This document shows, in pieces, positions 1-64,000 of a stretch of DNA of 64,000 nucleotides. Source of the stretch: Clostridia bacterium (lineage in GTDB: Bacteria; Bacillota; Clostridia; Oscillospirales; CAG-272); NCBI GenBank assembly GCA_017408585.1, contig JAFQUJ010000017.1, positions 36,782 through 100,781 on the forward strand. Reading direction: 5' to 3'. Made by a program: the position numbers and the translations under genes. The notes beneath the pieces are model-generated. The model saw only the letters and a list, made by a program, of their open reading frames with translations, searched no databases and had not been told where the DNA came from. Every line of letters begins with the position of its first letter. Position 1 is the first letter of the stretch.

Positions 1-2898
1 CACATGAGCAGGCATAGTAGCGTTTTCTATTGGACAACCATAGAAAGCATTGGTTCCTATTAAGGTTACACTATCAGGAATGGTTATTTCGGTTAGTCCG
101 GTACAGCCATTAAATGCGTAATTATTTATAATTTCCAAGCCAGCTGGGAGCGTTACGCTTTCAATTGAGGTACAGCCACTGAAGGTATATGATAAAATCC
201 TTAATGTTGTGCCTCCATCGCTCCAGCTTTCAACATATGTTCCCTTGGTTATGTTTACCTTTTTCAAGCTATTTGGAATATAATAGGTTTCGAAGTTTTG
301 GTCAACCTCGGTTGCGTTGGTAAAGCTAGATGTTCCAAAGAAATAGCCCAAAACGGTTGTGCTTGAAGCTCCTTCTGATGCCATAAGGGTTTTTCCAATA
401 TATGGAGTGGTGAGCTCCTCAAGGCTTGAACAGCCGTAGAATACCTTCTCGCCTATCTCGTCGATTTTGTCGCCGAGGGTTACCTTTTTAAGATTGGAGC
501 AGTTATAGAACGCGCCATAGAAAAGCTTTCCACCTGTTATTGTTACAGATTTAAGGCTTTCGGGGATATAATAGGTTGCGCTACTGCCCGATTTGTAATA
601 CTGTCTTGTTGCTACCCCACTCTTATTTGATGTGCCAAAAATATAGCCAAACAAGGTTTTTTGTGATGCTGATGATTCACTATTACTTGCGCCAACAAAA
701 GGAAGAGTTATGCTTTCAAGTCCTGTGCACGCACCAAACACACCCTCGGAGAGTGAGGTTACCTTGTCAGGAACGGTTATGCTTTTAAGTGAGGAACAGC
801 CCCAGAAGGCATATGCGCCAATCAAGGTTACATTATCTAATGCGATAACCTCAAGTGATTTACAGTCTAGGAATGCACGCTCGCTAATTGTGCTAGCGGT
901 GTTTTCGGGCATTCTTTTAAGGCTTGAACAACCCGAGAAGGCGTATGCGCCAATAGAATTTGCGGGCTTTTCGTATGTAACTCTTTCAAGTAGGTCACAG
1001 TTGACAAACGCATAATCGCAAATTGTTTGCTGATCTGTTACCTTTACTATTTTAAGAGATTTTGGGATTAAGAACGCATATCCGTTTTGCGTGGTGTGCT
1101 CGCTTGAATCACTTGTTACATATTGAGATGATGTAGATGACATTGAATTGTTGTCGCTTGAATCACCAAAAATATATCCAAGGGTTGAAAAGCGAACCTC
1201 CTCCGGTTGCTTGTTTTTACCAATGAACGGAAGTGTTATCTCCTCAAGAGAATCGCACTTTCCAAATGCGCCATAGCGAATTTGTGTTATGGTTTTTGGA
1301 ATAACGATGCTCTTAAGTCCTGTACAGCCATAGAATGAGTATTCACCGATTTCGGTCAAGGTGCTTGGAAGCGCTAATGCTTCAAGAGAGGTACAGTTTT
1401 TAAACACTCCCTTGCCGAGCGCCTTAAGCTCAAACTTAGGCATTGACTTCATTTTTGAGCAATTTTCAAATGCGTACTCTCCGACTTCGGTTAGAGTCTT
1501 TTCGTACACGATTTGCTCTAGCAAATCACAGTTGACAAATGCTCTTGCGCAAACAGAGCTTTGGTCTGTTATTGTTACCTTTTTAAGAGAGTCGGGAATC
1601 TTAAAGATATATCCCAATTGAGTGGTGTATTCGCTATCTTCACTGCTTGTCAAATAGCTTTTTGACGAGCTGTTCATGTTTCCGTCCTTGTCTCCATCAC
1701 CAAAAATGTAGCCGAAGGTTGACCAGCGTGTTTCGTCGGGATTTCTGGTTTTTCCTATAAATGGTATTGTCAATTCTTTAAGAGCAGGACAGCCACCAAA
1801 TGCGCCGAAGCCTATGGTTGTTACACTATTTGGAATAACCGCGCTTTCAAGAGAGGTGCAATCGAAAAACTCGTAGCTGGGAATTTCTGCTCCGCCATTG
1901 ATTACTACCTTTTTCAAGCTTGAACCAAAGCTCAAGCAGTTAAGTAGCTCTGCGGGAACATTTATTTCTTCTATATTTAAATTGCTATCTTCTCCAAAGG
2001 CATTTTTATATACTACAAGCTCTTTGATGGTTATAGCATCCGAGGATGGGTACGACACATTATAGTCTATATCGTCCTTTACTAAAACGGTTAAGCTCTT
2101 GATATCACAGCCATCAAACGCTTCCTCGCCAATAAAGGTTACGCCCATTGGAATTACAACAGTGCTTATATCGGTACGATCCTTAAATGCTCTTGATGCG
2201 ATTGCATAGCTTTGCCCCTTATAGCTATCGGGCAAAACAAGAACAGATGCGCTTCCGTCATAGCTTGTAAGATAGTAGCGTCCATCATTTTCCACGAATG
2301 AAAAATCGTCCTCTTGAGATATGAGTCCTGTTGTAAGTGAAATAAACACTATCGCTATTGCGAGCACAACTGCAATAACGAATATTGCCAGCGCTGAATA
2401 TTTCACCTTGCCCTCAACATGATTTCGATTGTAGTAAATTTCGTTTTGGTTAAGAGAACGAATTAGCACTACTGCAATCACGAGGGTAGCTAATGCGAAT
2501 AGCACCCAGAAAAAGATATATGGCGCGCCGGTTAGCTGGTCATACAGGGTTTTGTTTGAAAAAATATTAATTCCTGTAAATATTGCAAGAACTATTGGAA
2601 GCAAGAATGCGATGGTTTTGAGCATTTTGAAAAGCTTATATCTTGCCTTTGCGCCTTTTTCAAGGTCTGCCTCCTCGCTTCTTAGACGAGCGCTTTCGGC
2701 GCTTTGAACCTTGCTTAGTGCGCTATTAAATTCGCTTCTCTCCTGAGAGAGTCGATTATAGTATCGGTCACGCTTGCTTGAATAAGTGCGCGACGCGTCG
2801 ATTTCGACATCACCCTCGTATGGGGGTGGTGTCGAGCCATCGAGCATTTGTATGTATTTTCTATCGGCGTGTTGCCTTGTCGTTTTTTTGAAGTCCAT
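1..2898 (-). CDS. BspA/TpLRR-type leucine-rich repeat membrane protein (3' end outside window), paralogue of 2925-7577
   Basis: Not in the ORF track because no stop falls in the window. ATG at 2898 gives MDFKKTTRQHADRKYIQMLDGSTPPPY..., then hydrophobic segments and repeats such as IGTNAFYGC. Frame spot-checked as consistent at ~1770, 1230, 700, 400 and 1-60. Confidence 0.9.
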   Translation of the reverse strand, partial: MDFKKTTRQHADRKYIQMLDGSTPPPYEGDVEIDASRTYSSKRDRYYNRLSQERSEFNSALSKVQSAESARLRSEEADLEKGAKARYKLFKMLKTIAFLLPIVLAIFTGINIFSNKTLYDQLTGAPYIFFWVLFALATLVIAVVLIRSLNQNEIYYNRNHVEGKVKYSALAIFVIAVVLAIAIVFISLTTGLISQEDDFSFVENDGRYYLTSYDGSASVLVLPDSYKGQSYAIASRAFKDRTDISTVVIPMGVTFIGEEAFDGCDIKSLTVLVKDDIDYNVSYPSSDAITIKELVVYKNAFGEDSNLNIEEINVPAELLNCLSFGSSLKKVVINGGAEIPSYEFFDCTSLESAVIPNSVTTIGFGAFGGCPALKELTIPFIGKTRNPDETRWSTFGYIFGDGDKDGNMNSSSKSYLTSSEDSEYTTQLGYIFKIPDSLKKVTITDQSSVCARAFVNCDLLEQIVYEKTLTEVGEYAFENCSKMKSMPKFELKALGKGVFKNCTSLEALALPSTLTEIGEYSFYGCTGLKSIVIPKTITQIRYGAFGKCDSLEEITLPFIGKNKQPEEVRFSTLGYIFGDSSDNNSMSSTSSQYVTSDSSEHTTQNGYAFLIPKSLKIVKVTDQQTICDYAFVNCDLLERVTYEKPANSIGAYAFSGCSSLKRMPENTASTISERAFLDCKSLEVIALDNVTLIGAYAFWGCSSLKSITVPDKVTSLSEGVFGACTGLESITLPFVGASNSESSASQKTLFGYIFGTSNKSGVATRQYYKSGSSATYYIPESLKSVTITGGKLFYGAFYNCSNLKKVTLGDKIDEIGEKVFYGCSSLEELTTPYIGKTLMASEGASSTTVLGYFFGTSSFTNATEVDQNFETYYIPNSLKKVNITKGTYVESWSDGGTTLRILSYTFSGCTSIESVTLPAGLEIINNYAFNGCTGLTEITIPDSVTLIGTNAFYGCPIENATMPAHV
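2561..2898 (-). repeat. Near-identical 5' segment (~340 bp) shared with 7238-7577
   Basis: Long identical runs, e.g. gcgctattaaattcgcttctctcctgagagagtcgattatagtatcggtc, in both copies; the sequences diverge after GINIFS. Confidence 0.9.
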
Positions 2899-2924
2899 TG
2901 TTATTTTCCTGTTTTGTTTATTGT

Positions 2925-5900
2925 TTATTTGTTACGCCAATAATACTGGTCGTAACTAGATGTTAAATATTTCGCTGCAGTTGATGCATCTGACAAATAA
3001 TTCAACGAGTAGCTTGGCGAGAAGCCAGACCAGGTTGAGTATTCCCATCCGGATGCATCTTCAAATATTACGCTTTTAAGTGCTGTACAGTATGAGAACG
3101 CATATATTTCGATAGTCTTTACACTAGCCGGAATAGTTATGCTTTCTAGCGCAGAACAGCTAGAGAACGCATTACCTTCTATTGTTTCTAAGACGCTTGG
3201 AAGCGTTATACTCTTAAGCTTGCTGCAACCACTGAAGGCGTATCCTCCTATTTCGGTTACACCACTTGGAATTGTTATGCTTTCAAGCGATGAGCAATGA
3301 TAGAATGTTTGATATCCTATTTTTGTAAGACCACTTGGAAGAGTAACTGTTTTTAATCTGTAACAGCACCAAAATGTAGCGTTTCCCATTGAAATTACGC
3401 TATCTGGTATCAAAACCTCTTCGAGCGAATTACATTCAAGGAACACGCTTTTGCCCAGTTCAGTTACACTGTTTGGAATTTTCACTGTTTTGAGATATTT
3501 AGAATATGCAAACGCCTCGTCTGCAATTATAGCCACGCTGTTTGGTATTTCGAAAGTTGTATCCTGTTTACCAATAGCATATAAAACAAGTGTCTTTCCG
3601 TCCTTGGAATAAAGAGAGCCATCAACTGACTTGTAATTTGCGTTGTCTTTACTTACCACAATGTTTTCAATTGCGGTACACTCCAAAAATGCTTGCTCTC
3701 CTATCTTGGTTAGTCCCTTTCCAATCGTTATGCTCTTAATTGCGTTATTGCCATAGAATGCATATGGCTTTATTTCTGTAATAGCATCCGGTATTACCAG
3801 CTCTGTTATAGTAGCACCGTTTATGTTCAAGCTATGTGAATAATTTTGAGGATTTGACCACTCGTCAAAGAAAGATATATTACACCATTGCTCTAATGTT
3901 CCAAGATAATTTACGATTTCAAGGCGGTTACAATTTATAAATTGTTGTTCTCCTATTTCGGTTACACTAGATGGAATTGTTATGCTTGTAATTCCTGCGC
4001 AATTACTAAATACGCAATCTCCTATTTTGGTTACGCCGTTTGGAATAACAACGCTTGTTATTGAATCGCAATTATTGAAAATATAGTCTTTTATTTCAGT
4101 AATGGAGTTAGGTATCACAAGGTCTGTCAAAAGAACGCCCTTTATACTAAATGTTTCAGCATAATATGTTGGAGTGGAATATTCATTACTAAATGAAATA
4201 TTACACCATTTCTCTAGCGTTCCAAGATAATTGACTGTCGAAATGCTATAGCAGTAATCAAAGGCATCGTTTCCAACTTGGGATACACCATTTCCAATTG
4301 TCACGCTTTCAAGAGACTCACAAGAACGAAAAGCACTATCGCCTATTGTTGTCACACTATCAGGAATTGTTATGCTTGTAAGAGAGTCACAGTCGTAGAA
4401 CGCTGACGAATAGATAAATTTTGTATTCTCATGTATTTTACAAGAGGTAATATTTTCGTCCGTCACATTTAGCAATAGCAAATAAGGATTGGTATCGTTT
4501 CCTAAATATAATGCATTATCATATGCATTGCATTTCATAGCAACGCTATCTGGTAATATGTATTCTCCCATCTCGGTAATGCTACTTGGAATTGTTATTG
4601 TTTCAAGGAGATCGCAGTCATAGAATGCATAGTTTCCTATTTTGGTCACTCCGTCGGAAATTGTTGCGCTTATAAGCGAGGTGCAATCTGAGAACGCATA
4701 TGCACCTATTATTTTCACATTACCCGGAACAACTATGCTTGCAAGTGCAGTACAGTTTTGGAATGCCGATTTTCCAATTGTCGTAACACCATCAGGAATT
4801 GTTATGCTTGTAAGTGCTGTGCAATTATAAAATGCGCTATTGTTAATATACTTTGTATCTTCATGTATTTGACAAGAGGCAATCTTCTTGTCATTTGCGT
4901 TCATGAGCCAAAGGAACGGATTATCTGCGTTTCCAAGATAACTTGCTGTATCATACACATTATATTTAAGTGCGGTACAGTTAGAGAACGCATAATCAGC
5001 TATTGATGTTACGCTATTGGGGATTGTTACATTCTCAAGAGATGTGGCATTTGCAATCGCATATGTTCCTATTGCTGTCACACCTGATGGAATTGTTATC
5101 TTTGTTATGTCGTCCTGATAATAAAATGCATATTTATATATTTCGTAATCTTTACCATTATAGCTATCGGGCAAGGTTATTTCCGTTATGTTGCCCTTGT
5201 ACGCCATGAGATAAATTTTATTATCTCTTGTCCAAAATACATAGTCGTTTATTGTTTTTAATACGCTTTGTTCACTTGATGAGGTGTGTATTATCAAGTC
5301 AGAATCACTTGCTGACGAAATGTCAAGTGAGGTTAAATTGTAAATCTCCACTAACTTATTACAGTTGTTAAACGCATAATCTTCTATTGTAATAACATTA
5401 GACGGAATTGTTACGCTTAAAAGAGAATTACAGTTAGAAAATGCACTATTTCCTATTGTAGTCACACTAGATGGAATTGTTATCTGCGTAAGAGAGCTAC
5501 AATTGGAAAACGCATTAGCGCCTATTGTAATTACGCCTTCTGGAATGCTTATACTTTCAAGTGCGGTACAACTACTAAATACAGCTTTTTCTATTATTGT
5601 AATCTGGCTTGGGATATTTACACTTTTAAGCGAATGGCACGCACTAAATGCGCATTCTCCTATCTCTTTTACATTAGCGCCAAGAGATATCCTTTCAATT
5701 TCCGAGCAATTGCCAAACGCGCCATATGCAAGAGTTCCACCATTAACAGTAACGCTCTTTAATGTGTTTGGAATGAAATAATTATGATAATCTCTCCATT
5801 GATTTGAATAATGTTGTTCCGTTTTTTTTGCTCCGTCAAACTCGTTTGAACCAAAAATATGGCCAAAATTATTTGAATAATAGGAACTAGAGAAATCTTT

Positions 5901-7577
5901 ATTTGAGCCAACAAATGGGATTGTCAAGCTTTCGAGACTTGAGCACCCCTCTAATATCCCATCTGGTATCGTAGTTAATCCGTTTCCAATAACGAGTTCT
6001 TTTAGTGATGTGCAATATTTAAAGGCTTCTCTGCCCACTGAGGTTACACTATCTGGTATAGTTAAGCTTACAAGTGAGGAGCACCTAACAAACGCGCCAT
6101 TGCCTATCTGCGTTACTTTGCTTGGAATTGTTATGCTTTTAAGAACAGAACAGCCTTGAAATGCACCATTCTCTATTCTTGTTAAGCTTTCAGGAAGCGT
6201 TATGCTTTCAAGAGCAGAACAGCCTTGGAAGGCGGAGTTTCCAATTGCAGTTACGCTATCAGACATGGTTACACTTGTAAGCGCAGTACAGCCATGAAAT
6301 GCCCTTCCTCCTATTGAGGTCACGCTATTTATTGTTACGCTCTTAAGCAATGTGCAATTTTCAAATGCATAGCTTGGTATTTCCTCTCCACCAATTATTG
6401 ATACAGTTTCTACTGTATTAAACGAAAAATTATCAAGCACTCCTGCATAACAAGTAAGATTTTTTATGTTATTACAACCATTAAACGCCGAATATCCAAC
6501 TGACGCATTTCCCTTAATTGTCAAGTTCGTGAGCGAGGTACATCCTTCAAACATTCCACTTGATATAGAGGTTATACCGCTTCCAATCACAACCGTTTCA
6601 AGCGCGGTACAGCCGCTAAATGTGTCGCTTTGTATTGATTCAATGGTGTCAGCAATAATCAAGCTTTTAAGAGATGTATAATCTCGGAAATCTGCATACA
6701 TCTGACCTTTTCCACCATTTATGAAAAGTGTTTCTATTGTTTTTGGCAGATTACCAACACTAGAAGCCGGAGCCTCAACATCCTTAAGCGATGTACAATT
6801 TCTAAAATTGCAGCTGCCGGTTGCTGTGGCAGGAATAACAAGCTTTGTCATGCTTTTAACATTATCGCCGGAGAAGGCCTCGTAACTTATTTGGTAAGCT
6901 TCTCCTTCGTATTTCTCGGGCAAAATTACAATTTCGGCATCTCCCTTGTATTCAATAAGAACGCAACCTCTGTCGCCCTTAATAAAAACAAAATCGTCCT
7001 TGCTTGAAACTGATGGCTTTGCTGAAAGGAACAAAATTCCAACCAATATAGTAACCGCAGTAACTATAATGGCAAGTGCGGAAAATTTCACTCCGTTTTT
7101 AACATTTGTTCTACTATAATAAATTTCTTTTTTATATAGGCTAACGATAAGTATGATTGCCAAAATCACACTAGCAAACATACCAAAAATCCATATTGAC
7201 TCAAAATCAATGGAGCTTACATAATAATAGTTTCTTGAAAAAATATTAATTCCTGTAAAGACCACCAGCACAATTGGTAGCAAAAACGCAATGGTTTTGA
7301 GCATTTTGAAAAGCTTATATCTTGATCTTGCCTTTGCCTCAATGTCTGCCTCCTCGCTTCTTAGACGAGCACCTTCGGCGCTTTGAACCTTGCTCAGCGC
7401 GCTATTAAATTCGCTTCTCTCCTGAGAGAGTCGATTATAGTATCGGTCGCGCTTGCTTGAATAAGTGCGCGATGCGTCGATTTCGGTGTCGCTCTCGTAT
7501 GGGGGTGGTGTCGAGCCATCGAGCATTTGTATGTATTTTCTGTCGGCGTGTTGCCTTGTCGTTTTTTTGAAATCCAT
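2925..7577 (-). CDS. BspA/TpLRR-type leucine-rich repeat membrane protein, 1550 aa
   Basis: Dozens of 'LxSITIPxSVTxIGxxAFxxC' repeats (LRR_5); ~90-aa charged N-terminus followed by about three hydrophobic helices. Confidence 0.93.
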   Translation of the reverse strand: MDFKKTTRQHADRKYIQMLDGSTPPPYESDTEIDASRTYSSKRDRYYNRLSQERSEFNSALSKVQSAEGARLRSEEADIEAKARSRYKLFKMLKTIAFLLPIVLVVFTGINIFSRNYYYVSSIDFESIWIFGMFASVILAIILIVSLYKKEIYYSRTNVKNGVKFSALAIIVTAVTILVGILFLSAKPSVSSKDDFVFIKGDRGCVLIEYKGDAEIVILPEKYEGEAYQISYEAFSGDNVKSMTKLVIPATATGSCNFRNCTSLKDVEAPASSVGNLPKTIETLFINGGKGQMYADFRDYTSLKSLIIADTIESIQSDTFSGCTALETVVIGSGITSISSGMFEGCTSLTNLTIKGNASVGYSAFNGCNNIKNLTCYAGVLDNFSFNTVETVSIIGGEEIPSYAFENCTLLKSVTINSVTSIGGRAFHGCTALTSVTMSDSVTAIGNSAFQGCSALESITLPESLTRIENGAFQGCSVLKSITIPSKVTQIGNGAFVRCSSLVSLTIPDSVTSVGREAFKYCTSLKELVIGNGLTTIPDGILEGCSSLESLTIPFVGSNKDFSSSYYSNNFGHIFGSNEFDGAKKTEQHYSNQWRDYHNYFIPNTLKSVTVNGGTLAYGAFGNCSEIERISLGANVKEIGECAFSACHSLKSVNIPSQITIIEKAVFSSCTALESISIPEGVITIGANAFSNCSSLTQITIPSSVTTIGNSAFSNCNSLLSVTIPSNVITIEDYAFNNCNKLVEIYNLTSLDISSASDSDLIIHTSSSEQSVLKTINDYVFWTRDNKIYLMAYKGNITEITLPDSYNGKDYEIYKYAFYYQDDITKITIPSGVTAIGTYAIANATSLENVTIPNSVTSIADYAFSNCTALKYNVYDTASYLGNADNPFLWLMNANDKKIASCQIHEDTKYINNSAFYNCTALTSITIPDGVTTIGKSAFQNCTALASIVVPGNVKIIGAYAFSDCTSLISATISDGVTKIGNYAFYDCDLLETITIPSSITEMGEYILPDSVAMKCNAYDNALYLGNDTNPYLLLLNVTDENITSCKIHENTKFIYSSAFYDCDSLTSITIPDSVTTIGDSAFRSCESLESVTIGNGVSQVGNDAFDYCYSISTVNYLGTLEKWCNISFSNEYSTPTYYAETFSIKGVLLTDLVIPNSITEIKDYIFNNCDSITSVVIPNGVTKIGDCVFSNCAGITSITIPSSVTEIGEQQFINCNRLEIVNYLGTLEQWCNISFFDEWSNPQNYSHSLNINGATITELVIPDAITEIKPYAFYGNNAIKSITIGKGLTKIGEQAFLECTAIENIVVSKDNANYKSVDGSLYSKDGKTLVLYAIGKQDTTFEIPNSVAIIADEAFAYSKYLKTVKIPNSVTELGKSVFLECNSLEEVLIPDSVISMGNATFWCCYRLKTVTLPSGLTKIGYQTFYHCSSLESITIPSGVTEIGGYAFSGCSKLKSITLPSVLETIEGNAFSSCSALESITIPASVKTIEIYAFSYCTALKSVIFEDASGWEYSTWSGFSPSYSLNYLSDASTAAKYLTSSYDQYYWRNK

Positions 7578-7590
7578 TTCTCGCTCCTAC

Positions 7591-7884
7591 TTAATATACA
7601 TTTCTCTTTTTATAGATTTGCGCTTCGTATTCGGGCAATCTTGAAAGTCTTTCGTCGATTGATGCTTGATTTTCGTCAACACAGCCCTTAACTGATGCGT
7701 TAAATCGGTCTATTACCGATACAAATGCTTGAATTGCGCCATGAATGCTTTGGTCAAGGTTACCAATATTAGCATTTAGCTCCGAGGAGCACTTAATGGT
7801 GAGAGCCTCGACCTTGGCTTTGAACTGTTCTATTGCCGATCGAGCGCTTAAAAGCGCGTTATCTGTAACACTTATTTTATCCAT
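7591..7884 (-). CDS. Small helical WXG100/ESAT-6-like protein, 97 aa
   Basis: Size, two amphipathic helices around a central 'NLDQ' turn, and operon context. Confidence 0.55.
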   Translation of the reverse strand: MDKISVTDNALLSARSAIEQFKAKVEALTIKCSSELNANIGNLDQSIHGAIQAFVSVIDRFNASVKGCVDENQASIDERLSRLPEYEAQIYKKRNVY

Positions 7885-7888
7885 TACC

Positions 7889-8389
7889 CTAATCCTGCTC
7901 CTTTAATTCCTTGTATGCCCATTTGAAGAAATGGTGGCTATATTTATGATATAGCTTTCTTATTTTTCTATCGAACAAAACATCATAGATTGTCACTAGC
8001 TTTTTTAGAATACTCCTTTGCTCCTCACCCTTTATGTCGGTGAAAACAAATTCTCTTACTTTCATATAAAGCTCTGTAAAATCGCCGATGCTTGTTTCTC
8101 TGTCATAATTAAGCTCCCACTTTGAGTCTGCGTCTGTTGCCGAGATTGGCTCTACAAACTCGCCGAGGTCGAGCGTATCTATTTTCTGCTGATAAATTTC
8201 AGTCGGTGGCTCGATTTTTTCGATTGATCCGTTTCCCTCGTTTCTTGTCATTTTGCAAACGAGAAATTTATCAACTATGCTTCCGTTATTATCATATCCT
8301 AGTATTGGATAAAGCAGGCTTGATGGAAAGCTTCTGTCGTTTTCAAAAAACGATTTCATTGCCCTGCTTATAATTTCGCGATATTCCAT
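7889..8389 (-). CDS. Hypothetical protein, candidate immunity protein for the upstream effector, 166 aa
   Basis: Starts 6 bp after the effector stop; no signal peptide; role inferred from position only. Confidence 0.5.
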   Translation of the reverse strand: MEYREIISRAMKSFFENDRSFPSSLLYPILGYDNNGSIVDKFLVCKMTRNEGNGSIEKIEPPTEIYQQKIDTLDLGEFVEPISATDADSKWELNYDRETSIGDFTELYMKVREFVFTDIKGEEQRSILKKLVTIYDVLFDRKIRKLYHKYSHHFFKWAYKELKEQD

Positions 8390-8395
8390 TTTTAC

Positions 8396-9529
8396 CTACC
8401 TTATTATCGTTTTTGTTATGTTCATCTCTGCGCCTGTTGGAGCAAGTGCAAATCTCATTACCTCGACGGGAACGAGCCTTGCGCTTGATTCTCCCCTGTC
8501 ACCCGAGTCGCAAACATAAACGCCTGTTATTTCGTTTGTATGGGCATCTCTTTGAATGCTTGTTATAGTGATTGCGTGAAATGCGGGTACAGAGCCATGG
8601 CTTTGATACCATAGCATATTCGCGTCAACAGTAGCGATTACTCCTCGTCCCTGCTCAACATATTCTGCGATTTTCTCAACTGAGCCATATTCTATGTCCG
8701 ACTCAATTCCAAAATGTCTTAAAACCGCTTGTCTATCCTTGGCGTATGTACCACCATTATTTTCAGGTGAGCTATCAATTGTGCACATTGGACGAATTCC
8801 CTTAAATCCAATGATTTTATGCGTTCTTGCGTAATTAACCACCTTTTCCTCGGTGATGTTAACGCCTGCCATACGGAGTATGTTTTCGACGCTTACAAGT
8901 CCGCATGTTCCCTCAAAGCCCTCGACGCCCTCTCCACCACGGCTTACAGGAACGCCTTGGTTTGAGTTTAGCTTTTCACCGGTTTGCTTAGGGGTATTGA
9001 AGGTTTTTACATATCCGTCTCTTTGCCATGTCTGTCTTGTTCTATTTAGCTTTGTAGGGCGTATTCCGTCTGAGATAAATTCGCCCTTTTCAAGCCGATC
9101 TGCCGATTGTGTCGCGCTCGGTGCGCTTGTGCTTGGAGCTGTACTTGTTCTTTTCGGCGGTGTGCTTGCTGATGTTGCACCGCTATTTGCGCTAGCAGTC
9201 ACAGGTGACGATGCGGAATAGGTCGATGCCACAGGAGAAGATGATGCTATACCGATACCCGTTGTACGATCGACAATTTCAAGCGCCTTATCACGAAAAT
9301 ATCGTGGATATGTAGCGCTGATTTCCTCGATAATGGTGTGAATTCTGGTTCTTAGAACCTCAATTTCTCTCATTAAATTGCCAAATGTGTGGTCATCGTC
9401 CCACTCACCTTGCAAATTCACCATGTCTCTACAATAATCATCAAGTATTTGATTTTGACTTTCGCAGTATGCTTCTATTGAATCTGCAACCTCGCCTAGC
9501 ACATCGGGGTCTAATATAAGCTCATCCAT
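8396..9529 (-). CDS. WXG100-like N-terminus + S/T/A/P linker + C39-like (papain-fold) peptidase; candidate secreted effector
   Basis: N-terminus (MDELILDPDVL...GEWDDDHTFG) is paralogous to 10567-10851; putative catalytic residues in GTCGLVS, FHAITIT and VCDSG. Confidence 0.75.
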   Translation of the reverse strand: MDELILDPDVLGEVADSIEAYCESQNQILDDYCRDMVNLQGEWDDDHTFGNLMREIEVLRTRIHTIIEEISATYPRYFRDKALEIVDRTTGIGIASSSPVASTYSASSPVTASANSGATSASTPPKRTSTAPSTSAPSATQSADRLEKGEFISDGIRPTKLNRTRQTWQRDGYVKTFNTPKQTGEKLNSNQGVPVSRGGEGVEGFEGTCGLVSVENILRMAGVNITEEKVVNYARTHKIIGFKGIRPMCTIDSSPENNGGTYAKDRQAVLRHFGIESDIEYGSVEKIAEYVEQGRGVIATVDANMLWYQSHGSVPAFHAITITSIQRDAHTNEITGVYVCDSGDRGESSARLVPVEVMRFALAPTGAEMNITKTIIR

Positions 9530-9598
9530 AGTTTCTCCTAATGATTTATAGCATTGTGGGCAAGCGCCCTTCTCTTACTACTTAGAGTAATGCTTTGT

Positions 9599-10294
9599 TT
9601 ATTTCTTTAATTTTGCAGAGAAATCCTCGCTTTGAAGTCTTGATGGGAAAAATATTGGCTTACTTGCGAGATATTCATTTATTTTTGCGATTAATGCATT
9701 TAATTCCATCGCATTGTACTCAGCCTCCTCTTGCATAAGGCCTAAGTACTTTTTCATTTCATACATACATTCCTGTATTGTGTCAAGTGCGCTTGCTACC
9801 GCGTCCTCCATCTCCTTAAAATAGGTGACGGTTGCTGAGGCGTCGTTTGCGAGGCTACGCGCAAGCTCATACTTTTTTCTATAATGATTGTAGTTATTAG
9901 TCGCCTCTTCTAATCTTCGACGAGCAGCGCTAAGCGCATATTCGTCCACATCAGGCACTGTTTTTGTAGTTGAGTTTCCATCTGAATCGGTAACTGTCAC
10001 CGTTTTGGTTCTGCTAAGAATATAGTCTATTTCTCTTTCGATGCTTTGCATTTCTGCGTAATATTCCTGCATTTGATATTCATATGTTGTCGCCTTTGAG
10101 GACGCCTCGTCATATATTATCTCGGCACGATTGATTTGAATTCTTATCTTTTGCAGATCCGACTCAACATCAAAATACAAGCGCTGAGCCTTGAAAATCA
10201 GCTGATCTGCGATGCTCATGATTACATCGTATGTGTCATCAGTGTGGCTAGCAAATCTTTCAAGCGCTGATAGCTCTGTTTTTATACTTGCCAT
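9599..10294 (-). CDS. Long helical-hairpin/coiled-coil protein, 231 aa (LXG/ESX-partner-like)
   Basis: ORF track 9599-10348; ATG at 10294 has a GGAG RBS and follows the upstream stop; heptad-rich with a central beta-hairpin-like 'TVTVTDSDGNSTTKTV'. Confidence 0.7.
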   Translation of the reverse strand: MASIKTELSALERFASHTDDTYDVIMSIADQLIFKAQRLYFDVESDLQKIRIQINRAEIIYDEASSKATTYEYQMQEYYAEMQSIEREIDYILSRTKTVTVTDSDGNSTTKTVPDVDEYALSAARRRLEEATNNYNHYRKKYELARSLANDASATVTYFKEMEDAVASALDTIQECMYEMKKYLGLMQEEAEYNAMELNALIAKINEYLASKPIFFPSRLQSEDFSAKLKK

Positions 10295-10295
10295 A

Positions 10296-10550
10296 TCACA
10301 ACTCCGCCAATCTTGCGCTGAGCTTGTCGAGCATTTGATCAAACTCACTTTCGCTATAATTTTCCTTTACCAGCTCGTGCATTTCAACCGCAACAAGATT
10401 TTGTTGCCATGTATTAAACGAAAAACGCTCGAAGTTTTCGTGTATAGCCTCGTAGGAGGGAGCGGTTTGGTCCTTCCAAATCGCTCTTAACTCACTTACG
10501 CTATCCTTTAAGTTGAAAATTGACTGGGTAAACTCTCCGTAATTATCCAT
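10296..10550 (-). CDS. WXG100-like protein, 84 aa (W-K-D motif)
   Basis: Helical, 'AIWKDQTA' turn, tight operon packing. Confidence 0.6.
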   Translation of the reverse strand: MDNYGEFTQSIFNLKDSVSELRAIWKDQTAPSYEAIHENFERFSFNTWQQNLVAVEMHELVKENYSESEFDQMLDKLSARLAEL

Positions 10551-10566
10551 ATCTTATCTCTTTAAC

Positions 10567-10851
10567 TTATCCTATATCCTCTGGTCTTGACTCGATTAGT
10601 CTTGCCTTTTCTCTAAAGAATCTTGGGTATTCTCTCTTTATATCGTTCATTATTGATTCAATTCTGCTTTTGAGAGTCCTTACCTCCTCAAGAAGAGGGC
10701 CTATTGTCTGGTCGTCGTCCCACTCACTTTGCAAAGCGCCCATTTTTGAAAGATAATCTGCCATTACCTGTGTTTGAGTTTCGCAATAAAATCCAATATC
10801 GTCCGCAGTTTCATATAGCACTCTCGGGTCCAGCTCTAATATATCGTCCAT
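10567..10851 (-). CDS. WXG100-like protein, 94 aa (W-D-D motif)
   Basis: Central 'SEWDDDQ' at residue ~44; strong AGGAGG RBS. Confidence 0.7.
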   Translation of the reverse strand: MDDILELDPRVLYETADDIGFYCETQTQVMADYLSKMGALQSEWDDDQTIGPLLEEVRTLKSRIESIMNDIKREYPRFFREKARLIESRPEDIG

Positions 10852-10866
10852 ATTATCCCCCTCCTA

Positions 10867-11133
10867 TCAAGTGTTTCTATAATCGTTTATCCATTGGATT
10901 ATTCTTCGACAATAGGTTTCTATTTGCTCCATTTTGTCGCTAACTGTTCTGAGCATGATTTGCATTTCCTCGGATAATTCGAGATACTTTTTTATGGTTG
11001 GATCTTGAAGTCCGGCAAATTTAGCATTAACATCGGAATCAAGAACTCTCATGTTCATTGAAAGATCCTCGGCTGCCTCGTTTGAAAGCTTAATAGCCTC
11101 GTTAGCTGCTCTTTCAGAAATCTTAAATTTCAT
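10867..11133 (-). CDS. WXG100-like protein, 88 aa (L-Q-D turn)
   Basis: Helix-turn-helix pattern with 'GLQDP' at the midpoint; AAGGAG RBS. Confidence 0.6.
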   Translation of the reverse strand: MKFKISERAANEAIKLSNEAAEDLSMNMRVLDSDVNAKFAGLQDPTIKKYLELSEEMQIMLRTVSDKMEQIETYCRRIIQWINDYRNT

Positions 11134-11161
11134 AAAATTCTCCTTGGTGCTCTAAGAGCGT

Positions 11162-11238
11162 TTTATATTTTTATACCGCGTAAGCGTTTGATTTGATCTA
11201 GCTTTTCATTTACTCTGTGTAGGATTTGAGATGCTCCC
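11162..11238 (+). repeat. 77-bp exact direct repeat, copy 1 (copy 2 at 12117-12193)
   Basis: tttatatttttataccgcgtaagcgtttgatttgatctagcttttcatttactctgtgtaggatttgagatgctccc at both positions. Confidence 0.95.
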
Positions 11239-12094
11239 ACCTTTTTATTATTGATTTAATAATCTCTAAGCGTTCATTGTAATCTGCAAAGCCTATTTGA
11301 AGGTAAATGCCATTTCTGCCATAACGAATATCATTAAATAGCGATATTCCTGTTGGAGCATTTTTAAGCTCTTCTGCCCTTTGCAGATCAACATAAAAAC
11401 TCGTTAGCACACTTAAATCAGGGAGAGGAAGGTAGATTTTGCTTCCACATTGGCTAAGCACGGTGGTTCTTGTTATTGGATATTTTATAATGATACTACT
11501 GCTCAACGACATAACCACATTTATTCCAAATCGTCTTCCACACTTAAGTAAGAACTGCAGGCGATCAATTATACAGCTTCTTGTATTTTCATTTTCAAGA
11601 ACAAGATCAACCTCATCAATAACAATAAGAATTCTTGACTTTGCGACATATTGAGAGAGGGTTAGTCCCTGTTCTTTGCATTCCTGACCTCGACGCATAA
11701 TCTCCTCTTCAAGTTCGCAAAGAGCAGACTTGGTCGCGTCCATACCGCGAGCTACAAGTTTAATATGGGGCAAGTGCAGATTTTCATAGCACTCAAATTC
11801 CACGCTTCCCTTAGGATCTAAAAGGTAAACATTTAATTCATTGGGGCTGTATTTATAACATGCACTCATGATAAGAGTGTGAATAAAGTTGCTTTTTCCA
11901 CTTTTTTCTCCACCGAGCACCATCGCGTTCATTTGATTTTCTATCAGATCCAAGGAATGTACTCCCTCGTTTGACATACCAATTGGAATTCTTAATCCCT
12001 CCGACGCTGATATGCTTTCGGTATGCGTATCAATATGTGACAAAAGCGTTTCAACACATACGATATGAGATGCATCAGAACTTGTAAAATCCAT
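11210..12094 (-). CDS. Single-domain FtsK/SpoIIIE-family ATPase, divergent paralogue of the central domain of 12399-15980
   Basis: Walker A GGEKSGKS, Walker B IVIDE; shares 'IMSACYKYSP.ELN.YLLD.K' and 'NDIRYG' with the large ATPase. Confidence 0.8.
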   Translation of the reverse strand: MDFTSSDASHIVCVETLLSHIDTHTESISASEGLRIPIGMSNEGVHSLDLIENQMNAMVLGGEKSGKSNFIHTLIMSACYKYSPNELNVYLLDPKGSVEFECYENLHLPHIKLVARGMDATKSALCELEEEIMRRGQECKEQGLTLSQYVAKSRILIVIDEVDLVLENENTRSCIIDRLQFLLKCGRRFGINVVMSLSSSIIIKYPITRTTVLSQCGSKIYLPLPDLSVLTSFYVDLQRAEELKNAPTGISLFNDIRYGRNGIYLQIGFADYNERLEIIKSIIKRWEHLKSYTE

Positions 12095-12116
12095 ACCTTT
12101 TCTTTCCTATTCTTTA

Positions 12117-12193
12117 TTTATATTTTTATACCGCGTAAGCGTTTGATTTGATCTAGCTTTTCATTTACTCTGTGTAGGATTTGAGATGCTCCC
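12117..12193 (+). repeat. 77-bp exact direct repeat, copy 2 (the 3' end of the 92-aa gene)
   Basis: Identical to 11162-11238. Confidence 0.95.
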
Positions 12194-12396
12194 TGCTCAA
12201 TGGTATCTATATCTGCCATAAAAGAGCTTATGGCAGATAATAGATTTTCATAGTCCTCGTCATCCCAATCTCCGTTGTTTGATTGGATTCGTTTTAGCGT
12301 CTCATCGAGCGCTTCCTTTATTCCCTGAGTATATGTGCTAATGCTTAACGATGTAATCTCTAAGGCTTGCTCGTCAATGATTACGGTTTCACTCAT
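12118..12396 (-). CDS. WXG100-like protein, 92 aa (W-D-D motif)
   Basis: 'GDWDDEDY' at residue ~44; starts 2 bp after the FtsK stop. Confidence 0.7.
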   Translation of the reverse strand: MSETVIIDEQALEITSLSISTYTQGIKEALDETLKRIQSNNGDWDDEDYENLLSAISSFMADIDTIEQGASQILHRVNEKLDQIKRLRGIKI

Positions 12397-12398
12397 TA

Positions 12399-15300
12399 TT
12401 AGCCTCCAAGCTTTCTGTAGGTTTCACATAGCTTCTTATACCACTCGCTATCCACATCTGCATTATAACGATAGATTCTAATCTTGGTGGTTTCGTCAGC
12501 GTTTGCAACAATTGCAACCTTTGGATTGTTAAGTCCACTTGTTACCTTAAGATTGCTCATGAGGTGTGATACAGAGCTTGAATCAACACCCTTTGTCAAA
12601 ATCTTATATGTCATACTGCTACCAAGCTCATTTCTGATTGCAGAAATGGTTGAGGTATTGTTGATAGAAATGATAAAGTGAATTCCATACTGTCCACCCT
12701 TTTCAAGCAAGTCCTTAAATGCGGTAGCGAAAGAAATTCTATCGGGCATTTTTGAAGAGCTTGGTGTAGCGACAGATGAAGGTGCAGAGTTTCTGTTTTT
12801 GAACTTGCTACGAGCAGCGTCAGCAGAGCTTCCACCACTTGTTGTAGCCGGTTCCTCTTGTACCTCTGTTTCCTCGCTGAGAATAAGAGTTGGGTTTTCG
12901 TTAAAGAGGTCTGCGTATCTTTGGATAGAGTGAATAACGACATATCTTGGTGAGTTGTCGCTGATTTCTCCACCGAGAACATCACGCTCGTTATCTCTTT
13001 CCTTATAAAGCTTAAAGAGAGTCTTTATGCAGTTCTTGAGTGCCTCGGTCGAGGATACGGTTTCAACAACATTAGGAAAGTCGTCGCGTATTACATTGAA
13101 GAGGTCGCTCTTGTTCTCGGAGTTTATCATTTCTCCGTTTGCACAGTAAATCTTAGCTCCCTTTTGAGCGCAATCGGCATCAGTTAGTCTATTCGCTACA
13201 AGTGAAAGAAGTGAGAAACCCATCATATCTCTGATAACCTCAATATCGATACCTGCCAAAAGCATATTCATCTTTTCGCCGTCATTTCTCATATCGATAT
13301 TAAATGGCTTTCCTGTTACATAGTCTTGACCTAGCTGTAGTCTGTAGCTCTTCTTCTCTTGCTCGAGCTGTGGAGCAACAGTATAAATAGTTGTTCCCTC
13401 AACAGGTGATGGATCTTCGTTTCCACCGACAATAAACATAGGCTCTTGAGGTATGCTATCTGTAACCTTCTTCCATTTCTTAGTAATTTCTGTGGAGAAG
13501 CTTACACGCTCCTCTACGCTATATGCATAAGCGACACGGAACTCTACGCTATTGTTACCATAACGAATATCGTTGATAACACCAAGACCCTTTTCCGGTC
13601 TGTTAAGGTTTTTAACTGCTTTTGGATCGATTTTGATTTCCAACGCCTCATCCGGCTCGTTAAGACGCAAGCTGATTCTGTTTCCAATATGGTTGAGGAC
13701 CTCCTCGCGAAGTCTTGGGAACTTTGGAACATTTTGTGATGCCCAGAGAATGTTGATACCAAATGCACGGCCCTCTCTGAATAGGAAGCCAAGAGATTTG
13801 ATTGCCTCTGCGCCCGCCTGCTCGTCTGCGAAAAGAACCTGAATTTCGTCGATGATAACAAGAATTCTTGGCATCTTATAGCCCTTAGCAACATATTGAA
13901 CGATATCGGAAACTCCACACTCCTTGAACAGATTTCCTCTGCGCTCCTTCTCAATCATAAGGTTCTTGAAGATAGCAAGAGCGGAGTTGATGTCCTCGCG
14001 AAGATCAACACCCAAAAGCTTGATGTGAGGTAGGCGATGATTTTCGTAATACTTAAATTCTACGCCCTCCTTCAAGTCGAGAAGGTAAATGTTGAGCTCC
14101 TCGGGGCTATACTTATAGCAGGCACTCATAATGATAGCATGGAGAAGGTTAGATTTACCTGAACCGGTACCACCGATTGCAACTGCGTGAGCAGAGCCGT
14201 CGCCTGCGGTTTTAAGGACAAGGCTTTGTACCTCTGCACCTCTTTTACCAATAGGAATGTCGAGAACCTCTGCAGTTGGAGCGATACCCTTGGGGCTCTT
14301 AAGTCGAGCGTTGGTGTCGTCGAACATTTCTTCAAGATAAATTGGCTTACTTGCGATTTCTTGTGCGTGATCCTTCATCATTTCGATAATTGAATCAAGC
14401 TGTGAAACGCTAATGTCGCGCTTTGGCTCAAAGTAGTTGCTTACTCCAAGAGAAAGCTCAAATCTATTGCCTATTTTATTAATCACAAGAGCGCTCTTTG
14501 ATGCGGATTCAACAAAGCGCTGATGCTCAGCAGGCTTATACATAGAGCCTAGGGAGCAAGCCTTGTTGTTTATAATAATGCTAAATACGCCCGTCTTGTT
14601 TCCGGCTTGCATAAGTCTAAGGAGCTTCTTTGAGGTTTCATCTCTTAAGCCTGATGGATAGTTAGCAAGAACAAATAGATAAACATTTTGAGGGTTAGCC
14701 TGGAATTTTGAGTTGTACTCGTAAATATCCGAAACGCTATTGTAACTTAGAACCTCGTCATTAATTTTGTTCATTCTCTGCTCCATATCCTTGATGGTGT
14801 CCTCAAGCTGACGGTCATCACGAATAATTCCGCTGAGCAAAATTCCGTTACTTATTTTAGTTAGCTTTGCAAAATGTGAAAATTCCATTACATTATCAAT
14901 ATCCACTAGACAGAAATTAATTCTGTTTGCAGGGAATGACAAAAGGAATTGAATTATAAGCTGATTTACGAAATTTATCGTTTTCTCGGAGTAGTTTTCC
15001 TCGTCGATATTAAGCATGATATTTCCACACTTTTTAAGGTCGAGAACAAGAGGTGCGCTCAGGTGTCCCATCTCTAGATATCTGTCAAGAATTGGGCTAT
15101 CAGCAATATAGCCAAGATGCTTTAGGTTATCCTCAACAAGAAGCTTAATATCACCGATATTGATGCTTTGATTATAGGTATCCGTTCCTGCTACAATATC
15201 AACATCAGATTTCTTTCCGTCCTCTTCAAGCTCTACAAAAAACTTCTTTGGAATTGCCTCTACGCTTTCATCAACAAATAGCTCGTCAAAGCGCTTGGAA

Positions 15301-15980
15301 TATGTTGCGCGAAGCTTTGATTCAAACTCGGCAAGCCATGCGTTTGCGCTTCCTCCAACAAAGGAATTAAAGCCTGCGATATTGAATTTCTTATCGTAAA
15401 GCGCAATCAATGCGTCAATGCAAGCAATTGCCTTTTTACAGCAAGGGAAAATTTCGGATACGATGTTGGCAATTGGGCGTGGGTCATTAATTTGCTTCCT
15501 TTGTTTTGCGCCTGTGTCATATTTGGTTACATTTTGATGGTTACCTGTGTAGGTGATAAAGGTTTCTCCATCAACCTCAACCTTGATAGGTGGAACCAGC
15601 GCATCAAAGTCAACTGAATTTAGCTTTGCTATGCAATCGTTTATCTTGTCAAGAAGCTCGTGAAGAATCCTTTCGTTTTCCTCGTAGCTCTTGCGAGAAT
15701 ATTCCTTTGTGTCAACGCTTGTGCGATTCCACTCGTCCTTATAGTCTTTGCATAGAAGCTCGACTAAGTCGTTTATATCTTCTTGAATGCTGATAAAGTG
15801 CGTCGCCTTAAACTCCTCGTACTTTTGCTTCATTTCAGCTATCATTTCAGCTGACGCTCTCTCGATTGATCTCTTTTCGTTTGAGTATTGATTTGTCAAT
15901 CTCGCTTCAAGATTATCAATTTCAATACAATGGGAGTTGATTTTTCTAATCACTTCCATAATTTTGGTAATTTCTATCAT
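12399..15980 (-). CDS. FtsK/SpoIIIE-family (EccC/EssC-like) multi-domain ATPase, 1193 aa
   Basis: Coiled-coil N-terminus; degenerate first ATPase-like domain; intact central domain (GGTGSGKS, LVIIDEIQ, GRAFGI); degenerate third domain; no obvious transmembrane helix. Confidence 0.85.
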   Translation of the reverse strand: MIEITKIMEVIRKINSHCIEIDNLEARLTNQYSNEKRSIERASAEMIAEMKQKYEEFKATHFISIQEDINDLVELLCKDYKDEWNRTSVDTKEYSRKSYEENERILHELLDKINDCIAKLNSVDFDALVPPIKVEVDGETFITYTGNHQNVTKYDTGAKQRKQINDPRPIANIVSEIFPCCKKAIACIDALIALYDKKFNIAGFNSFVGGSANAWLAEFESKLRATYSKRFDELFVDESVEAIPKKFFVELEEDGKKSDVDIVAGTDTYNQSINIGDIKLLVEDNLKHLGYIADSPILDRYLEMGHLSAPLVLDLKKCGNIMLNIDEENYSEKTINFVNQLIIQFLLSFPANRINFCLVDIDNVMEFSHFAKLTKISNGILLSGIIRDDRQLEDTIKDMEQRMNKINDEVLSYNSVSDIYEYNSKFQANPQNVYLFVLANYPSGLRDETSKKLLRLMQAGNKTGVFSIIINNKACSLGSMYKPAEHQRFVESASKSALVINKIGNRFELSLGVSNYFEPKRDISVSQLDSIIEMMKDHAQEIASKPIYLEEMFDDTNARLKSPKGIAPTAEVLDIPIGKRGAEVQSLVLKTAGDGSAHAVAIGGTGSGKSNLLHAIIMSACYKYSPEELNIYLLDLKEGVEFKYYENHRLPHIKLLGVDLREDINSALAIFKNLMIEKERRGNLFKECGVSDIVQYVAKGYKMPRILVIIDEIQVLFADEQAGAEAIKSLGFLFREGRAFGINILWASQNVPKFPRLREEVLNHIGNRISLRLNEPDEALEIKIDPKAVKNLNRPEKGLGVINDIRYGNNSVEFRVAYAYSVEERVSFSTEITKKWKKVTDSIPQEPMFIVGGNEDPSPVEGTTIYTVAPQLEQEKKSYRLQLGQDYVTGKPFNIDMRNDGEKMNMLLAGIDIEVIRDMMGFSLLSLVANRLTDADCAQKGAKIYCANGEMINSENKSDLFNVIRDDFPNVVETVSSTEALKNCIKTLFKLYKERDNERDVLGGEISDNSPRYVVIHSIQRYADLFNENPTLILSEETEVQEEPATTSGGSSADAARSKFKNRNSAPSSVATPSSSKMPDRISFATAFKDLLEKGGQYGIHFIISINNTSTISAIRNELGSSMTYKILTKGVDSSSVSHLMSNLKVTSGLNNPKVAIVANADETTKIRIYRYNADVDSEWYKKLCETYRKLGG

Positions 15981-16025
15981 AATTAATCTCCTATTTCAAT
16001 GTTTTGTTTTTGTTAAATTTTTAAG

Positions 16026-16376
16026 CTAAGCGATTTTTCTCTCGCTCTCAAAAAAGAACAGTAATCTAACCACTCTTTCCTTGCGTCGTCTTAGCGCCTC
16101 GCTCATCTCATAGGCGTAACGCATATTTCCTTCTGCGATGGTGGCAAGCGTGTTGCGTAGCCCTTGTTGCTTGCGCTTGTAGGCGCGTAGCCTCTTAACA
16201 TATTCCTTAGTCGAGGAAATGCTATCCGGCTCTCTCTTATAAGGAGAGGGCGCATCGCCTAGGTACATATCAAAATATGTCTTATCGACAGTATCTAATA
16301 CGCTATTTTTGAAGCACTCGCCAAAACAGCTAATAGGTGGCGAGGTGGCTCTGTATTGTCCTGTTGTGTTTTTCAT
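16026..16376 (-). CDS. Hypothetical basic protein, 116 aa, first gene of the ESX-like operon
   Basis: ATG with AAGGA RBS downstream of a consensus promoter. Confidence 0.55.
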   Translation of the reverse strand: MKNTTGQYRATSPPISCFGECFKNSVLDTVDKTYFDMYLGDAPSPYKREPDSISSTKEYVKRLRAYKRKQQGLRNTLATIAEGNMRYAYEMSEALRRRKERVVRLLFFFESERKIA

Positions 16377-16446
16377 ATATCTTCCTTTATGTAATCCTTT
16401 AAGTTTTGTTTATATTCACTTTGCTTTCACAAAAAGCTCAATATAT

Positions 16447-16476
16447 ATTATACTATAATAAATATATAATTGTCAA
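16447..16476 (-). promoter_or_regulatory. Sigma-A promoter of the ESX-like operon
   Basis: TTGACA (16476-16471), 18 bp, TATAAT (16452-16447) on the minus strand. Confidence 0.7.
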
Positions 16477-16616
16477 TATGCACAATAAACAAAGCCCCCC
16501 CCCCCATTTTTTGTGCATTTTATACAAAAACTCCAAAATTTTGATACTTTCAACAAATTTATTCTTGTCGATTTTTAAAATTATTTAGAATGTGCAAAAA
16601 ATGGTACATATATCAT

Positions 16617-16645
16617 TTGACAGGGCACTTAATATATGGTACAAT
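16617..16645 (+). promoter_or_regulatory. Sigma-A promoter of the MBL-WYL unit
   Basis: TTGACA, 17 bp ending in TG-N, TACAAT. Confidence 0.75.
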
Positions 16646-16663
16646 TATTACGAGGTGATTAAG

Positions 16664-17260
16664 ATGATTAAATGCTTTTATGGTGGCGTTCTAGACTCAA
16701 ACGCCTATCTTTTATATGATGGTGGCGAGGCGATGCTAATTGACTGTGGAGTTGCCCCTCAAAAAATTTGCGAATTTTTGCGTGAAAGCTCCCTTAAATT
16801 AAAGTACATTATCCTAACTCATGGGCATTTTGACCATGTGGAATATTCCGAGGAATACGAAAAGCTTTTCCCTGATGCTATGGTGCTTTGCCATAAGGAC
16901 GAAATTCCCGTTTTACGCGACCCTGTGGCTAATGTTACTGCTCTTTTCTCGGCTGGGCGCACATACGAGCTTAGCGCCCACGCCCTAGAGGGTGGCGAGA
17001 GGCTATTTATCGGCAACACAGAGGTGGAAATCATACACACCCCCGGACATTCTGTCGGTGGAATATGTATTTTTTGTCCTAAGGAGAATGCTATTTTTGT
17101 GGGTGATACTCTATTTCGTAACGGATATGGCAGAACTGATTTTAAGGGTGGGAGCATGACGCTTCTTCGCGCCTCGCTCAAATTATTGTTCTCGCTTGAT
17201 GGTAGCATAGAGGTTTACTCGGGACATGGTCCTAAAACGACAATAGGTCAGGAGAGTTAA
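16664..17260 (+). CDS. MBL-fold metallo-hydrolase (glyoxalase II/YcbL-like)
   Basis: THGHFDH, HTPGHS, GDTLF and GHG motifs; ATG 16664 with GAGGTG RBS. Confidence 0.9.
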   Translation: MIKCFYGGVLDSNAYLLYDGGEAMLIDCGVAPQKICEFLRESSLKLKYIILTHGHFDHVEYSEEYEKLFPDAMVLCHKDEIPVLRDPVANVTALFSAGRTYELSAHALEGGERLFIGNTEVEIIHTPGHSVGGICIFCPKENAIFVGDTLFRNGYGRTDFKGGSMTLLRASLKLLFSLDGSIEVYSGHGPKTTIGQES

Positions 17261-17261
17261 A

Positions 17262-18260
17262 ATGGATTCACTTGAAAAAAAGAAGCTTGCGCTCCTTAGA
17301 ATTTTACAGATTTTATGGCGTGACAGTGACGAAAATCACCCTCTTATGCAAGAGGATATTATACGAATTCTCGACACAGAGTACGGTGTTTTAGTTGACA
17401 GACGCACAATTGGACGCAATATTGCGCTCTTAAAGGATGCGGGATTTGAGATTGAGTCCACAAGGCGTGGCTCTTATCTTGTACAGAGAGTCTTTGAGGA
17501 TAGCGAGCTACGACTTTTGATTGATAGCGTGCTTGCCAGCGCACACATAAGCCCAAGTCACTCTAAGGCTATAATTGAAAAGCTATGCTCTCTTTCGTGC
17601 AAGCATTTCAAAAGGCATGTAAAAAACATCTATTCAGTAAATGACTGGGGAAAAAGCGACAGCCCTCTTTTGTTTTTCAATATTGAAATAATTGACGAGG
17701 CAATTGAGCGTGGCCTTATGCTTTCCTTTGATTATAATAAGTATTCCTCGGATAAGCGCCTACATAAGTCGGCATCTCACATCGTAAGCCCTTACCAGAT
17801 GCTCCTTCACAATCAGCACTATTATCTTATGGCGCTAAACGAAAAATGGGGAAACATTACCTTTTATAGAATGGATAGAATTATGAACATCGCTCTTACC
17901 ACCAAACCACTAACTCCCTTGCGCTCGGTAAAGGGATACGAGGGTGGAATTGATTATAAAAAAATTGCGTGCTCTCTTCCCTATATGTTCACCGACGAGC
18001 CAAGGCGAATAACCTTTGTCGCAAAGGAGTGGGCAATTGATCAAATCGTCGATTGGTTTGGGCGTGATATTACGATTACTCCCGAGGGCGAGGACCTTCG
18101 CGTTAGTGTTTTGGCAAGCCCTAACGCTATGCTCTATTGGTGCTTGCAGTATTCGGGCGCAGTTGAGGTAATAGAGCCACAGGATCTAAGAGAAAGGGTA
18201 AAAAATGCACTACGAGAGGCACTCGAAAAATACGAAAAACAGCCCTCTCCAAATAGATAA
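17262..18260 (+). CDS. WYL-domain transcriptional regulator (wHTH-WYL-WCX)
   Basis: N-terminal HTH (VDRRTIGRNIALL); WYL core 'VSPY...YYLMA...FYRMDRI'; C-terminal 'VEVIEPQDLRERV'. Confidence 0.9.
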   Translation: MDSLEKKKLALLRILQILWRDSDENHPLMQEDIIRILDTEYGVLVDRRTIGRNIALLKDAGFEIESTRRGSYLVQRVFEDSELRLLIDSVLASAHISPSHSKAIIEKLCSLSCKHFKRHVKNIYSVNDWGKSDSPLLFFNIEIIDEAIERGLMLSFDYNKYSSDKRLHKSASHIVSPYQMLLHNQHYYLMALNEKWGNITFYRMDRIMNIALTTKPLTPLRSVKGYEGGIDYKKIACSLPYMFTDEPRRITFVAKEWAIDQIVDWFGRDITITPEGEDLRVSVLASPNAMLYWCLQYSGAVEVIEPQDLRERVKNALREALEKYEKQPSPNR

Positions 18261-18263
18261 AAG

Positions 18264-18371
18264 TGTCCCAAATTTTGGGACATTTTCTATCCTTATCTAT
18301 GTTACAATGCTATATGTAGTAATTGGCTTCAGACTTGTGTGCCAAATTTGGCTCATTATATATGAGATAAT
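18264..18371 (+). promoter_or_regulatory. Tandem promoters with palindromic operators upstream of the helicase operon
   Basis: TGTCCCA-AATTT-TGGGACA (18264-18282) then TGtTACAAT (18300-18308); TGTGCCAAATTTGGCTCA (18338-18355), 10 nt, GATAAT (18366-18371). Confidence 0.6.
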
Positions 18372-18403
18372 ATTGGCACTTAGTAAGGGAAAGGATGATT
18401 TGA

Positions 18404-21400
18404 ATGAAGCTATCACAAAAATATGTAGAGCTGTTTCTATCGGAGCTTAAGCTATACAGAAGGCTCACCGTCGCAGAGATGAACTACTACGCTCACCATC
18501 ACGACGAGCTTCTTATGGAGCTCAAGGAGCTACGCAAGCGTGCTAAGCTTGCGCGCGACAAGAAATGGTTAGAGGAGCAGGCTAGGCTCGAGGAAAAGAG
18601 GCTGGCGCGAGAGGAGGCGGAGCGTGCCGAGGCAGAGCGTCAAAGAATTCTCGAGGACGAGCGTGTTGAGAGCATAACCTGTATGGATTTGCCAACCGAT
18701 TTTGAGAACCTCTACACACAAGACGAAAATACAGAGCTTGAGCACACCGATAATGTCGGTGATGCGCTTATCAGCTCACTAAACAAGCTCGCAAGGGTTG
18801 ATATCGAATACATCTCAGCTATCACGGGGCTTGATTACAAGAGCGTTATTTTAGCGCTCAAGGGTGCGATTTATCAAAATCCGCAGAAGTGGAACGAGTG
18901 CTTCTATTTAGGCTGGGAAACGGCTGAGGAATATCTTAGTGGCTCTCTTCGTGAAAAGCTACAGGTTGCAATTGAGGCAAACGAGCGCTACAAGGGCTAC
19001 TTCTCCGACAATGTAAGAGCGCTTGAAAGGGTTATCCCATCAGGACTTAGCATAAATGATATATATGTAACTCTTGGCTCTCCGTGGCTACCCACTACTG
19101 TAATTGACGATTTTATAGTTTATTTGCTTGGCGATGTAAGCAATCGTTTTCCGGAGGGTGCTCTTAGATGCTATCACGACGAGGGTAGCGGAACATGGGA
19201 GATACCTGTCAAGAACAGATATACGGGTACAAGATACAATGGCAGATGCTTTGACACCTATGGCACGCGCGATTTGAATGCGCTGATTATCATTGAAAAA
19301 ACGCTAAATCAAGCGCCAATTGAGGTCTATGACGAATTTCCGTCAAGGACCAATCCGGGCAAGCTGGAAAAGCGCTTAAACGAGGGACGCACCTTCCGTG
19401 CGCTTGAAAAGCAAGAGGTCATTATCAAGGCGTTCAAGAGCTGGATTTGGACCTCGCCTGAGCGTCGAGCAGAGCTTGAAAGGATATATGAAACGAGGTA
19501 TTCCTCTAACAGAGTGCGTCATTTTGACGGCTCGTTTCTCACTTTACCGGGGCTTAGTCCTGACATAGAGCTTTATCCTTATCAAAGAAATGCGGTTGCT
19601 CGTATTCTCTTCACCCCTAACACTCTGCTTGCTCACGATGTTGGAAGCGGTAAAACCTACATTATGATTGCAAGCGCTATGGAGCTAAAAAGAACAGGCA
19701 TCTCCAAAAAGAACATATTTGTCGTTCCAAATAACCTGGTTGGTCAGTGGAAGGATATTTTCTTATCGATGTATCCCGAGGCTAAGCTCCTTTGCGTTGA
19801 GCCAAAGAGCTTTACTCCTAAAAAGCGTCTTGGTGTCTTAAAGCAGATGCGCGACGAGGAATTTGACGGAATTATTATTGCGTATAGCTCCTTTGAGCTT
19901 ATTCCATTTTCAAAGAAAGCACAAATCGAGGCGCTCGAGGCAGAGCTGGCAGAATACAACAAGGCAACAACCAATCTTTACACAGACCGCTATGCAAGGC
20001 AAAAGAAGGCGCTTGAAAAGAAAATAGCAGAGCTATACGAGAAAACAGAGCTATCCCTTGGCTCAATTTTCTTTGACGAGCTAGGTATAAGCACTATCTT
20101 CATTGACGAGGCGCACAACTATAAAAATGTGCCACTTCACACTCACACGGGCAGGGTTTTGGGAATTAGCTCCTCGGGTAGCACAAAGTGTCAGGATATA
20201 TTAAACAAGGTTCGCTATGTTCAAAGGACAAATGGCGGACGAGGCTGTGTTTTAGCGACAGGAACGCCCATTACAAACTCGATAACTGATGCGTTTATTA
20301 TGCAGAAATTTCTTCAAGATGGCGAGCTAAAGCTACTTGGACTTTCCAGCTTTGATGGCTGGATTGGTATGTTTGCCGAAAAGCACACGGACTTTGAAAT
20401 AGATGTCGATACAAGCTCGTATCGCTTGACCACTCGCTTTTCGAGATTTCACAACCTACCCGAGCTAACTAAGCTCCTTGCCAGCGTTGCCGACTTCCAT
20501 GTCGTTGACCAAAGCGATGGCGTTCCCTTGCTTGACGGATATACGGATTGCGTGTGCTCTCGCTCAAGCGAGTTTAAGGGCTATCTCAAGGTAATATCCG
20601 CTCGTGCTGAGGATGTGCGCTCACGCAGAGTTCCAAGAACGGAGGACAATATGCTTCTTATCACAACAGATGGTCGTAAGGCGGCGCTTGATATGCGTCT
20701 TATTGACGACACAATCGTGGTAAGTGGTCACTCCTCAAAGGCGCAGGCGTGCGCAGATAACGCCTTCGATATTTACAAGCGATATGAGCTTACGAAAAGC
20801 ACACAGCTTATATTCTGTGACTACTCTACCCCAAAGGCAACATTTAATCTCTATGACGAGATACGCACACTGCTTGTTGCTAAGGGCGTTCCCTATGACG
20901 AGATTGCGTTTGTTCATTCGGCGACAACACCCGCATCACGCGATAAGCTCTTTGAGGCAGTAAGGCGCGGAGAGATACGAATTTTGATTGGCTCTACCTT
21001 CAAGCTGGGGCTTGGCGTAAATGTTCAGGACAAGCTAATTGCAATCCATCACCTTGATGTTCCGTGGCGTCCTGCCGACATGACACAGCGTGAGGGCCGT
21101 ATTCTTCGTCAAGGAAATGAAAACGAGAGGGTTTTCATATTTAGATATATAACCAAGGGTAGCTTTGATGCGTATTCTTGGCAATTGCTTGAAACTAAGC
21201 AACGCTTTATCAGCTCTATTTTGTGTGGACACATGACAGAAAGAAGCGGAAGCGATGTGTGTGATACGGTGCTTTCATATGCCGAGGTAAAGGCGCTAGC
21301 TGTCGGAAATCCGCTTATCAAGAAAAGGGTTGAGATAGCAAACGAGCTTGACAGGCTATCAATTTTGAAGCGTGAGCGAGTTTTGCGCTTTGAGAGCTTA

Positions 21401-21910
21401 AAGCTAGAGCTTGAGGCTCTCCCATCTAAGATTGAGGCACAAGAGGTCATATTAGAGCGTGCAAGGCTTGACATGGCGTTTCTTGGCGAGCAAGAAGCTC
21501 CGCCCGAGCTTTCGCCCGACGAGCGTCGCGCATTTAGAGAGCGTCTTGAAATCGCTCTGCGCTCAAATACTCTTGCAAGCGAGGAAAGAGAGCTATTTGA
21601 GCATCGTGGCTTTATGCTTGTGCTGGGGGCAGGAATGAAGGCTGACGAGCCATTTATTTGGCTTACGCGCGAGGGCAAATACCACCTTGAGCTAGGCGAG
21701 GCCAGCCTTGGCTATTTACCTCGTATCAACAATTTCCTTGACAGCTTCAAAAAGCATCTTGAAAGGCTTGAGGAGGGCTACGAGGCGCTTATAAACAGGC
21801 GTCGAGATATTGAAATTGCACTTAGCGAGCGTGACGAGTACTCACAAAGAATAGAGGAGCTAAAAGCAGAGCTACAACAATTAGATAAGAAATTAGGAGT
21901 TACACAATGA
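18404..21910 (+). CDS. SNF2-related SF2 helicase (DarB/ICE methylase-helicase family) without a methyltransferase domain, 1168 aa
   Basis: LYPYQ, HDVGSGKT, DEAHNYKN, ATGTP, GLGVNVQ and QREGRILRQGN motifs; no NPPF/Y motif seen. Confidence 0.85.
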   Translation: MKLSQKYVELFLSELKLYRRLTVAEMNYYAHHHDELLMELKELRKRAKLARDKKWLEEQARLEEKRLAREEAERAEAERQRILEDERVESITCMDLPTDFENLYTQDENTELEHTDNVGDALISSLNKLARVDIEYISAITGLDYKSVILALKGAIYQNPQKWNECFYLGWETAEEYLSGSLREKLQVAIEANERYKGYFSDNVRALERVIPSGLSINDIYVTLGSPWLPTTVIDDFIVYLLGDVSNRFPEGALRCYHDEGSGTWEIPVKNRYTGTRYNGRCFDTYGTRDLNALIIIEKTLNQAPIEVYDEFPSRTNPGKLEKRLNEGRTFRALEKQEVIIKAFKSWIWTSPERRAELERIYETRYSSNRVRHFDGSFLTLPGLSPDIELYPYQRNAVARILFTPNTLLAHDVGSGKTYIMIASAMELKRTGISKKNIFVVPNNLVGQWKDIFLSMYPEAKLLCVEPKSFTPKKRLGVLKQMRDEEFDGIIIAYSSFELIPFSKKAQIEALEAELAEYNKATTNLYTDRYARQKKALEKKIAELYEKTELSLGSIFFDELGISTIFIDEAHNYKNVPLHTHTGRVLGISSSGSTKCQDILNKVRYVQRTNGGRGCVLATGTPITNSITDAFIMQKFLQDGELKLLGLSSFDGWIGMFAEKHTDFEIDVDTSSYRLTTRFSRFHNLPELTKLLASVADFHVVDQSDGVPLLDGYTDCVCSRSSEFKGYLKVISARAEDVRSRRVPRTEDNMLLITTDGRKAALDMRLIDDTIVVSGHSSKAQACADNAFDIYKRYELTKSTQLIFCDYSTPKATFNLYDEIRTLLVAKGVPYDEIAFVHSATTPASRDKLFEAVRRGEIRILIGSTFKLGLGVNVQDKLIAIHHLDVPWRPADMTQREGRILRQGNENERVFIFRYITKGSFDAYSWQLLETKQRFISSILCGHMTERSGSDVCDTVLSYAEVKALAVGNPLIKKRVEIANELDRLSILKRERVLRFESLKLELEALPSKIEAQEVILERARLDMAFLGEQEAPPELSPDERRAFRERLEIALRSNTLASEERELFEHRGFMLVLGAGMKADEPFIWLTREGKYHLELGEASLGYLPRINNFLDSFKKHLERLEEGYEALINRRRDIEIALSERDEYSQRIEELKAELQQLDKKLGVTQ

Positions 21911-23019
21911 AGGATTTTGGAAAAATAAACATTCCCATTTTGAGCGTTGACAAAACCGTTGAGGCTCTATCAAGCATATATATATCTGCTGTAATATCGG
22001 ACACCCCCTTTAAGAGCCTACCATCAATCATGCTCTGGGGTGCGCCCGGTATCGGTAAATCTCAGCTTGTGCGTGCTCTTGCCGAGGAAATTCAAGGCGG
22101 AACGGGCAAAAGGTGCGTTGTAACCGATGTGCGCTTGCTTTTGTTCAACCCGATTGACCTTCGTGGCATTCCAACCGCAAGCGCCGACAAGACCCTTGCG
22201 GTTTGGCTAAAGCCAAAGATATTCCAAATGGACGAAAGCGACGAGGTTGTAAACATTCTGTTCCTTGATGAGATTTCGGCTGCACCTCAATCGGTTCAAG
22301 CGGCGGCATACCAAATCACGCTTGACAGAATTATAGGTGAGCATTCTCTGCCCGACAACTGCATAGTTATTGCGGCAGGAAACAGAGTAACAGACAAGAG
22401 CGTTGCGTACAAGATGCCTCGTGCGCTTGCCAACCGTCTTTGCCACATTGAAATTGAGGCGAATTTTGATTCATGGCTTCGTTGGGCTGTATCACACGAA
22501 ATTTCACCAAAGATTGTCGGTTTTTTATCGTTTAGGCACGATATGCTTCTGGAAAATGATGCGTCAAGCGACAATCAAGCATTTCCAACTCCTCGTTCAT
22601 GGGAGATGGTAAGCAATCTATTAAAGGTTTCGGGTGATGACCCAAGCGCAATTTATCCACTTATATCGGGCTGTGTAGGTGGTGGCGTTGCAACTGAATT
22701 CTGCTCCTGGTGCAGAGTCTTTTCAAGGCTTCCAAAAATAGAGGATGTATTCACGGGACGCTACACAGAAATCCCCTCAGAAACAGATGTGCTTTATGCG
22801 CTGATTTCCTCGATGACCTCATATGTAAGGGAGCATCAAAATGATATAAGAGGAATTGAGCTTTCTATTCAATACGCTATGAGGCTTCCCGCCGACTTCT
22901 CTGTTGTTCTGCTTAAAAACTACATGGCAATAAACGAGGATTTCAAGCGATATCTTATGACCATTCCAAGCTTCACAAGATGGCTTAGCTCAAAGGGGAG
23001 ATACCTAAATGGCAATTGA
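21907..23019 (+). CDS. MoxR-like AAA+ ATPase, 370 aa
   Basis: GAPGIGKS, LFLDE, AAGN, ALANR and TPRSW motifs; ATGA overlap with the helicase. Confidence 0.88.
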   Translation: MKDFGKINIPILSVDKTVEALSSIYISAVISDTPFKSLPSIMLWGAPGIGKSQLVRALAEEIQGGTGKRCVVTDVRLLLFNPIDLRGIPTASADKTLAVWLKPKIFQMDESDEVVNILFLDEISAAPQSVQAAAYQITLDRIIGEHSLPDNCIVIAAGNRVTDKSVAYKMPRALANRLCHIEIEANFDSWLRWAVSHEISPKIVGFLSFRHDMLLENDASSDNQAFPTPRSWEMVSNLLKVSGDDPSAIYPLISGCVGGGVATEFCSWCRVFSRLPKIEDVFTGRYTEIPSETDVLYALISSMTSYVREHQNDIRGIELSIQYAMRLPADFSVVLLKNYMAINEDFKRYLMTIPSFTRWLSSKGRYLNGN

Positions 23020-24301
23020 TATGACAAGGGCTCGTGCCTGCGCTAACAGGCTTTTGATGTCGAGGCTTCGCATTCTTGGAAATCACGGCTTTTACGGACT
23101 TCTTTTGTCGCATATTACCTTCGCTCTTGACGAGAGCCTGGATACTGCGGCAACTGATGCGAAAAAAATCTACTTTTCGCCCGATTTTCTTGATAAGCTC
23201 TCCGACTCGGAGCTTGATTTTATTATGATGCACGAAATTATGCATGTGGTGCTTCAGCATTGCTTTCGTGATGGGGATAGAAACCCCGATGCGTTTAATA
23301 TCGCGTGTGACATTGTCGTAAATTCAAACATTTTAAAGAGCCTAGGTGGCAATTTAAGCAGTATTACTGTTAGGTGCGCCGGTGGTGAGTCGATGCATCT
23401 AGCTCCCGATGGCAAGGAGGGGCATCTATACACAGCCGAGGAGGTTTATGAGATGCTCCCCGATTCAATTAAAAATCAGCGTCCCAAGAGTGGCTCAGGC
23501 GAGGGTGACGGGGACAGTCAGGACAATTCCTCGGGCAATCCGCAGAGTCGTGGCTCTGCCTCGACGAGTGGCAAGCTAAAGCCACTTGATGACCATTCAA
23601 GATGGGGAACGGGCGAAATTGACAACGAAATAGTTGACCTTTGGGCAGGGCATCTGGAGGATGCGATTAAGGTTATCACCATAACAGAGCCCTCTAACAC
23701 ATGGGGCAACATTCCCGCCTTTGCACAAAGAATGCTACGCGAGCGAAGCGAGGGACAAACGAATTGGCGCGAGGTGCTAAGCAACTTCGTTCAAGAGGAG
23801 ATAAACGATTATTCCTTCTCTCCACCCGACAGGCGCTTTGGAGAATTCGATTTCTTCTTGCCCGATTACAACGAAACGGACGAGAGCGTAAAGGATATTT
23901 TATTTATGATAGATACCTCGGGCTCAATGACTGACCAAATGATAACTGATGCCTTTAACGAGGTGCGTGGAGCTATACTCCAATTTAACGGACGCCTCGA
24001 AGCGCATCTTGGCTTCTTTGATGCTACTGTCGTCGAACCTGTCACTCCGTTTTCGAGCATTGACGAGCTTGACATTATTCGTCCTATTGGTGGCGGTGGC
24101 ACGAATTTCCACTGTGTTTTCCATTATGTGCGCTCAAAAATGGACACTCTCCCCTCTAGTATTATAATTTTGACTGATGGCTACGCTCCGTTTCCACAAA
24201 AGCAGGATGCTATGGACATTCCTGTGCTTTGGGTTATCAACAATGAAGAGGTTGACCCACCGTGGGGCAAGGTTATAAGAATTAAGGACATCTCAAAATA
24301 A
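23009..24301 (+). CDS. Putative metallopeptidase (HExxH) + vWA domain protein (DUF2201-type)
   Basis: TAATD, HEIMH, NIACD; MIDAS DTSGS, GGGGT and LTDG. Confidence 0.85.
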   Translation: MAIDMTRARACANRLLMSRLRILGNHGFYGLLLSHITFALDESLDTAATDAKKIYFSPDFLDKLSDSELDFIMMHEIMHVVLQHCFRDGDRNPDAFNIACDIVVNSNILKSLGGNLSSITVRCAGGESMHLAPDGKEGHLYTAEEVYEMLPDSIKNQRPKSGSGEGDGDSQDNSSGNPQSRGSASTSGKLKPLDDHSRWGTGEIDNEIVDLWAGHLEDAIKVITITEPSNTWGNIPAFAQRMLRERSEGQTNWREVLSNFVQEEINDYSFSPPDRRFGEFDFFLPDYNETDESVKDILFMIDTSGSMTDQMITDAFNEVRGAILQFNGRLEAHLGFFDATVVEPVTPFSSIDELDIIRPIGGGGTNFHCVFHYVRSKMDTLPSSIIILTDGYAPFPQKQDAMDIPVLWVINNEEVDPPWGKVIRIKDISK

Positions 24302-24306
24302 AGCAA

Positions 24307-24332
24307 AAAATCTCGACATGTGTCGAGATTTT
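24307..24332. terminator. Bidirectional intrinsic terminator
   Basis: AAAATCTCGACA-TG-TGTCGAGATTTT between convergent genes. Confidence 0.75.
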
Positions 24333-24363
24333 CGCTTTTTGGGCTTTTATTTATGAATTGAGC

Positions 24364-25623
24364 TTAGGCAATATCAACCTTAACTATGCTATGCTCTGAG
24401 CGAATTCTTGCAATATCCGAGGCAAGAAGTGTTTTCCTTTCAAGGAGCTCTCTTGCAACTGCCTCGTAGAAGCCCCTGTTTTTGCAAAGCATTTCCTTTG
24501 CCTTGAACAAATATTCGTCAAGCTTTGCTCTTGTAAGTAGCTCACTTTCGTGCTGACTGCGCTCCGAGGTATCACTATATCCACATCCGAGAACATGGTT
24601 GCCCATAGTTCCGCTATCCGTTATTGCGTCCTTTATATGAGCTTGCGCTCTATACAAATCGTTTTGCGCTCCACTTGCGACTCTGCCTAAGGTAAGCTCC
24701 GCTCCTGCCTTGCCACCGAGAATAGTCAAGATTATGTGTGCTCGTCTTCTGTGCTCCTTGCATTTACGGACAAATCCTATTCTGTCCGAGCCACAAAGGG
24801 CAGAAATTGAAACCATTCCGACGCTTCCCTCCAAAATAAGCTCCGATATTACTGCGTGTCCCGCCTCGTGATAGGCTACCTCGGTTAGTTCGTCCTCAGT
24901 TAGCTCGTTAAGGCTTCTTATATGATAGTTTTCGCGTAGGGTTGCCATTACAAGATGACGCATTTCGACCTTGTCGCATCTTTCATATGCTGCGTAAACT
25001 GCGGCATCGTTAATTGTCGCCTCAAGTGTTGCACAGGAATCGCCTGCAAGCATTTTTGCAACATCGTCAATATTTACATCTGCGACAATCGGCTTGCCCT
25101 TAAGATAATGCTCTATTATCTTCGTTGCATCGTCTATGCTCGGCGCTTCAACAACAATTCGTCTATCAAAGCGACCACTTCTTATAAGTGATTTTGGGAT
25201 ATCTCCGAGATCATTTGCGGTGGCAATTATAAACACATCATCGCACTTAACCTTATCAATCCACGCTTGAACTGCCGATAGCTCCTCTTGACTTCCGTCT
25301 TGACAGGGGAACTTGTCAAGGTCGTCGAGAAGTATGATTGACGGGGCGTTTTGCTGTGCCTCGGTAAAGACTCTTTCTATCTCTCTTATAAAGTCCCCGT
25401 CGCCCTTTGTTCTGCGTAGAATATATGAATTTATGCCACACGCCTCAATCAAGGTATGCGCCATAAGTGATTTGCCAAGTCCGGGTGCGCCATTTATCAA
25501 AATTCCGTTGGGCATATTTGCGCCCATTTTCTTGTAAATGTCACGATTTTGCACGATGTCGCAGATTTGCTTTAATTCGTCCTTAATTTTCTCATAGCCA
25601 ATAATTTTTTCAAATGCTTTCAT
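24364..25623 (-). CDS. Soluble FtsH-like AAA+ / peptidase M41 protein with no membrane anchor, 419 aa
   Basis: ATG 25623 with AGGAG RBS; GAPGLGKS, LLDDLD, LIRSGRFD, AYHEAGH and GAQND. Confidence 0.85.
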   Translation of the reverse strand: MKAFEKIIGYEKIKDELKQICDIVQNRDIYKKMGANMPNGILINGAPGLGKSLMAHTLIEACGINSYILRRTKGDGDFIREIERVFTEAQQNAPSIILLDDLDKFPCQDGSQEELSAVQAWIDKVKCDDVFIIATANDLGDIPKSLIRSGRFDRRIVVEAPSIDDATKIIEHYLKGKPIVADVNIDDVAKMLAGDSCATLEATINDAAVYAAYERCDKVEMRHLVMATLRENYHIRSLNELTEDELTEVAYHEAGHAVISELILEGSVGMVSISALCGSDRIGFVRKCKEHRRRAHIILTILGGKAGAELTLGRVASGAQNDLYRAQAHIKDAITDSGTMGNHVLGCGYSDTSERSQHESELLTRAKLDEYLFKAKEMLCKNRGFYEAVARELLERKTLLASDIARIRSEHSIVKVDIA

Positions 25624-25662
25624 TTTCTTTTCTCCTGTTCGTTTTGGTTTTGGTGTACTAAT

Positions 25663-25820
25663 ATTGTACCATTTCTTATGTGCTAAAAATGGCACATAAA
25701 TGACGGTGGCGCGATTTTTTTCGTAATTACGATTTTCAAGGAGAAATCGCTTATCTCCCTCAGCTGTTTTTTGATTGTAGCACAGCATAGGGTCAAAAGT
25801 CTACTACATTTTGGGACTTT
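25663..25820 (-). promoter_or_regulatory. Tandem promoters mirroring those at 18264-18371
   Basis: Minus strand: GTCCCAAA...TGcTACAAT (25817-25774); TGTGCCATTTTTAGCACA (25696-25679), 10 nt, TACAAT (25668-25663). Confidence 0.6.
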
Positions 25821-25922
25821 TTTTCGCCACAGGGTATCTTGTCATATTTTTGCGACACCAAGGGCGATTTTGAGAGGTTTTTTGAAAATTTTTTATCAAA
25901 AATCGCACACAGGGTATCAAAA

Positions 25923-25967
25923 AAGTGAGTAGCTCTGCTCTTTTACAAGAGCATTACTTACTCACTT
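25923..25967. terminator. Long hairpin, probable terminator of the DUF4886-like gene
   Basis: AAGTGAGTA...TGCTCTT-TTAC-AAGAGCA...TACTCACTT. Confidence 0.55.
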
Positions 25968-26009
25968 ATTTTTATTAATTTTTTGACTATAATAATTTAT
26001 ATTAGAAAA

Positions 26010-26714
26010 TCAAAGCGCCTTTAGCTTTTCGATAATAGCGGGGTCTGTGCCCTCGGGTGCGAAGGCTACTGTTTTTTTGCTCTTGCCCGTAAAGAACTCG
26101 TACATTGTAAGTCCGGCAAGGTATCTGCCATAATCAAGTGACAGATGGAAGCCATCACGATTTATTGACACTCCACCCTTCTCCTCGTTAAATTCGTCAA
26201 GCGCACGCGCCCTTTGAATTGAGGTTGCGTTATCAATTATCGGCAAGGAATATTTTGATGTGATTTTACTTGTCGCCTCGACGATTTTTTCGTACATTAA
26301 ATTTGTATCTCTATTATAGTATGGGAAGCCACCATGGTTTGATTTTGGGTCGTATGACCATGTTCTGTGGAACACAATTTTAGCATTTGGGCAAGCGCTC
26401 TTGATGTAGTCTATTACATATTTAATAAAAGGCTCATATGTCCATTCAATTCCGGAAAAATGGCTTACCTGTTGGATTGTGATAAAGTCCCATTGCGCAA
26501 GAGTTAGCGCCTCGTTTATTGATTTCATTTCGAGCGCCTCGCCATCAAGCTGATACTCATAATATGCATTGTTTTCCTTGATATTGTTCATGTGCGTTTC
26601 AAGTGAGCAACCACCAATATAGAGATTACGCACATAGATTTCGTCATTTGAGATTTGTCTTAGGTATCTTGTTGCGTCCTGTGAAAAGCTGTTTCCAATA
26701 CATAATACATTCAT
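26010..26714 (-). CDS. SGNH/GDSL-like hydrolase (DUF4886-type)
   Basis: IGNSFS, LYIGGCSL and RDGFH motifs. Confidence 0.8.
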   Translation of the reverse strand: MNVLCIGNSFSQDATRYLRQISNDEIYVRNLYIGGCSLETHMNNIKENNAYYEYQLDGEALEMKSINEALTLAQWDFITIQQVSHFSGIEWTYEPFIKYVIDYIKSACPNAKIVFHRTWSYDPKSNHGGFPYYNRDTNLMYEKIVEATSKITSKYSLPIIDNATSIQRARALDEFNEEKGGVSINRDGFHLSLDYGRYLAGLTMYEFFTGKSKKTVAFAPEGTDPAIIEKLKAL

Positions 26715-26947
26715 TTTTCAAGCCCTCTTTTCGTCTTTTATAGCTATATTTTATCACTCCATTGGGCGTTTTTCAAGCCTTAGACGCAAAAATCACGCCT
26801 TGTCTTGATTTTTTGTTTTTCCTTTTAATATATGTGTATTATTGCTCATTTTTGGCAATACTTTAACAAAAGAGCTATGTCACAGCTAGGCGTATTTAAC
26901 GGTATAAATTATGGTTGTGTCAGAGCCTAAACAAAAACGAGGTACTT

Positions 26948-28579
26948 ATGATAAAATTCAAGGGCAAGGGCGCGTATGGCGCTATCGCAATCGGTAGGGC
27001 AAAAATCCTGAAGGGATACAGCACGAGGGTTAAGCGCATCAAGGTAGCAAGCGTTGAGGGCGAGCTATTACGCCTTAATGATGCCAAGGCACTAGCGCGC
27101 GAGCAGTTAAATGAGATTTATAACAGGGCAAGGGCCGAGGTAGGCGACGAGAGCGCGCAAATTTTCCAAATACATCTAATGATGCTTGATGACGAGGATT
27201 TTTGCGAGCTTATAGCCAACACCATTTGCACAGAGGGGGTAAACGCCGAGTGGGCGGTGAGTGTGGCAAGGGAGCGCTTTTCTGCTCTTTTTTCGTCGAT
27301 GGACGATCCCTATATGAGAGCGAGAGCAAGCGATATCGAGGACATTTCAAGACGGTTAATTCAATGCCTTGAAAATGGTGCGAGTGGTGAAAAAATAAGC
27401 GAGAAATCAATCATTTGCGCAAGCGATTTGTCACCTAGCGAAACGATTTTGCTAGGCAAGGACACTATTCTCGGCTTCGCTACTGCGCTCGGTTCAGAGA
27501 GCTCTCATACTGCCATTTTAGCGCGCAATATGGCAATTCCCGCAGTTGTTTCGCTAGGTGACAGATTTTTGTCCTGTGTTAGCGATGGCGATTTGCTTTG
27601 CGTTGATGGCTATACGGGCGAGGTCATTATAAATCCCGACCCAAAAACGCTTGAGGCTCTCAAGGTGCGACAGAGTGAGGACATGGCGGTGCGAGCGCTT
27701 TTAGAGGAACTACGAGGGCTTGACAGCGTAAGCCTAGATGGCACAAGGGTCAAGCTTTTTGCCAATGTTGGAAGCGTGCGTGAGGTCGAGGAGGCGATTA
27801 AAAACGATGCCGAGGGAATAGGGCTTTTCAGAAGCGAGTTTTTGTATCTTGGACGCGACTCTCTTCCTAGTGAGGACGAGCAATTCGAGGCTTACAGGGG
27901 AGCGCTTTTGGCGTCGAACGGGCGTCTTACCATAATACGCACGCTCGATATCGGAGCTGACAAAAGAGCGCCATATCTTGACCTTCCCAAAGAGGAAAAT
28001 CCTGCGCTTGGGCTTCGCGCAATACGAATTTGCCTTCGCTATCCCGAGATTTTTAGGTGTCAGCTACGCGCGCTTCTGCGTGCAAGCGTTCACGGGCGAC
28101 TTGGCATTATGTTTCCTATGATAACGAGCAAGGACGAGCTTGAAATGAGCCTAGATATATACAATGATGTAAAAAGGGAGCTTTTAGAGAGTGGCGTGAG
28201 CGTGTCCAATAATATCGAGCTGGGAATTATGATAGAAACTCCGGCGTCGGCGCTAATTAGCGAGGAGCTAGCCCCGTTAGTTGACTTTTTCAGCGTTGGC
28301 ACAAATGACTTAACGCAATATACGCTTGCGTGTGACAGGCAAAGCTCCTCTCTTGATGATTTTTGCGACACTCATCACGAGGCGATATTTAAGCTGATTG
28401 AGATGGCGACAAGGAGCATTCACGAAAATGGTGGGTGGATAGGAATTTGTGGGGAGCTGGGGGGTGACCTTTCGCTTACTGAGCGATTTTTAAGAATTGG
28501 AATTGACGAGCTTTCCGTACCCTCCAGCTATATTTTAAAGCTTCGTGACAGGATAAGAAAAATAGACCTTTCTAAATAA
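26948..28579 (+). CDS. ptsI: Phosphoenolpyruvate-protein phosphotransferase (PTS enzyme I)
   Basis: SHTAILAR, GIGLFRSEFL, RTLDIGADK, GTNDLTQY and ICGE; ATG 26948 with GAGGT RBS. Confidence 0.95.
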   Translation: MIKFKGKGAYGAIAIGRAKILKGYSTRVKRIKVASVEGELLRLNDAKALAREQLNEIYNRARAEVGDESAQIFQIHLMMLDDEDFCELIANTICTEGVNAEWAVSVARERFSALFSSMDDPYMRARASDIEDISRRLIQCLENGASGEKISEKSIICASDLSPSETILLGKDTILGFATALGSESSHTAILARNMAIPAVVSLGDRFLSCVSDGDLLCVDGYTGEVIINPDPKTLEALKVRQSEDMAVRALLEELRGLDSVSLDGTRVKLFANVGSVREVEEAIKNDAEGIGLFRSEFLYLGRDSLPSEDEQFEAYRGALLASNGRLTIIRTLDIGADKRAPYLDLPKEENPALGLRAIRICLRYPEIFRCQLRALLRASVHGRLGIMFPMITSKDELEMSLDIYNDVKRELLESGVSVSNNIELGIMIETPASALISEELAPLVDFFSVGTNDLTQYTLACDRQSSSLDDFCDTHHEAIFKLIEMATRSIHENGGWIGICGELGGDLSLTERFLRIGIDELSVPSSYILKLRDRIRKIDLSK

Positions 28580-28631
28580 TTTATTTGCTTTAATTAAATA
28601 TATGTTAATATGTTCATATATTTTATTAAAT

Positions 28632-28659
28632 AAAAAATCCGCTTGTTAAGCGGATTTTT
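28632..28659. terminator. Bidirectional intrinsic terminator
   Basis: AAAAAATCCGCTT-GT-TAAGCGGATTTTT. Confidence 0.75.
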
Positions 28660-28697
28660 CTTGTTTTTTGGTTTTTATATATGAGCGATAACTCATA

Positions 28698-30911
28698 TTA
28701 TTTCCACAAAACCCCATCTAAATTAAGAATATCGCCATTCTCAGCTGATGCGCTAAGTGTTGCCGAGCTATCACCTAAAACGATAACATATGCAGAAATT
28801 GACACCGGCATTTTTATTATCGCCATGGCATCGCCTATTTCTGCGCTTAGGTATTGACCTGTGCTAAGAGACATTGTTTTCTTTGTGCCAATGCTTGAAA
28901 AGTTAGACGCGTGCGTTGCCTCGCTCGACATTCCGCCCTGTGGCATAATAGCGATTACCTGTCCGCCCGTGTATGAGTAGCCCGCCTCTGTATCAATCGC
29001 CGAATTGCCACCCGAGGTTGTAATAACAACTGTCCTTCCTCCCTCAAAGCAAATTCCTGCGTACGATGCCCTTGAGTTTGTATCAAGTCCATCACCACTA
29101 CAATAAACATACAGCTCACCGCCCTTTATGGTAATGGCTGTGCCTTGCGTCGATGTGGCGTTCATTCCGTCGTCCCTTGCGATAACAGAAACGCTTCCAC
29201 CCACAAGCGTTATCGTGCTTCCCTCGACACCCTCGTATGAGTTTTCCACTCTTATGCTTCCGTCATTTATCAAAAGCTCGCCATCTGCGTGAATTCCATC
29301 ATCATTTGAGTACAAGGTGAGCGTGCCACCGTTTATTGTGATTTTGCCGAGTGGGCTTTCACCATTTTCAAGTGTGTCTGTGTTTTTTGCGTGGAGCGCA
29401 TCATCATATGATTTTATATTTATTTCGCCCGCGTTTACAACAATCTGATTTGACGCCTTAATTCCCTTTGTGGAATATTCGCCCTTGTCGCTATTGCCCT
29501 CCTGCATTCCACCCATTCCACCAAAGCCACCACCTACGCTTGTGGTGTAATTTGTCCATGAGTAGCCAAGGGACGAGCCTCTATTGCTTAATGCGATTGT
29601 ATCATATGCGTCATTTAGGCTCATATAGTCGGAGCAAGCAAGATAATCGTCCTCTTGGGATAGCGCCATGTCGCTTGAATAGATAAAGAACATAAGCTTT
29701 TCGTAGCTTGACCTTTTGGGAAACGAATAGTAATAGTAGGTGCTTCTGCCACCCGAGGCGCTAGAATGATATTCGGCGTTTACCCATTCGATATCGCTAT
29801 CGCTATTATAGTATTTTACAGAATATTTATATGCGTTACTGCTAAATCGTATATAGTATAGCTCCTCGTCAAGCTCGTCCTCGGTTACCTCGCCTGAATA
29901 GCTTGAATATTTATCCGTGTAGATATTTAAGACTGTGCCCTCGTTTATTACGACATCATAAGAGGCGTCAATTCCATCACACGCGCTATAAAGCTCGCAC
30001 GCAGAACCCGTTATAACGACACCTCCCCTTTGATTTCCTTTAGATGACAGGTCGCTATTTGTTGTCTTTATTGCATCACCCGATTTTGCAATTAGGGTAA
30101 GGGATGTGTCTGTAATTTCAATTCCGTCATTACCCTTTAAGGCATTATCCTGACAGATGACAAGAAGGGTTAGGTTTTTAATTTGAAGGTCCTTCTTCGA
30201 GTGTACTCCGTTATTTTCCTCAGACACTAGTTTAAGAGTGCCCCTTCCGCCGATTTCAAGGTCGATAAGAGAGTGAATTGCGCCACTATAAAGCGTTTCG
30301 TCGCTCTCATCAATTTTGGCTCTGTTATCGTAAATGTAGCTTGATGTGTCTTTTTTCGCCTGTATTTTGACCTCGTTACCACTCAAAATCGTTATTGGGC
30401 TCGTGGTGTCGCTTGATATTATCATATCGCTTAGCTCAAGCTCCAGCTTATAGTCATTTACAATATCAATTACTATCGCACCATTTAGCTTTCCGCTAAT
30501 TTGATATACGCTATCCTCGTTAAGCTCGCCAAAGGTGAGAATATTGTTTTCAAGCGTGTAGGCGTTTTGAGTGCCCGATACATATACAATTTTTATATCC
30601 TCGGGTGTGGTTTCGCCCTCGATTATGCCATCATACGCACCAAGCGATTCAAGCTCCGTGCCATAGGCGCTCTCGCTTTGGGTGGGAGGTGTGGCTGTAT
30701 TCGGGGTGCTTGGCGCTCCTGCCTGCCCTTTATTTCCCGTATCATTTGGTGGCATACTCGGGGCAAGTTGCTCGCCATCAGCATTTGGAAAGCTCGGGAA
30801 AAATCCACCGCTCTCGCTCTGCGTTCCCATCGCGCCTAAGCCTGTGGGCGTGCAAGCCACAAGCATAAGTGAAATTAATATTAAAATAGTCACAAAGCCC
30901 TTTATTTTCAT
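28698..30911 (-). CDS. Cthe_2159/DUF4353-type carbohydrate-binding beta-helix lipoprotein, 737 aa
   Basis: Lipobox LVAC; repeated 'xDDGIHA/DGIDA/DGLDTN' beta-helix motifs. Confidence 0.85.
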   Translation of the reverse strand: MKIKGFVTILILISLMLVACTPTGLGAMGTQSESGGFFPSFPNADGEQLAPSMPPNDTGNKGQAGAPSTPNTATPPTQSESAYGTELESLGAYDGIIEGETTPEDIKIVYVSGTQNAYTLENNILTFGELNEDSVYQISGKLNGAIVIDIVNDYKLELELSDMIISSDTTSPITILSGNEVKIQAKKDTSSYIYDNRAKIDESDETLYSGAIHSLIDLEIGGRGTLKLVSEENNGVHSKKDLQIKNLTLLVICQDNALKGNDGIEITDTSLTLIAKSGDAIKTTNSDLSSKGNQRGGVVITGSACELYSACDGIDASYDVVINEGTVLNIYTDKYSSYSGEVTEDELDEELYYIRFSSNAYKYSVKYYNSDSDIEWVNAEYHSSASGGRSTYYYYSFPKRSSYEKLMFFIYSSDMALSQEDDYLACSDYMSLNDAYDTIALSNRGSSLGYSWTNYTTSVGGGFGGMGGMQEGNSDKGEYSTKGIKASNQIVVNAGEINIKSYDDALHAKNTDTLENGESPLGKITINGGTLTLYSNDDGIHADGELLINDGSIRVENSYEGVEGSTITLVGGSVSVIARDDGMNATSTQGTAITIKGGELYVYCSGDGLDTNSRASYAGICFEGGRTVVITTSGGNSAIDTEAGYSYTGGQVIAIMPQGGMSSEATHASNFSSIGTKKTMSLSTGQYLSAEIGDAMAIIKMPVSISAYVIVLGDSSATLSASAENGDILNLDGVLWK

Positions 30912-30969
30912 AGTGCTCTCCTTTGCGTTCTTTTATGGCTATTTTATCATATCTTCCTAAATTTTTGCT

Positions 30970-31004
30970 AAAAGAAATCGGCTTTTTAGAGCCGATTTTT
31001 CTTT
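30970..31004. terminator. Intrinsic terminator after pyk
   Basis: AAAAGAAATCGGCT-TTTTAG-AGCCGATTTTTCTTTT. Confidence 0.7.
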
Positions 31005-32415
31005 TATATAGTTTCCATTCTAATTGTGTTTGTGTTTCCGCTAGCACCTGTTTGAGAACCACCGGTGATAACGATTTTATCGCCAATCGCAAGGCCGAGC
31101 TTATCCTTAACCAGCTTCTTTGCGGTATAGAACAGCACCTCAATTTGTGGGTAAACCTCACACATAACAGGGATTACGCCCCATGATAGTGCAAGCTGAT
31201 GCCATGTCTTTTCGCTAACTGTAAGTCCTACAATATCAACAGGTGAACGGAAGCGTGATACCATTCTTGCGGTCATACCCGACATTGAGCAAACAACGAT
31301 TGCCTTTGCACCGATATCCATCGCCATTCCACACACGGAGTGCGAGATTGCGTCCATTGAATTCTTAATTCTAAAATCTGTTGTGTAGAAAATCCTTCTG
31401 TAATCAACATTCTTTTCAGCCTGCTCTGCAATCTTTGCCATTGTTTGTACTGTGAGAACAGGGTATTTGCCCGCAGCGGTTTCGCCCGATAGCATAATTG
31501 CACTTGTGCCATCAAAAACTGCGTTAGCAACATCGGAAATCTCCGCTCTTGTCGGGCGTGGATTTGTTGTCATGCTTTCGAGCATTTCGGTTGCGGTAAT
31601 AACTCGCTTACCGAGCATACGGCATTTGGTGATAATCTTCTTTTGGATTGCAGGCACTTCCTCGAATGGAATTTCAACGCCCATATCTCCACGGCCAATC
31701 ATAATTCCGTCGCACTCGGAGCAAATAGACTCGATATTATCAACTCAGATTGATTTTCAATCTTTGCAATAATGCCGATATTGGTTGCGCCATTCGCCTT
31801 TAAAAACTCCTTGACATCGAGCACATCCTGTACTCTTGAAACGAATGAGCACGCTATGTATTCAAAATCGTTTTCGATAGCGAAAAGAAGGTCTCTTTTA
31901 TCCTGCTCGCTAAGATATACCTGATTCATTACCTGTCCCGGGAAGCTCATGCTCTTACGATTTGAAATCTCACCGCCCGCAACAATTTTACAAACAATTT
32001 CGGTATCCTCGATTTTTTCAACCTTAAACACCAAAAGTCCGTTATTTACAAGAATTGTATCGCCAACATCAAGCTCAGCATTAAGATTTTTGTAGCTTAC
32101 TGATACGATAGTGCTATTGCCTACAATATCACGAGTTGTAAAGGTGAATGTATCGCCCTCCTTTATCGTTTCCTTGCCATTTTCAAATGTGCCGATACGA
32201 TATTCGGGGCCCTTTGTGTCAAGCATAATAGCAAGAGGAATATTCAGCTCACGACGCACACGCTTTAGCATATCAACATTACGCTGATGATCCTCGTGAG
32301 TTCCGTGTGAAAAGTTAAGCCTTGCAACATTCATTCCGGCAAGAGCCATTTGTGTTAGTGTCGCCTCGTTGTTACACGCAGGACCGATTGTGCATACGAT
32401 TTTAGTTTTTCTCAT
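31004..32415 (-). pseudogene. pyk: Pyruvate kinase split by a 1-bp deletion near 31746 (real lesion or sequencing error)
   Basis: MRKTKIVCTIGP...AKIENQS in one frame, continuing as (G)VDNIESICSECDGIMIGRGDMGVE...PTRAE in another; adding one G (TCT GGA GTT) restores the frame. Confidence 0.85.
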
Positions 32416-32521
32416 AGTTTTCGCCTTCTTTTTTTGTTCATTATATAAATTTTATCACATTACACTTATCTTTTCAATATATTAATGTTAAAATTTTGCG
32501 ACAGGATAAAAATTTTTTCTG

Positions 32522-32550
32522 TTGCGCGATGGAATTATATATGCTAAAAT
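32522..32550 (+). promoter_or_regulatory. Probable promoter of rmuC
   Basis: TTGCGC, 17 bp ending in TG-N, TAAAAT. Confidence 0.5.
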
Positions 32551-32591
32551 AAGATTAGAAAATACAGCGGTACAGCCCACAAGGAGAATTT

Positions 32592-33884
32592 ATGGAAGCA
32601 CTTTTAATTATTAGTATTATTCTTAGCTTTGTTGCTCTTATCGGTGTTGGCGTCTTGCTTTTTAAGCTAAGAGGTCAAGAAAAAATAAACGAGAGCGCAC
32701 TCAGCCTTGCAATCGGCAAGGCGCTGGGTGATTTTGGTGGAGCAATTTCAAGAGAGGTAGCGTCATCGAATAGCGCTCTTACGCTTTCGATAAAGAGCGA
32801 AATCGAGCATCTAACGAGCGAGATAAGGGTGCTTGGCGAGCGTGGCTCGTCAAATCATATTGCGATAATCAACACCTTAAACGAGAGCTTCAAGGGCGTT
32901 TTAGAGGCAAACCGGAAAAACAGCGAGGCAATTCTTAGCAAGGTGAGTGAGGGGCTTGAGGCAATCCGTCAGCAGACGAAGGAGCGCCTTGACGAAATCC
33001 AAAGGGCAGTTGATGAAAAGCTTGATGCTACGCTTAGCGCAAGGCTTAAGGCATCGTTTGACAATGTGATAAAGCAGATTGCCGATGTCAATGTTGCGGT
33101 GGGCGAGATAAAGGTGCTTGCAAGTGATGTAAGCTCCCTTAATCGTGTGCTGACAAATGTCAAAACAAAGGGTATTGTGGGCGAGATTGCGCTCGAAAAC
33201 ATTATTTGCGAGATACTCACCCCCGACCAATACGAAACGAATTTTGTCACCAAGGCAGGCACGCACGACCCTGTTGAATTTGCAATTAAGATGCCCGGCA
33301 AGAGTGACTCGTTTGTGTATTTGCCAATTGATGCGAAGTTTCCGTTAGAGGCATATCACGAGATGCGAGACGCCTCTGACGAGCTTGACAAGGAAAGATA
33401 CGAGAGTGCGAAAAAATCTCTTCGCTCACTTCTTAAGCAGTTTGCCAAGAAAATTCACGATAAGTATATTGACCCACCTACAACAACTGATTTTGCCATT
33501 ATGTTTTTGCCTATCGAGGGGCTTTATGTCGAGGCGCTTAATATGGGACTTTTCGAGGAGCTTCAGCGAGAGTACAAGATAAACATAGCAGGGCCGTCAA
33601 CCCTTGGAGCGCTACTCAATGCACTTCAAATGGGCTTTAGGTCTATGATAATTCAAAAGCGCACCTCACAGGTATTTGAGCTACTGGGCGCAATAAAAAC
33701 GGAATTTGGTAGATTTGGAGAGGTGCTTGCGAAGGCGCAGAAAAAGTTCGAGGAGGCAGGCGTGGAGCTTGAAAGGCTTGTCGGCACAAGAACGAGAATG
33801 ATAAATGCCAAGCTCCGTGAAATCACAGCGCTTGACGATGACCTAGCCGATGCAATTCTTTGCCCACCCGATGACGAGGAATAG
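32592..33884 (+). CDS. rmuC: DNA recombination protein RmuC
   Basis: N-terminal TM helix, coiled coil, K.KG..GE, LPIDAKFP, DFAIMFLPIEGLY and GTRTR. Confidence 0.92.
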   Translation: MEALLIISIILSFVALIGVGVLLFKLRGQEKINESALSLAIGKALGDFGGAISREVASSNSALTLSIKSEIEHLTSEIRVLGERGSSNHIAIINTLNESFKGVLEANRKNSEAILSKVSEGLEAIRQQTKERLDEIQRAVDEKLDATLSARLKASFDNVIKQIADVNVAVGEIKVLASDVSSLNRVLTNVKTKGIVGEIALENIICEILTPDQYETNFVTKAGTHDPVEFAIKMPGKSDSFVYLPIDAKFPLEAYHEMRDASDELDKERYESAKKSLRSLLKQFAKKIHDKYIDPPTTTDFAIMFLPIEGLYVEALNMGLFEELQREYKINIAGPSTLGALLNALQMGFRSMIIQKRTSQVFELLGAIKTEFGRFGEVLAKAQKKFEEAGVELERLVGTRTRMINAKLREITALDDDLADAILCPPDDEE

Positions 33885-33914
33885 CGCACCCTGTGTCGCA
33901 TTAGCTCAAATTTA

Positions 33915-33964
33915 AAACGCCCCGACTGCGTTCACCTTGACGGAGAACACGCATTGGGGCGTTT
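33915..33964. terminator. Long interrupted hairpin between convergent genes
   Basis: AAACGCCCC..TGCGTTC...GAAC.CGCA..GGGGCGTTT. Confidence 0.6.
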
Positions 33965-33981
33965 GTTTTTAAGATTATAGC

Positions 33982-34776
33982 TTATTCAAGGTAGTTTTTG
34001 CGAATTCGGTCGATATATTCCTCGTCAATTCCCATTTTAGCCTTGAAAAATTCCTCGGGGGTGGGATAGGTATCAATATAGGCGAAAACTGCGTCTGCGT
34101 ATTCCTTATGCACGCCATTTACGCTTGCGATATCCTCAATTATTTTTTCGTCAACGCCTCGTTCCCTTGCGAGAGCCTGCGCCTCGGCAACATCGAGCAT
34201 TGCGCTTTCGTTGGTTCTTAGGTAGTCCTCGAGAATTTGCTCTCTTTTTACGCCAAGGAGCGTAAGAAGGAAAATTGCGCCGACTCCTGTGCGATCCTTG
34301 CCTGCGGTACAATGGAAAATGGTCGCACCCTGTGTCGATTCTTTTAGGTAATCAAGGAAAATTTTATACTGCGAGAGCGAATAATCGCTTGAATATATAT
34401 CACGATAGAAATTGATCATCCACTCGTGTCCCTTGCCCTCAAAATCAGCGGTAAAGCGAAGAAGAATTTCGCCAATTGAGCGCTTCTCGTAATCGCCCTT
34501 GCTTGTAACTCTTGATACGAGGTCCTTTACTATTGGAATGTGTATGTATTCTACGCCCTCAAGCTTGACATTAGGAGATGCGTCAATTACCGCCTTGGTG
34601 CGCAAATCAAGCACTCTTTTAAGAGAATAGCCCCTTAAGATTTCGGCGTCGCTCTCGCTTAGCATTGACATATTGCCTGTGCGAAGCAAGCGTCCGAGCT
34701 TTACTCGTCTGCCATCATATGTGGTAAGTCCGCCTAGGTCACGGGCGTTTTTTACTGTTTGCAAATTAAGCTTCAT
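33982..34776 (-). CDS. Protein tyrosine/serine phosphatase (IphP/PtpB-like)
   Basis: NARDLGG, DLR, HCTAGKDRTG and DYL.TN; likely start 34776 (GAGG RBS). Confidence 0.9.
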   Translation of the reverse strand: MKLNLQTVKNARDLGGLTTYDGRRVKLGRLLRTGNMSMLSESDAEILRGYSLKRVLDLRTKAVIDASPNVKLEGVEYIHIPIVKDLVSRVTSKGDYEKRSIGEILLRFTADFEGKGHEWMINFYRDIYSSDYSLSQYKIFLDYLKESTQGATIFHCTAGKDRTGVGAIFLLTLLGVKREQILEDYLRTNESAMLDVAEAQALARERGVDEKIIEDIASVNGVHKEYADAVFAYIDTYPTPEEFFKAKMGIDEEYIDRIRKNYLE

Positions 34777-34901
34777 TTTGTCCTCTTTTGTTTTTTCGCT
34801 CATTATAAAAAATTATAGCATATGTTCTTGATATTTTCAAGCACTTATGATATTATTAATATTAGAATATTTATCGTGCCTCGGCACATTAAGGAGATAA
34901 C

Positions 34902-35771
34902 ATGGCTGATATTTCAAGAGTTGCCACTCAAATGGCAGAAAGCTACGACGCCTCTCAAATCACAATGGTCGGTGGTGAGCTTGCGTTGCCCGACAGAGAG
35001 GAAATTATCGAGATTTTGGGAGATATTAAAAAGCTTCTATTCCCCGCTTATTTTGCATCGGGCGAGAGCAAGGGGGATTCCGCGTCCTTTGCGGAAACGC
35101 TTTTATACTCAATTTACGGAAGAATTAAAAAGCAAATTTCGCTTTCACTTTCATTTAAGGAAAAGAAAAATTTAGCGGAGCACGCCGAGGAAATTGCCTC
35201 ATGCTTTATTGAGGCTCTGCCCGAGGTTCACAGGGTTCTTTTAACTGATGTTGAGGCTGCGTACGAGGGCGACCCCGCAGCGCAAAGCAAGGAAGAAATT
35301 GTGTTCACCTACCCCGGATTTTATGCGATTTTCGTGTACAGGGTGGCACATTTGCTCTATTGCGATGGCGTTCCCTTTGTGCCTCGTGTTATGACGGAGC
35401 ACGCGCACGCGCTCACGGGAATTGATATAAACCCAGGTGCGACGATTGGAGAATATTTCTTTATCGACCACGGAACAGGTATCGTTATCGGTGAAACGAC
35501 GATTATCGGCAACAGGGTTCGTCTATATCAGGGCGTTACTCTCGGTGCGCTATCCCCAAGAAAGGGTCAAATTCTATCGGGCGTAAAAAGACACCCAACC
35601 ATAAGAGATAATGTTACAATTTATTCGGGAGCATCTATTTTAGGCGGTGACACCATCATAGGCGAGGGCGCAGTTATCGGCGGTAACTCGTTTATTTGCG
35701 AGAGCGTCGCTGATGGAGCAAGAGTCAGCATTAAGCTCCCCGAGCTGATCATAAAGGAAACTAAGAAATGA
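34902..35771 (+). CDS. cysE: Serine O-acetyltransferase
   Basis: GDPAA, YPG, GIDINPGA, FFIDHGTG, QGVTLG and KRHPT. Confidence 0.92.
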   Translation: MADISRVATQMAESYDASQITMVGGELALPDREEIIEILGDIKKLLFPAYFASGESKGDSASFAETLLYSIYGRIKKQISLSLSFKEKKNLAEHAEEIASCFIEALPEVHRVLLTDVEAAYEGDPAAQSKEEIVFTYPGFYAIFVYRVAHLLYCDGVPFVPRVMTEHAHALTGIDINPGATIGEYFFIDHGTGIVIGETTIIGNRVRLYQGVTLGALSPRKGQILSGVKRHPTIRDNVTIYSGASILGGDTIIGEGAVIGGNSFICESVADGARVSIKLPELIIKETKK

Positions 35772-36268
35772 AATGCAAAATAATTACAACATCAAGACAG
35801 GCGCAGGACGATAGAATTTCGATTTTTGACAATGCGTTTTTTGCCTCGGAGCCTATGCTTGACAATCAATATAACGATATTGACCCAAGCGAGATTGACA
35901 CCATAACCACCTATCTTGACGGTGAAATCACCGTCGAGGGTGACGATGTACGCATCACCTATCACGAGGATAGCGGTAGTGGAATGGAGGGCGTTGACGC
36001 TGTTGTGGCGTTTAAGATAAGCGAGCCACACGAGGTCACGATTACTCGCTCCGGCGAGGTCAACACCATCATGCTGTTTTCACAGGGCGAGAGGACTATT
36101 TCCGTTTATCAAACGCCGTTTATGCCCTTTGAGCTTGGCATTTATGCAAAGCGCGTTGACAACAGAATTTTAAGCGACGGAGTGCTTGAAATTTTCTACA
36201 TTGTTGAAATCAAGGGCGCTTTGGCACAAAAAACAGAATTAAAATTGGAAGTTAAAAAATATGACTGA
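35768..36268 (+). CDS. DUF1934-family beta-barrel protein
   Basis: 'ITY.E', 'R.G.V...M.F..G...S.YQTP' pattern. Confidence 0.7.
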   Translation: MKCKIITTSRQAQDDRISIFDNAFFASEPMLDNQYNDIDPSEIDTITTYLDGEITVEGDDVRITYHEDSGSGMEGVDAVVAFKISEPHEVTITRSGEVNTIMLFSQGERTISVYQTPFMPFELGIYAKRVDNRILSDGVLEIFYIVEIKGALAQKTELKLEVKKYD

Positions 36269-37289
36269 AGCAGAATTTCGCGCAGAGCTATCACAGCTTA
36301 AGGGTGGCTATCTCTTTTACGGTGACGAGGATTATCTTAAATTCTCCTATTCAAAGGAGGTTTGTAAAAGAGTTCTTGATGGCTCGTTTGACGAATTTAA
36401 CCATATTGTAATTTATGGTGAGGACTATTCTCCCGCCTCTCTTTCGCAGGCGATTGCGTCCCTTCCCATGATGGCTGAGCAAAAGCTGGTTGAGCTTCGC
36501 TCACTTGATTTTAAGGCGCTCAAAAAGGACGATTTATCGGCGCTTTCCGAGGCACTTTCCACGCTTGAGGATTGCGACCATACAATACTTATCGTGCGTG
36601 CCGATTCGCATTTATTTGACCCCGGCAGGCCAAAATCGCCAAGCGAGGCGTTTAAGGTATTGACTAAATATCTTACGCCCGTTGAGTTCTCATTCCCACA
36701 GCCCAACAGGCTCGCCTCTTGGATTTTGAGGCACTTTGCCGAGGGCAAGATTTCATTTGATGCCTCGCTTGCGACTTATCTTGTTGAGATTTGCGGTCAC
36801 AGTATGTGGACTCTTTCGTGTGAGATTGAGAAGCTTTGCGCCTACGCAAAGGCTAACGAAATTGTGGAGATTACACAGGAAATCATTGATGATGTGTGCT
36901 GTAAGACCATTGAATATGACGATTTTCAGCTGACAAATATGCTCCTTGAGGGCAGACCGGAGCAGGTGTTTGAAACGCTTCGTCGCCAACGCCTTGCGCA
37001 CGAGCCACCGAATATCATTCTTTTCTCCGTTGTTAAAATGTACACCGAGCTTTATGCGGTTTGTCGTCTTAATATGACGGGTATGACGAAGGGGCAGATT
37101 GCCTCGACGCTCAAAATTCACGAGTTCAAGGTTGGAAAATATTTAAACAAGCTTGCACGCACAACTCCCGCAAGAATTGAGCGCTCGCTCGAGCTTTGTC
37201 GCGATGCGGATATTCAATCCAAGACTGCGCAAAATCTCGGTCAATATGGCGCTCTTGAAAGGTTAATCAGCACATTGTGTGCGCTTTAA
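36261..37289 (+). CDS. holA: DNA polymerase III delta subunit
   Basis: YLFYGDEDYL, FN, SLPMMAEQKLV, EIEKL and ADIQSKT. Confidence 0.88.
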   Translation: MTEAEFRAELSQLKGGYLFYGDEDYLKFSYSKEVCKRVLDGSFDEFNHIVIYGEDYSPASLSQAIASLPMMAEQKLVELRSLDFKALKKDDLSALSEALSTLEDCDHTILIVRADSHLFDPGRPKSPSEAFKVLTKYLTPVEFSFPQPNRLASWILRHFAEGKISFDASLATYLVEICGHSMWTLSCEIEKLCAYAKANEIVEITQEIIDDVCCKTIEYDDFQLTNMLLEGRPEQVFETLRRQRLAHEPPNIILFSVVKMYTELYAVCRLNMTGMTKGQIASTLKIHEFKVGKYLNKLARTTPARIERSLELCRDADIQSKTAQNLGQYGALERLISTLCAL

Positions 37290-37293
37290 GGAC

Positions 37294-37878
37294 ATGAAAA
37301 AAAGAATTAAGTATCCTATAATTGTTGAGGGCAAGTACGACAAAATCAAGCTTTGCTCGCTTTTTGACGCCGATGTCATTGTGACGGGTGGCTTTGCGAT
37401 TTTCTCACACGGTGAGCGTCTTGCGCTTCTGCGCTCCCTTGCCGATAAGGCGGGAAAAATAATTATACTCACCGATTCCGATGGGGGTGGGCATCTCATT
37501 CGCTCTCATATTAAGAGCGCAATTTCGCCCGAAAAAATCATAAATTTATACACTCCCAAGACACAGGGTAAGGAAAAACGAAAAAGAGAGCCCTCTCGCG
37601 AGGGGTATCTTGGAGTTGAGGGAATTGATGCTCAAGTGCTAACGGAGCTTCTTTTGCCATTTTGCGAGGACTCGCTAACAGAGGCTAAAACGCCAATCAC
37701 AAAAGCGGATTTATATGCTCTCGGGCTTAGTGGTCGCCCTGATAGCAAATCTAAGCGAGAGGCGCTTTTAAAAGCGCTCAAGCTCCCCCACGATATGACG
37801 CCAAACGCTATGCTTAGCGCGCTCAATATTCTCTTTTCAAGGGAAGAGATTGAACAAAAAATCAAGGATTTATCATAA
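37294..37878 (+). CDS. rnmV: Ribonuclease M5-like TOPRIM protein with DUF4093-like C-terminus
   Basis: IIVEGKYD, LTDSDGGG, LGVEG and GLSG.PDSK.KRE. Confidence 0.8.
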   Translation: MKKRIKYPIIVEGKYDKIKLCSLFDADVIVTGGFAIFSHGERLALLRSLADKAGKIIILTDSDGGGHLIRSHIKSAISPEKIINLYTPKTQGKEKRKREPSREGYLGVEGIDAQVLTELLLPFCEDSLTEAKTPITKADLYALGLSGRPDSKSKREALLKALKLPHDMTPNAMLSALNILFSREEIEQKIKDLS

Positions 37879-37884
37879 CACATC

Positions 37885-37916
37885 AAAGCAGGCTGTTGAA
37901 ATCAACAGCCTGCTTT
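37885..37916. terminator. Bidirectional intrinsic terminator
   Basis: AAAGCAGGCTGTTGA-AA-TCAACAGCCTGCTTT. Confidence 0.8.
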
Positions 37917-37947
37917 CGTTTTTACACGCCAATCGTATGCGTTTTAT

Positions 37948-38010
37948 AGCTCCTTTTGAAACGGTGCGAGGGTCGCACCCTTGTTTGCTTTTGCTAAGAC
38001 ACAGAACCAT
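37948..38010 (-). repeat. Inter-cassette repeat R1 (terminal copy; RBS with no downstream gene)
   Basis: Minus strand ATGGTTCTGTGTCTTAGCAAAAGCAAACAAGGGTGCGACCCTCGCACCGTTTCAAAAGGAGCT. Confidence 0.9.
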
Positions 38011-38027
38011 TCTTTGTCTGTTCTTGT

Positions 38028-38717
38028 TTATTCAGGCAAATAGATTATAACCTCACAGCTTGAATTGTAAAGCAATGTGTCAAAAACATATTCCTTTTTT
38101 ACAACCTCTATTTTAACGCTTGAGGATTCATTTTTAAATATAGTCTTTGGCACTATCACAATGTCTGAGTAATGCTGTATGGCATCAGAAAAGCCCTGTC
38201 CATGTCTTGAAATCAAATTGTATGTCAGTGTATAACACTCGTTTTCCTTTACGAGATTAGAATAGTATATATCCTCAGAGCGAATATGACCGGACTCACC
38301 CTCTACTACTAAGACATAATTGTTCTCGAATGTTTGCTCTGTTACAGCATCAAAAACACAATCCTCAGCCACTCCACCTAAAAACTCTTCGTAGCTTAAA
38401 AATAACTTTGTAACATAATGATATCTTGATGTCCAATTATCATCGTCAACCAAGCTATGATAGCTACTATGTAGATAGACGACATATGAATTAAAGCTTT
38501 CGGAATTTACTCCCGTCAAGGTTTCCCTTGTTGGATTTTCGTAATTCCATCTTCCTAAAAACAATTCGGAGGAAACAGGCTCAATAAAACTCGATTCCTC
38601 GCTTATGCTCTCTTGGGTGCTCTCACTCGAACTTTCTGTTTGTGTTTCGTTATCACACGACACAAAAGCCCCAAAGCATAGAATCAAAAATAGAATAAGT
38701 GATAGGATTTTTTTCAT
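38028..38717 (-). CDS. Lipoprotein, 229 aa (cassette E), PrcB-C-like mature domain
   Basis: MKKILSLILFLILCFGAFVSC lipobox; paralogous to 38794-39459. Confidence 0.8.
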   Translation of the reverse strand: MKKILSLILFLILCFGAFVSCDNETQTESSSESTQESISEESSFIEPVSSELFLGRWNYENPTRETLTGVNSESFNSYVVYLHSSYHSLVDDDNWTSRYHYVTKLFLSYEEFLGGVAEDCVFDAVTEQTFENNYVLVVEGESGHIRSEDIYYSNLVKENECYTLTYNLISRHGQGFSDAIQHYSDIVIVPKTIFKNESSSVKIEVVKKEYVFDTLLYNSSCEVIIYLPE

Positions 38718-38723
38718 AAAATC

Positions 38724-38787
38724 AGCTCCTTTTGGGAAGGGTGCGAGGATCGCACCCTTGTTTGCTTTTGCTAAGACACAGAACCAT
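38724..38787 (-). repeat. Inter-cassette repeat R2
   Basis: Same core tcgcacccttgtttgcttttgctaagacacagaacc (plus strand). Confidence 0.9.
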
Positions 38788-38793
38788 CGACTG

Positions 38794-39459
38794 TCAGTTC
38801 TGTTCTGTCTGTTCATCACCTATTACATTATGAATTTTAGTATATACCTCGCAAGGACTGCTATATTTTTCGCCTCTAAATATATATTGTTTTTCAATTA
38901 TTTTGATTTCAAGATTCGGATTATCACAAAGCTCCTTAGGTATTATACAAACATCGCAAAAAGGATCGTGCGCATCTGGCGCCTCTGTAAGTATATTGCA
39001 TACTGTGTTATAAGTTATAGTGTAATAGTTATCTTCTTTTTTGAAATCAGTATAGTATATATCAGCATTCCGAATGTGTCCACTAAACCCTCTCACTATG
39101 AGGACAAAATTTTCCTCAAAGGTTTGTTCTGTAACTTCTGTAAGACAATCCTCTCGACCCTCTATTATCCCCTTTTCAAAATCCTCGTAGTCAAAAATGG
39201 CTTTGACATATGAAAACATATGGTAATTATTTTCCAAAACACCTGTTTCATAATACCAGCCTATCCACGATTCATACGCATCAGCAAAGGTATCACGAGT
39301 TACGATGTTTAATGCGGACTCTTCTTTTGCGCTTTCTTCCTTGCTTATGCTCTCTTGGGTGCTCTCGCTCGAACTTTCCGTTTGCGTTTCGTTATCACAC
39401 GACACGAAAGCCCCAAAACATAGAATCAAAAATAGAATAAGTGATAGGATTTTTTTCAT
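38794..39459 (-). CDS. Lipoprotein, 221 aa (cassette D)
   Basis: Same first ~38 aa as cassette E; shares 'VTEQTFE.N.VL', 'SGHIR' and 'IYY'. Confidence 0.85.
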   Translation of the reverse strand: MKKILSLILFLILCFGAFVSCDNETQTESSSESTQESISKEESAKEESALNIVTRDTFADAYESWIGWYYETGVLENNYHMFSYVKAIFDYEDFEKGIIEGREDCLTEVTEQTFEENFVLIVRGFSGHIRNADIYYTDFKKEDNYYTITYNTVCNILTEAPDAHDPFCDVCIIPKELCDNPNLEIKIIEKQYIFRGEKYSSPCEVYTKIHNVIGDEQTEQN

Positions 39460-39465
39460 AAAATC

Positions 39466-39528
39466 AACTCCTTTTGAAATGGCGCGAGGGTCGCACCCTT
39501 GTTTGCTTTTGCTAAGACACAGAACTAT
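39466..39528 (-). repeat. Inter-cassette repeat R3
   Basis: Same core sequence. Confidence 0.9.
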
Positions 39529-39544
39529 CGACTGTCCGTTTCTA

Positions 39545-40090
39545 TTATTCGTAATGCCTTTTTATCGCTCTGTGATGAATTTGATTTATTGATATTGAGT
39601 CAAACTGTTCAGGGGTGTTGCTTTCTGTTTTGAAAACATACACAAGGTCACATTTCGCGTAAGCTTTTTCGCCATCACTCGCGTCAAAGCATATTTCGCC
39701 ATTCTCCAAGTATGCTTTGCGAGAAGCCACGGTTTCAACAGTTACAGTGCATTTGCCGTCTGCAACCTCAACACCACGATATCCTATAGTACCGGGACCC
39801 GCTTTACCGTATGAAATTACGATTATGTAGTTGTAATCAAAGAAATCCTCTGCTACTCGATAATACGAACTTGTTTCTTGAGCGGTTTCCAAAAAGCTCT
39901 CAAGCTGTTCGCGATTTTCTATTAGCTGTGGCTCGTAAAAACCAAACGGTATTTCCGCTTCCGTATGAACCGTTTTGTAGTAAAGATATTCGGAATCATC
40001 GAAGGTATCGGTCTGACTTGTACGGTTATCTTTTACTATCGGTGACAAATTCAAAATAACCGCTAAAATTAAAATCATAATCTTTCTCAT
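39545..40090 (-). CDS. Exported protein, 181 aa (cassette C), distant paralogue of B/D/E
   Basis: Signal-like N-terminus without a lipobox Cys; ATGA overlap with B; 'EDFFDYNYIIVI' resembles 'EKDFEENIVL'. Confidence 0.75.
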   Translation of the reverse strand: MRKIMILILAVILNLSPIVKDNRTSQTDTFDDSEYLYYKTVHTEAEIPFGFYEPQLIENREQLESFLETAQETSSYYRVAEDFFDYNYIIVISYGKAGPGTIGYRGVEVADGKCTVTVETVASRKAYLENGEICFDASDGEKAYAKCDLVYVFKTESNTPEQFDSISINQIHHRAIKRHYE

Positions 40091-40665
40091 TCAATTATCA
40101 CCACCTGTTCCTCGATAAAAGTGCGTTTTATTTGTATTTTTTCCTCTTCGTCAACAGACCTTGTCAGCTCTGATTTTGGAACGAGAATTACCTCGTAATA
40201 TCTTGTAGTAACATTAACTGCGTCAAGATAAATAGCACCATAAACCTTTTCGCCTGTTTTGTATTTGTAATCAAATGCATTAAAGTATCTTGATCTTGAT
40301 TCAATAGTGCTACCCTCGTCATTTGAGGAGAAATTACAATATCCCAAAAATGAATCGCCTGAAGGAGTTATTGTTGAAAAAAGCACTATATTTTCTTCAA
40401 AATCCTTTTCGGTTATATATGATTTTGTGTAGTCATATTCTTCGAAAAGAGCTTGCAATTCAGAATAGTCCTTTATCAAACGACAATCCGCCACAGGAGA
40501 AACAACCAGTGGCTCCTTGTATATTGTTTCAAAGTAATAGTAGTCCACATATTCTATGGCTTTTGCACTCTCACTTGAACTTTCTGTCGGTGTTTCATTA
40601 TCACACGATACGAAAATGCCAAGGCAGAAAACAAGTGTTAAAAGTATTGATAGTAGTTTTTTCAT
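40087..40665 (-). CDS. Lipoprotein, 192 aa (cassette B)
   Basis: MKKLLSILLTLVFCLGIFVSCDNETPTESSSE. Confidence 0.85.
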   Translation of the reverse strand: MKKLLSILLTLVFCLGIFVSCDNETPTESSSESAKAIEYVDYYYFETIYKEPLVVSPVADCRLIKDYSELQALFEEYDYTKSYITEKDFEENIVLFSTITPSGDSFLGYCNFSSNDEGSTIESRSRYFNAFDYKYKTGEKVYGAIYLDAVNVTTRYYEVILVPKSELTRSVDEEEKIQIKRTFIEEQVVIIE

Positions 40666-40671
40666 AAAATC

Positions 40672-40729
40672 AACTCCTTTTGAAGTGGCGCGAGGGTCGC
40701 ACCCTTATTTGCTTTTGCTAAGACACAGA
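40672..40729 (-). repeat. Inter-cassette repeat R4
   Basis: Same core with one substitution (cttatttgc). Confidence 0.9.
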
Positions 40730-40739
40730 GTTGTCCATG

Positions 40740-41636
40740 TCAGTTCCCTATCAGTTTCGTTGTAGCAAATGTTGGATAGAATGTTTTTTCACTTTCATCT
40801 GATAGTTTTAGGTTAATCCACATTCCTGATAATATAGTTATTTCCCCACTCGCCTCATCTTTAAAAATGCTTTGTTCATAAAACGCTTTATCCACAATTT
40901 TAGCTCCATTTGTTTCATATTGCTTTTTTAACTCACTTTCAATGCTTTCACGAAGCTTTGAATTGTCTATCTTATAAAGGTCGTCAAACACTCCGATTTG
41001 ACCTATGGATATTTCTGCAACAATTCCACTATTCGTTATAACTGTATAGAAATAATCATTTGTGTAATATCCTTGCACCTTTTTTACATAAATGAACATT
41101 TCGGCATAGGGCATTTCATTAGTGCCGGGATATTCATAAAGTTTTTCGGAGTGCACCTCATACAAAGAAGTGTCAGTTAGATATCGATTTGCCAATTCTT
41201 GTGCTATAAGCATAAGATCTTCGTTTGGTACATTATTTTTTTCGTCACTATAATTTGAAATTTTCTGCTTGAAGTATTTAAGATTGTCGGTATTTTCAAG
41301 AAATGCAAAGCTAACTCCGGATTCTTTGTTTTCGTAGTAATCTATTTTTGCATTCGTTAGGTTTATTTGATTTGTAGAAATATAGCTCCCATCATATAAC
41401 TTTCCATACACGAGAAGCTGTTTATCTAGCATATTATCCTTTTCGCAAAATACCACTCCTATATTGCAAATATCGTTATCAAATGGCAAAACAACTCCCG
41501 ATGTATCCAAGTGAATTTCTTCGCTTTTATAGAGAATATCCTCGCTTGAGCTTTCTGTCGGTGTTTCATTATCACACGATACGAAAATGCCAAGGCAGAA
41601 AATAAGTGTTAAAAGTATTGCTACTAGCTTTTTCAT
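40740..41636 (-). CDS. Lipoprotein, 298 aa (cassette A); mature domain not visibly related to B-E
   Basis: ATG 41636 with AAGGAG RBS; MKKLVAILLTLIFCLGIFVSCDNETPTESSSE. Confidence 0.85.
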   Translation of the reverse strand: MKKLVAILLTLIFCLGIFVSCDNETPTESSSEDILYKSEEIHLDTSGVVLPFDNDICNIGVVFCEKDNMLDKQLLVYGKLYDGSYISTNQINLTNAKIDYYENKESGVSFAFLENTDNLKYFKQKISNYSDEKNNVPNEDLMLIAQELANRYLTDTSLYEVHSEKLYEYPGTNEMPYAEMFIYVKKVQGYYTNDYFYTVITNSGIVAEISIGQIGVFDDLYKIDNSKLRESIESELKKQYETNGAKIVDKAFYEQSIFKDEASGEITILSGMWINLKLSDESEKTFYPTFATTKLIGN

Positions 41637-41930
41637 AAAATCAGCTCCTTTGTTTATCTCGTTCCTTTCTAATTTCATTTTAGCATACAAATTCATAAAA
41701 TTCCTTAGTGTTCACAATTTTTTCACACAAGGCTTCCTGATTTTTCTGTTTTGCACAAATTTTGATTTTTTTATTGTCCTTTGAAATTATTATTTTTGTG
41801 CAAGATAACGATAATTTCCGCTTTTAATTTTTCTTCTATTTAATAAAACAATGGAAAATGAAAAGTGTGACAAGATTTTTAAAATTTTTTTAGATTTTTT
41901 ATTTTTTCTTGTTTTTAGGCTGAAAAAAGG

Positions 41931-41960
41931 AAAATCCTCTTGCACTCTCAAGAGGATTTT
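41931..41960 (-). terminator. Intrinsic terminator after xylB
   Basis: AAAATCCTCTTG-CACTCT-CAAGAGGATTTT. Confidence 0.75.
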
Positions 41961-41966
41961 TGTTAT

Positions 41967-43439
41967 TTATATTAGCTTATATGCGTCCTTTAGGGCTGGG
42001 TAGAGCACCTTGAAGGCTTGATATTTTTTCTCGTAGGCTTCGACAAGGTCGGGGCTTGGGAGAATGCTATCCTTGATTTTTATAAGTGCTCTTGTGGCGC
42101 TCTCTACGCTATCGTATTCGCCACAGCCGACCATTGCAAGAATTGCTCCACCATAGGCAGGGCCCTCCTCGATTTCGGGGCGACAAATCTCAATGCCGAG
42201 GGCATTTGCGCACACGATACGCCAAATCTCGTTCTTTGCTCCACCACCACAAATTAGGCTTTTCTCGATACATACCCCACTCTTTTTTGCAATTTCGATA
42301 CAATCACGAAGAGCGAAGGTAACTCCCTCCATTACAGCCAGAGTCATTTGCTCTCTTGTGGTATTGGGGCGCATACCGATAAATGCACCTCTTGCATCTA
42401 CATCATTATGAGGGCTTCTTTCACCCATGAGATAAGGTAGAAAATACACATCGTTTTTGCCAAGATACTTATAAAGTCCCTTTTGCTCGCCTGCGTAATC
42501 GTCGCTTTCAAGCACATTCTCCATCCACCATTTATTACATGATGCGGCGCTTAAAATACAGCCCATCAGGTGATATGCTCCACTTGCGTGACAGAAGGAG
42601 TGAAGCGCGTTTGCGCTATCAACTGAGAACTCGTTTTTCGAGATAAACACAGTTCCGCTTGTGCCAAGAGAGATATTACAAGAGCCGTCCTCGACTGTGC
42701 CTGTACCAACTGCGGCAGCGGCATTATCTCCTGCGCCGGCGCATATTACAACGCTCTCGCTAAGTCCTGTCACCCTTGCCATTTGAGGCAAGAGCGTGCC
42801 GATTGGCTCGTATGACTCATAAAGCGTTGGTAGCCATTCACGCTTGACATGGCAAATTTCTATCATTTCATCGCTCCATTTGCGATTTTTCACATCAAGC
42901 AAAAGCATTCCGCTGGCATCGGAATAGTCGGTTGCGTGTACTCCGCTTAGCTTATATGCAAGATAGTCCTTAGGAAGCATAATTTTTGCGATTTTTGCAA
43001 AGTTATCGCTCTCGTTTTGCTCCAGCCAAAGAATTTTTGGTGCTGTGAAGCCTGCAAAGGAAATGTTTGCAGTATATTTTGAGAGCGTTTCCTTTCCAAT
43101 TACCTCGTTTAGATAATCGCTTTGCTCCTGTGTTCTACCATCGTTCCAAAGAATTGCGGGGCGAATTACATTATCGTTTTCGTCAAGAACGACAAGACCG
43201 TGCATCTGTCCACCAAAGGAAATTCCCTTGATTTGTGATTTATCGTAGCCCTGTGTCAGAGCGTCGAGCGCACGAAGGGTGGCGTCCAGCCAATCCTGCG
43301 GATTTTGCTCGCTCCAGCCGTTTCTCGGGTATGCGATTGGGTAGTCGCGACTTACGCTATTTATGATTTTTCCGTCGGCACTCACCAAAAGAAGCTTGAC
43401 TGATGATGTGCCGAGGTCAATTCCAATATAACTGTTCAT
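41967..43439 (-). CDS. xylB: Xylulokinase
   Basis: IGIDLGTSSVK, GQMHG, ILWND, GDNAA, YLMGERSP and GGGA; follows xylA. Confidence 0.93.
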   Translation of the reverse strand: MNSYIGIDLGTSSVKLLLVSADGKIINSVSRDYPIAYPRNGWSEQNPQDWLDATLRALDALTQGYDKSQIKGISFGGQMHGLVVLDENDNVIRPAILWNDGRTQEQSDYLNEVIGKETLSKYTANISFAGFTAPKILWLEQNESDNFAKIAKIMLPKDYLAYKLSGVHATDYSDASGMLLLDVKNRKWSDEMIEICHVKREWLPTLYESYEPIGTLLPQMARVTGLSESVVICAGAGDNAAAAVGTGTVEDGSCNISLGTSGTVFISKNEFSVDSANALHSFCHASGAYHLMGCILSAASCNKWWMENVLESDDYAGEQKGLYKYLGKNDVYFLPYLMGERSPHNDVDARGAFIGMRPNTTREQMTLAVMEGVTFALRDCIEIAKKSGVCIEKSLICGGGAKNEIWRIVCANALGIEICRPEIEEGPAYGGAILAMVGCGEYDSVESATRALIKIKDSILPSPDLVEAYEKKYQAFKVLYPALKDAYKLI

Positions 43440-43440
43440 A

Positions 43441-44757
43441 TTAACCAAATAGTATGCTATTTACGATTGCCTCGAGGCTCTCCTGCTTTCCACTACCCGG
43501 AAGCTCACAAGTGCCTCTGTCGCACGCATACTGTGCAATTTCCTCGAGCGTTGCACCCTCGCTCATGATTTTTTGACCGATTTCGGTGCTTGTATAGCTT
43601 GAATATCTTTTTTCGATAAAGCCATCAATCCTGCCGTCCTCGATTAGCTCCGCTGCCTTGATAAGACCAAGAGCAAAGGTATCCATACCGAGAATGAACG
43701 CCTCAAACATATCCTCGTAGGTGTATGATGGGCGACGGTTCTTAGCGTCAAAGTTAAAGCCACCTGTGAGTCCGCCCGCCTTGAGAACCTCGTACATACA
43801 CATAGTTGCAGTATAAACATCGAATGGGAACTCGTCGGTATCCCAGCCGAGAAGCATATCGCCTTGGTTTGCGTCGATTGAGCCGAGCATTCCGTTAATT
43901 GCGCTAACTCTTAGGTCGTGCTGGAAGGTGTGACCTGCAAGTGTTGCGTGGTTTGCCTCAATGTTCATTTTGAAGTCCTTATCAAGACCATGCGCCTTCA
44001 AAAAGCCGATTGCGGTTGCAGCGTCAAAATCGTATTGATGCTTCATTGGCTCTTTCGGCTTAGGCTCAATGTAGAAATCACCTGTAAAGCCAATCTTGCG
44101 TCCGTATTCAACTGCCATTTTCATTAGGCGTGCGATATTGTCCTGCTCAAACGCCATATCGGTATTGAGAAGGGTTTCGTAGCCCTCTCGTCCACCCCAA
44201 AACACATATCCTCGTCCACCGAGCTTTACTGTTAGCTCGAGCGCCTTTTTAACCTGTGCGCAAGCAAAGGCGAAAACCTCTGCGCTATTTGACGAGCCTG
44301 CGCCATTTACAAAGCGAGGATTTGAGAACATATTAGCAGTTCCCCAAAGGCACTTAATGTCTGTGCCCTCCATCTTTTCGAGAATGTAATCTGTTATCTC
44401 GTCAAGACGGCGATTTGTTTCGTTGATGTCCTGTGCCTCAGGAACGATATCAACATCGTGGAAGCAGAAATATTTGATGCCGAGCTTCTGCATAAACTCA
44501 AATCCTGCATCAACCTTAGCCTTAGCGTGCTCCATTGTGCCATACTCTTGTCCAAAGGACTTGTCGGCAACTCCACGACCGAACATATCTGTTCCCTCAG
44601 CGCAAAGATTGTGCCACCAAGCCATAGCGAATGGTAGGTGCTCGCTCATTTTTTTGCCGAAAATTACTCTGTCGGCATCGTAATACTTGAAGGCAAGAGG
44701 GTTTTTGCTCTTTGAGCCCTCGTATTTAATTTGTGGGATATTTTTGAAAATTTCCAT
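43441..44757 (-). CDS. xylA: Xylose isomerase (class II)
   Basis: [26 protein letters not shown] and WDTD. Confidence 0.97.
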
Positions 44758-44826
44758 ATTAGCTCTCCTTAAATTATTATTACTTATATTTTAATATATA
44801 TTCATGCTTTTTTCAATACCTCGTGC

Positions 44827-44857
44827 AAAAAATCCAAGGATTTCTCCTTGGATTTTT
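44827..44857 (-). terminator. Intrinsic terminator after the serpin gene
   Basis: AAAAATCCAAGGA-TTTC-TCCTTGGATTTTT. Confidence 0.75.
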
Positions 44858-44870
44858 AATATTTTACTGT

Positions 44871-46295
44871 CTAAATGTCCATTACCGCACCGATAAACAC
44901 AGGAAGATTGGTTGCGTTATCGACAATCATATAAACAAAGGGGCGGTCAAGCGTTACGCTCCAATAAATCTTGCTTTCGCTTTCTGCGCTATCCTCAACC
45001 ATCGTAACCGCACCTGCCCTTGTACCGAGGTTGTCAAGGGAGATAAAGGTTTTGTGGACAACTTGGCTTATGTACAGGCTCTCGTTTGAGATATTTCCAA
45101 AATCGGCACTGCCCTGCAAAAATGCGGTTGGCATTCCGAGCTCGCTCAAAAGCTCATTCATTTCAAGCGAATATTCGTGCTCGAATTTAGGTACTTGAAT
45201 TATGCCCTCTCCGCCGTGCTTTACACTGCCCAAGGTATCAAGCAGGGTCTGTGCGTCAAGTGACGCAATATAGTCATTTATCGACACAGCCTCGCCCGGA
45301 AGCAACGCCACAAAGCTATAAGCGCCACCCTCGTAGTTCTTTTTAAAGCCCGTTGCGCTATCTGTTTCGATATACATATATTCGCCGTCACGATACATCA
45401 TCTCAACCTGCTTTTTATTGCCTGAAATGTTGGTGAATTCACCGTCATAGTTGCAATTTTCGTTAAACGGTCTTTCCCATTTTGCATCAAACATAATCGC
45501 GTTTATCAGATACATCACCGCCTCTTGCGGTATTTCCTTTAAGATTTCCTTTATCATTGAGTCGGTGTTTTTATCGACCCATGCGTTGATGCTGTTGACT
45601 GTTGTATCGTCAAATTTTGCCCTGTAAAGCTCTGCGCGGAAATATCTTTGATTTTTCTCTAAAAATTCACTCTTTACCACAAAGGAATCCGAGCTTTTAA
45701 ACCATATGGAGTTCGCAATTTTAAGCGTTGCGCCCTCGCTTGATGGCAGGCTCTGTCTGTAAGATGCAAGATAATTATTCAACTCCTCGAGGGTAATGTT
45801 ATCGGCAAGAAGCGCCTCCATTTCCGCTCTTGTTTGTCCGCACGCGCCGTTTGCATTCATCGCAAGCGCCATTTGTACGGATAGCGGAGAAATAAAGACA
45901 TTCTCATTTTCGCTCTTTTTTGCAAACGCCTTAAAAAGGTCGAGTGACAGCTTCATTTGAGAGGATATAAATCTCTGATCTAAGATTTTAATAAAATCTA
46001 TTTCCTCCATCATATCCGCTGTGAGATTTACCACACTGTCATCGAGCTCCTTTTCGACAGGCTCGTCTAAAGCACTTGACGACTCCTCACTTGATGATGA
46101 CTCATTTGATGTCGTTTCGCTTGATGGCTCTCCCGGTGACTCTTGGGTATCAAGAGTGCTGCTTTGCTCTTGCACTTTTTCGGACTCTGAGCTTTGTGCC
46201 ATCTCACTTGAGGATTCTGTGCTATCGGTCGCGCACGATGCAAGCACGCCTAAAAGCATACACGCTAAAAGGAATATTGCTATTGTTTTTTTCAT
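44871..46295 (-). CDS. Serpin-family lipoprotein, 474 aa
   Basis: Lipobox LASC; S/E-rich linker; NVFISPLS, LINAIMF.AKW, PKF, hinge GTRAGAVT, DRPF and PVFIG. Confidence 0.93.
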   Translation of the reverse strand: MKKTIAIFLLACMLLGVLASCATDSTESSSEMAQSSESEKVQEQSSTLDTQESPGEPSSETTSNESSSSEESSSALDEPVEKELDDSVVNLTADMMEEIDFIKILDQRFISSQMKLSLDLFKAFAKKSENENVFISPLSVQMALAMNANGACGQTRAEMEALLADNITLEELNNYLASYRQSLPSSEGATLKIANSIWFKSSDSFVVKSEFLEKNQRYFRAELYRAKFDDTTVNSINAWVDKNTDSMIKEILKEIPQEAVMYLINAIMFDAKWERPFNENCNYDGEFTNISGNKKQVEMMYRDGEYMYIETDSATGFKKNYEGGAYSFVALLPGEAVSINDYIASLDAQTLLDTLGSVKHGGEGIIQVPKFEHEYSLEMNELLSELGMPTAFLQGSADFGNISNESLYISQVVHKTFISLDNLGTRAGAVTMVEDSAESESKIYWSVTLDRPFVYMIVDNATNLPVFIGAVMDI

Positions 46296-46425
46296 AGTCT
46301 GTGCCTCCTATATTATTTGTTCTCCCATTTTTAGGATAGCACGCACATTTGACAATGTCAACAAATTACACAAAGCTTTCAGGCTGTTTTCACAAAATCC
46401 TCAAAAAACCACTCTATATCACAAA

Positions 46426-46455
46426 AAATCACTCAAGGAAAGCCTTGAGTGATTT
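46426..46455 (-). terminator. Intrinsic terminator of the MoxR-vWA operon
   Basis: AAATCACTCAAGG-AAAG-CCTTGAGTGATTT. Confidence 0.75.
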
Positions 46456-46466
46456 AATTGATTGGA

Positions 46467-49382
46467 TTATCTACCTCTCATGGAAGCAATACGCTCTTCC
46501 TCGGTCATTGTATTGCCCTTATCCTTCTTCTTAGGTGAGAAGTGACGGAATACGATGTCGAGAAGGAACAATAGTAGGATTGCGATTACAGTAGGTGTTG
46601 AAATGTCCTTTGGAATCTCAACAAATTCGTCCTTTTGGATATCATAGAAGCTTTCGCTATCCGGCATGATTTTTCCACCGCCCGCTGTTGCAAGGTCCTC
46701 AATTACCGCACCACCATTAACGAGGTTTAGGTTATATTCGTCAGGATAGAAGCCAACTACCGCGTACTCAGTTCTATCTATGGTTTGAGCATCTTCCTTG
46801 GATTGAAGCTTAATTTCCAAATGATATGTGCCTGATTCATCGTCAGTTGTGATTTCTGTTCTGTATCTTGTATCTGCAACACGGTTGTCAGAGGTGATTA
46901 CGATTTCTGTTCTAGTGCCATCGGGATCAACCTTGTAAACGACAATATGCTCATCATCTCTGAGTCTCTTTTGAGTTTCGATGGTTAGTCTTGTAACATC
47001 GTCAACACGCTGGCTTGTAACCTTAAGACCGCTTGAGCCTATCTTATCGTTTATTGAGTTTATAAGAAGGTTTTCTACGATTTTACTATTTGCAAAGCCA
47101 TCGTTATCATTGAATAGCGATCTTGACCATGCGCCACCGAGATCACTCATATAAACGGTTGTATGTCCTAGTCCGTAATCCCATTCAGCGATAATTGGTC
47201 TTAGGTCATCAGCGGAGAGTATCATCTTCGCTCCGTTTTTGATGGTTGTACCATAGTAACCGCCGATTGTATCAAACTCTGTGCCCTCGCCTGTTGGAAT
47301 TCCAACAAGAATAGCGCCATCGTTTCTCTTTTCAAGCTTTGTATCTCTTTCGTTGATTGGCTCACCCTTTATCATTTGAGCAATTTTGATAAGTGATTGC
47401 TCAAGGTCAAGGCTCTTTGATACATAGCTGAAGTTACCGTGACCGATAGCGGCAAGCTTACTAAGCTCATCAAGCATTGTTGCTTGGTCTCTACCGATAG
47501 CGATTGTAGATGTGGTAACGCCTGCGTCAGCCATTCTACGAACGGTGTTATCATAGCCTGAGCCCTTATCAGATGGTTCACCATCGGAGAGGAATACCAT
47601 TTGCTTTAGGTCTGCGTCAGATTCGGAGAGCATCTTATTAGCTGCGTCGATTGCGAACTTATAGTTTGTACCATAAGGCTTCATCAAGTATCCGTTTGCA
47701 TCGTTGTGATTCTTTAATGGCTCACCACCACCAACACGGTTTGAGTATGATGGGTTTGTCTCATCACTATGAGCATAGAAGAATGACTCAAACGAGTAGT
47801 TGATTTGCTCAATCATCCACTCCTTTTCCTCAAGCTGAGTAAGTGGCATAGCTATTGATGCGTCTGCGTCAAAGAATACAAGTCCTACATAATCCTCGGG
47901 TGTGAATTGCTCTGTATCAAGAAGAGCAATAACGCTTTCAAGGACCATGTCATAACGCGTCATCTTTTGACCATATTTATTGGTCTGTCCCTCAACAGGC
48001 TGACCCATTGATGATGAAAGGTCAACTGTGAGAATTGTCGCAATTACCTCTCTTCTTTCGTCGATTTTAAGGTCAACAGGAAGAATGTCAATGAGTGGGT
48101 TATTTGCGTAGGTTTTGTCATTATAATTATAGGTGTTGCTTCCACAGGTGAATACAACTCCACGACCAATCTCCTCAACATATCTCTTTACTAGGTCAAC
48201 TCCACCTGTTGGAAGATCTGCGAAATCAATGTTCATGAACACAATCTCGTCATATAGAAGGAGCTCCTCCATTACATCGGGGAAGTCTGTTGTTGAGATT
48301 TCCTCGTAGGTGCAACCATTCTTTTCTACCATTGATTTGATGGTGCTTGTTACCTGCTTGCCATCTCCGTCAACCAGAAGAATATTTGCTACTCCATCAA
48401 TTGAGAACCATGAGTAAAGAACATTATTTTGGGATATGGTATCTCCACCCTCCTCGGGCTCTACTACCGCATATACAGAGTGAATTCCTGCGCCCTCTGC
48501 CATATACTTGAAGGAATATGTATTGTTTCCTTCCTTTATGGAGATGGTGCTGGAAAATACCTCGATATCATCTTGCTCGTCCCCCTCGGTTGAGCCTTGT
48601 GGAACCTCGTAGAAGGTGATTTTTCCGCTAAGGGTTTCCTTGCTTGTGCTTGTTAGGGCAAGGTCGATAGAAACATTTGCGTTCTTTTCCTCAATTACTG
48701 TTGCATTCATTGAGAGCATTTGAACCTCAACTGTTGCCTCGTCATTTAATACATCAAAGTAAGCTGCGTCAAGACGAATGTTTTCGCTTGATAGCTTTTT
48801 AGCTGCGCTCCATGCGTTTCCTATTGTTTGACGACCGTCGGAGAGCAAGATAACGCGCTTATTTACCTTTTCTGTATCAACCTTGAATATATCTGTAACA
48901 ATGTATTCAAGAGCGCTTTGAATATTGGTGTTTCCCGGCTTTATAGTAGCCTCGGTTACATCTAGGTAATCGTCAAGCTTCTCGCCAAAATCGCTAAAAT
49001 ATGTATATTTTTCAGCGAAAACCAAAACGCCAATTTCTGTAAATTCATCCTCGCCTTCCTTTAAGCTCTTAATATAGTCGTTCATTTTATCCTTCATGGC
49101 AGAGTTTGACTGCGACATGTCGGCTACTACGACTATTTTTGTATCCTCAGGAGCAGTTGTTGTTTCAACAACCGCAATATCTGTGATAAGAGCAGTTGAA
49201 AGCGCAAGAATTAGTATGTGAAGAATAAGCGGAACTACATGCTTTATATTCCATCTACGGCTCTTATGAAGTCTAAAGAATGGGAATATAGCAAGTATGA
49301 ACGCCGGCACCATTACAAGAAACAGCCATGGGCGTCCTATATCAATGGTTGTGCCTACCTCAGTAGCTAGGAATAGGTGCAT
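46467..49382 (-). CDS. Membrane protein with two vWA domains and glutamine-amidotransferase-like segments
   Basis: N-terminal BatA-like TM pair, DMSQS/LLSDG, DLSSSM/FLSDG and a C-terminal TM; start uncertain (49421, 49397 or 49382). Confidence 0.8.
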   Translation of the reverse strand: MHLFLATEVGTTIDIGRPWLFLVMVPAFILAIFPFFRLHKSRRWNIKHVVPLILHILILALSTALITDIAVVETTTAPEDTKIVVVADMSQSNSAMKDKMNDYIKSLKEGEDEFTEIGVLVFAEKYTYFSDFGEKLDDYLDVTEATIKPGNTNIQSALEYIVTDIFKVDTEKVNKRVILLSDGRQTIGNAWSAAKKLSSENIRLDAAYFDVLNDEATVEVQMLSMNATVIEEKNANVSIDLALTSTSKETLSGKITFYEVPQGSTEGDEQDDIEVFSSTISIKEGNNTYSFKYMAEGAGIHSVYAVVEPEEGGDTISQNNVLYSWFSIDGVANILLVDGDGKQVTSTIKSMVEKNGCTYEEISTTDFPDVMEELLLYDEIVFMNIDFADLPTGGVDLVKRYVEEIGRGVVFTCGSNTYNYNDKTYANNPLIDILPVDLKIDERREVIATILTVDLSSSMGQPVEGQTNKYGQKMTRYDMVLESVIALLDTEQFTPEDYVGLVFFDADASIAMPLTQLEEKEWMIEQINYSFESFFYAHSDETNPSYSNRVGGGEPLKNHNDANGYLMKPYGTNYKFAIDAANKMLSESDADLKQMVFLSDGEPSDKGSGYDNTVRRMADAGVTTSTIAIGRDQATMLDELSKLAAIGHGNFSYVSKSLDLEQSLIKIAQMIKGEPINERDTKLEKRNDGAILVGIPTGEGTEFDTIGGYYGTTIKNGAKMILSADDLRPIIAEWDYGLGHTTVYMSDLGGAWSRSLFNDNDGFANSKIVENLLINSINDKIGSSGLKVTSQRVDDVTRLTIETQKRLRDDEHIVVYKVDPDGTRTEIVITSDNRVADTRYRTEITTDDESGTYHLEIKLQSKEDAQTIDRTEYAVVGFYPDEYNLNLVNGGAVIEDLATAGGGKIMPDSESFYDIQKDEFVEIPKDISTPTVIAILLLFLLDIVFRHFSPKKKDKGNTMTEEERIASMRGR

Positions 49383-49386
49383 AAAA

Positions 49387-51420
49387 TTAGAACTCATCAC
49401 GATAATATACCCCCCATTCAACTACAAGTATTACGAGAAGCGCCATTACAATATATGGCCAAATCTCCATTGGCTCTTTTTTAACCTCAATGCCCGGGAG
49501 CACCTCTTTTGCAACAACCGTATCGCCTCTCATTTCGATATCGCTTTCGTCAGATGGAATGCTTGTTGGAAGCATGATTGTTTGCTCGTGTCCGTTTGCA
49601 TATGTGATTGTTATTGCATAGTTTCCAAGAAGCTCAAGATCAAGCTCTGCGTCTGTTGCCTCAAAGCTATCCTTTGTATCAAACTCGCCCTCTTCCTCGT
49701 TGAAATACTTAAATTCAAGACCTGTTGCGCCAACAGGAGCGTTGAACTTAACTGTTTCTCCTACATCGAAGGATCTGTCTGAAACTACGCTGGGAAGGGA
49801 GAAGTTGATCATATTCATTGTAAGAAGTGGGAAGTCAATGAGCATATGTAGGTTAGTGTCATGAATGTCAAAGGACATACAAATAACTCTTACATTAGCC
49901 TCACGGCCAGCCATTATGATAGGCGTATTATTACAAACGAACATTTCCTCGTACTTGGAATAGTCACTACATTCCAAGGGGCGGAACCTACCGATTGCAA
50001 TATTTCTTCTCTTTCCTATATTTTTTGTGATTGTTTTATAAGCCTCAGAGCCTGTATCAACAGCAGGAATCATGTAAAGCGTTTGGTCCAAATCCTCTGC
50101 TTTAACAGGTGTTGCAGATACTTGAAGGCTTGTGCCGACAGGGTCCTTTTGTGGATTGATAAACCACACAGCACCATCGTCAGGGAGAACATCAGGCATA
50201 ACACCGTCGAAGATGTAGAGGTTATAGCCCTCAATTGCTCCGCCGTTGTTTACTTGGCTGATCTCGCTCTTGATGTCTGTCTTGTTGCTAATTGAATAGC
50301 CTATATTACGAAGTAGCGTAATTAGGTATGTTGTCTTTGCAGGGTCTGCCTCTTGGCGTCCCTCTGTTTCCAGCATGGTTACATATGAGCTGACAACAAG
50401 AATTTTAACTCTTTCGCCCTCTTTTGCAAAGATATAGCGTTGGTTGTCCTCTAAAAGACCATCATTAATTACAGCGTCTGCGTTGCCGGCCTCTGTAATC
50501 TTATCAATTGTGATCCTCATGCTCTGATATTCAGCAAGCGAGCTGATTTGATAATAGATTGCATTAGGAGCAACAAGGTTTTCCTTATGTGTAAAGGTAA
50601 CTGTGTTTTTGCTTGATGTTAAGGTAACAGGCTGAGTGCTTACGAGTGAGCCATCAATATATAGGCTAATATAAGCATCTACCGGACGAGTTTCTTGATC
50701 CTCACCGTCAAGCGAGTACATGTTTATGGAAGCATTGAAGCTATACTTTCCACCCATGTATGTGTCTGTTAAATTAGTGATTGCAACATTGAAATCACTT
50801 TCCTTCGAGAAGCTCCTAATCTCAACTCCGTCCGCATCGTAGTATTCCTTGTCGGTATAGAACAAGATCTTAGCGTCAGGGTTGATGCTCTGAACATTGT
50901 TTGCAAGCTCAAGAGCTCCGTCTATATCAGCTGTTCCAAGACCACATACGAGATCCTTTGCAGCAGATACAACTTCTACCTTTTGCGAGGTTCTAAACAC
51001 TTGTGTATTTGGCTCTACTCCCGCGGTAATAAGCGTAAACTTATTGTTATCGCCGGCGGAGTTTGACTCCTTTTCGATTTCCTCGATTGCAAGCTCAAAG
51101 CGTGTTTTTCCGTCCTCGTTCTTTGTCAGCATACTAGCTGACGAGTCAAGAATTATTATCGTGTCCTTAGTCGTAAATGGTATAATTGTCGGCCTTGTAA
51201 GTGCAAGAGTTGCCAAAATAACAGCAAGAATTTGCAATACAAGTAAAAGTGAAAATACGAAGTTGATAGGTAAACGATTTTTTACATATTTGAGGCTTCG
51301 TTTCCAAATAAATGTACTTGATACCGGCTTAGATACATACTTTGACTTGAGTATGTAAATAAGAATAATAATCGGTATAGCAAGTAAGCCAAGGAAGCCT
51401 AGTGCTTGAATAAAACCCAT
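49387..51420 (-). CDS. BatA/WFA-type vWA membrane protein, 677 aa
   Basis: 'PIIILIYILK...VSSTFIW', DSSASM and C-terminal 'LVVEW'. Confidence 0.85.
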   Translation of the reverse strand: MGFIQALGFLGLLAIPIIILIYILKSKYVSKPVSSTFIWKRSLKYVKNRLPINFVFSLLLVLQILAVILATLALTRPTIIPFTTKDTIIILDSSASMLTKNEDGKTRFELAIEEIEKESNSAGDNNKFTLITAGVEPNTQVFRTSQKVEVVSAAKDLVCGLGTADIDGALELANNVQSINPDAKILFYTDKEYYDADGVEIRSFSKESDFNVAITNLTDTYMGGKYSFNASINMYSLDGEDQETRPVDAYISLYIDGSLVSTQPVTLTSSKNTVTFTHKENLVAPNAIYYQISSLAEYQSMRITIDKITEAGNADAVINDGLLEDNQRYIFAKEGERVKILVVSSYVTMLETEGRQEADPAKTTYLITLLRNIGYSISNKTDIKSEISQVNNGGAIEGYNLYIFDGVMPDVLPDDGAVWFINPQKDPVGTSLQVSATPVKAEDLDQTLYMIPAVDTGSEAYKTITKNIGKRRNIAIGRFRPLECSDYSKYEEMFVCNNTPIIMAGREANVRVICMSFDIHDTNLHMLIDFPLLTMNMINFSLPSVVSDRSFDVGETVKFNAPVGATGLEFKYFNEEEGEFDTKDSFEATDAELDLELLGNYAITITYANGHEQTIMLPTSIPSDESDIEMRGDTVVAKEVLPGIEVKKEPMEIWPYIVMALLVILVVEWGVYYRDEF

Positions 51421-52319
51421 TATTTAATTAATTCCACCTCTGCTCCCTTTCCAAATATAACCTTTTCAATTGGATCGTCTGATGATACGGTGAAGAAGGT
51501 TGCCTCTCTTGAGGCACAGAAATCTATTAGCTCCTTCTCGTAATCGTCAAATGCCCTTTGGTAGGCCTCAACCATTTTTCTTGTGACACGCATTCTCATG
51601 TTTTTGGGGTCATCAAAGCTGATTGACTCCGCATCGATCATGTGAACACGACCATCAAAGTTTGGATATAGCTCGTCTGGAGATAATACCTGAATCATCA
51701 ATACCTCTCTACGCTTAAAGGTCAAGAAGTCAACTGCCTTTTTCCAGTTACTCTCAGTCAAGAAATCCGAAATTATAATTGTTAAACCGTCATCATATCC
51801 AGGGTTTTCAATATTTACTATAGCTTCTTCAAGGTCTGTTTCTCCCTCAAATTCTACATCCTCAAGAAATTGAGCTGCACGATAGAAGGAGTCCTTGTTA
51901 TATACAGTAATACCAATGTCCTCTGCCTTATTGCCCTTGAGCAATTTAAAGGTAACTCTGTCCATTGCTGAAACCGAAAGATATCCAAATGCCGCTGCTA
52001 TACGAAGCGCTGCCTGAGCCTTCTCGGGCTCACCGCACGCCATAGATCCTGACAGGTCAATCAAGATATGATTGTGCATCTGTCTTTCGTCTGTGAAAAG
52101 TCTTATAAAGTACTTTTCAAAACGGGCGTAAACATTCCAGTCGATACGCCTAATATCATCGCCGGGGAAATACTCACGGAAATCGGCAAATTCAACCGTA
52201 TTTCCGTATGAACGAGCCTTTCTTCCACCACCGAAGTAACCTGTCATTGGATTTTTTAGCAATAATGAAGCGGCATCAAGACGGTCAAGAAATGCACCGT
52301 CTAATATTCTTCTTTTCAT
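51420..52319 (-). CDS. DUF58 protein (MoxR-associated)
   Basis: EFADFREY.PGDDIRRIDWNVYAR, DLSGSM and ISDFL. Confidence 0.92.
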   Translation of the reverse strand: MKRRILDGAFLDRLDAASLLLKNPMTGYFGGGRKARSYGNTVEFADFREYFPGDDIRRIDWNVYARFEKYFIRLFTDERQMHNHILIDLSGSMACGEPEKAQAALRIAAAFGYLSVSAMDRVTFKLLKGNKAEDIGITVYNKDSFYRAAQFLEDVEFEGETDLEEAIVNIENPGYDDGLTIIISDFLTESNWKKAVDFLTFKRREVLMIQVLSPDELYPNFDGRVHMIDAESISFDDPKNMRMRVTRKMVEAYQRAFDDYEKELIDFCASREATFFTVSSDDPIEKVIFGKGAEVELIK

Positions 52320-52331
52320 CTCAACCGCCTA

Positions 52332-54467
52332 TTATCTTCTCTTCTTTTTGCCTTCTCTTTTGCCTTCACGCCTTTCTACTGCGTCAGTAGATGTGTTGTT
52401 AAGGTCTGCAATCAAGCTTCTTACTACATCGTCCGGTGTCATCTTAGATGTTACAGCCTCAAAGCCGAGCTTAAGTCTGTGACGAAGTACAGGAATTGCG
52501 AGTGAGTTGATATCATCATAGGATACATTGTATCTACCGTTAATAAGAGCTCTTACCTGAGCGGCAGTAATAATAGCCTGAGCCGCACGAGGTGATGCTC
52601 CTGCACGGATAAATCTCTTTGTTGTTTCGGTTGCAACCTCACTGTCCGGGTGAGTTGATGCGATAAGAACCATCGCATAGTGGAGAACCTCGCTTGATAC
52701 AGGAATTGTCTTAGCAACAGCTCTCATGCGGAGAAGCTCCTCACCGTTACATGCTGCTTGCGCGGTTTCGTCCATTGTCTTATGTGTCATATTAACGATT
52801 TGTCCGAGCTCCTCAGCGCTTGGGTTAGGAACGAGAATCTTGAACATGAAACGGTCCATCTGCGCCTCAGGAAGTGGGTATGTACCATCTTGCTCAATTG
52901 GGTTCTGTGTAGCCAATACGAAGAATGGCTCGCTCATGCGTCTTGTTACACCCATTACAGTAACCTTATGCTCCTGCATGGCCTCAAGGAGAGCCGCCTG
53001 TGTCTTAGGCGTAGCACGGTTAATTTCGTCCGCCAAAACGATGTTTGAGAAGATAGGACCGGGCTGGAATTCAAACCTGGAATTTCCTTCCTCGTCCTTT
53101 GTAATAACATTAGTACCTGTTACATCGGCAGGCATCAAGTCAGGAGTAAACTGAATACGAGAGAATGGAAGGTCGAATACCTTACCAAGTGATCTTACAA
53201 GACGGGTTTTACCAAGTCCGGGAGCACCCTCGAGAAGTACATTACCACCGGCGATAATAGCAGCGATTGTTGATTGAACAACCTCCTCTTGACCGATAAT
53301 ATCCTTACGAACCTCTTCGAAAATTCTCTTACATTTTTCAGCGAACATTTTAAGCTCTTCCTCAGCTAGCTTATCAAGCTGAAGCTCTTCAGCTGTACGA
53401 GGTGGCTCTGCGTTAGGAGCCGGCTTTTCTTCGGGCTTTTCCTCAGGCTTTTCCTCTGCTACAGGCGCTTCTGCGGGAGCTTCCTCTGCAGGTGCTTCTG
53501 CAGGAGCTTCCTCGGCTACGGGTGCTTCCTCAGCTACGGGTTGCTCTTGTGGTTGTTCTACTGGTGTTTCCTCTGTTACTACAGCCTCTTCAGCTGGTGT
53601 TGTAGCTGCCTCTTCAGCTACTCTTTTCTTTTCCTTCTTTAGCATTTCTTCTGCCTCCACTCTAGAATTTTCTTCTTCTGTTGCTGCAGCCTCCTCAGCC
53701 GCTTGTCTTTCTGCCTCCTCACGAGCTAGGCGTTCTGCCTCCTCACGAGCTTGGCGCTCGGCCTCCTCGGCCTTTAGTCTTTCTGCCTCTTGGCGCTCCG
53801 CCTCCTCACGAGCTTGGCGTTCAGCCTCTTCAGCAGCTAATCTTTCTGCTTCCAGACGCTCTGCCTCTTCTCTCGCTTGGCGCTCGGCCTCTTCAGCGGC
53901 TAATCGTTCTGCCTCAGCGCGCTCTGCTTCCTCTCTCGCTTGACGCTCTGCCTCCTCAGCGGCTAATCTTTCCGCCTCGGCACGCTCTGCCTCCTCGCGA
54001 GCTATACGCTCCGCCTCTTCAGCTTCCCTTCTTTGAGCCTCAGCCCTTTCGGCTTCCTCTCTTGCTTGACGCTCAGCTTCCTCTCGAGCTAGGCGCTCTG
54101 CCTCTTCTCTGGCTTGACGCTCCGCCTCTGCCTTAGCAAGCTTTTCTGCCTCCTCAGCGGCACGGCGCTCAGCCTTTTCGCGTTTTTCCGCCTCCGCTCT
54201 GGCTCTTTTTTCAGCCTTCGCATTGGTTCTTTCTTCCTCGGCTCTCGCTCTTGCCTCCTCGCGTGCTAAACGCTCAGCTTCCTCTCTTGCAATACGCTCT
54301 GCCTCGGCTTTTTCTCTTTCTGTCATTTCGGGCTGTGGCTTTGTTCTGTCCCTACCTACGGTAGAGATGGAAAGACCGCCAGTCCTTTTATTAGCAGCAG
54401 AAGCACCTGCTGGGGGTTTTGCCCCAGCAGATGCTCCTCTATTAGTTCCGTTATCTGTGCTTCCCAT
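52332..54467 (-). CDS. MoxR AAA+ ATPase with a ~350-aa E/A/R-rich and P/A/E-rich N-terminal extension
   Basis: [37 protein letters not shown] and GASPR. Confidence 0.92.
53690..54310 (-). repeat. Degenerate tandem coding repeats ([21 protein letters not shown]-type)
   Basis: Visible in both protein and DNA. Confidence 0.85.
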
Positions 54468-54511
54468 ATCTCTAAATTCTCCCTACTAATATTAACTTAT
54501 ACTGTCAGCTA

Positions 54512-57487
54512 TTAGTTACCCTTTGCAGCTGTTCCCCAGCCGTTAAGGTTTTCAAAATAGTTATTAATAATCTCTTGCTCTTCAGCTGTCAAGCTATCGT
54601 CGCTCTTAGAGTTGTCGAGCTCGTTGTTAATGTGTCCTTGGTTATTTTCAAGGAAAATGTCAAGGTCAACAAATCCGTCCTCAGGGTCATATACAGAACC
54701 ATTTACAGATCCAACACCCGATCCGTCACTGATTTGATCGCTCTTCTCAGTTTCTTCCTCTTCCTTCTCAGTTTCTTCGTCACTGTCGCCGGATGATGGC
54801 TGTTGTTGTTGGTTTTGCTGTTGGTTTTGCTGTTGGTTTTGCTGCTGATTTTGATTTTGCTGCTGGTTCATTTGGTCTTGAGCCTGCTGCATCTCATTCT
54901 TAAGCTGCTCACCTGTTTGCTCCTGCTTTTGTTGCTCGTCGATTGCGCTATCGAACTCCTTATTGAGCTCGTCGATTACCGCGTCAGCAGCTTCCTTCTT
55001 TTCCTCATCGGTCATGTTTTCGTCCTTCGCGATTTGGTCCATTTGGTCTGCAGCGTTCTCGAGAGGTGCCTTGAAGTCGTTATTCTCGGGGAGCTGTTCG
55101 GCTGATGATTGCATATCCTTTGAGATTTCCTCAAGCTTTTCATCAAGCTCTGAGCCCTCAAGATTCTCGTACTGATCCTTCATGTTCTCGAAGGCGTTAT
55201 CAAGATCCTCTTGTGCATCGTCGTATTCTTGGTCGGTTTCTGCGTTTTCAACCTTTTCCATAGCGTCTCCAACCTCTTCCATGGTTTCCTTATCCTGCAT
55301 GGAGTCGGATGCGCTTTCTTGCTTTTCCTTGTCCTCTTGAATCATATTATCAATCTCATTCTTAGCGTCAGAAATTTCTTGATTGATTTCTGCCTTCAAG
55401 TCGGAGTCAACCTTATCCATAGCCTCTTGCTTTTCGGACTCGGTCATGTTTGGATCCTTTTGGATCTCTTCCTTCTTTTGCTCTGCGTTCTCAAATGAGC
55501 TGTCAAGCTTGTTTTCAAGATCCTCAACAACATCATTCATTTCGTCCTTAGCCTCTTGGCTAGCGTCAGAGTTTTCGATGGTTTCCTTCATATCATCGAG
55601 CATATCGTCGGTGAACTTTTGGTCACCTGCGAGCTCTTGCTCGGTTTGCTCAAGCTTATCTGTAACCTCTTGGCCTACCTGCTCAAGCTTATCCATTGAC
55701 TCCATAGAGTCTTGAATGTCCTGCTTGAAGTCCTCGAAGGCGTCCGAGATTTCCTCGTCCATGATTTCGCCCTGCTCCATGTCTTGAGTGATTTGGTCAA
55801 GCTTATCGGAGAGGTCCTTCATGTCCTCTGAAAGCTCAGAGTCAGGAGAGTTTTCTGTGATTTTATCGAGCTGGTCCTTTAGATCCTCGAGCTTATCCTG
55901 CTTTTCTTGCTCTGTTGAAGAGTTTTCGATATCCTGTTGCATATTATCAACAGCCTGTTGGATATCCTCCATAGCCTCTTGCTTTTCTTGCTCTGTGGTT
56001 GCATCCTTGTAATCCTCAAGTGCATCCTTTAGATCGTCCATCTTATCTTGAGTTTCAAGAGTGTCTTGGAGATCGTCCTTCGCTTGATCTACTGTTTCTT
56101 CAACATTTTCCTTGAGCTCCTCATCTGTTTGAGAGTTTTCAAGGTCTTCCTTTAGGTTATCCTTAAGGTCCTCGAATACATCTTGCATTGTAGAATCCTT
56201 TGTGTTTTCTACAACCTGCTCAAGATCCTCAACTGTTTCTTCTAGCTCTTCTCTGTCCATGTCCTTGATTTGGTCCATGGCATCGTTTAGCTCTTGCTTT
56301 GCATCCTCAAGCTCTTGCTTTGCATCCTCGAGCTCTTGTTGAGCATTGTCAAGCTCCTCTTGAGCCTCTTGCTTTTGTTGCTCATTTTGAGCTTGGTCAA
56401 GCTTATCCTGAGCTTGATCTACTTGCTCTTGCTTTTCGTCAACCTGATCCTGCTTCTCCTCAACCTGCTCCATCTTGTCAGCGATGTCTTGGAGAGTTTC
56501 GTTTTCGGTCTTTTCAAGCTCTTCCTTGATGTCCTCGTTGTCCTGTTCCATTTGGTCGAGGGTTTCTTCCATCTTTAGAAGCTCTTCCTTAATAAGCTCT
56601 TCGATTTCTTTTCTGGTTTGACGAACATCCTCGTATTTTTCAATATCGCTCTCTGTTACATCAAGTCTTTCTACGAGCTTATCAACGATTGCGTGAAGCT
56701 TTTGAGTGAAGTTCTCTGAAAGGCCGGCCTCAGCTGCAGCATCAATGATTTCACGAATTTCGTAAATTTGCTTTTGAATGTCGATTGATGTTTCAAGTCT
56801 TGCCTTAAGCGAATTAGCCAAGAAAATCTTTTGAGGATTTGTAAGATTTTCGTCGTTCTTAATTTCCTCAATTCTTTGGTCAACCTGCTCCTTTGACTTG
56901 TTCTTGAACACATCGTCGGTATCAGAGTTGTCGATTATCTCGTAAAGCTCTTCCTTGATTTCCTCAAGTCTGTTTTCTAGCTCTATTTGCTCTAGCTCAG
57001 GGCTACCAACAACTGCGTTTGCAACTACTGAGAACAGAAGAATGATTGCTAGAAGTAAAGCTGTACAAGAAATGATTCTTATAAGTGGAAGTCTAATCTT
57101 GAATTGCTTTACATTGAGTCTTGAAACTCTGTCCATTGTGTCCTCACGCTGAACCTTTGCAACATAAGAACGATCTCTTTTGTACTCAACCATTGTGACT
57201 ACACGCTCATCAAGGCCCAGAGCATCAATTCTCTTTGCGAGCTTGTTTTGATTTGATCTAAAGCGCTTTAGATAAGTGCTAACGCCAACTGCGATTGCGG
57301 TTACTGCTCCAACAGCGATTGTTACACCGATTGCGAGTCCGTCTCTCATCTTAGCGATGAACACGAATCCACAGCCTGTTAGAAGCGAAAGTGAAAGACC
57401 GAAGAATAGGCCTGTCATAATTGCCTTAATAAGTGCTTCTATGATAAGTCTTAATCTGTACGGCTTCATTGCCTCATTAAAATCCAT
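54512..57487 (-). CDS. Membrane-anchored acidic coiled-coil protein, 991 aa
   Basis: About three N-terminal TM helices with 'AKRID..GLDERVVTMVE'; ~800 aa rich in D/E/Q/K; Q/N tract; 'IINNYFENL' end. Confidence 0.85.
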   Translation of the reverse strand: MDFNEAMKPYRLRLIIEALIKAIMTGLFFGLSLSLLTGCGFVFIAKMRDGLAIGVTIAVGAVTAIAVGVSTYLKRFRSNQNKLAKRIDALGLDERVVTMVEYKRDRSYVAKVQREDTMDRVSRLNVKQFKIRLPLIRIISCTALLLAIILLFSVVANAVVGSPELEQIELENRLEEIKEELYEIIDNSDTDDVFKNKSKEQVDQRIEEIKNDENLTNPQKIFLANSLKARLETSIDIQKQIYEIREIIDAAAEAGLSENFTQKLHAIVDKLVERLDVTESDIEKYEDVRQTRKEIEELIKEELLKMEETLDQMEQDNEDIKEELEKTENETLQDIADKMEQVEEKQDQVDEKQEQVDQAQDKLDQAQNEQQKQEAQEELDNAQQELEDAKQELEDAKQELNDAMDQIKDMDREELEETVEDLEQVVENTKDSTMQDVFEDLKDNLKEDLENSQTDEELKENVEETVDQAKDDLQDTLETQDKMDDLKDALEDYKDATTEQEKQEAMEDIQQAVDNMQQDIENSSTEQEKQDKLEDLKDQLDKITENSPDSELSEDMKDLSDKLDQITQDMEQGEIMDEEISDAFEDFKQDIQDSMESMDKLEQVGQEVTDKLEQTEQELAGDQKFTDDMLDDMKETIENSDASQEAKDEMNDVVEDLENKLDSSFENAEQKKEEIQKDPNMTESEKQEAMDKVDSDLKAEINQEISDAKNEIDNMIQEDKEKQESASDSMQDKETMEEVGDAMEKVENAETDQEYDDAQEDLDNAFENMKDQYENLEGSELDEKLEEISKDMQSSAEQLPENNDFKAPLENAADQMDQIAKDENMTDEEKKEAADAVIDELNKEFDSAIDEQQKQEQTGEQLKNEMQQAQDQMNQQQNQNQQQNQQQNQQQNQQQQPSSGDSDEETEKEEEETEKSDQISDGSGVGSVNGSVYDPEDGFVDLDIFLENNQGHINNELDNSKSDDSLTAEEQEIINNYFENLNGWGTAAKGN

Positions 57488-57533
57488 TTTTTACTCCTTT
57501 TCCTAGTTAAAATAACTAATTATATATATTAAT

Positions 57534-57562
57534 ATTATAGCACGCGGTTCGATTTTTTTCAA
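57534..57562 (-). promoter_or_regulatory. Sigma-A promoter of the coiled-coil/MoxR operon
   Basis: TTGAAA, 17 bp ending in TG-N, TATAAT. Confidence 0.7.
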
Positions 57563-57649
57563 CCTGAAATGGCTTTTTAACCGCTACCATTTCGATTTTT
57601 GGCACTTTTCACAAAAAATCGAATAATTGCTTTTTATTTAAAGCCTATT

Positions 57650-57791
57650 TTTTGTGGAAACTGCCCAAAAGCTTGGGGACGCTCCCAAACCTTTTTTGAG
57701 GCTCTAGTCGTTTTCACGCTCCTTTTTGTCATAGCCCCTAAAGGTGGGGGCCGAATTTAGAGATTAGGGATTGCGGGTTTTTTCACCCCGC
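57650..57791 (-). ncRNA. Candidate structured sRNA or long leader RNA
   Basis: Three GC-rich hairpins directly downstream of a consensus promoter; no family recognised. Confidence 0.3.
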
Positions 57792-57797
57792 ACTGTC

Positions 57798-57826
57798 ATT
57801 ATATGTGAAACTTTTTCCAATTTCAA
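57798..57826 (-). promoter_or_regulatory. Sigma-A promoter upstream of the structured segment
   Basis: TTGAAA (57826-57821), 17 bp, TATAAT (57803-57798). Confidence 0.6.
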
Positions 57827-57987
57827 TAGACTTCATTCTCTTTTCGATAACTCTTCACAAAACTTTCACATTAATGTATATTTCATCACATAACTACTAT
57901 ATTTCTATACTAGATATAGCTATTTTGTAGTATCTATCTCTTGATATTCTTGTAATATTTATATTTTAGTAATATATGATAAAACAA

Positions 57988-58015
57988 CAAAAGCAAGGCT
58001 TGCGCCTTGCTTTTG
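57988..58015 (-). terminator. Intrinsic terminator
   Basis: CAAAAGCAAGGC-TTGC-GCCTTGCTTTTG. Confidence 0.75.
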
Positions 58016-58047
58016 GAAGCTTTATTAAGATTTAGAGCTTACCTAGA

Positions 58048-61000
58048 TTAGTTAGCCTTTGTGATAACAACCTCGCCACCGTCGGGAACTGCGTCAAAGT
58101 AGAGTGTTCCGTTGATGATTGTGCAAGCCATATCCTCAGCCATATTAGGCTTATATAAGCTTGGATCAACAACAGGAATGTTAACGCCGTTTTGTGTAAC
58201 GGTTACATTTGTCCAGCCCTGTGGAAGTGTCATCTTAAGGGTTAGTGGGAACTGGAACATAATATCGTCGAGATCGTCTGTTACTGTGAGTGAAATGCTT
58301 GTATCCGTGGTTGTCATTTGGTTAACATATGCTCTGTGGCTCTCTCTTATATACTGAGTTCCCTCTGTGAAGGATGCTACCCATACGCCCTTGGTGATGA
58401 AGTAGTCAAGCTTAACGAGGAATGCGTTTATATCAGTAGAGAATTGAGGAGTAGCCTTTGACACGCTGAGGTCATGGTGACACTCAACTGTCCAATAGTT
58501 GTTTTTAACAAGCTCGTCGATTGCCTTCTTGTAATCGTCGCCTGTTGTGGTTGTATAGGATACATAAGAGGATAGGTTACCCCATTGCTCTCTTGTCTTG
58601 AGCTCGTCAACATTCTTAATCCATGAGCCTGTTTGACCACCGTTACGGCCGGCTGCCATAAGGTCGTTTACATAATCAGCCATAGCGTCACTTGTCGCAC
58701 CGTTAGGTGTTACAAAGCCAAGAATTCTTTGACCGGGGAAGTAGCTCATAAACTTGTAGTGAGCCTCGTCAACCTCTTTTGCCATGGTTGCCTCGTCGAT
58801 TGTTGCATCGCTAAATCCGTCACCGTGGTTGAGTGAGTGAGATGCAACATCCCACGCACCGGTTGAGATCCATTCTGTCCACTCTGCGATAAGCGAGCTT
58901 GAGAATTGGTCTGTAAGACCGGCTGTCGCCTTCATGTGTCTCTTTACGAGCTCAGGTGTTGCCCATTCGTAGGTTGCGGTATAGTTACCGTCGTCAAATA
59001 CCATTGTCCATGCAGCAGGAGCGTTATGGTAGTATCTTGTGATTTCAATATTTCCAACTGATGACGAGCCAACGCTTGCAGAAACTGCCTCTCTGTAGCT
59101 TGCGGTACAGCCCGATACGATACACATGTGCTTTTCGTAGTTTACATTGCCCTCAGTTTCCTTGATGGCGTTGCCCCATGTGTGATCCTTAACATCTGTT
59201 GAGTCTGTCTTCCATGTGAGATCACAGCTTACGCACTTAAATACAGAATAGCCGGGAGTTCTACATGTTGGAGCAACTGTTTCTACAGGATCTGGCTGTG
59301 CAAACTTGTGCAAGCACTCTGTGCTCTTAGGAAGCTCTGTTGCTACCTCTGCTACTGTATATGGGGTAATATCGTAAATGTACGCACCAAAGATTGCAGG
59401 TTCCTTTACGATTTCAACACGGAACTTAGAATGATAATCGCCAACATCTGTTGTGAAGGTTGCAATACCTGTTTGTGACGAGGTTTCAAGAACCTCTATT
59501 CTGGTGTATTCTTCCCAATATCCGCCCTTTTCGTAAGAGGAATCCTCTACCCAGAACTGAAGGGACATAACTCTTCCTGCGTCCTTTGCACAAACGATGT
59601 CAATGTACGCAAGATATTGCTCTTGTGGGAACTCGAAGGAAGCGTAAACCTTCTTTCTCTCGTTCCACTCAAGGTCGTCATAGTTTACCTCACCCTCGCC
59701 TGTTGTAGCAACAACAGAGGTGATTGTGTGGTGATCCTTGTTTTCATCTACGCCATAGTTGTCAACCTCGACACGAAGCATAACAACATCTTCAATCGAG
59801 CCTGCGCTTTCAACGCCGTCGGGATCCTTTACGACAGGAATAAATTCAAATGATCCGCCAAAGCTACTATCAATTTCCTTAACGCCAAGGCTTATCCATT
59901 CGTTCTTAAGCTCCTGAATGGTTTCCTTGATAGGATTGCCCTCAGAGTCCTTCATTACCTCGCCTGTGGTTGGGTCTTTTTTATCTACAACCTTGTCTTG
60001 CATATAGCCACGGCAAACGAGAACCTCAATGGTTTCGCCAACGAGCTTATCTGCATTTACAACCACCTTGGAGATGGTTTGCTTATTATCAACTGTATAA
60101 TCCTCGCTCCAGAAGGTTGTGTGTGAGGATCTATTGTACTCCTTATAATCCTCCCATCTACGAGCATCAGTACACCAAGAGGTCTGAGTGCTGTTATCCA
60201 AGAGGTTTGCATGGCTGGAGTTAACCCATGAGTTGTATGAGCCTGTAATCTTACCACCGGCAAGAGCAGAAATAGAGGTAGGTACTCTACCAAACTTTTC
60301 AACCTTACCATACACCTGAAGCTCATAAATCATAGCGGGTGTGTAACGGGTTGCGTGAGTTACTGTTGCTCTGATTTGGTCTGCCTTGTAAATTCTGTCA
60401 AGCTCAAGAGCTACAACAGCGTTCTTTGATAGAGAATCTCTTACATCGCTGTCGGAAACTGTTCCAACCTTAATCCATTCTCCGTTTTCGAGAACCTCAA
60501 CATCGTATTTAACGGTTGCGTCCTCGCCGAGCTTCCATGCCCAATAGTTAGGAATTGTAAACTCGATAACTGCAATGTCAAAGGTGGAAGCGAGCTTCAA
60601 ATTGAATACATCGCCCGAGTATTCGCTTCTGTTTGTAAGAGTATCAGCTCTCCAATATGTGTTTGGTCTGCCGTCAATTGCGTTTGCGGCGGTGGTTATT
60701 CTATAAAGCGATGTCGCAGATGCGCTTGCGGTTTCATTTACGCCTACATAAATTTGGCCGTCAACGATAACCTGCTTAATTGGAAGTGTTGCGTATTCGT
60801 CAATCTTGTCTGGAAGAAGGTCCCTAAATTCAAGGCTTCCGCAGACAACACAGGCTCTCTTCTCTTGACCATAAGCATAATCGGTTTGAGCCTTTACAAG
60901 TATCCATTTTGGTGAATAGTTGTGATAATCGAGCTTTGCAACGACGTCTGTCTTTTCCTCGTAAGGACAACCCTTTCTTGTACAATGCGTGAGAGTATAG

Positions 61001-61506
61001 CCCTCCGACTTACAGGTAGGAGCAACAGGGTCCTCTGTCTTCATTTTGTGGCCAAGAGGCTGTTGCAGAGTCGTTGTTTTTGTGTAGCCACACATAATGT
61101 TGGTGCATCTTTCAATAAGAACACCGGGCTCTGTACAGGTTGCCTCGGTAAGTCCTGCAGACTCTAGCATTGGGTGAAGACACGGTGGAATTTCAGTCCA
61201 TTGTGCGTAAAGCACCATGTCCTCATCTACCTTAGTAGTGGATTTTACATCCTTTCCGTCCTCTGTTTTCCAGCCGTCAAAGGTAAATCCATCTCTTGCA
61301 GGAGTTGGAAGCTTTCCTATTCTGCCACCCTCCTCGATCTCTCGATCCTCGATTGGTGTTGCGCCCTCGTAGCCAAGGTCAAAGCTGACAACAAAGGTAT
61401 CAAGCTCCTCCTCACCCGACGAGGTTTCCTCGTCACCGCCACAGGATACGAGCACCATCATAAAGGCAAGCAAAATAGTTAAAAGCACTAATAATTTCTT
61501 TTTCAT
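58048..61506 (-). CDS. Modular lipoprotein: InlB-B/Flg_new repeat, Cys/His repeats, discoidin-like domains, C-terminal NodB-type polysaccharide deacetylase, 1152 aa
   Basis: Lipobox LVSC; LPTPARDGFTFDGW...LYAQW; PTC..G..C..C repeats; NAIDG.PNTYW; FDDG and SHSLNH. Confidence 0.8.
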   Translation of the reverse strand: MKKKLLVLLTILLAFMMVLVSCGGDEETSSGEEELDTFVVSFDLGYEGATPIEDREIEEGGRIGKLPTPARDGFTFDGWKTEDGKDVKSTTKVDEDMVLYAQWTEIPPCLHPMLESAGLTEATCTEPGVLIERCTNIMCGYTKTTTLQQPLGHKMKTEDPVAPTCKSEGYTLTHCTRKGCPYEEKTDVVAKLDYHNYSPKWILVKAQTDYAYGQEKRACVVCGSLEFRDLLPDKIDEYATLPIKQVIVDGQIYVGVNETASASATSLYRITTAANAIDGRPNTYWRADTLTNRSEYSGDVFNLKLASTFDIAVIEFTIPNYWAWKLGEDATVKYDVEVLENGEWIKVGTVSDSDVRDSLSKNAVVALELDRIYKADQIRATVTHATRYTPAMIYELQVYGKVEKFGRVPTSISALAGGKITGSYNSWVNSSHANLLDNSTQTSWCTDARRWEDYKEYNRSSHTTFWSEDYTVDNKQTISKVVVNADKLVGETIEVLVCRGYMQDKVVDKKDPTTGEVMKDSEGNPIKETIQELKNEWISLGVKEIDSSFGGSFEFIPVVKDPDGVESAGSIEDVVMLRVEVDNYGVDENKDHHTITSVVATTGEGEVNYDDLEWNERKKVYASFEFPQEQYLAYIDIVCAKDAGRVMSLQFWVEDSSYEKGGYWEEYTRIEVLETSSQTGIATFTTDVGDYHSKFRVEIVKEPAIFGAYIYDITPYTVAEVATELPKSTECLHKFAQPDPVETVAPTCRTPGYSVFKCVSCDLTWKTDSTDVKDHTWGNAIKETEGNVNYEKHMCIVSGCTASYREAVSASVGSSSVGNIEITRYYHNAPAAWTMVFDDGNYTATYEWATPELVKRHMKATAGLTDQFSSSLIAEWTEWISTGAWDVASHSLNHGDGFSDATIDEATMAKEVDEAHYKFMSYFPGQRILGFVTPNGATSDAMADYVNDLMAAGRNGGQTGSWIKNVDELKTREQWGNLSSYVSYTTTTGDDYKKAIDELVKNNYWTVECHHDLSVSKATPQFSTDINAFLVKLDYFITKGVWVASFTEGTQYIRESHRAYVNQMTTTDTSISLTVTDDLDDIMFQFPLTLKMTLPQGWTNVTVTQNGVNIPVVDPSLYKPNMAEDMACTIINGTLYFDAVPDGGEVVITKAN

Positions 61507-61541
61507 AATTTGCCTCGGTTTATTATTTTTATTTTGTTAAC

Positions 61542-61570
61542 TTGACCCCCTCGAATAACAAGGGGGTCAA
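61542..61570 (-). terminator. Hairpin between the two lipoprotein genes (terminator or stabiliser)
   Basis: TTGACCCCCT...AGGGGGTCAA. Confidence 0.55.
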
Positions 61571-61583
61571 TTCTTCTGCTATA

Positions 61584-62693
61584 TTATTCCTCTTCTGGAG
61601 CAACTGCAATTGCAATCTCTCTAAAGAGCTCCTCACCATTTCTTGTGGTTGGGAAAACGATTTTAATACCCATAAGAGGTTGATCGTCCATTGTTCTGTC
61701 GATACAATATGCAGTTTCCTTTGTACCGTTGGTGCTTTCGAGATAGCCTGTTGCTGCAGGGTCAGCTCTGAAGTCTTCCTCTGCTGCGTACCAGAAATAA
61801 ATCTCAAACTTACTTGAGTTACCACCGTCACGGTCACCAAGTCCACAAACACTCATTGCGAGCTGGTCAATCTCTGATGGTGTATTGAAGATAAGCTGAA
61901 TTGTAAGAGGTCCACCACCCTTAGGTGCGCAACCCTTATTGTTAGGACCTGTGTCCCACTTACCGTCTGTTAGGTTAGCAGGCCACTCAGCCATACCTGG
62001 CCATGCACCTGCCTCAAGTGTGCATGTCATTGTTGCATATGATGTAATATTTTGAAGCTGTTTTGTTTCGGTGTACTCACAGCCCTCTCTGTGACACTTT
62101 CTCTGTCTTGCAAGAGCGATGTATGTCCAACCACCATCGTCAACTGCGCCCTCTTCTACCCATTGGTGACCAAGAGCCGGGTTTTGTGACTTGTAAACTG
62201 CGTCACTTGTTGAGTAACGGCAAACCTCACAGGTCATTGTCTTTGTTCCGTCTGCATCACAGGTTGCAGGGGTTGTTTCTGTTACCCATCTGTGTCCTGA
62301 GGTGTTACAGTTGTGTGTTGGCTCAGATGGTGTATCGTCGCCTGTTGAAGCCTTAACGAACCAAGCATAAAGCGTTGCGTCCTCTGTTGGCTTCCATGAT
62401 GACTTGATCTTGTCAAGTTCAGCCAAAGCATCTGGGTCCTCTTGGAGCAATGCGAAATCGTCCTCGCTGAACCAGCCCTTGAAGGTGTAGCCATCAAGAG
62501 AAGGCTTTGGAAGAGTTCCTATCTTCGCTCCGGCATCTACATCTCTTTCGTCCTCGTCACAGTCTGCATCAAACTCGGAGTAGTCAAATGTGATAACTAC
62601 GCTCTCAGGCTCTTTTTCGCCACAAGAAACTGCAGCAAAAACAAGCACAAATGCAAAAACGAGACACATTAAAATTTTAAGTGTGTTTTTCAT
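61584..62693 (-). CDS. Lipoprotein with InlB-B repeat, Cys/His repeats and a discoidin-like C-terminus, 369 aa
   Basis: Lipobox AVSC; LPKPSLDGYTFKGW, LYAWF, PATCDADG and NLTDG.W. Confidence 0.8.
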   Translation of the reverse strand: MKNTLKILMCLVFAFVLVFAAVSCGEKEPESVVITFDYSEFDADCDEDERDVDAGAKIGTLPKPSLDGYTFKGWFSEDDFALLQEDPDALAELDKIKSSWKPTEDATLYAWFVKASTGDDTPSEPTHNCNTSGHRWVTETTPATCDADGTKTMTCEVCRYSTSDAVYKSQNPALGHQWVEEGAVDDGGWTYIALARQRKCHREGCEYTETKQLQNITSYATMTCTLEAGAWPGMAEWPANLTDGKWDTGPNNKGCAPKGGGPLTIQLIFNTPSEIDQLAMSVCGLGDRDGGNSSKFEIYFWYAAEEDFRADPAATGYLESTNGTKETAYCIDRTMDDQPLMGIKIVFPTTRNGEELFREIAIAVAPEEE

Positions 62694-63103
62694 TTTTAAA
62701 ACTCCTTATAAATTCCACTATAGTGGTTTATTTTGCTTTTTTATTATAACTCTAAAAACAGAAAAAGTCAATAGTGGTCAGCTCGTGGCGAGCTTTTTTG
62801 TAGGATTGCACAAAATTTTAAACAATTTGGGGTGGGCAAAAATTCGTTTTTTGTGCATTTTGCCTATTGAGAGAATAAAACTTCAGACAAAATTCGACCT
62901 TGGATTTTTTCGATTTTCATCATTAAATTAATATAAAAAACAAAAGCGAGATAGGAAAATTCCCTCTCGCCCTTTGTTTTAGTTAAATTGTAATGCTACA
63001 CACTCGACGCGGGTCGAGAGCCAAATTCCGCTTTCGTGTAGCCGAAATTGCCATACTCTCACGAAGCAAATTTATTCACTCCGCACTCAGCGTTCCGCAT
63101 TCC

Positions 63104-64000
63104 TCATTCCACTGTGTAGCCACAGGCAGTTATTGCGTTCTTTAGAGCTTGCATATCTACCTCGCCATCAACAGAGATTTTTACAATGCTCTTTTTATGG
63201 TTGGGCTTTGCTTCCTTTACGCCCTCGATTGCCTCAAGCGCACTTTTAACTCTTGCCTCACAATGTGGGCACATCATTCCACTTACCTTTAATACAATTG
63301 ACATTTCGTCGTCCTCCTCGTCGATTTCGTTTTCGATATTTTCATTTTTATCTAATTTTAACATTTTAAAGAAATTCAATCTTAGCGCATTTGTCACCAC
63401 GCAAACGCTTGACAGGCTCATAGCAAGAGCGCCTATCATTGGACTAAGGGTAAAGCCTATGCCGGCAAGAGCGCCCGATGCGATTGGAATTGCAATCACA
63501 TTATAGAAAAACGCCCAAAACAGATTTTGTCTTATGTTCCTTAGCGTTGCGCGTCCCAGCCTTATGGCGTTGCACACATCAAGGAGCGAGCTTTTTATTA
63601 TAACCACCTCGGCTGTATCGATTGCGACATCTGTGCCTGCGCCGATTGCCACGCCGATATCTGCGCTTGCAAGAGCGGGAGCGTCATTTATTCCGTCGCC
63701 GACCATCATAACTCTGCCATCTGCCTTAAGGGTGCGTATCGCGCTTTCCTTTTCGCTTGGGAGCACTCCCGCAATCACGCTATCAATTCCCGCCTCGTGT
63801 GCGATTGCCTTAGCTGTGCGCTCGTTATCTCCCGTTATCATAACCACTCGAACCTTGTTCGCCTTTAGCCACGAGATCGCCTGTGCGCTATCGTCCTTTA
63901 AGGTGTCGGCGATAGCAATTATTCCTATAAATTGCTCGCCATGAGCAAAGAACAGGGGCGTTTTGCCACTATCAGCTAGCGTGAGGGCATGATTTATAAA
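63104..64000 (-). CDS. copA: Heavy-metal (Cu+) P1B-type ATPase with C-terminal HMA domain (5' part outside window)
   Basis: Frame open to the window end; TGDN, GDGINDAPAL, YN, MSLSS and GMMCPHC. Confidence 0.88.
   Translation of the reverse strand, partial: FINHALTLADSGKTPLFFAHGEQFIGIIAIADTLKDDSAQAISWLKANKVRVVMITGDNERTAKAIAHEAGIDSVIAGVLPSEKESAIRTLKADGRVMMVGDGINDAPALASADIGVAIGAGTDVAIDTAEVVIIKSSLLDVCNAIRLGRATLRNIRQNLFWAFFYNVIAIPIASGALAGIGFTLSPMIGALAMSLSSVCVVTNALRLNFFKMLKLDKNENIENEIDEEDDEMSIVLKVSGMMCPHCEARVKSALEAIEGVKEAKPNHKKSIVKISVDGEVDMQALKNAITACGYTVE

Follow-up and report, generated by a model that had tools for sequence, protein, structure and literature searches.

A folded repeat at gene boundaries in lipoprotein and toxin-immunity arrays of a gut Clostridia bacterium

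What is the short repeat that separates the genes of a small lipoprotein array in this Clostridia bacterium, and does the integron-like layout of the array reflect an integron? The array lies in a window of 64,000 nucleotides, in which its five genes (g1-g5) and four repeats are all co-oriented on the minus (coding) strand and form a low-GC island (30-40% GC vs 45-47% in the flanks). Lipoproteins with signal peptides ending in ..VSC are encoded by g1 (40740-41636, from the ORF list, 298 aa), g2 (40087-40665, 192 aa, cargo family beta), g4 (38794-39459, 221 aa) and g5 (38028-38717, 229 aa), the last two being of cargo family alpha. The remaining gene, g3 (39545-40090, 181 aa), overlaps g2 at an ATGA, has a signal peptide without lipobox Cys and is a distant paralogue of g2, with which it forms a single unit between sites A and B. 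The likeness of g1 to other cargo is limited to the 32 aa at its N-terminus, which make up the signal peptide and linker (all-vs-all blastp), and its Pfam match is sub-threshold (DUF4901, E 0.0077); for g2 the protein atlas gave a PrcB_C-like lead only. A promoter/leader module of about 320 nt precedes g1 (41637-41960, minus strand; blastn and alignment with the repeats). Its copies, 88-94% identical, precede arrays on contigs C1, C7 and C19, with partial copies on C10 and upstream of an Rhs gene on C2 (blastn). At the other end, the array and a convergent rnmV-like gene have in common a bidirectional intrinsic terminator (37885-37916), and the C19 and C1 arrays end in terminators homologous to it, with compensatory changes.

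The initial annotation had described this array as punctuated by four repeats of about 60 bp. The repeats are real, and a repeat search recovered one family of four 73-nt copies (37950-38022, 38727-38799, 39468-39540 and 40674-40746). The spacing of 1206 bp was reproduced, while those of 776 and 742 became 777 and 741 on remeasurement, and the conserved unit proved longer than described, about 190 nt, with hp1 at one end and the signal peptide and a TESSSE linker at the other. Each copy consists of a stop-codon-proximal hairpin (hp1, whose "box" is AAGACAGGGGACGGTTCTGTGTCTT), a core that is rich in A and does not vary, the GC hairpin hp2 and, last, a Shine-Dalgarno site. In 4/4 window copies the 22-nt core TCTGTGTCTTAGCAAAAGCAAA (minus strand) is found without a mismatch, as the annotation had it, and its reversed-pattern control had 0 matches in the whole genome; the reported hairpin GGTGCGA-(C/T)CC-TCGC(A/G)CC and AAGGAG site were likewise present in all four. 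The upstream stop codon starts 12-24 nt ahead of TTCTGTGTCT in the four copies, in agreement with the claim that the repeats begin soon after a stop, and the next ATG lies 65-66 nt past it in the three internal copies; in arrays the Shine-Dalgarno site stands 8 nt ahead of that ATG.

All four elements are on the minus strand. Element A (40674-40742) comprises hp1 (40722-40741, overlapping the g1 stop codon at 40740-40742), core (40708-40729), hp2 (40687-40703) and Shine-Dalgarno site (40674-40679). Element B (39468-39540) has its core at 39502-39523, its hp2, with a U.G wobble in the sense RNA, at 39481-39497 and its Shine-Dalgarno site at 39468-39473. In element C (38726-38807), the hp1 region extends to 38807 and includes the g4 stop (38794-38796), followed by the core (38761-38782), an hp2 of 10 bp (38737-38759) and the Shine-Dalgarno site (38726-38731). 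Element D (37950-38023) is the "empty" terminal copy, with hp1 at 38006-38023, core at 37984-38005, hp2 at 37963-37979 and a Shine-Dalgarno remnant at 37950-37955. Two further claims stood: this last copy keeps AAAAGGAGCT with no ORF ahead of the terminator, and the first gene has only the ribosome-binding portion, the leader and the repeats sharing just the Shine-Dalgarno-to-ATG segment AAAGGAGCTGATTTTATG.

The repeat extends well beyond this array. Near-identical (subfamily 1) copies number nine, at five loci of the genome with the window included, and a diverged subfamily of seven copies with a different hp2 stem occupies two more loci. The latter closes each toxin/immunity cassette of the Rhs locus on C2 (a 2155-aa RHS-repeat protein, then two orphan core-fragment/toxin-CT plus immunity units) as well as each gene of a small-membrane-protein array. 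Every subfamily-1 locus has a terminal copy (window, C1, C7 and C10, with a decayed one on C19). Each of the 17 genome copies is preceded on its own strand by an ORF of 107-319 aa, with the stop codon starting -37 to +16 from TTCTGTGTCT; in 5/5 internal subfamily-1 copies the following ATG stands at +65 or +66. What is conserved in hp2 is its shape and not its sequence, as three unrelated stems coexist in this one genome: GGTGCGA/TCGCACC, GGGGTAG-GAAA-CTACCCC and GGAGCAGGAA/TTCCTGCTCC. Compared pairwise, the five internal junctions have a mean identity of about 0.3 upstream, 0.88-0.94 over box, core and hp2 5' arm and 0.91 from Shine-Dalgarno to ATG, falling to about 0.7 over the signal-peptide codons and to 0.2-0.4 within gene bodies. 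The non-coding core, which is invariant beside signal-peptide codons of only about 70% identity, is thus under selection.

This distribution bears on plain tandem duplication, according to which gene duplication left the repeats behind as neutral remnants without a role of their own. The paralogue pairs g4/g5 and g2/g3 are what it predicts, and the terminators homologous at three loci indicate that whole loci were duplicated. However, g1 and the first gene on C19 (C19_g1) have only the 32-aa signal module in common with the rest, the core is invariant next to diverged synonymous sites, the diverged subfamily has the same architecture built on a different stem, and the box covaries and is conserved across families of the order. 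The initial annotation had tied this explanation to a repeat occurring only here and to fixed gene content; copies at four other loci, plus two in diverged form, and a difference between strains (see below) were found instead. We disfavour it as very improbable.

Which strand carries the signal? For the consensus hp1, folding energies are -8.9 kcal/mol in the sense and -3.0 kcal/mol in the antisense orientation, and 12/15 genome copies agree. Four hp2 copies are variant (A and B with the same substitution, C19a and C19b each with its own). Their substitutions leave G.U pairs in sense RNA where the antisense has C.A, and in 4/4 of them the hairpin is the stabler on the sense side; the antisense hp2 is weakened in 4/8 subfamily-1 copies (-4.5 to -7.6 vs -7.3 to -9.5 kcal/mol). 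GAAA loops cap hp2 in diverged copies and in two relatives. Among 80 distinct copies of hp1, 93.9% of cells are paired and double-change cells number 15 against 3.7 +/- 1.7 in shuffles; 0/500 shuffles attain 15, a count that is not a probability since the sample was collected by profile from exact hits and includes related copies. The changes (AU to GC, GC to CG) fall in the three outer pairs, and slid controls are lower; the covariation check suggested with the initial annotation thus came out positive for the outer stem. That annotation had left two options, a recombination site served in trans and an RNA processing or translation element, and the second is the better supported from sense-strand stability, hp2 shape and hp1 covariation. 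That as many as 40 nt, with just one of the hp2 arms among them, are so extremely invariant suggests a sequence-specific partner, a point against the reading proposed below, which names none.

The hairpins could also act on the opposite strand, hp2 and the T-rich complement of the core ending plus-strand transcripts, or else a small antisense RNA which would, as one option, start in the signal-peptide codons and cover the Shine-Dalgarno site and ATG of each gene. A U-tract after hp2 is missing on the sense strand of the window copies (0-3 U of 10), and 13/13 copies are rich in U on the antisense side (6-8 of 10), the sense tract before hp2 being A-rich, so that an antisense-terminator role fits the A-tract equally well. 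In a consensus scan the sites come out as terminators solely on the plus strand, where weak promoter-like hexamers (ACGACA-16-TAGAAT) also occur within the stretches that encode the g4 and g5 signal peptides. Yet these hexamers match 9/12, a chance frequency (23 found vs 14.6 expected), the hp2 substitutions described above weaken the antisense hairpin, the GAAA loops and G.U-rich hp1 favour the sense strand, and the T-tract leaves the 22/22 invariance unexplained. We consider this role improbable.

A search of relatives placed the element in a wider context. The box 15-mer was found in 16/400 genomes of the family, about 12 of them with the full box (reversed control: 0 matches in the same 400), and a box 17-mer in 5/143 genomes from four other families of the order; Rfam gave no match for the element. 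In relatives, the box follows both housekeeping and accessory genes and often takes the form of a long intergenic palindrome; inverted box pairs flank single small genes or 150-190-nt segments, many copies lie at contig ends, tandem partial boxes occur, and hp2 takes further different stems. The bias to ORF ends is weak there (same strand 27/59 vs opposite strand 16/49). Such a spread after varied genes, often in palindromic form, amounts to REP-like behaviour. A selfish REP/MITE-like element with no host function, spread by a putative transposase or by hitch-hiking and merely duplicated along with the genes in the window, would share this dispersed, multi-copy, often palindromic distribution after unrelated genes, the contig-end copies and the tandem partial boxes. 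We nevertheless hold it unlikely: 17/17 genome copies adjoin the end of a gene and run in its direction, the core is conserved above neighbouring coding sequence with a fixed Shine-Dalgarno spacing, no transposase partner was found in the genome (69% complete), and 2.9 million viral contigs gave 0 matches.

How might the gene units move? The cargo consists mostly of paralogous lipoproteins with one common signal-peptide module, the gene bodies being unrelated or old. Site B resembles C upstream and in the signal peptide, and A in the hp2 3' arm and past the Shine-Dalgarno site; the variant sites are mutually incompatible, and this patchwork points to gene conversion rather than to a single fixed crossover point. 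Over its 5' 240 nt g5 is 90-95% identical to g4 (body 40-60%), and its last 100 nt or so plus the site are 88-100% identical to the fourth gene of the array on C7 (C7_g4). The gene units marked by the element also differ between strains. A 1382-nt contig from one sequencing run (X5) carries g1 through site A and then 580 nt unlike g2, opening with SSSEKEKIT codons as in the C19 paralogue; in another run (X3) the g2 piece differs at 44/692 positions, other pieces at 4/878, 13/619 and 8/575. The comparison used Logan contigs, which break at every repeat and make cassette order and circular or reordered junctions unreadable in other strains.

Such exchange could in principle be site-specific, the element being an integron- or shufflon-like site served in trans by an enzyme (tyrosine recombinase or HUH) whose gene lies elsewhere, with hp1 folding on one DNA strand and the enzyme excising and inserting gene-plus-site units. 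Sites and units are equal in number, each subfamily-1 locus has its terminal copy, the same element closes the Rhs cassettes and small-membrane-protein genes, and the strand-asymmetric hairpin with its conserved apical sequence and covarying stem recalls attC or REP-type ssDNA sites; the inverted box pairs in relatives, the low GC, the strain-variable cargo and the precedent of recombinase-linked immunity arrays with intergenic repeats, as described for rAID-1 (10.1101/471110), also fit. Linkage to a recombinase was however found beside none of the seven loci. The only two tyrosine recombinases found, one Xer-like and one phage-type integrase, are encoded on C1 and C4, the one on C1 22 kb from its array, consistent with the initial claim that none lies in the window. 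Neither a Y1 transposase (with weak matches in 2/4 relatives) nor a RAYT gene was found; as the genome is 69% complete, a missing recombinase or transposase is no proof of absence. In addition, similarity boundaries vary by pair, which together with the patchwork variants fits gene conversion better, and the box of subfamily 1 is degenerate in its left half, with conservation strongest outside it. We judge a site served in trans rather unlikely, and an integron proper was rejected on the lack of R''/R' boxes and of a nearby integrase, the paralogous cargo and the patchwork variants.

The explanation we propose, with about even confidence, is that the repeat is a REP-like, transcribed cassette-boundary hairpin module and that the repeats also drive homologous shuffling of cassettes. 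In this scheme hp1, starting in or just after the stop codon, would be a local derivative of a 25-nt motif found across the order of gut Clostridia (AAGACA-G-GGGA-CGG-UUCU-G-UGUCUU); a single-stranded A-rich linker would follow, then hp2, probably a terminator-type GC hairpin that lost its U-tract, and, in arrays, the Shine-Dalgarno site for the next gene. Transcribed through, the two hairpins would punctuate the polycistronic mRNA, protecting or defining each cistron at its 3' end; they may also cause attenuation, or guide processing within the A-rich linker. The ribosome terminating on the upstream gene would have to melt hp1, while the next ribosome-binding site would be left open. At the DNA level, the junction module of about 190 nt (element plus signal-peptide codons) would be the sole homology among otherwise old or unrelated genes, and we infer that RecA-type recombination and gene conversion there duplicate, delete and exchange gene units across five or more loci and between strains. 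Homologous exchange at junction modules would thus give an integron-like look without an integrase.

As described in the survey of Cury et al. 2016 (10.1101/030866), integron arrays, with their attC sites and CALINs, likewise have a promoter-proximal leader followed by promoterless gene-plus-site units in one orientation, a site for each unit, the last one too, sites more similar within than between genomes, and folded, strand-asymmetric sites overlapping gene ends; the same survey reports no complete integron in any Firmicutes genome. The analogy drawn initially therefore holds for the gene-plus-site units, their equal numbers and the "empty" last site, and fails for membership in the integron family: no IntI or attI was found here, the window element carries the Shine-Dalgarno site of the next gene and cargo with a homogenised signal-peptide module, and the patchwork points to homologous, not site-specific, exchange. 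Compared by eye with the attC consensus, the element has neither the R''/L''-L'/R' architecture nor the GTT/AAC ends, the latter as the annotation had noted. The rAID-1 arrays of Bacteroidales, presented as recombinase-associated orphan-immunity arrays defined by a 5' XerD-like recombinase gene (10.1101/471110), resemble ours in their co-directional small accessory genes, GC below the flanks, repetitive intergenic sequences and link to interbacterial toxin/immunity, given that the element closes Rhs cassettes here. They differ by that 5' gene, absent here, by phylum, by an unrelated repeat and by cargo, since the window encodes lipoproteins (the PrcB_C-like lead apart) and no recognised immunity families.

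The C2 units resemble Rhs orphan arrays in that a conserved unit-border sequence allows recombination. For Rhs and other polymorphic-toxin orphan arrays, the C-terminal displacement model places the homology at the 5' border, within the rhs core; we know of no description of these arrays with a structured 3'-border element on every unit and common to non-toxin arrays, as seen here. The REP/BIME sequences of Enterobacteria and pseudomonads act in mRNA 3' stabilisation and attenuation. Like them, our element is a short imperfect palindrome of conserved sequence, extragenic at gene ends or between cistrons, lineage-specific and occurring in single, inverted-pair and clustered forms, with hp1 within the ribosome footprint of the stop codon, and a REP near a stop codon is described as causing ribosome stalling (PMC12306157, introduction). 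Unlike them, it is present in tens rather than hundreds of copies per genome, had no RAYT gene found for it in the genome, and is a composite unit (hp1, A-rich core, second hairpin, Shine-Dalgarno site) tied to particular gene families. A short folded repeat thus marks gene units in several secreted-lipoprotein and toxin-immunity arrays of a gut bacterium, which have the appearance of integrons and lie outside their definition.

The repeats of the window's lipoprotein gene array are real and more general than the initial annotation had seen: they are copies of a composite element of gene junctions that has a REP-like hairpin motif of gut Clostridia as its basis and marks the 3' border of units in arrays of lipoprotein, membrane-protein and Rhs toxin-immunity genes. 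The element is composed of a hairpin at the stop codon (hp1, or the box), an A-rich core, a GC hairpin (hp2) and a Shine-Dalgarno sequence. In the window, it punctuates a five-gene array on the minus strand (from the ORF list g1, 40740-41636; g2, 40087-40665; g3, 39545-40090; g4, 38794-39459; g5, 38028-38717), located between a convergent rnmV-like Toprim gene (Pfam) and an upstream ORF of 493 aa that we read, from its own sequence, as a xylulokinase. The products of g1, g2, g4 and g5 share an almost identical N-terminal lipoprotein signal peptide, followed by a C-D-N-E-T-x-T-E-S-S-S-E linker, and the array constitutes a low-GC island, with 30-40% GC versus 45-47% in the flanks. The cargo of the window matched no Pfam family above the cut-off and gave only a PrcB_C-like lead in the protein atlas.

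A repeat search of the window returned a single family, with four copies of 73 nt at 37950, 38727, 39468 and 40674, in agreement with the four hairpin- and ribosome-binding-site-bearing repeats described earlier behind gene ends, including their aligned parts; the spacings are 777, 741 and 1206, so that of the values first given (776, 742 and 1206) only the last is retained. Aligned on the coding strand, the copies start with a variable part of about 20 nt, with the stop codon inside or just before it, followed by TCTGTGTCTTAGCAAAAGCAAA, unchanged in all of them, by (C/T)AAGG with the hairpin GGTGCGA-YCC-TCGCRCC and a short spacer, and by AAAAGGAG, 8 nt and the ATG; the apical sequence of hp1 is GGGACGGUUCU. 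The units are g1 with site A, g2-g3 with site B, g4 with site C and g5 with site D, i.e., four co-oriented cassettes and four sites behind one leader, all on the minus strand. As had been noticed from the sequence, the last site is 'empty', since site D is complete through AAAAGGAGCT and has beyond it only a bidirectional terminator (37885-37916), and the leader of g1 has just the ribosome-binding segment in common with the repeats. Of the promoter-like matches in the region, the best one (TTTACA-16-TATAAT, 11/12) lies within the 3' end of g5 (38044-38071, minus strand) and is directed into site D and the terminator; it could produce an RNA of about 150 nt consisting of the terminal element. 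The -10 is weaker in the C7 paralogue.

The initial annotation had proposed that a repeat confined to this locus, with fixed gene content, would be consistent with plain tandem duplication. In the assembly (1.48 Mb, 20 contigs, 69% complete), the core occurs nine times, seven times exactly and twice with one change (reversed control, 0), and a profile of these nine copies run on the genome found seven more, diverged ones. In all 17 element copies counted in the genome, a same-strand ORF ends at -37 to +16 of TTCTGTGTCT. Outside the window, two internal core copies belong to a three-lipoprotein array on C19, and terminal copies, each followed by a terminator, stand behind arrays on C1, C7 and C10; decayed copies were found after the last C19 gene (terminal) and in the C7 array (internal). 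The lipoprotein arrays are preceded by an AT-rich promoter/leader module of about 320 nt (41637-41960 of the window, minus strand), whose copies are 88-94% identical; sequence similarity located it at C1:26398-26694, C7:80917-81173 and C19:78621-78746, and in part at C10:11961-12032 and at C2:33584-33699, the latter upstream of a 2155-aa Rhs toxin gene. This repetition suggests a single regulatory unit common to these loci. The bidirectional terminators closing three arrays are also homologous (37885-37916 of the window, C19 about 81640, C1 about 30150) and differ by compensatory pairs (GGCTG/CAGCC versus GACTG/CAGTC). Since the arrays have repeated leaders and, at these three loci, homologous terminators, whole loci must have been duplicated.

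The seven diverged copies (C2 40782, 42403 and 44222; C11 101722, 101000, 99771 and 97983) have in common (A)GACAG..GGACG(G/A)TTCTGTGTCT, a segment rich in A and ATTCAAAA; as hairpin they carry GGGGTAG-GAAA-CTACCCC or, in one copy, GGAGCAGGAA-TT-TCCTGCTCC, and some terminal copies carry a sense U-tract. On C2, the element ends each unit of an Rhs polymorphic-toxin locus (875-11315 of the excerpt L023, C2:33001-47000), which starts with the genes for the RHS-repeat protein of 2155 aa (Pfam E 5.8e-25) and for a small membrane protein and continues with two orphan units. Each of these units pairs a core fragment carrying a toxin C-terminus with a following gene; one of the two C-termini contains a GIY-YIG domain. 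On C11, behind an ORF read from its own sequence as tyrS, four copies are distributed among six small genes, mostly of predicted membrane proteins with one DUF3997 lipoprotein (2393-6236 of the excerpt L024, C11:95501-104500). One C11 junction retains about 45 nt of the Rhs-orphan 5' border known from C2. At L023:9401-9436, at L024:2451-2486 and in the 245-aa ORF of L024 (3256-3993), the upstream ORF continues in frame into the box, which supplies its ..(T)EDGSVSE / GSVSPK tail; these three ORFs, with the ends ..TEDDSVSEQ*, ..TEDGSVSE* and ..GSVSPK*, have nothing else in common. The same frame is closed, in the window copies, by the TAG within the invariant core.

The box is also present beyond this genome. 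Of 400 other genomes of the family, 16 contain the 15-mer GACGRTTCTGTGTCT, with up to 7 copies each (its reversed control had no match in 401 genomes), four of the 16 (L032, L043, L044 and L045) being probable chance matches in coding sequence without the upstream half of the box; the 17-mer GGGACGGTTCTGTGTCT was present in 5 of 143 genomes from four further families of the order and had 0 matches in 2.9 million viral contigs. The conserved unit measures 25 nt, AAGACAGGGGACGGTTCTGTGTCTT. Relatives show it in several forms, namely as a near-perfect palindrome of box, 6-30 nt and inverted box, as a box with an unrelated GC hairpin behind it (whose loop is GAAA in two relatives), and as inverted boxes flanking single small genes or conserved segments of 150-190 nt. 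The genes ahead of it include housekeeping ones (aldolase, uridine kinase, HIT, ABC transporter) as well as Barstar, GIY-YIG, an Rhs-CT-like ORF, lipoproteins and an RDD protein, and 11 of 23 scanned ORFs preceding boxes contain a Pfam family (one of the 24, of 88 aa, was dropped). A selfish repeat could be scattered in this way; with an ORF end found at every copy in the present genome, we hold this reading unlikely. In relatives, the bias of the boxes towards ORF ends is weak (27/59 on the same strand versus 16/49 on the opposite one). In two other genera (L061, G118:C126; L059, G378:C6), inverted 25-nt boxes bracket conserved segments of 150-190 nt that immediately precede genes of small membrane proteins, a layout which resembles that of invertible promoter switches. 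In L048, L054 and L036, tandem partial boxes, e.g., AAGACAGGGGACGGTTCT two to three times ahead of a full copy, suggest slippage or repeated insertion at the box.

Searches with the core itself were less productive. Its exact 20-mer had one match each in the metagenome and species-genome collections, the former in an unrelated sequence without the remainder of the element and the latter in a Chlamydiae MAG. With up to two mismatches, 300 family genomes gave two single matches versus about 14 for the reversed control, and are therefore at chance level. The proposed Infernal comparison with Rfam (E-value-mode cmscan of 36000-43500 of the window and of eight relatives' loci) yielded only sub-threshold matches of the miRNA-type long-hairpin kind, and readings of the box as an ECF-type or sigma-54-type promoter were discarded by eye for misfit of the spacing.

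The 25-mer folds as ((((((.((((...)))).)))))), with an energy of -8.9 kcal/mol for the sense strand versus -3.0 for the other one, a difference due to conserved G.U pairs in the inner stem. Covariation, which the initial annotation had suggested as a check, is indeed seen: 80 of the 92 profile matches were aligned, all distinct copies (of those dropped, 4 had a one-base insertion, 7 were truncated or partial tandem ones and 1 was a probable chance coding match), 93.9% of the cells pair, and compensatory double changes (AU to GC, GC to CG) affect the three outer pairs of hp1. Such cells number 15, versus 3.7 +/- 1.7 after shuffling, the observed number being reached in 0 of 500 shuffles, and slid controls remained below the observed covariation. 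Across the five internal junctions, mean pairwise identity is about 0.3 upstream of the element, 0.88-0.94 in the box, core and 5' arm of hp2, 0.91 from the Shine-Dalgarno to the ATG, about 0.7 in the signal-peptide codons and 0.2-0.4 in the gene bodies; conserved above the adjacent coding sequence, the non-coding 40-mer is under a constraint of its own. Neutral duplication, in which the copies would simply have multiplied with their loci, fits the repeated leaders and terminators, but beside this constraint we regard it as very improbable. As for the strand, the changes in four variant hp2 copies give G.U in the sense RNA and a C.A mismatch in the antisense one, the sense hairpin being the more stable in all four. 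The sense strand presents 0-3 U in the 10 nt after hp2 of the window copies, too few for the U-tract of an intrinsic terminator, and an A-tract precedes hp2, which is why it looks like a plus-strand terminator. That the element serves to stop antisense transcription, as this look would have it, is distinctly unlikely given the sense-strand stability of both hairpins.

The cargo itself bears traces of exchange. One family (alpha) groups g4, g5 and C7_g4 at 37-41% identity and another (beta) g2, g3, C1_g2, C7_g3, C19_g2 and C19_g3 at 22-38%, and g1 and C19_g1 have only a 32-aa signal module in common with the remaining cargo. The junction variants are mutually incompatible: site B is like C upstream and in the signal peptide, and like A in the 3' arm of hp2 and after the Shine-Dalgarno. 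Similarly, the first 240 nt of g5 are 90-95% identical to g4, its last 100 nt and site 88-100% identical to C7_g4 and its body only 40-60% identical, a mosaic typical of gene conversion whose tracts end at varying points. Public sequencing runs contain parts of the locus in 20 rows from 9 studies, and gene content is not fixed: in run X5, a 1382-nt contig starts in g1, crosses site A and continues with 580 nt that do not resemble g2 and that open with codons for SSSEKEKIT as in C19_g1. In X3, a g2 piece diverges by about 6%, versus 0.5-2% for the other pieces. Because the Logan contigs assembled from such runs break at every repeat, cassette order and circles cannot be read from them, and many contig 'joints' are short repeat-module contigs that fit paralogous loci too. 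Cover is absent in X5 and almost absent in X10 over 39582-40437 (g2-g3), and little over g4 in X10; as no contig joins across, these gaps are not counted as evidence. The 3' end of the C19 paralogue matches the loose contig ends at 38019 and 39520, which may derive from that locus. The pair holA-rnmV is retained in all eight same-genus stretches fetched, none of which offers an empty site for comparison, as xylB, an array and lipoprotein homologues are all absent within about 9 kb.

A recombinase encoded in trans, recognizing hp1 as a strand-specific hairpin, could also move such cassettes, and would make the arrays a Gram-positive counterpart of integrons and rAID systems, a capture-and-shuffle system of gut Clostridia for box-closed lipoproteins, membrane proteins and Rhs units. 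A PF00589 search of the whole assembly, at its 69% completeness, returned only two genes (C1:3660-4673 and C4:58028-59113) and none on C12, the contig of the window, as the initial annotation had noted for the window, and we judge this reading quite unlikely. The reading we prefer, to which we give about an even chance, is that of a transcribed hairpin module that would punctuate the operon mRNA and whose repeated DNA would also drive homologous shuffling of the cassettes. How gut Clostridia diversify their surface and antagonism genes is poorly known, and here one small structured element, with a hairpin core that several families of an order have conserved and that Rfam lacks, stands at the 3' unit borders of three kinds of accessory arrays. 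Acting as RNA, it would be a new, widespread cis-element of operon punctuation in uncultured anaerobes; acting as DNA, it would represent a novel kind of cassette system. In both cases, the 25-nt motif is a searchable handle for strain-variable cassette arrays in metagenomes.

Among known systems, integrons and CALIN resemble these arrays by their co-oriented, promoterless cassettes behind one leader with a site after each. IntI adjoins integron arrays and may be missing in CALIN, and attC is an imperfect palindrome with R''(RYYYAAC)-L''...L'-R'(GTTRRRY) boxes and extrahelical bases. The arrays here have no such terminal boxes, as previously remarked, when the repeat alignments are compared by eye with the consensus, and the linkage of other copies to a recombinase, also suggested as a check, was not found, no integrase or recombinase gene lying at the arrays; for these two reasons they are neither integrons nor rAID-1 systems. 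A survey reports no complete integrons in the phylum of gut Clostridia (10.1101/030866). With rAID-1, the arrays share at least two co-directional low-GC genes with repetitive intergenic sequences and differ in that the window contig has no recombinase gene, the upstream neighbor being the 493-aa xylulokinase-like ORF; rAID-1 cargo consists of recognizable interbacterial immunity genes, and here the cargo of the window has no Pfam family above the cut-off, while the same element does border the Rhs toxin/immunity units of C2. REP/BIME elements number hundreds of copies and are associated with RAYT, a Y1 transposase, whereas this genome has 17 copies and no RAYT match (PF01797, 0 matches; weak ones in 2 of 4 relatives). 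What the element does share with REP/BIME is a short, conserved and imperfect palindrome, extragenic in position, occurring singly and, in relatives, as inverted pairs.
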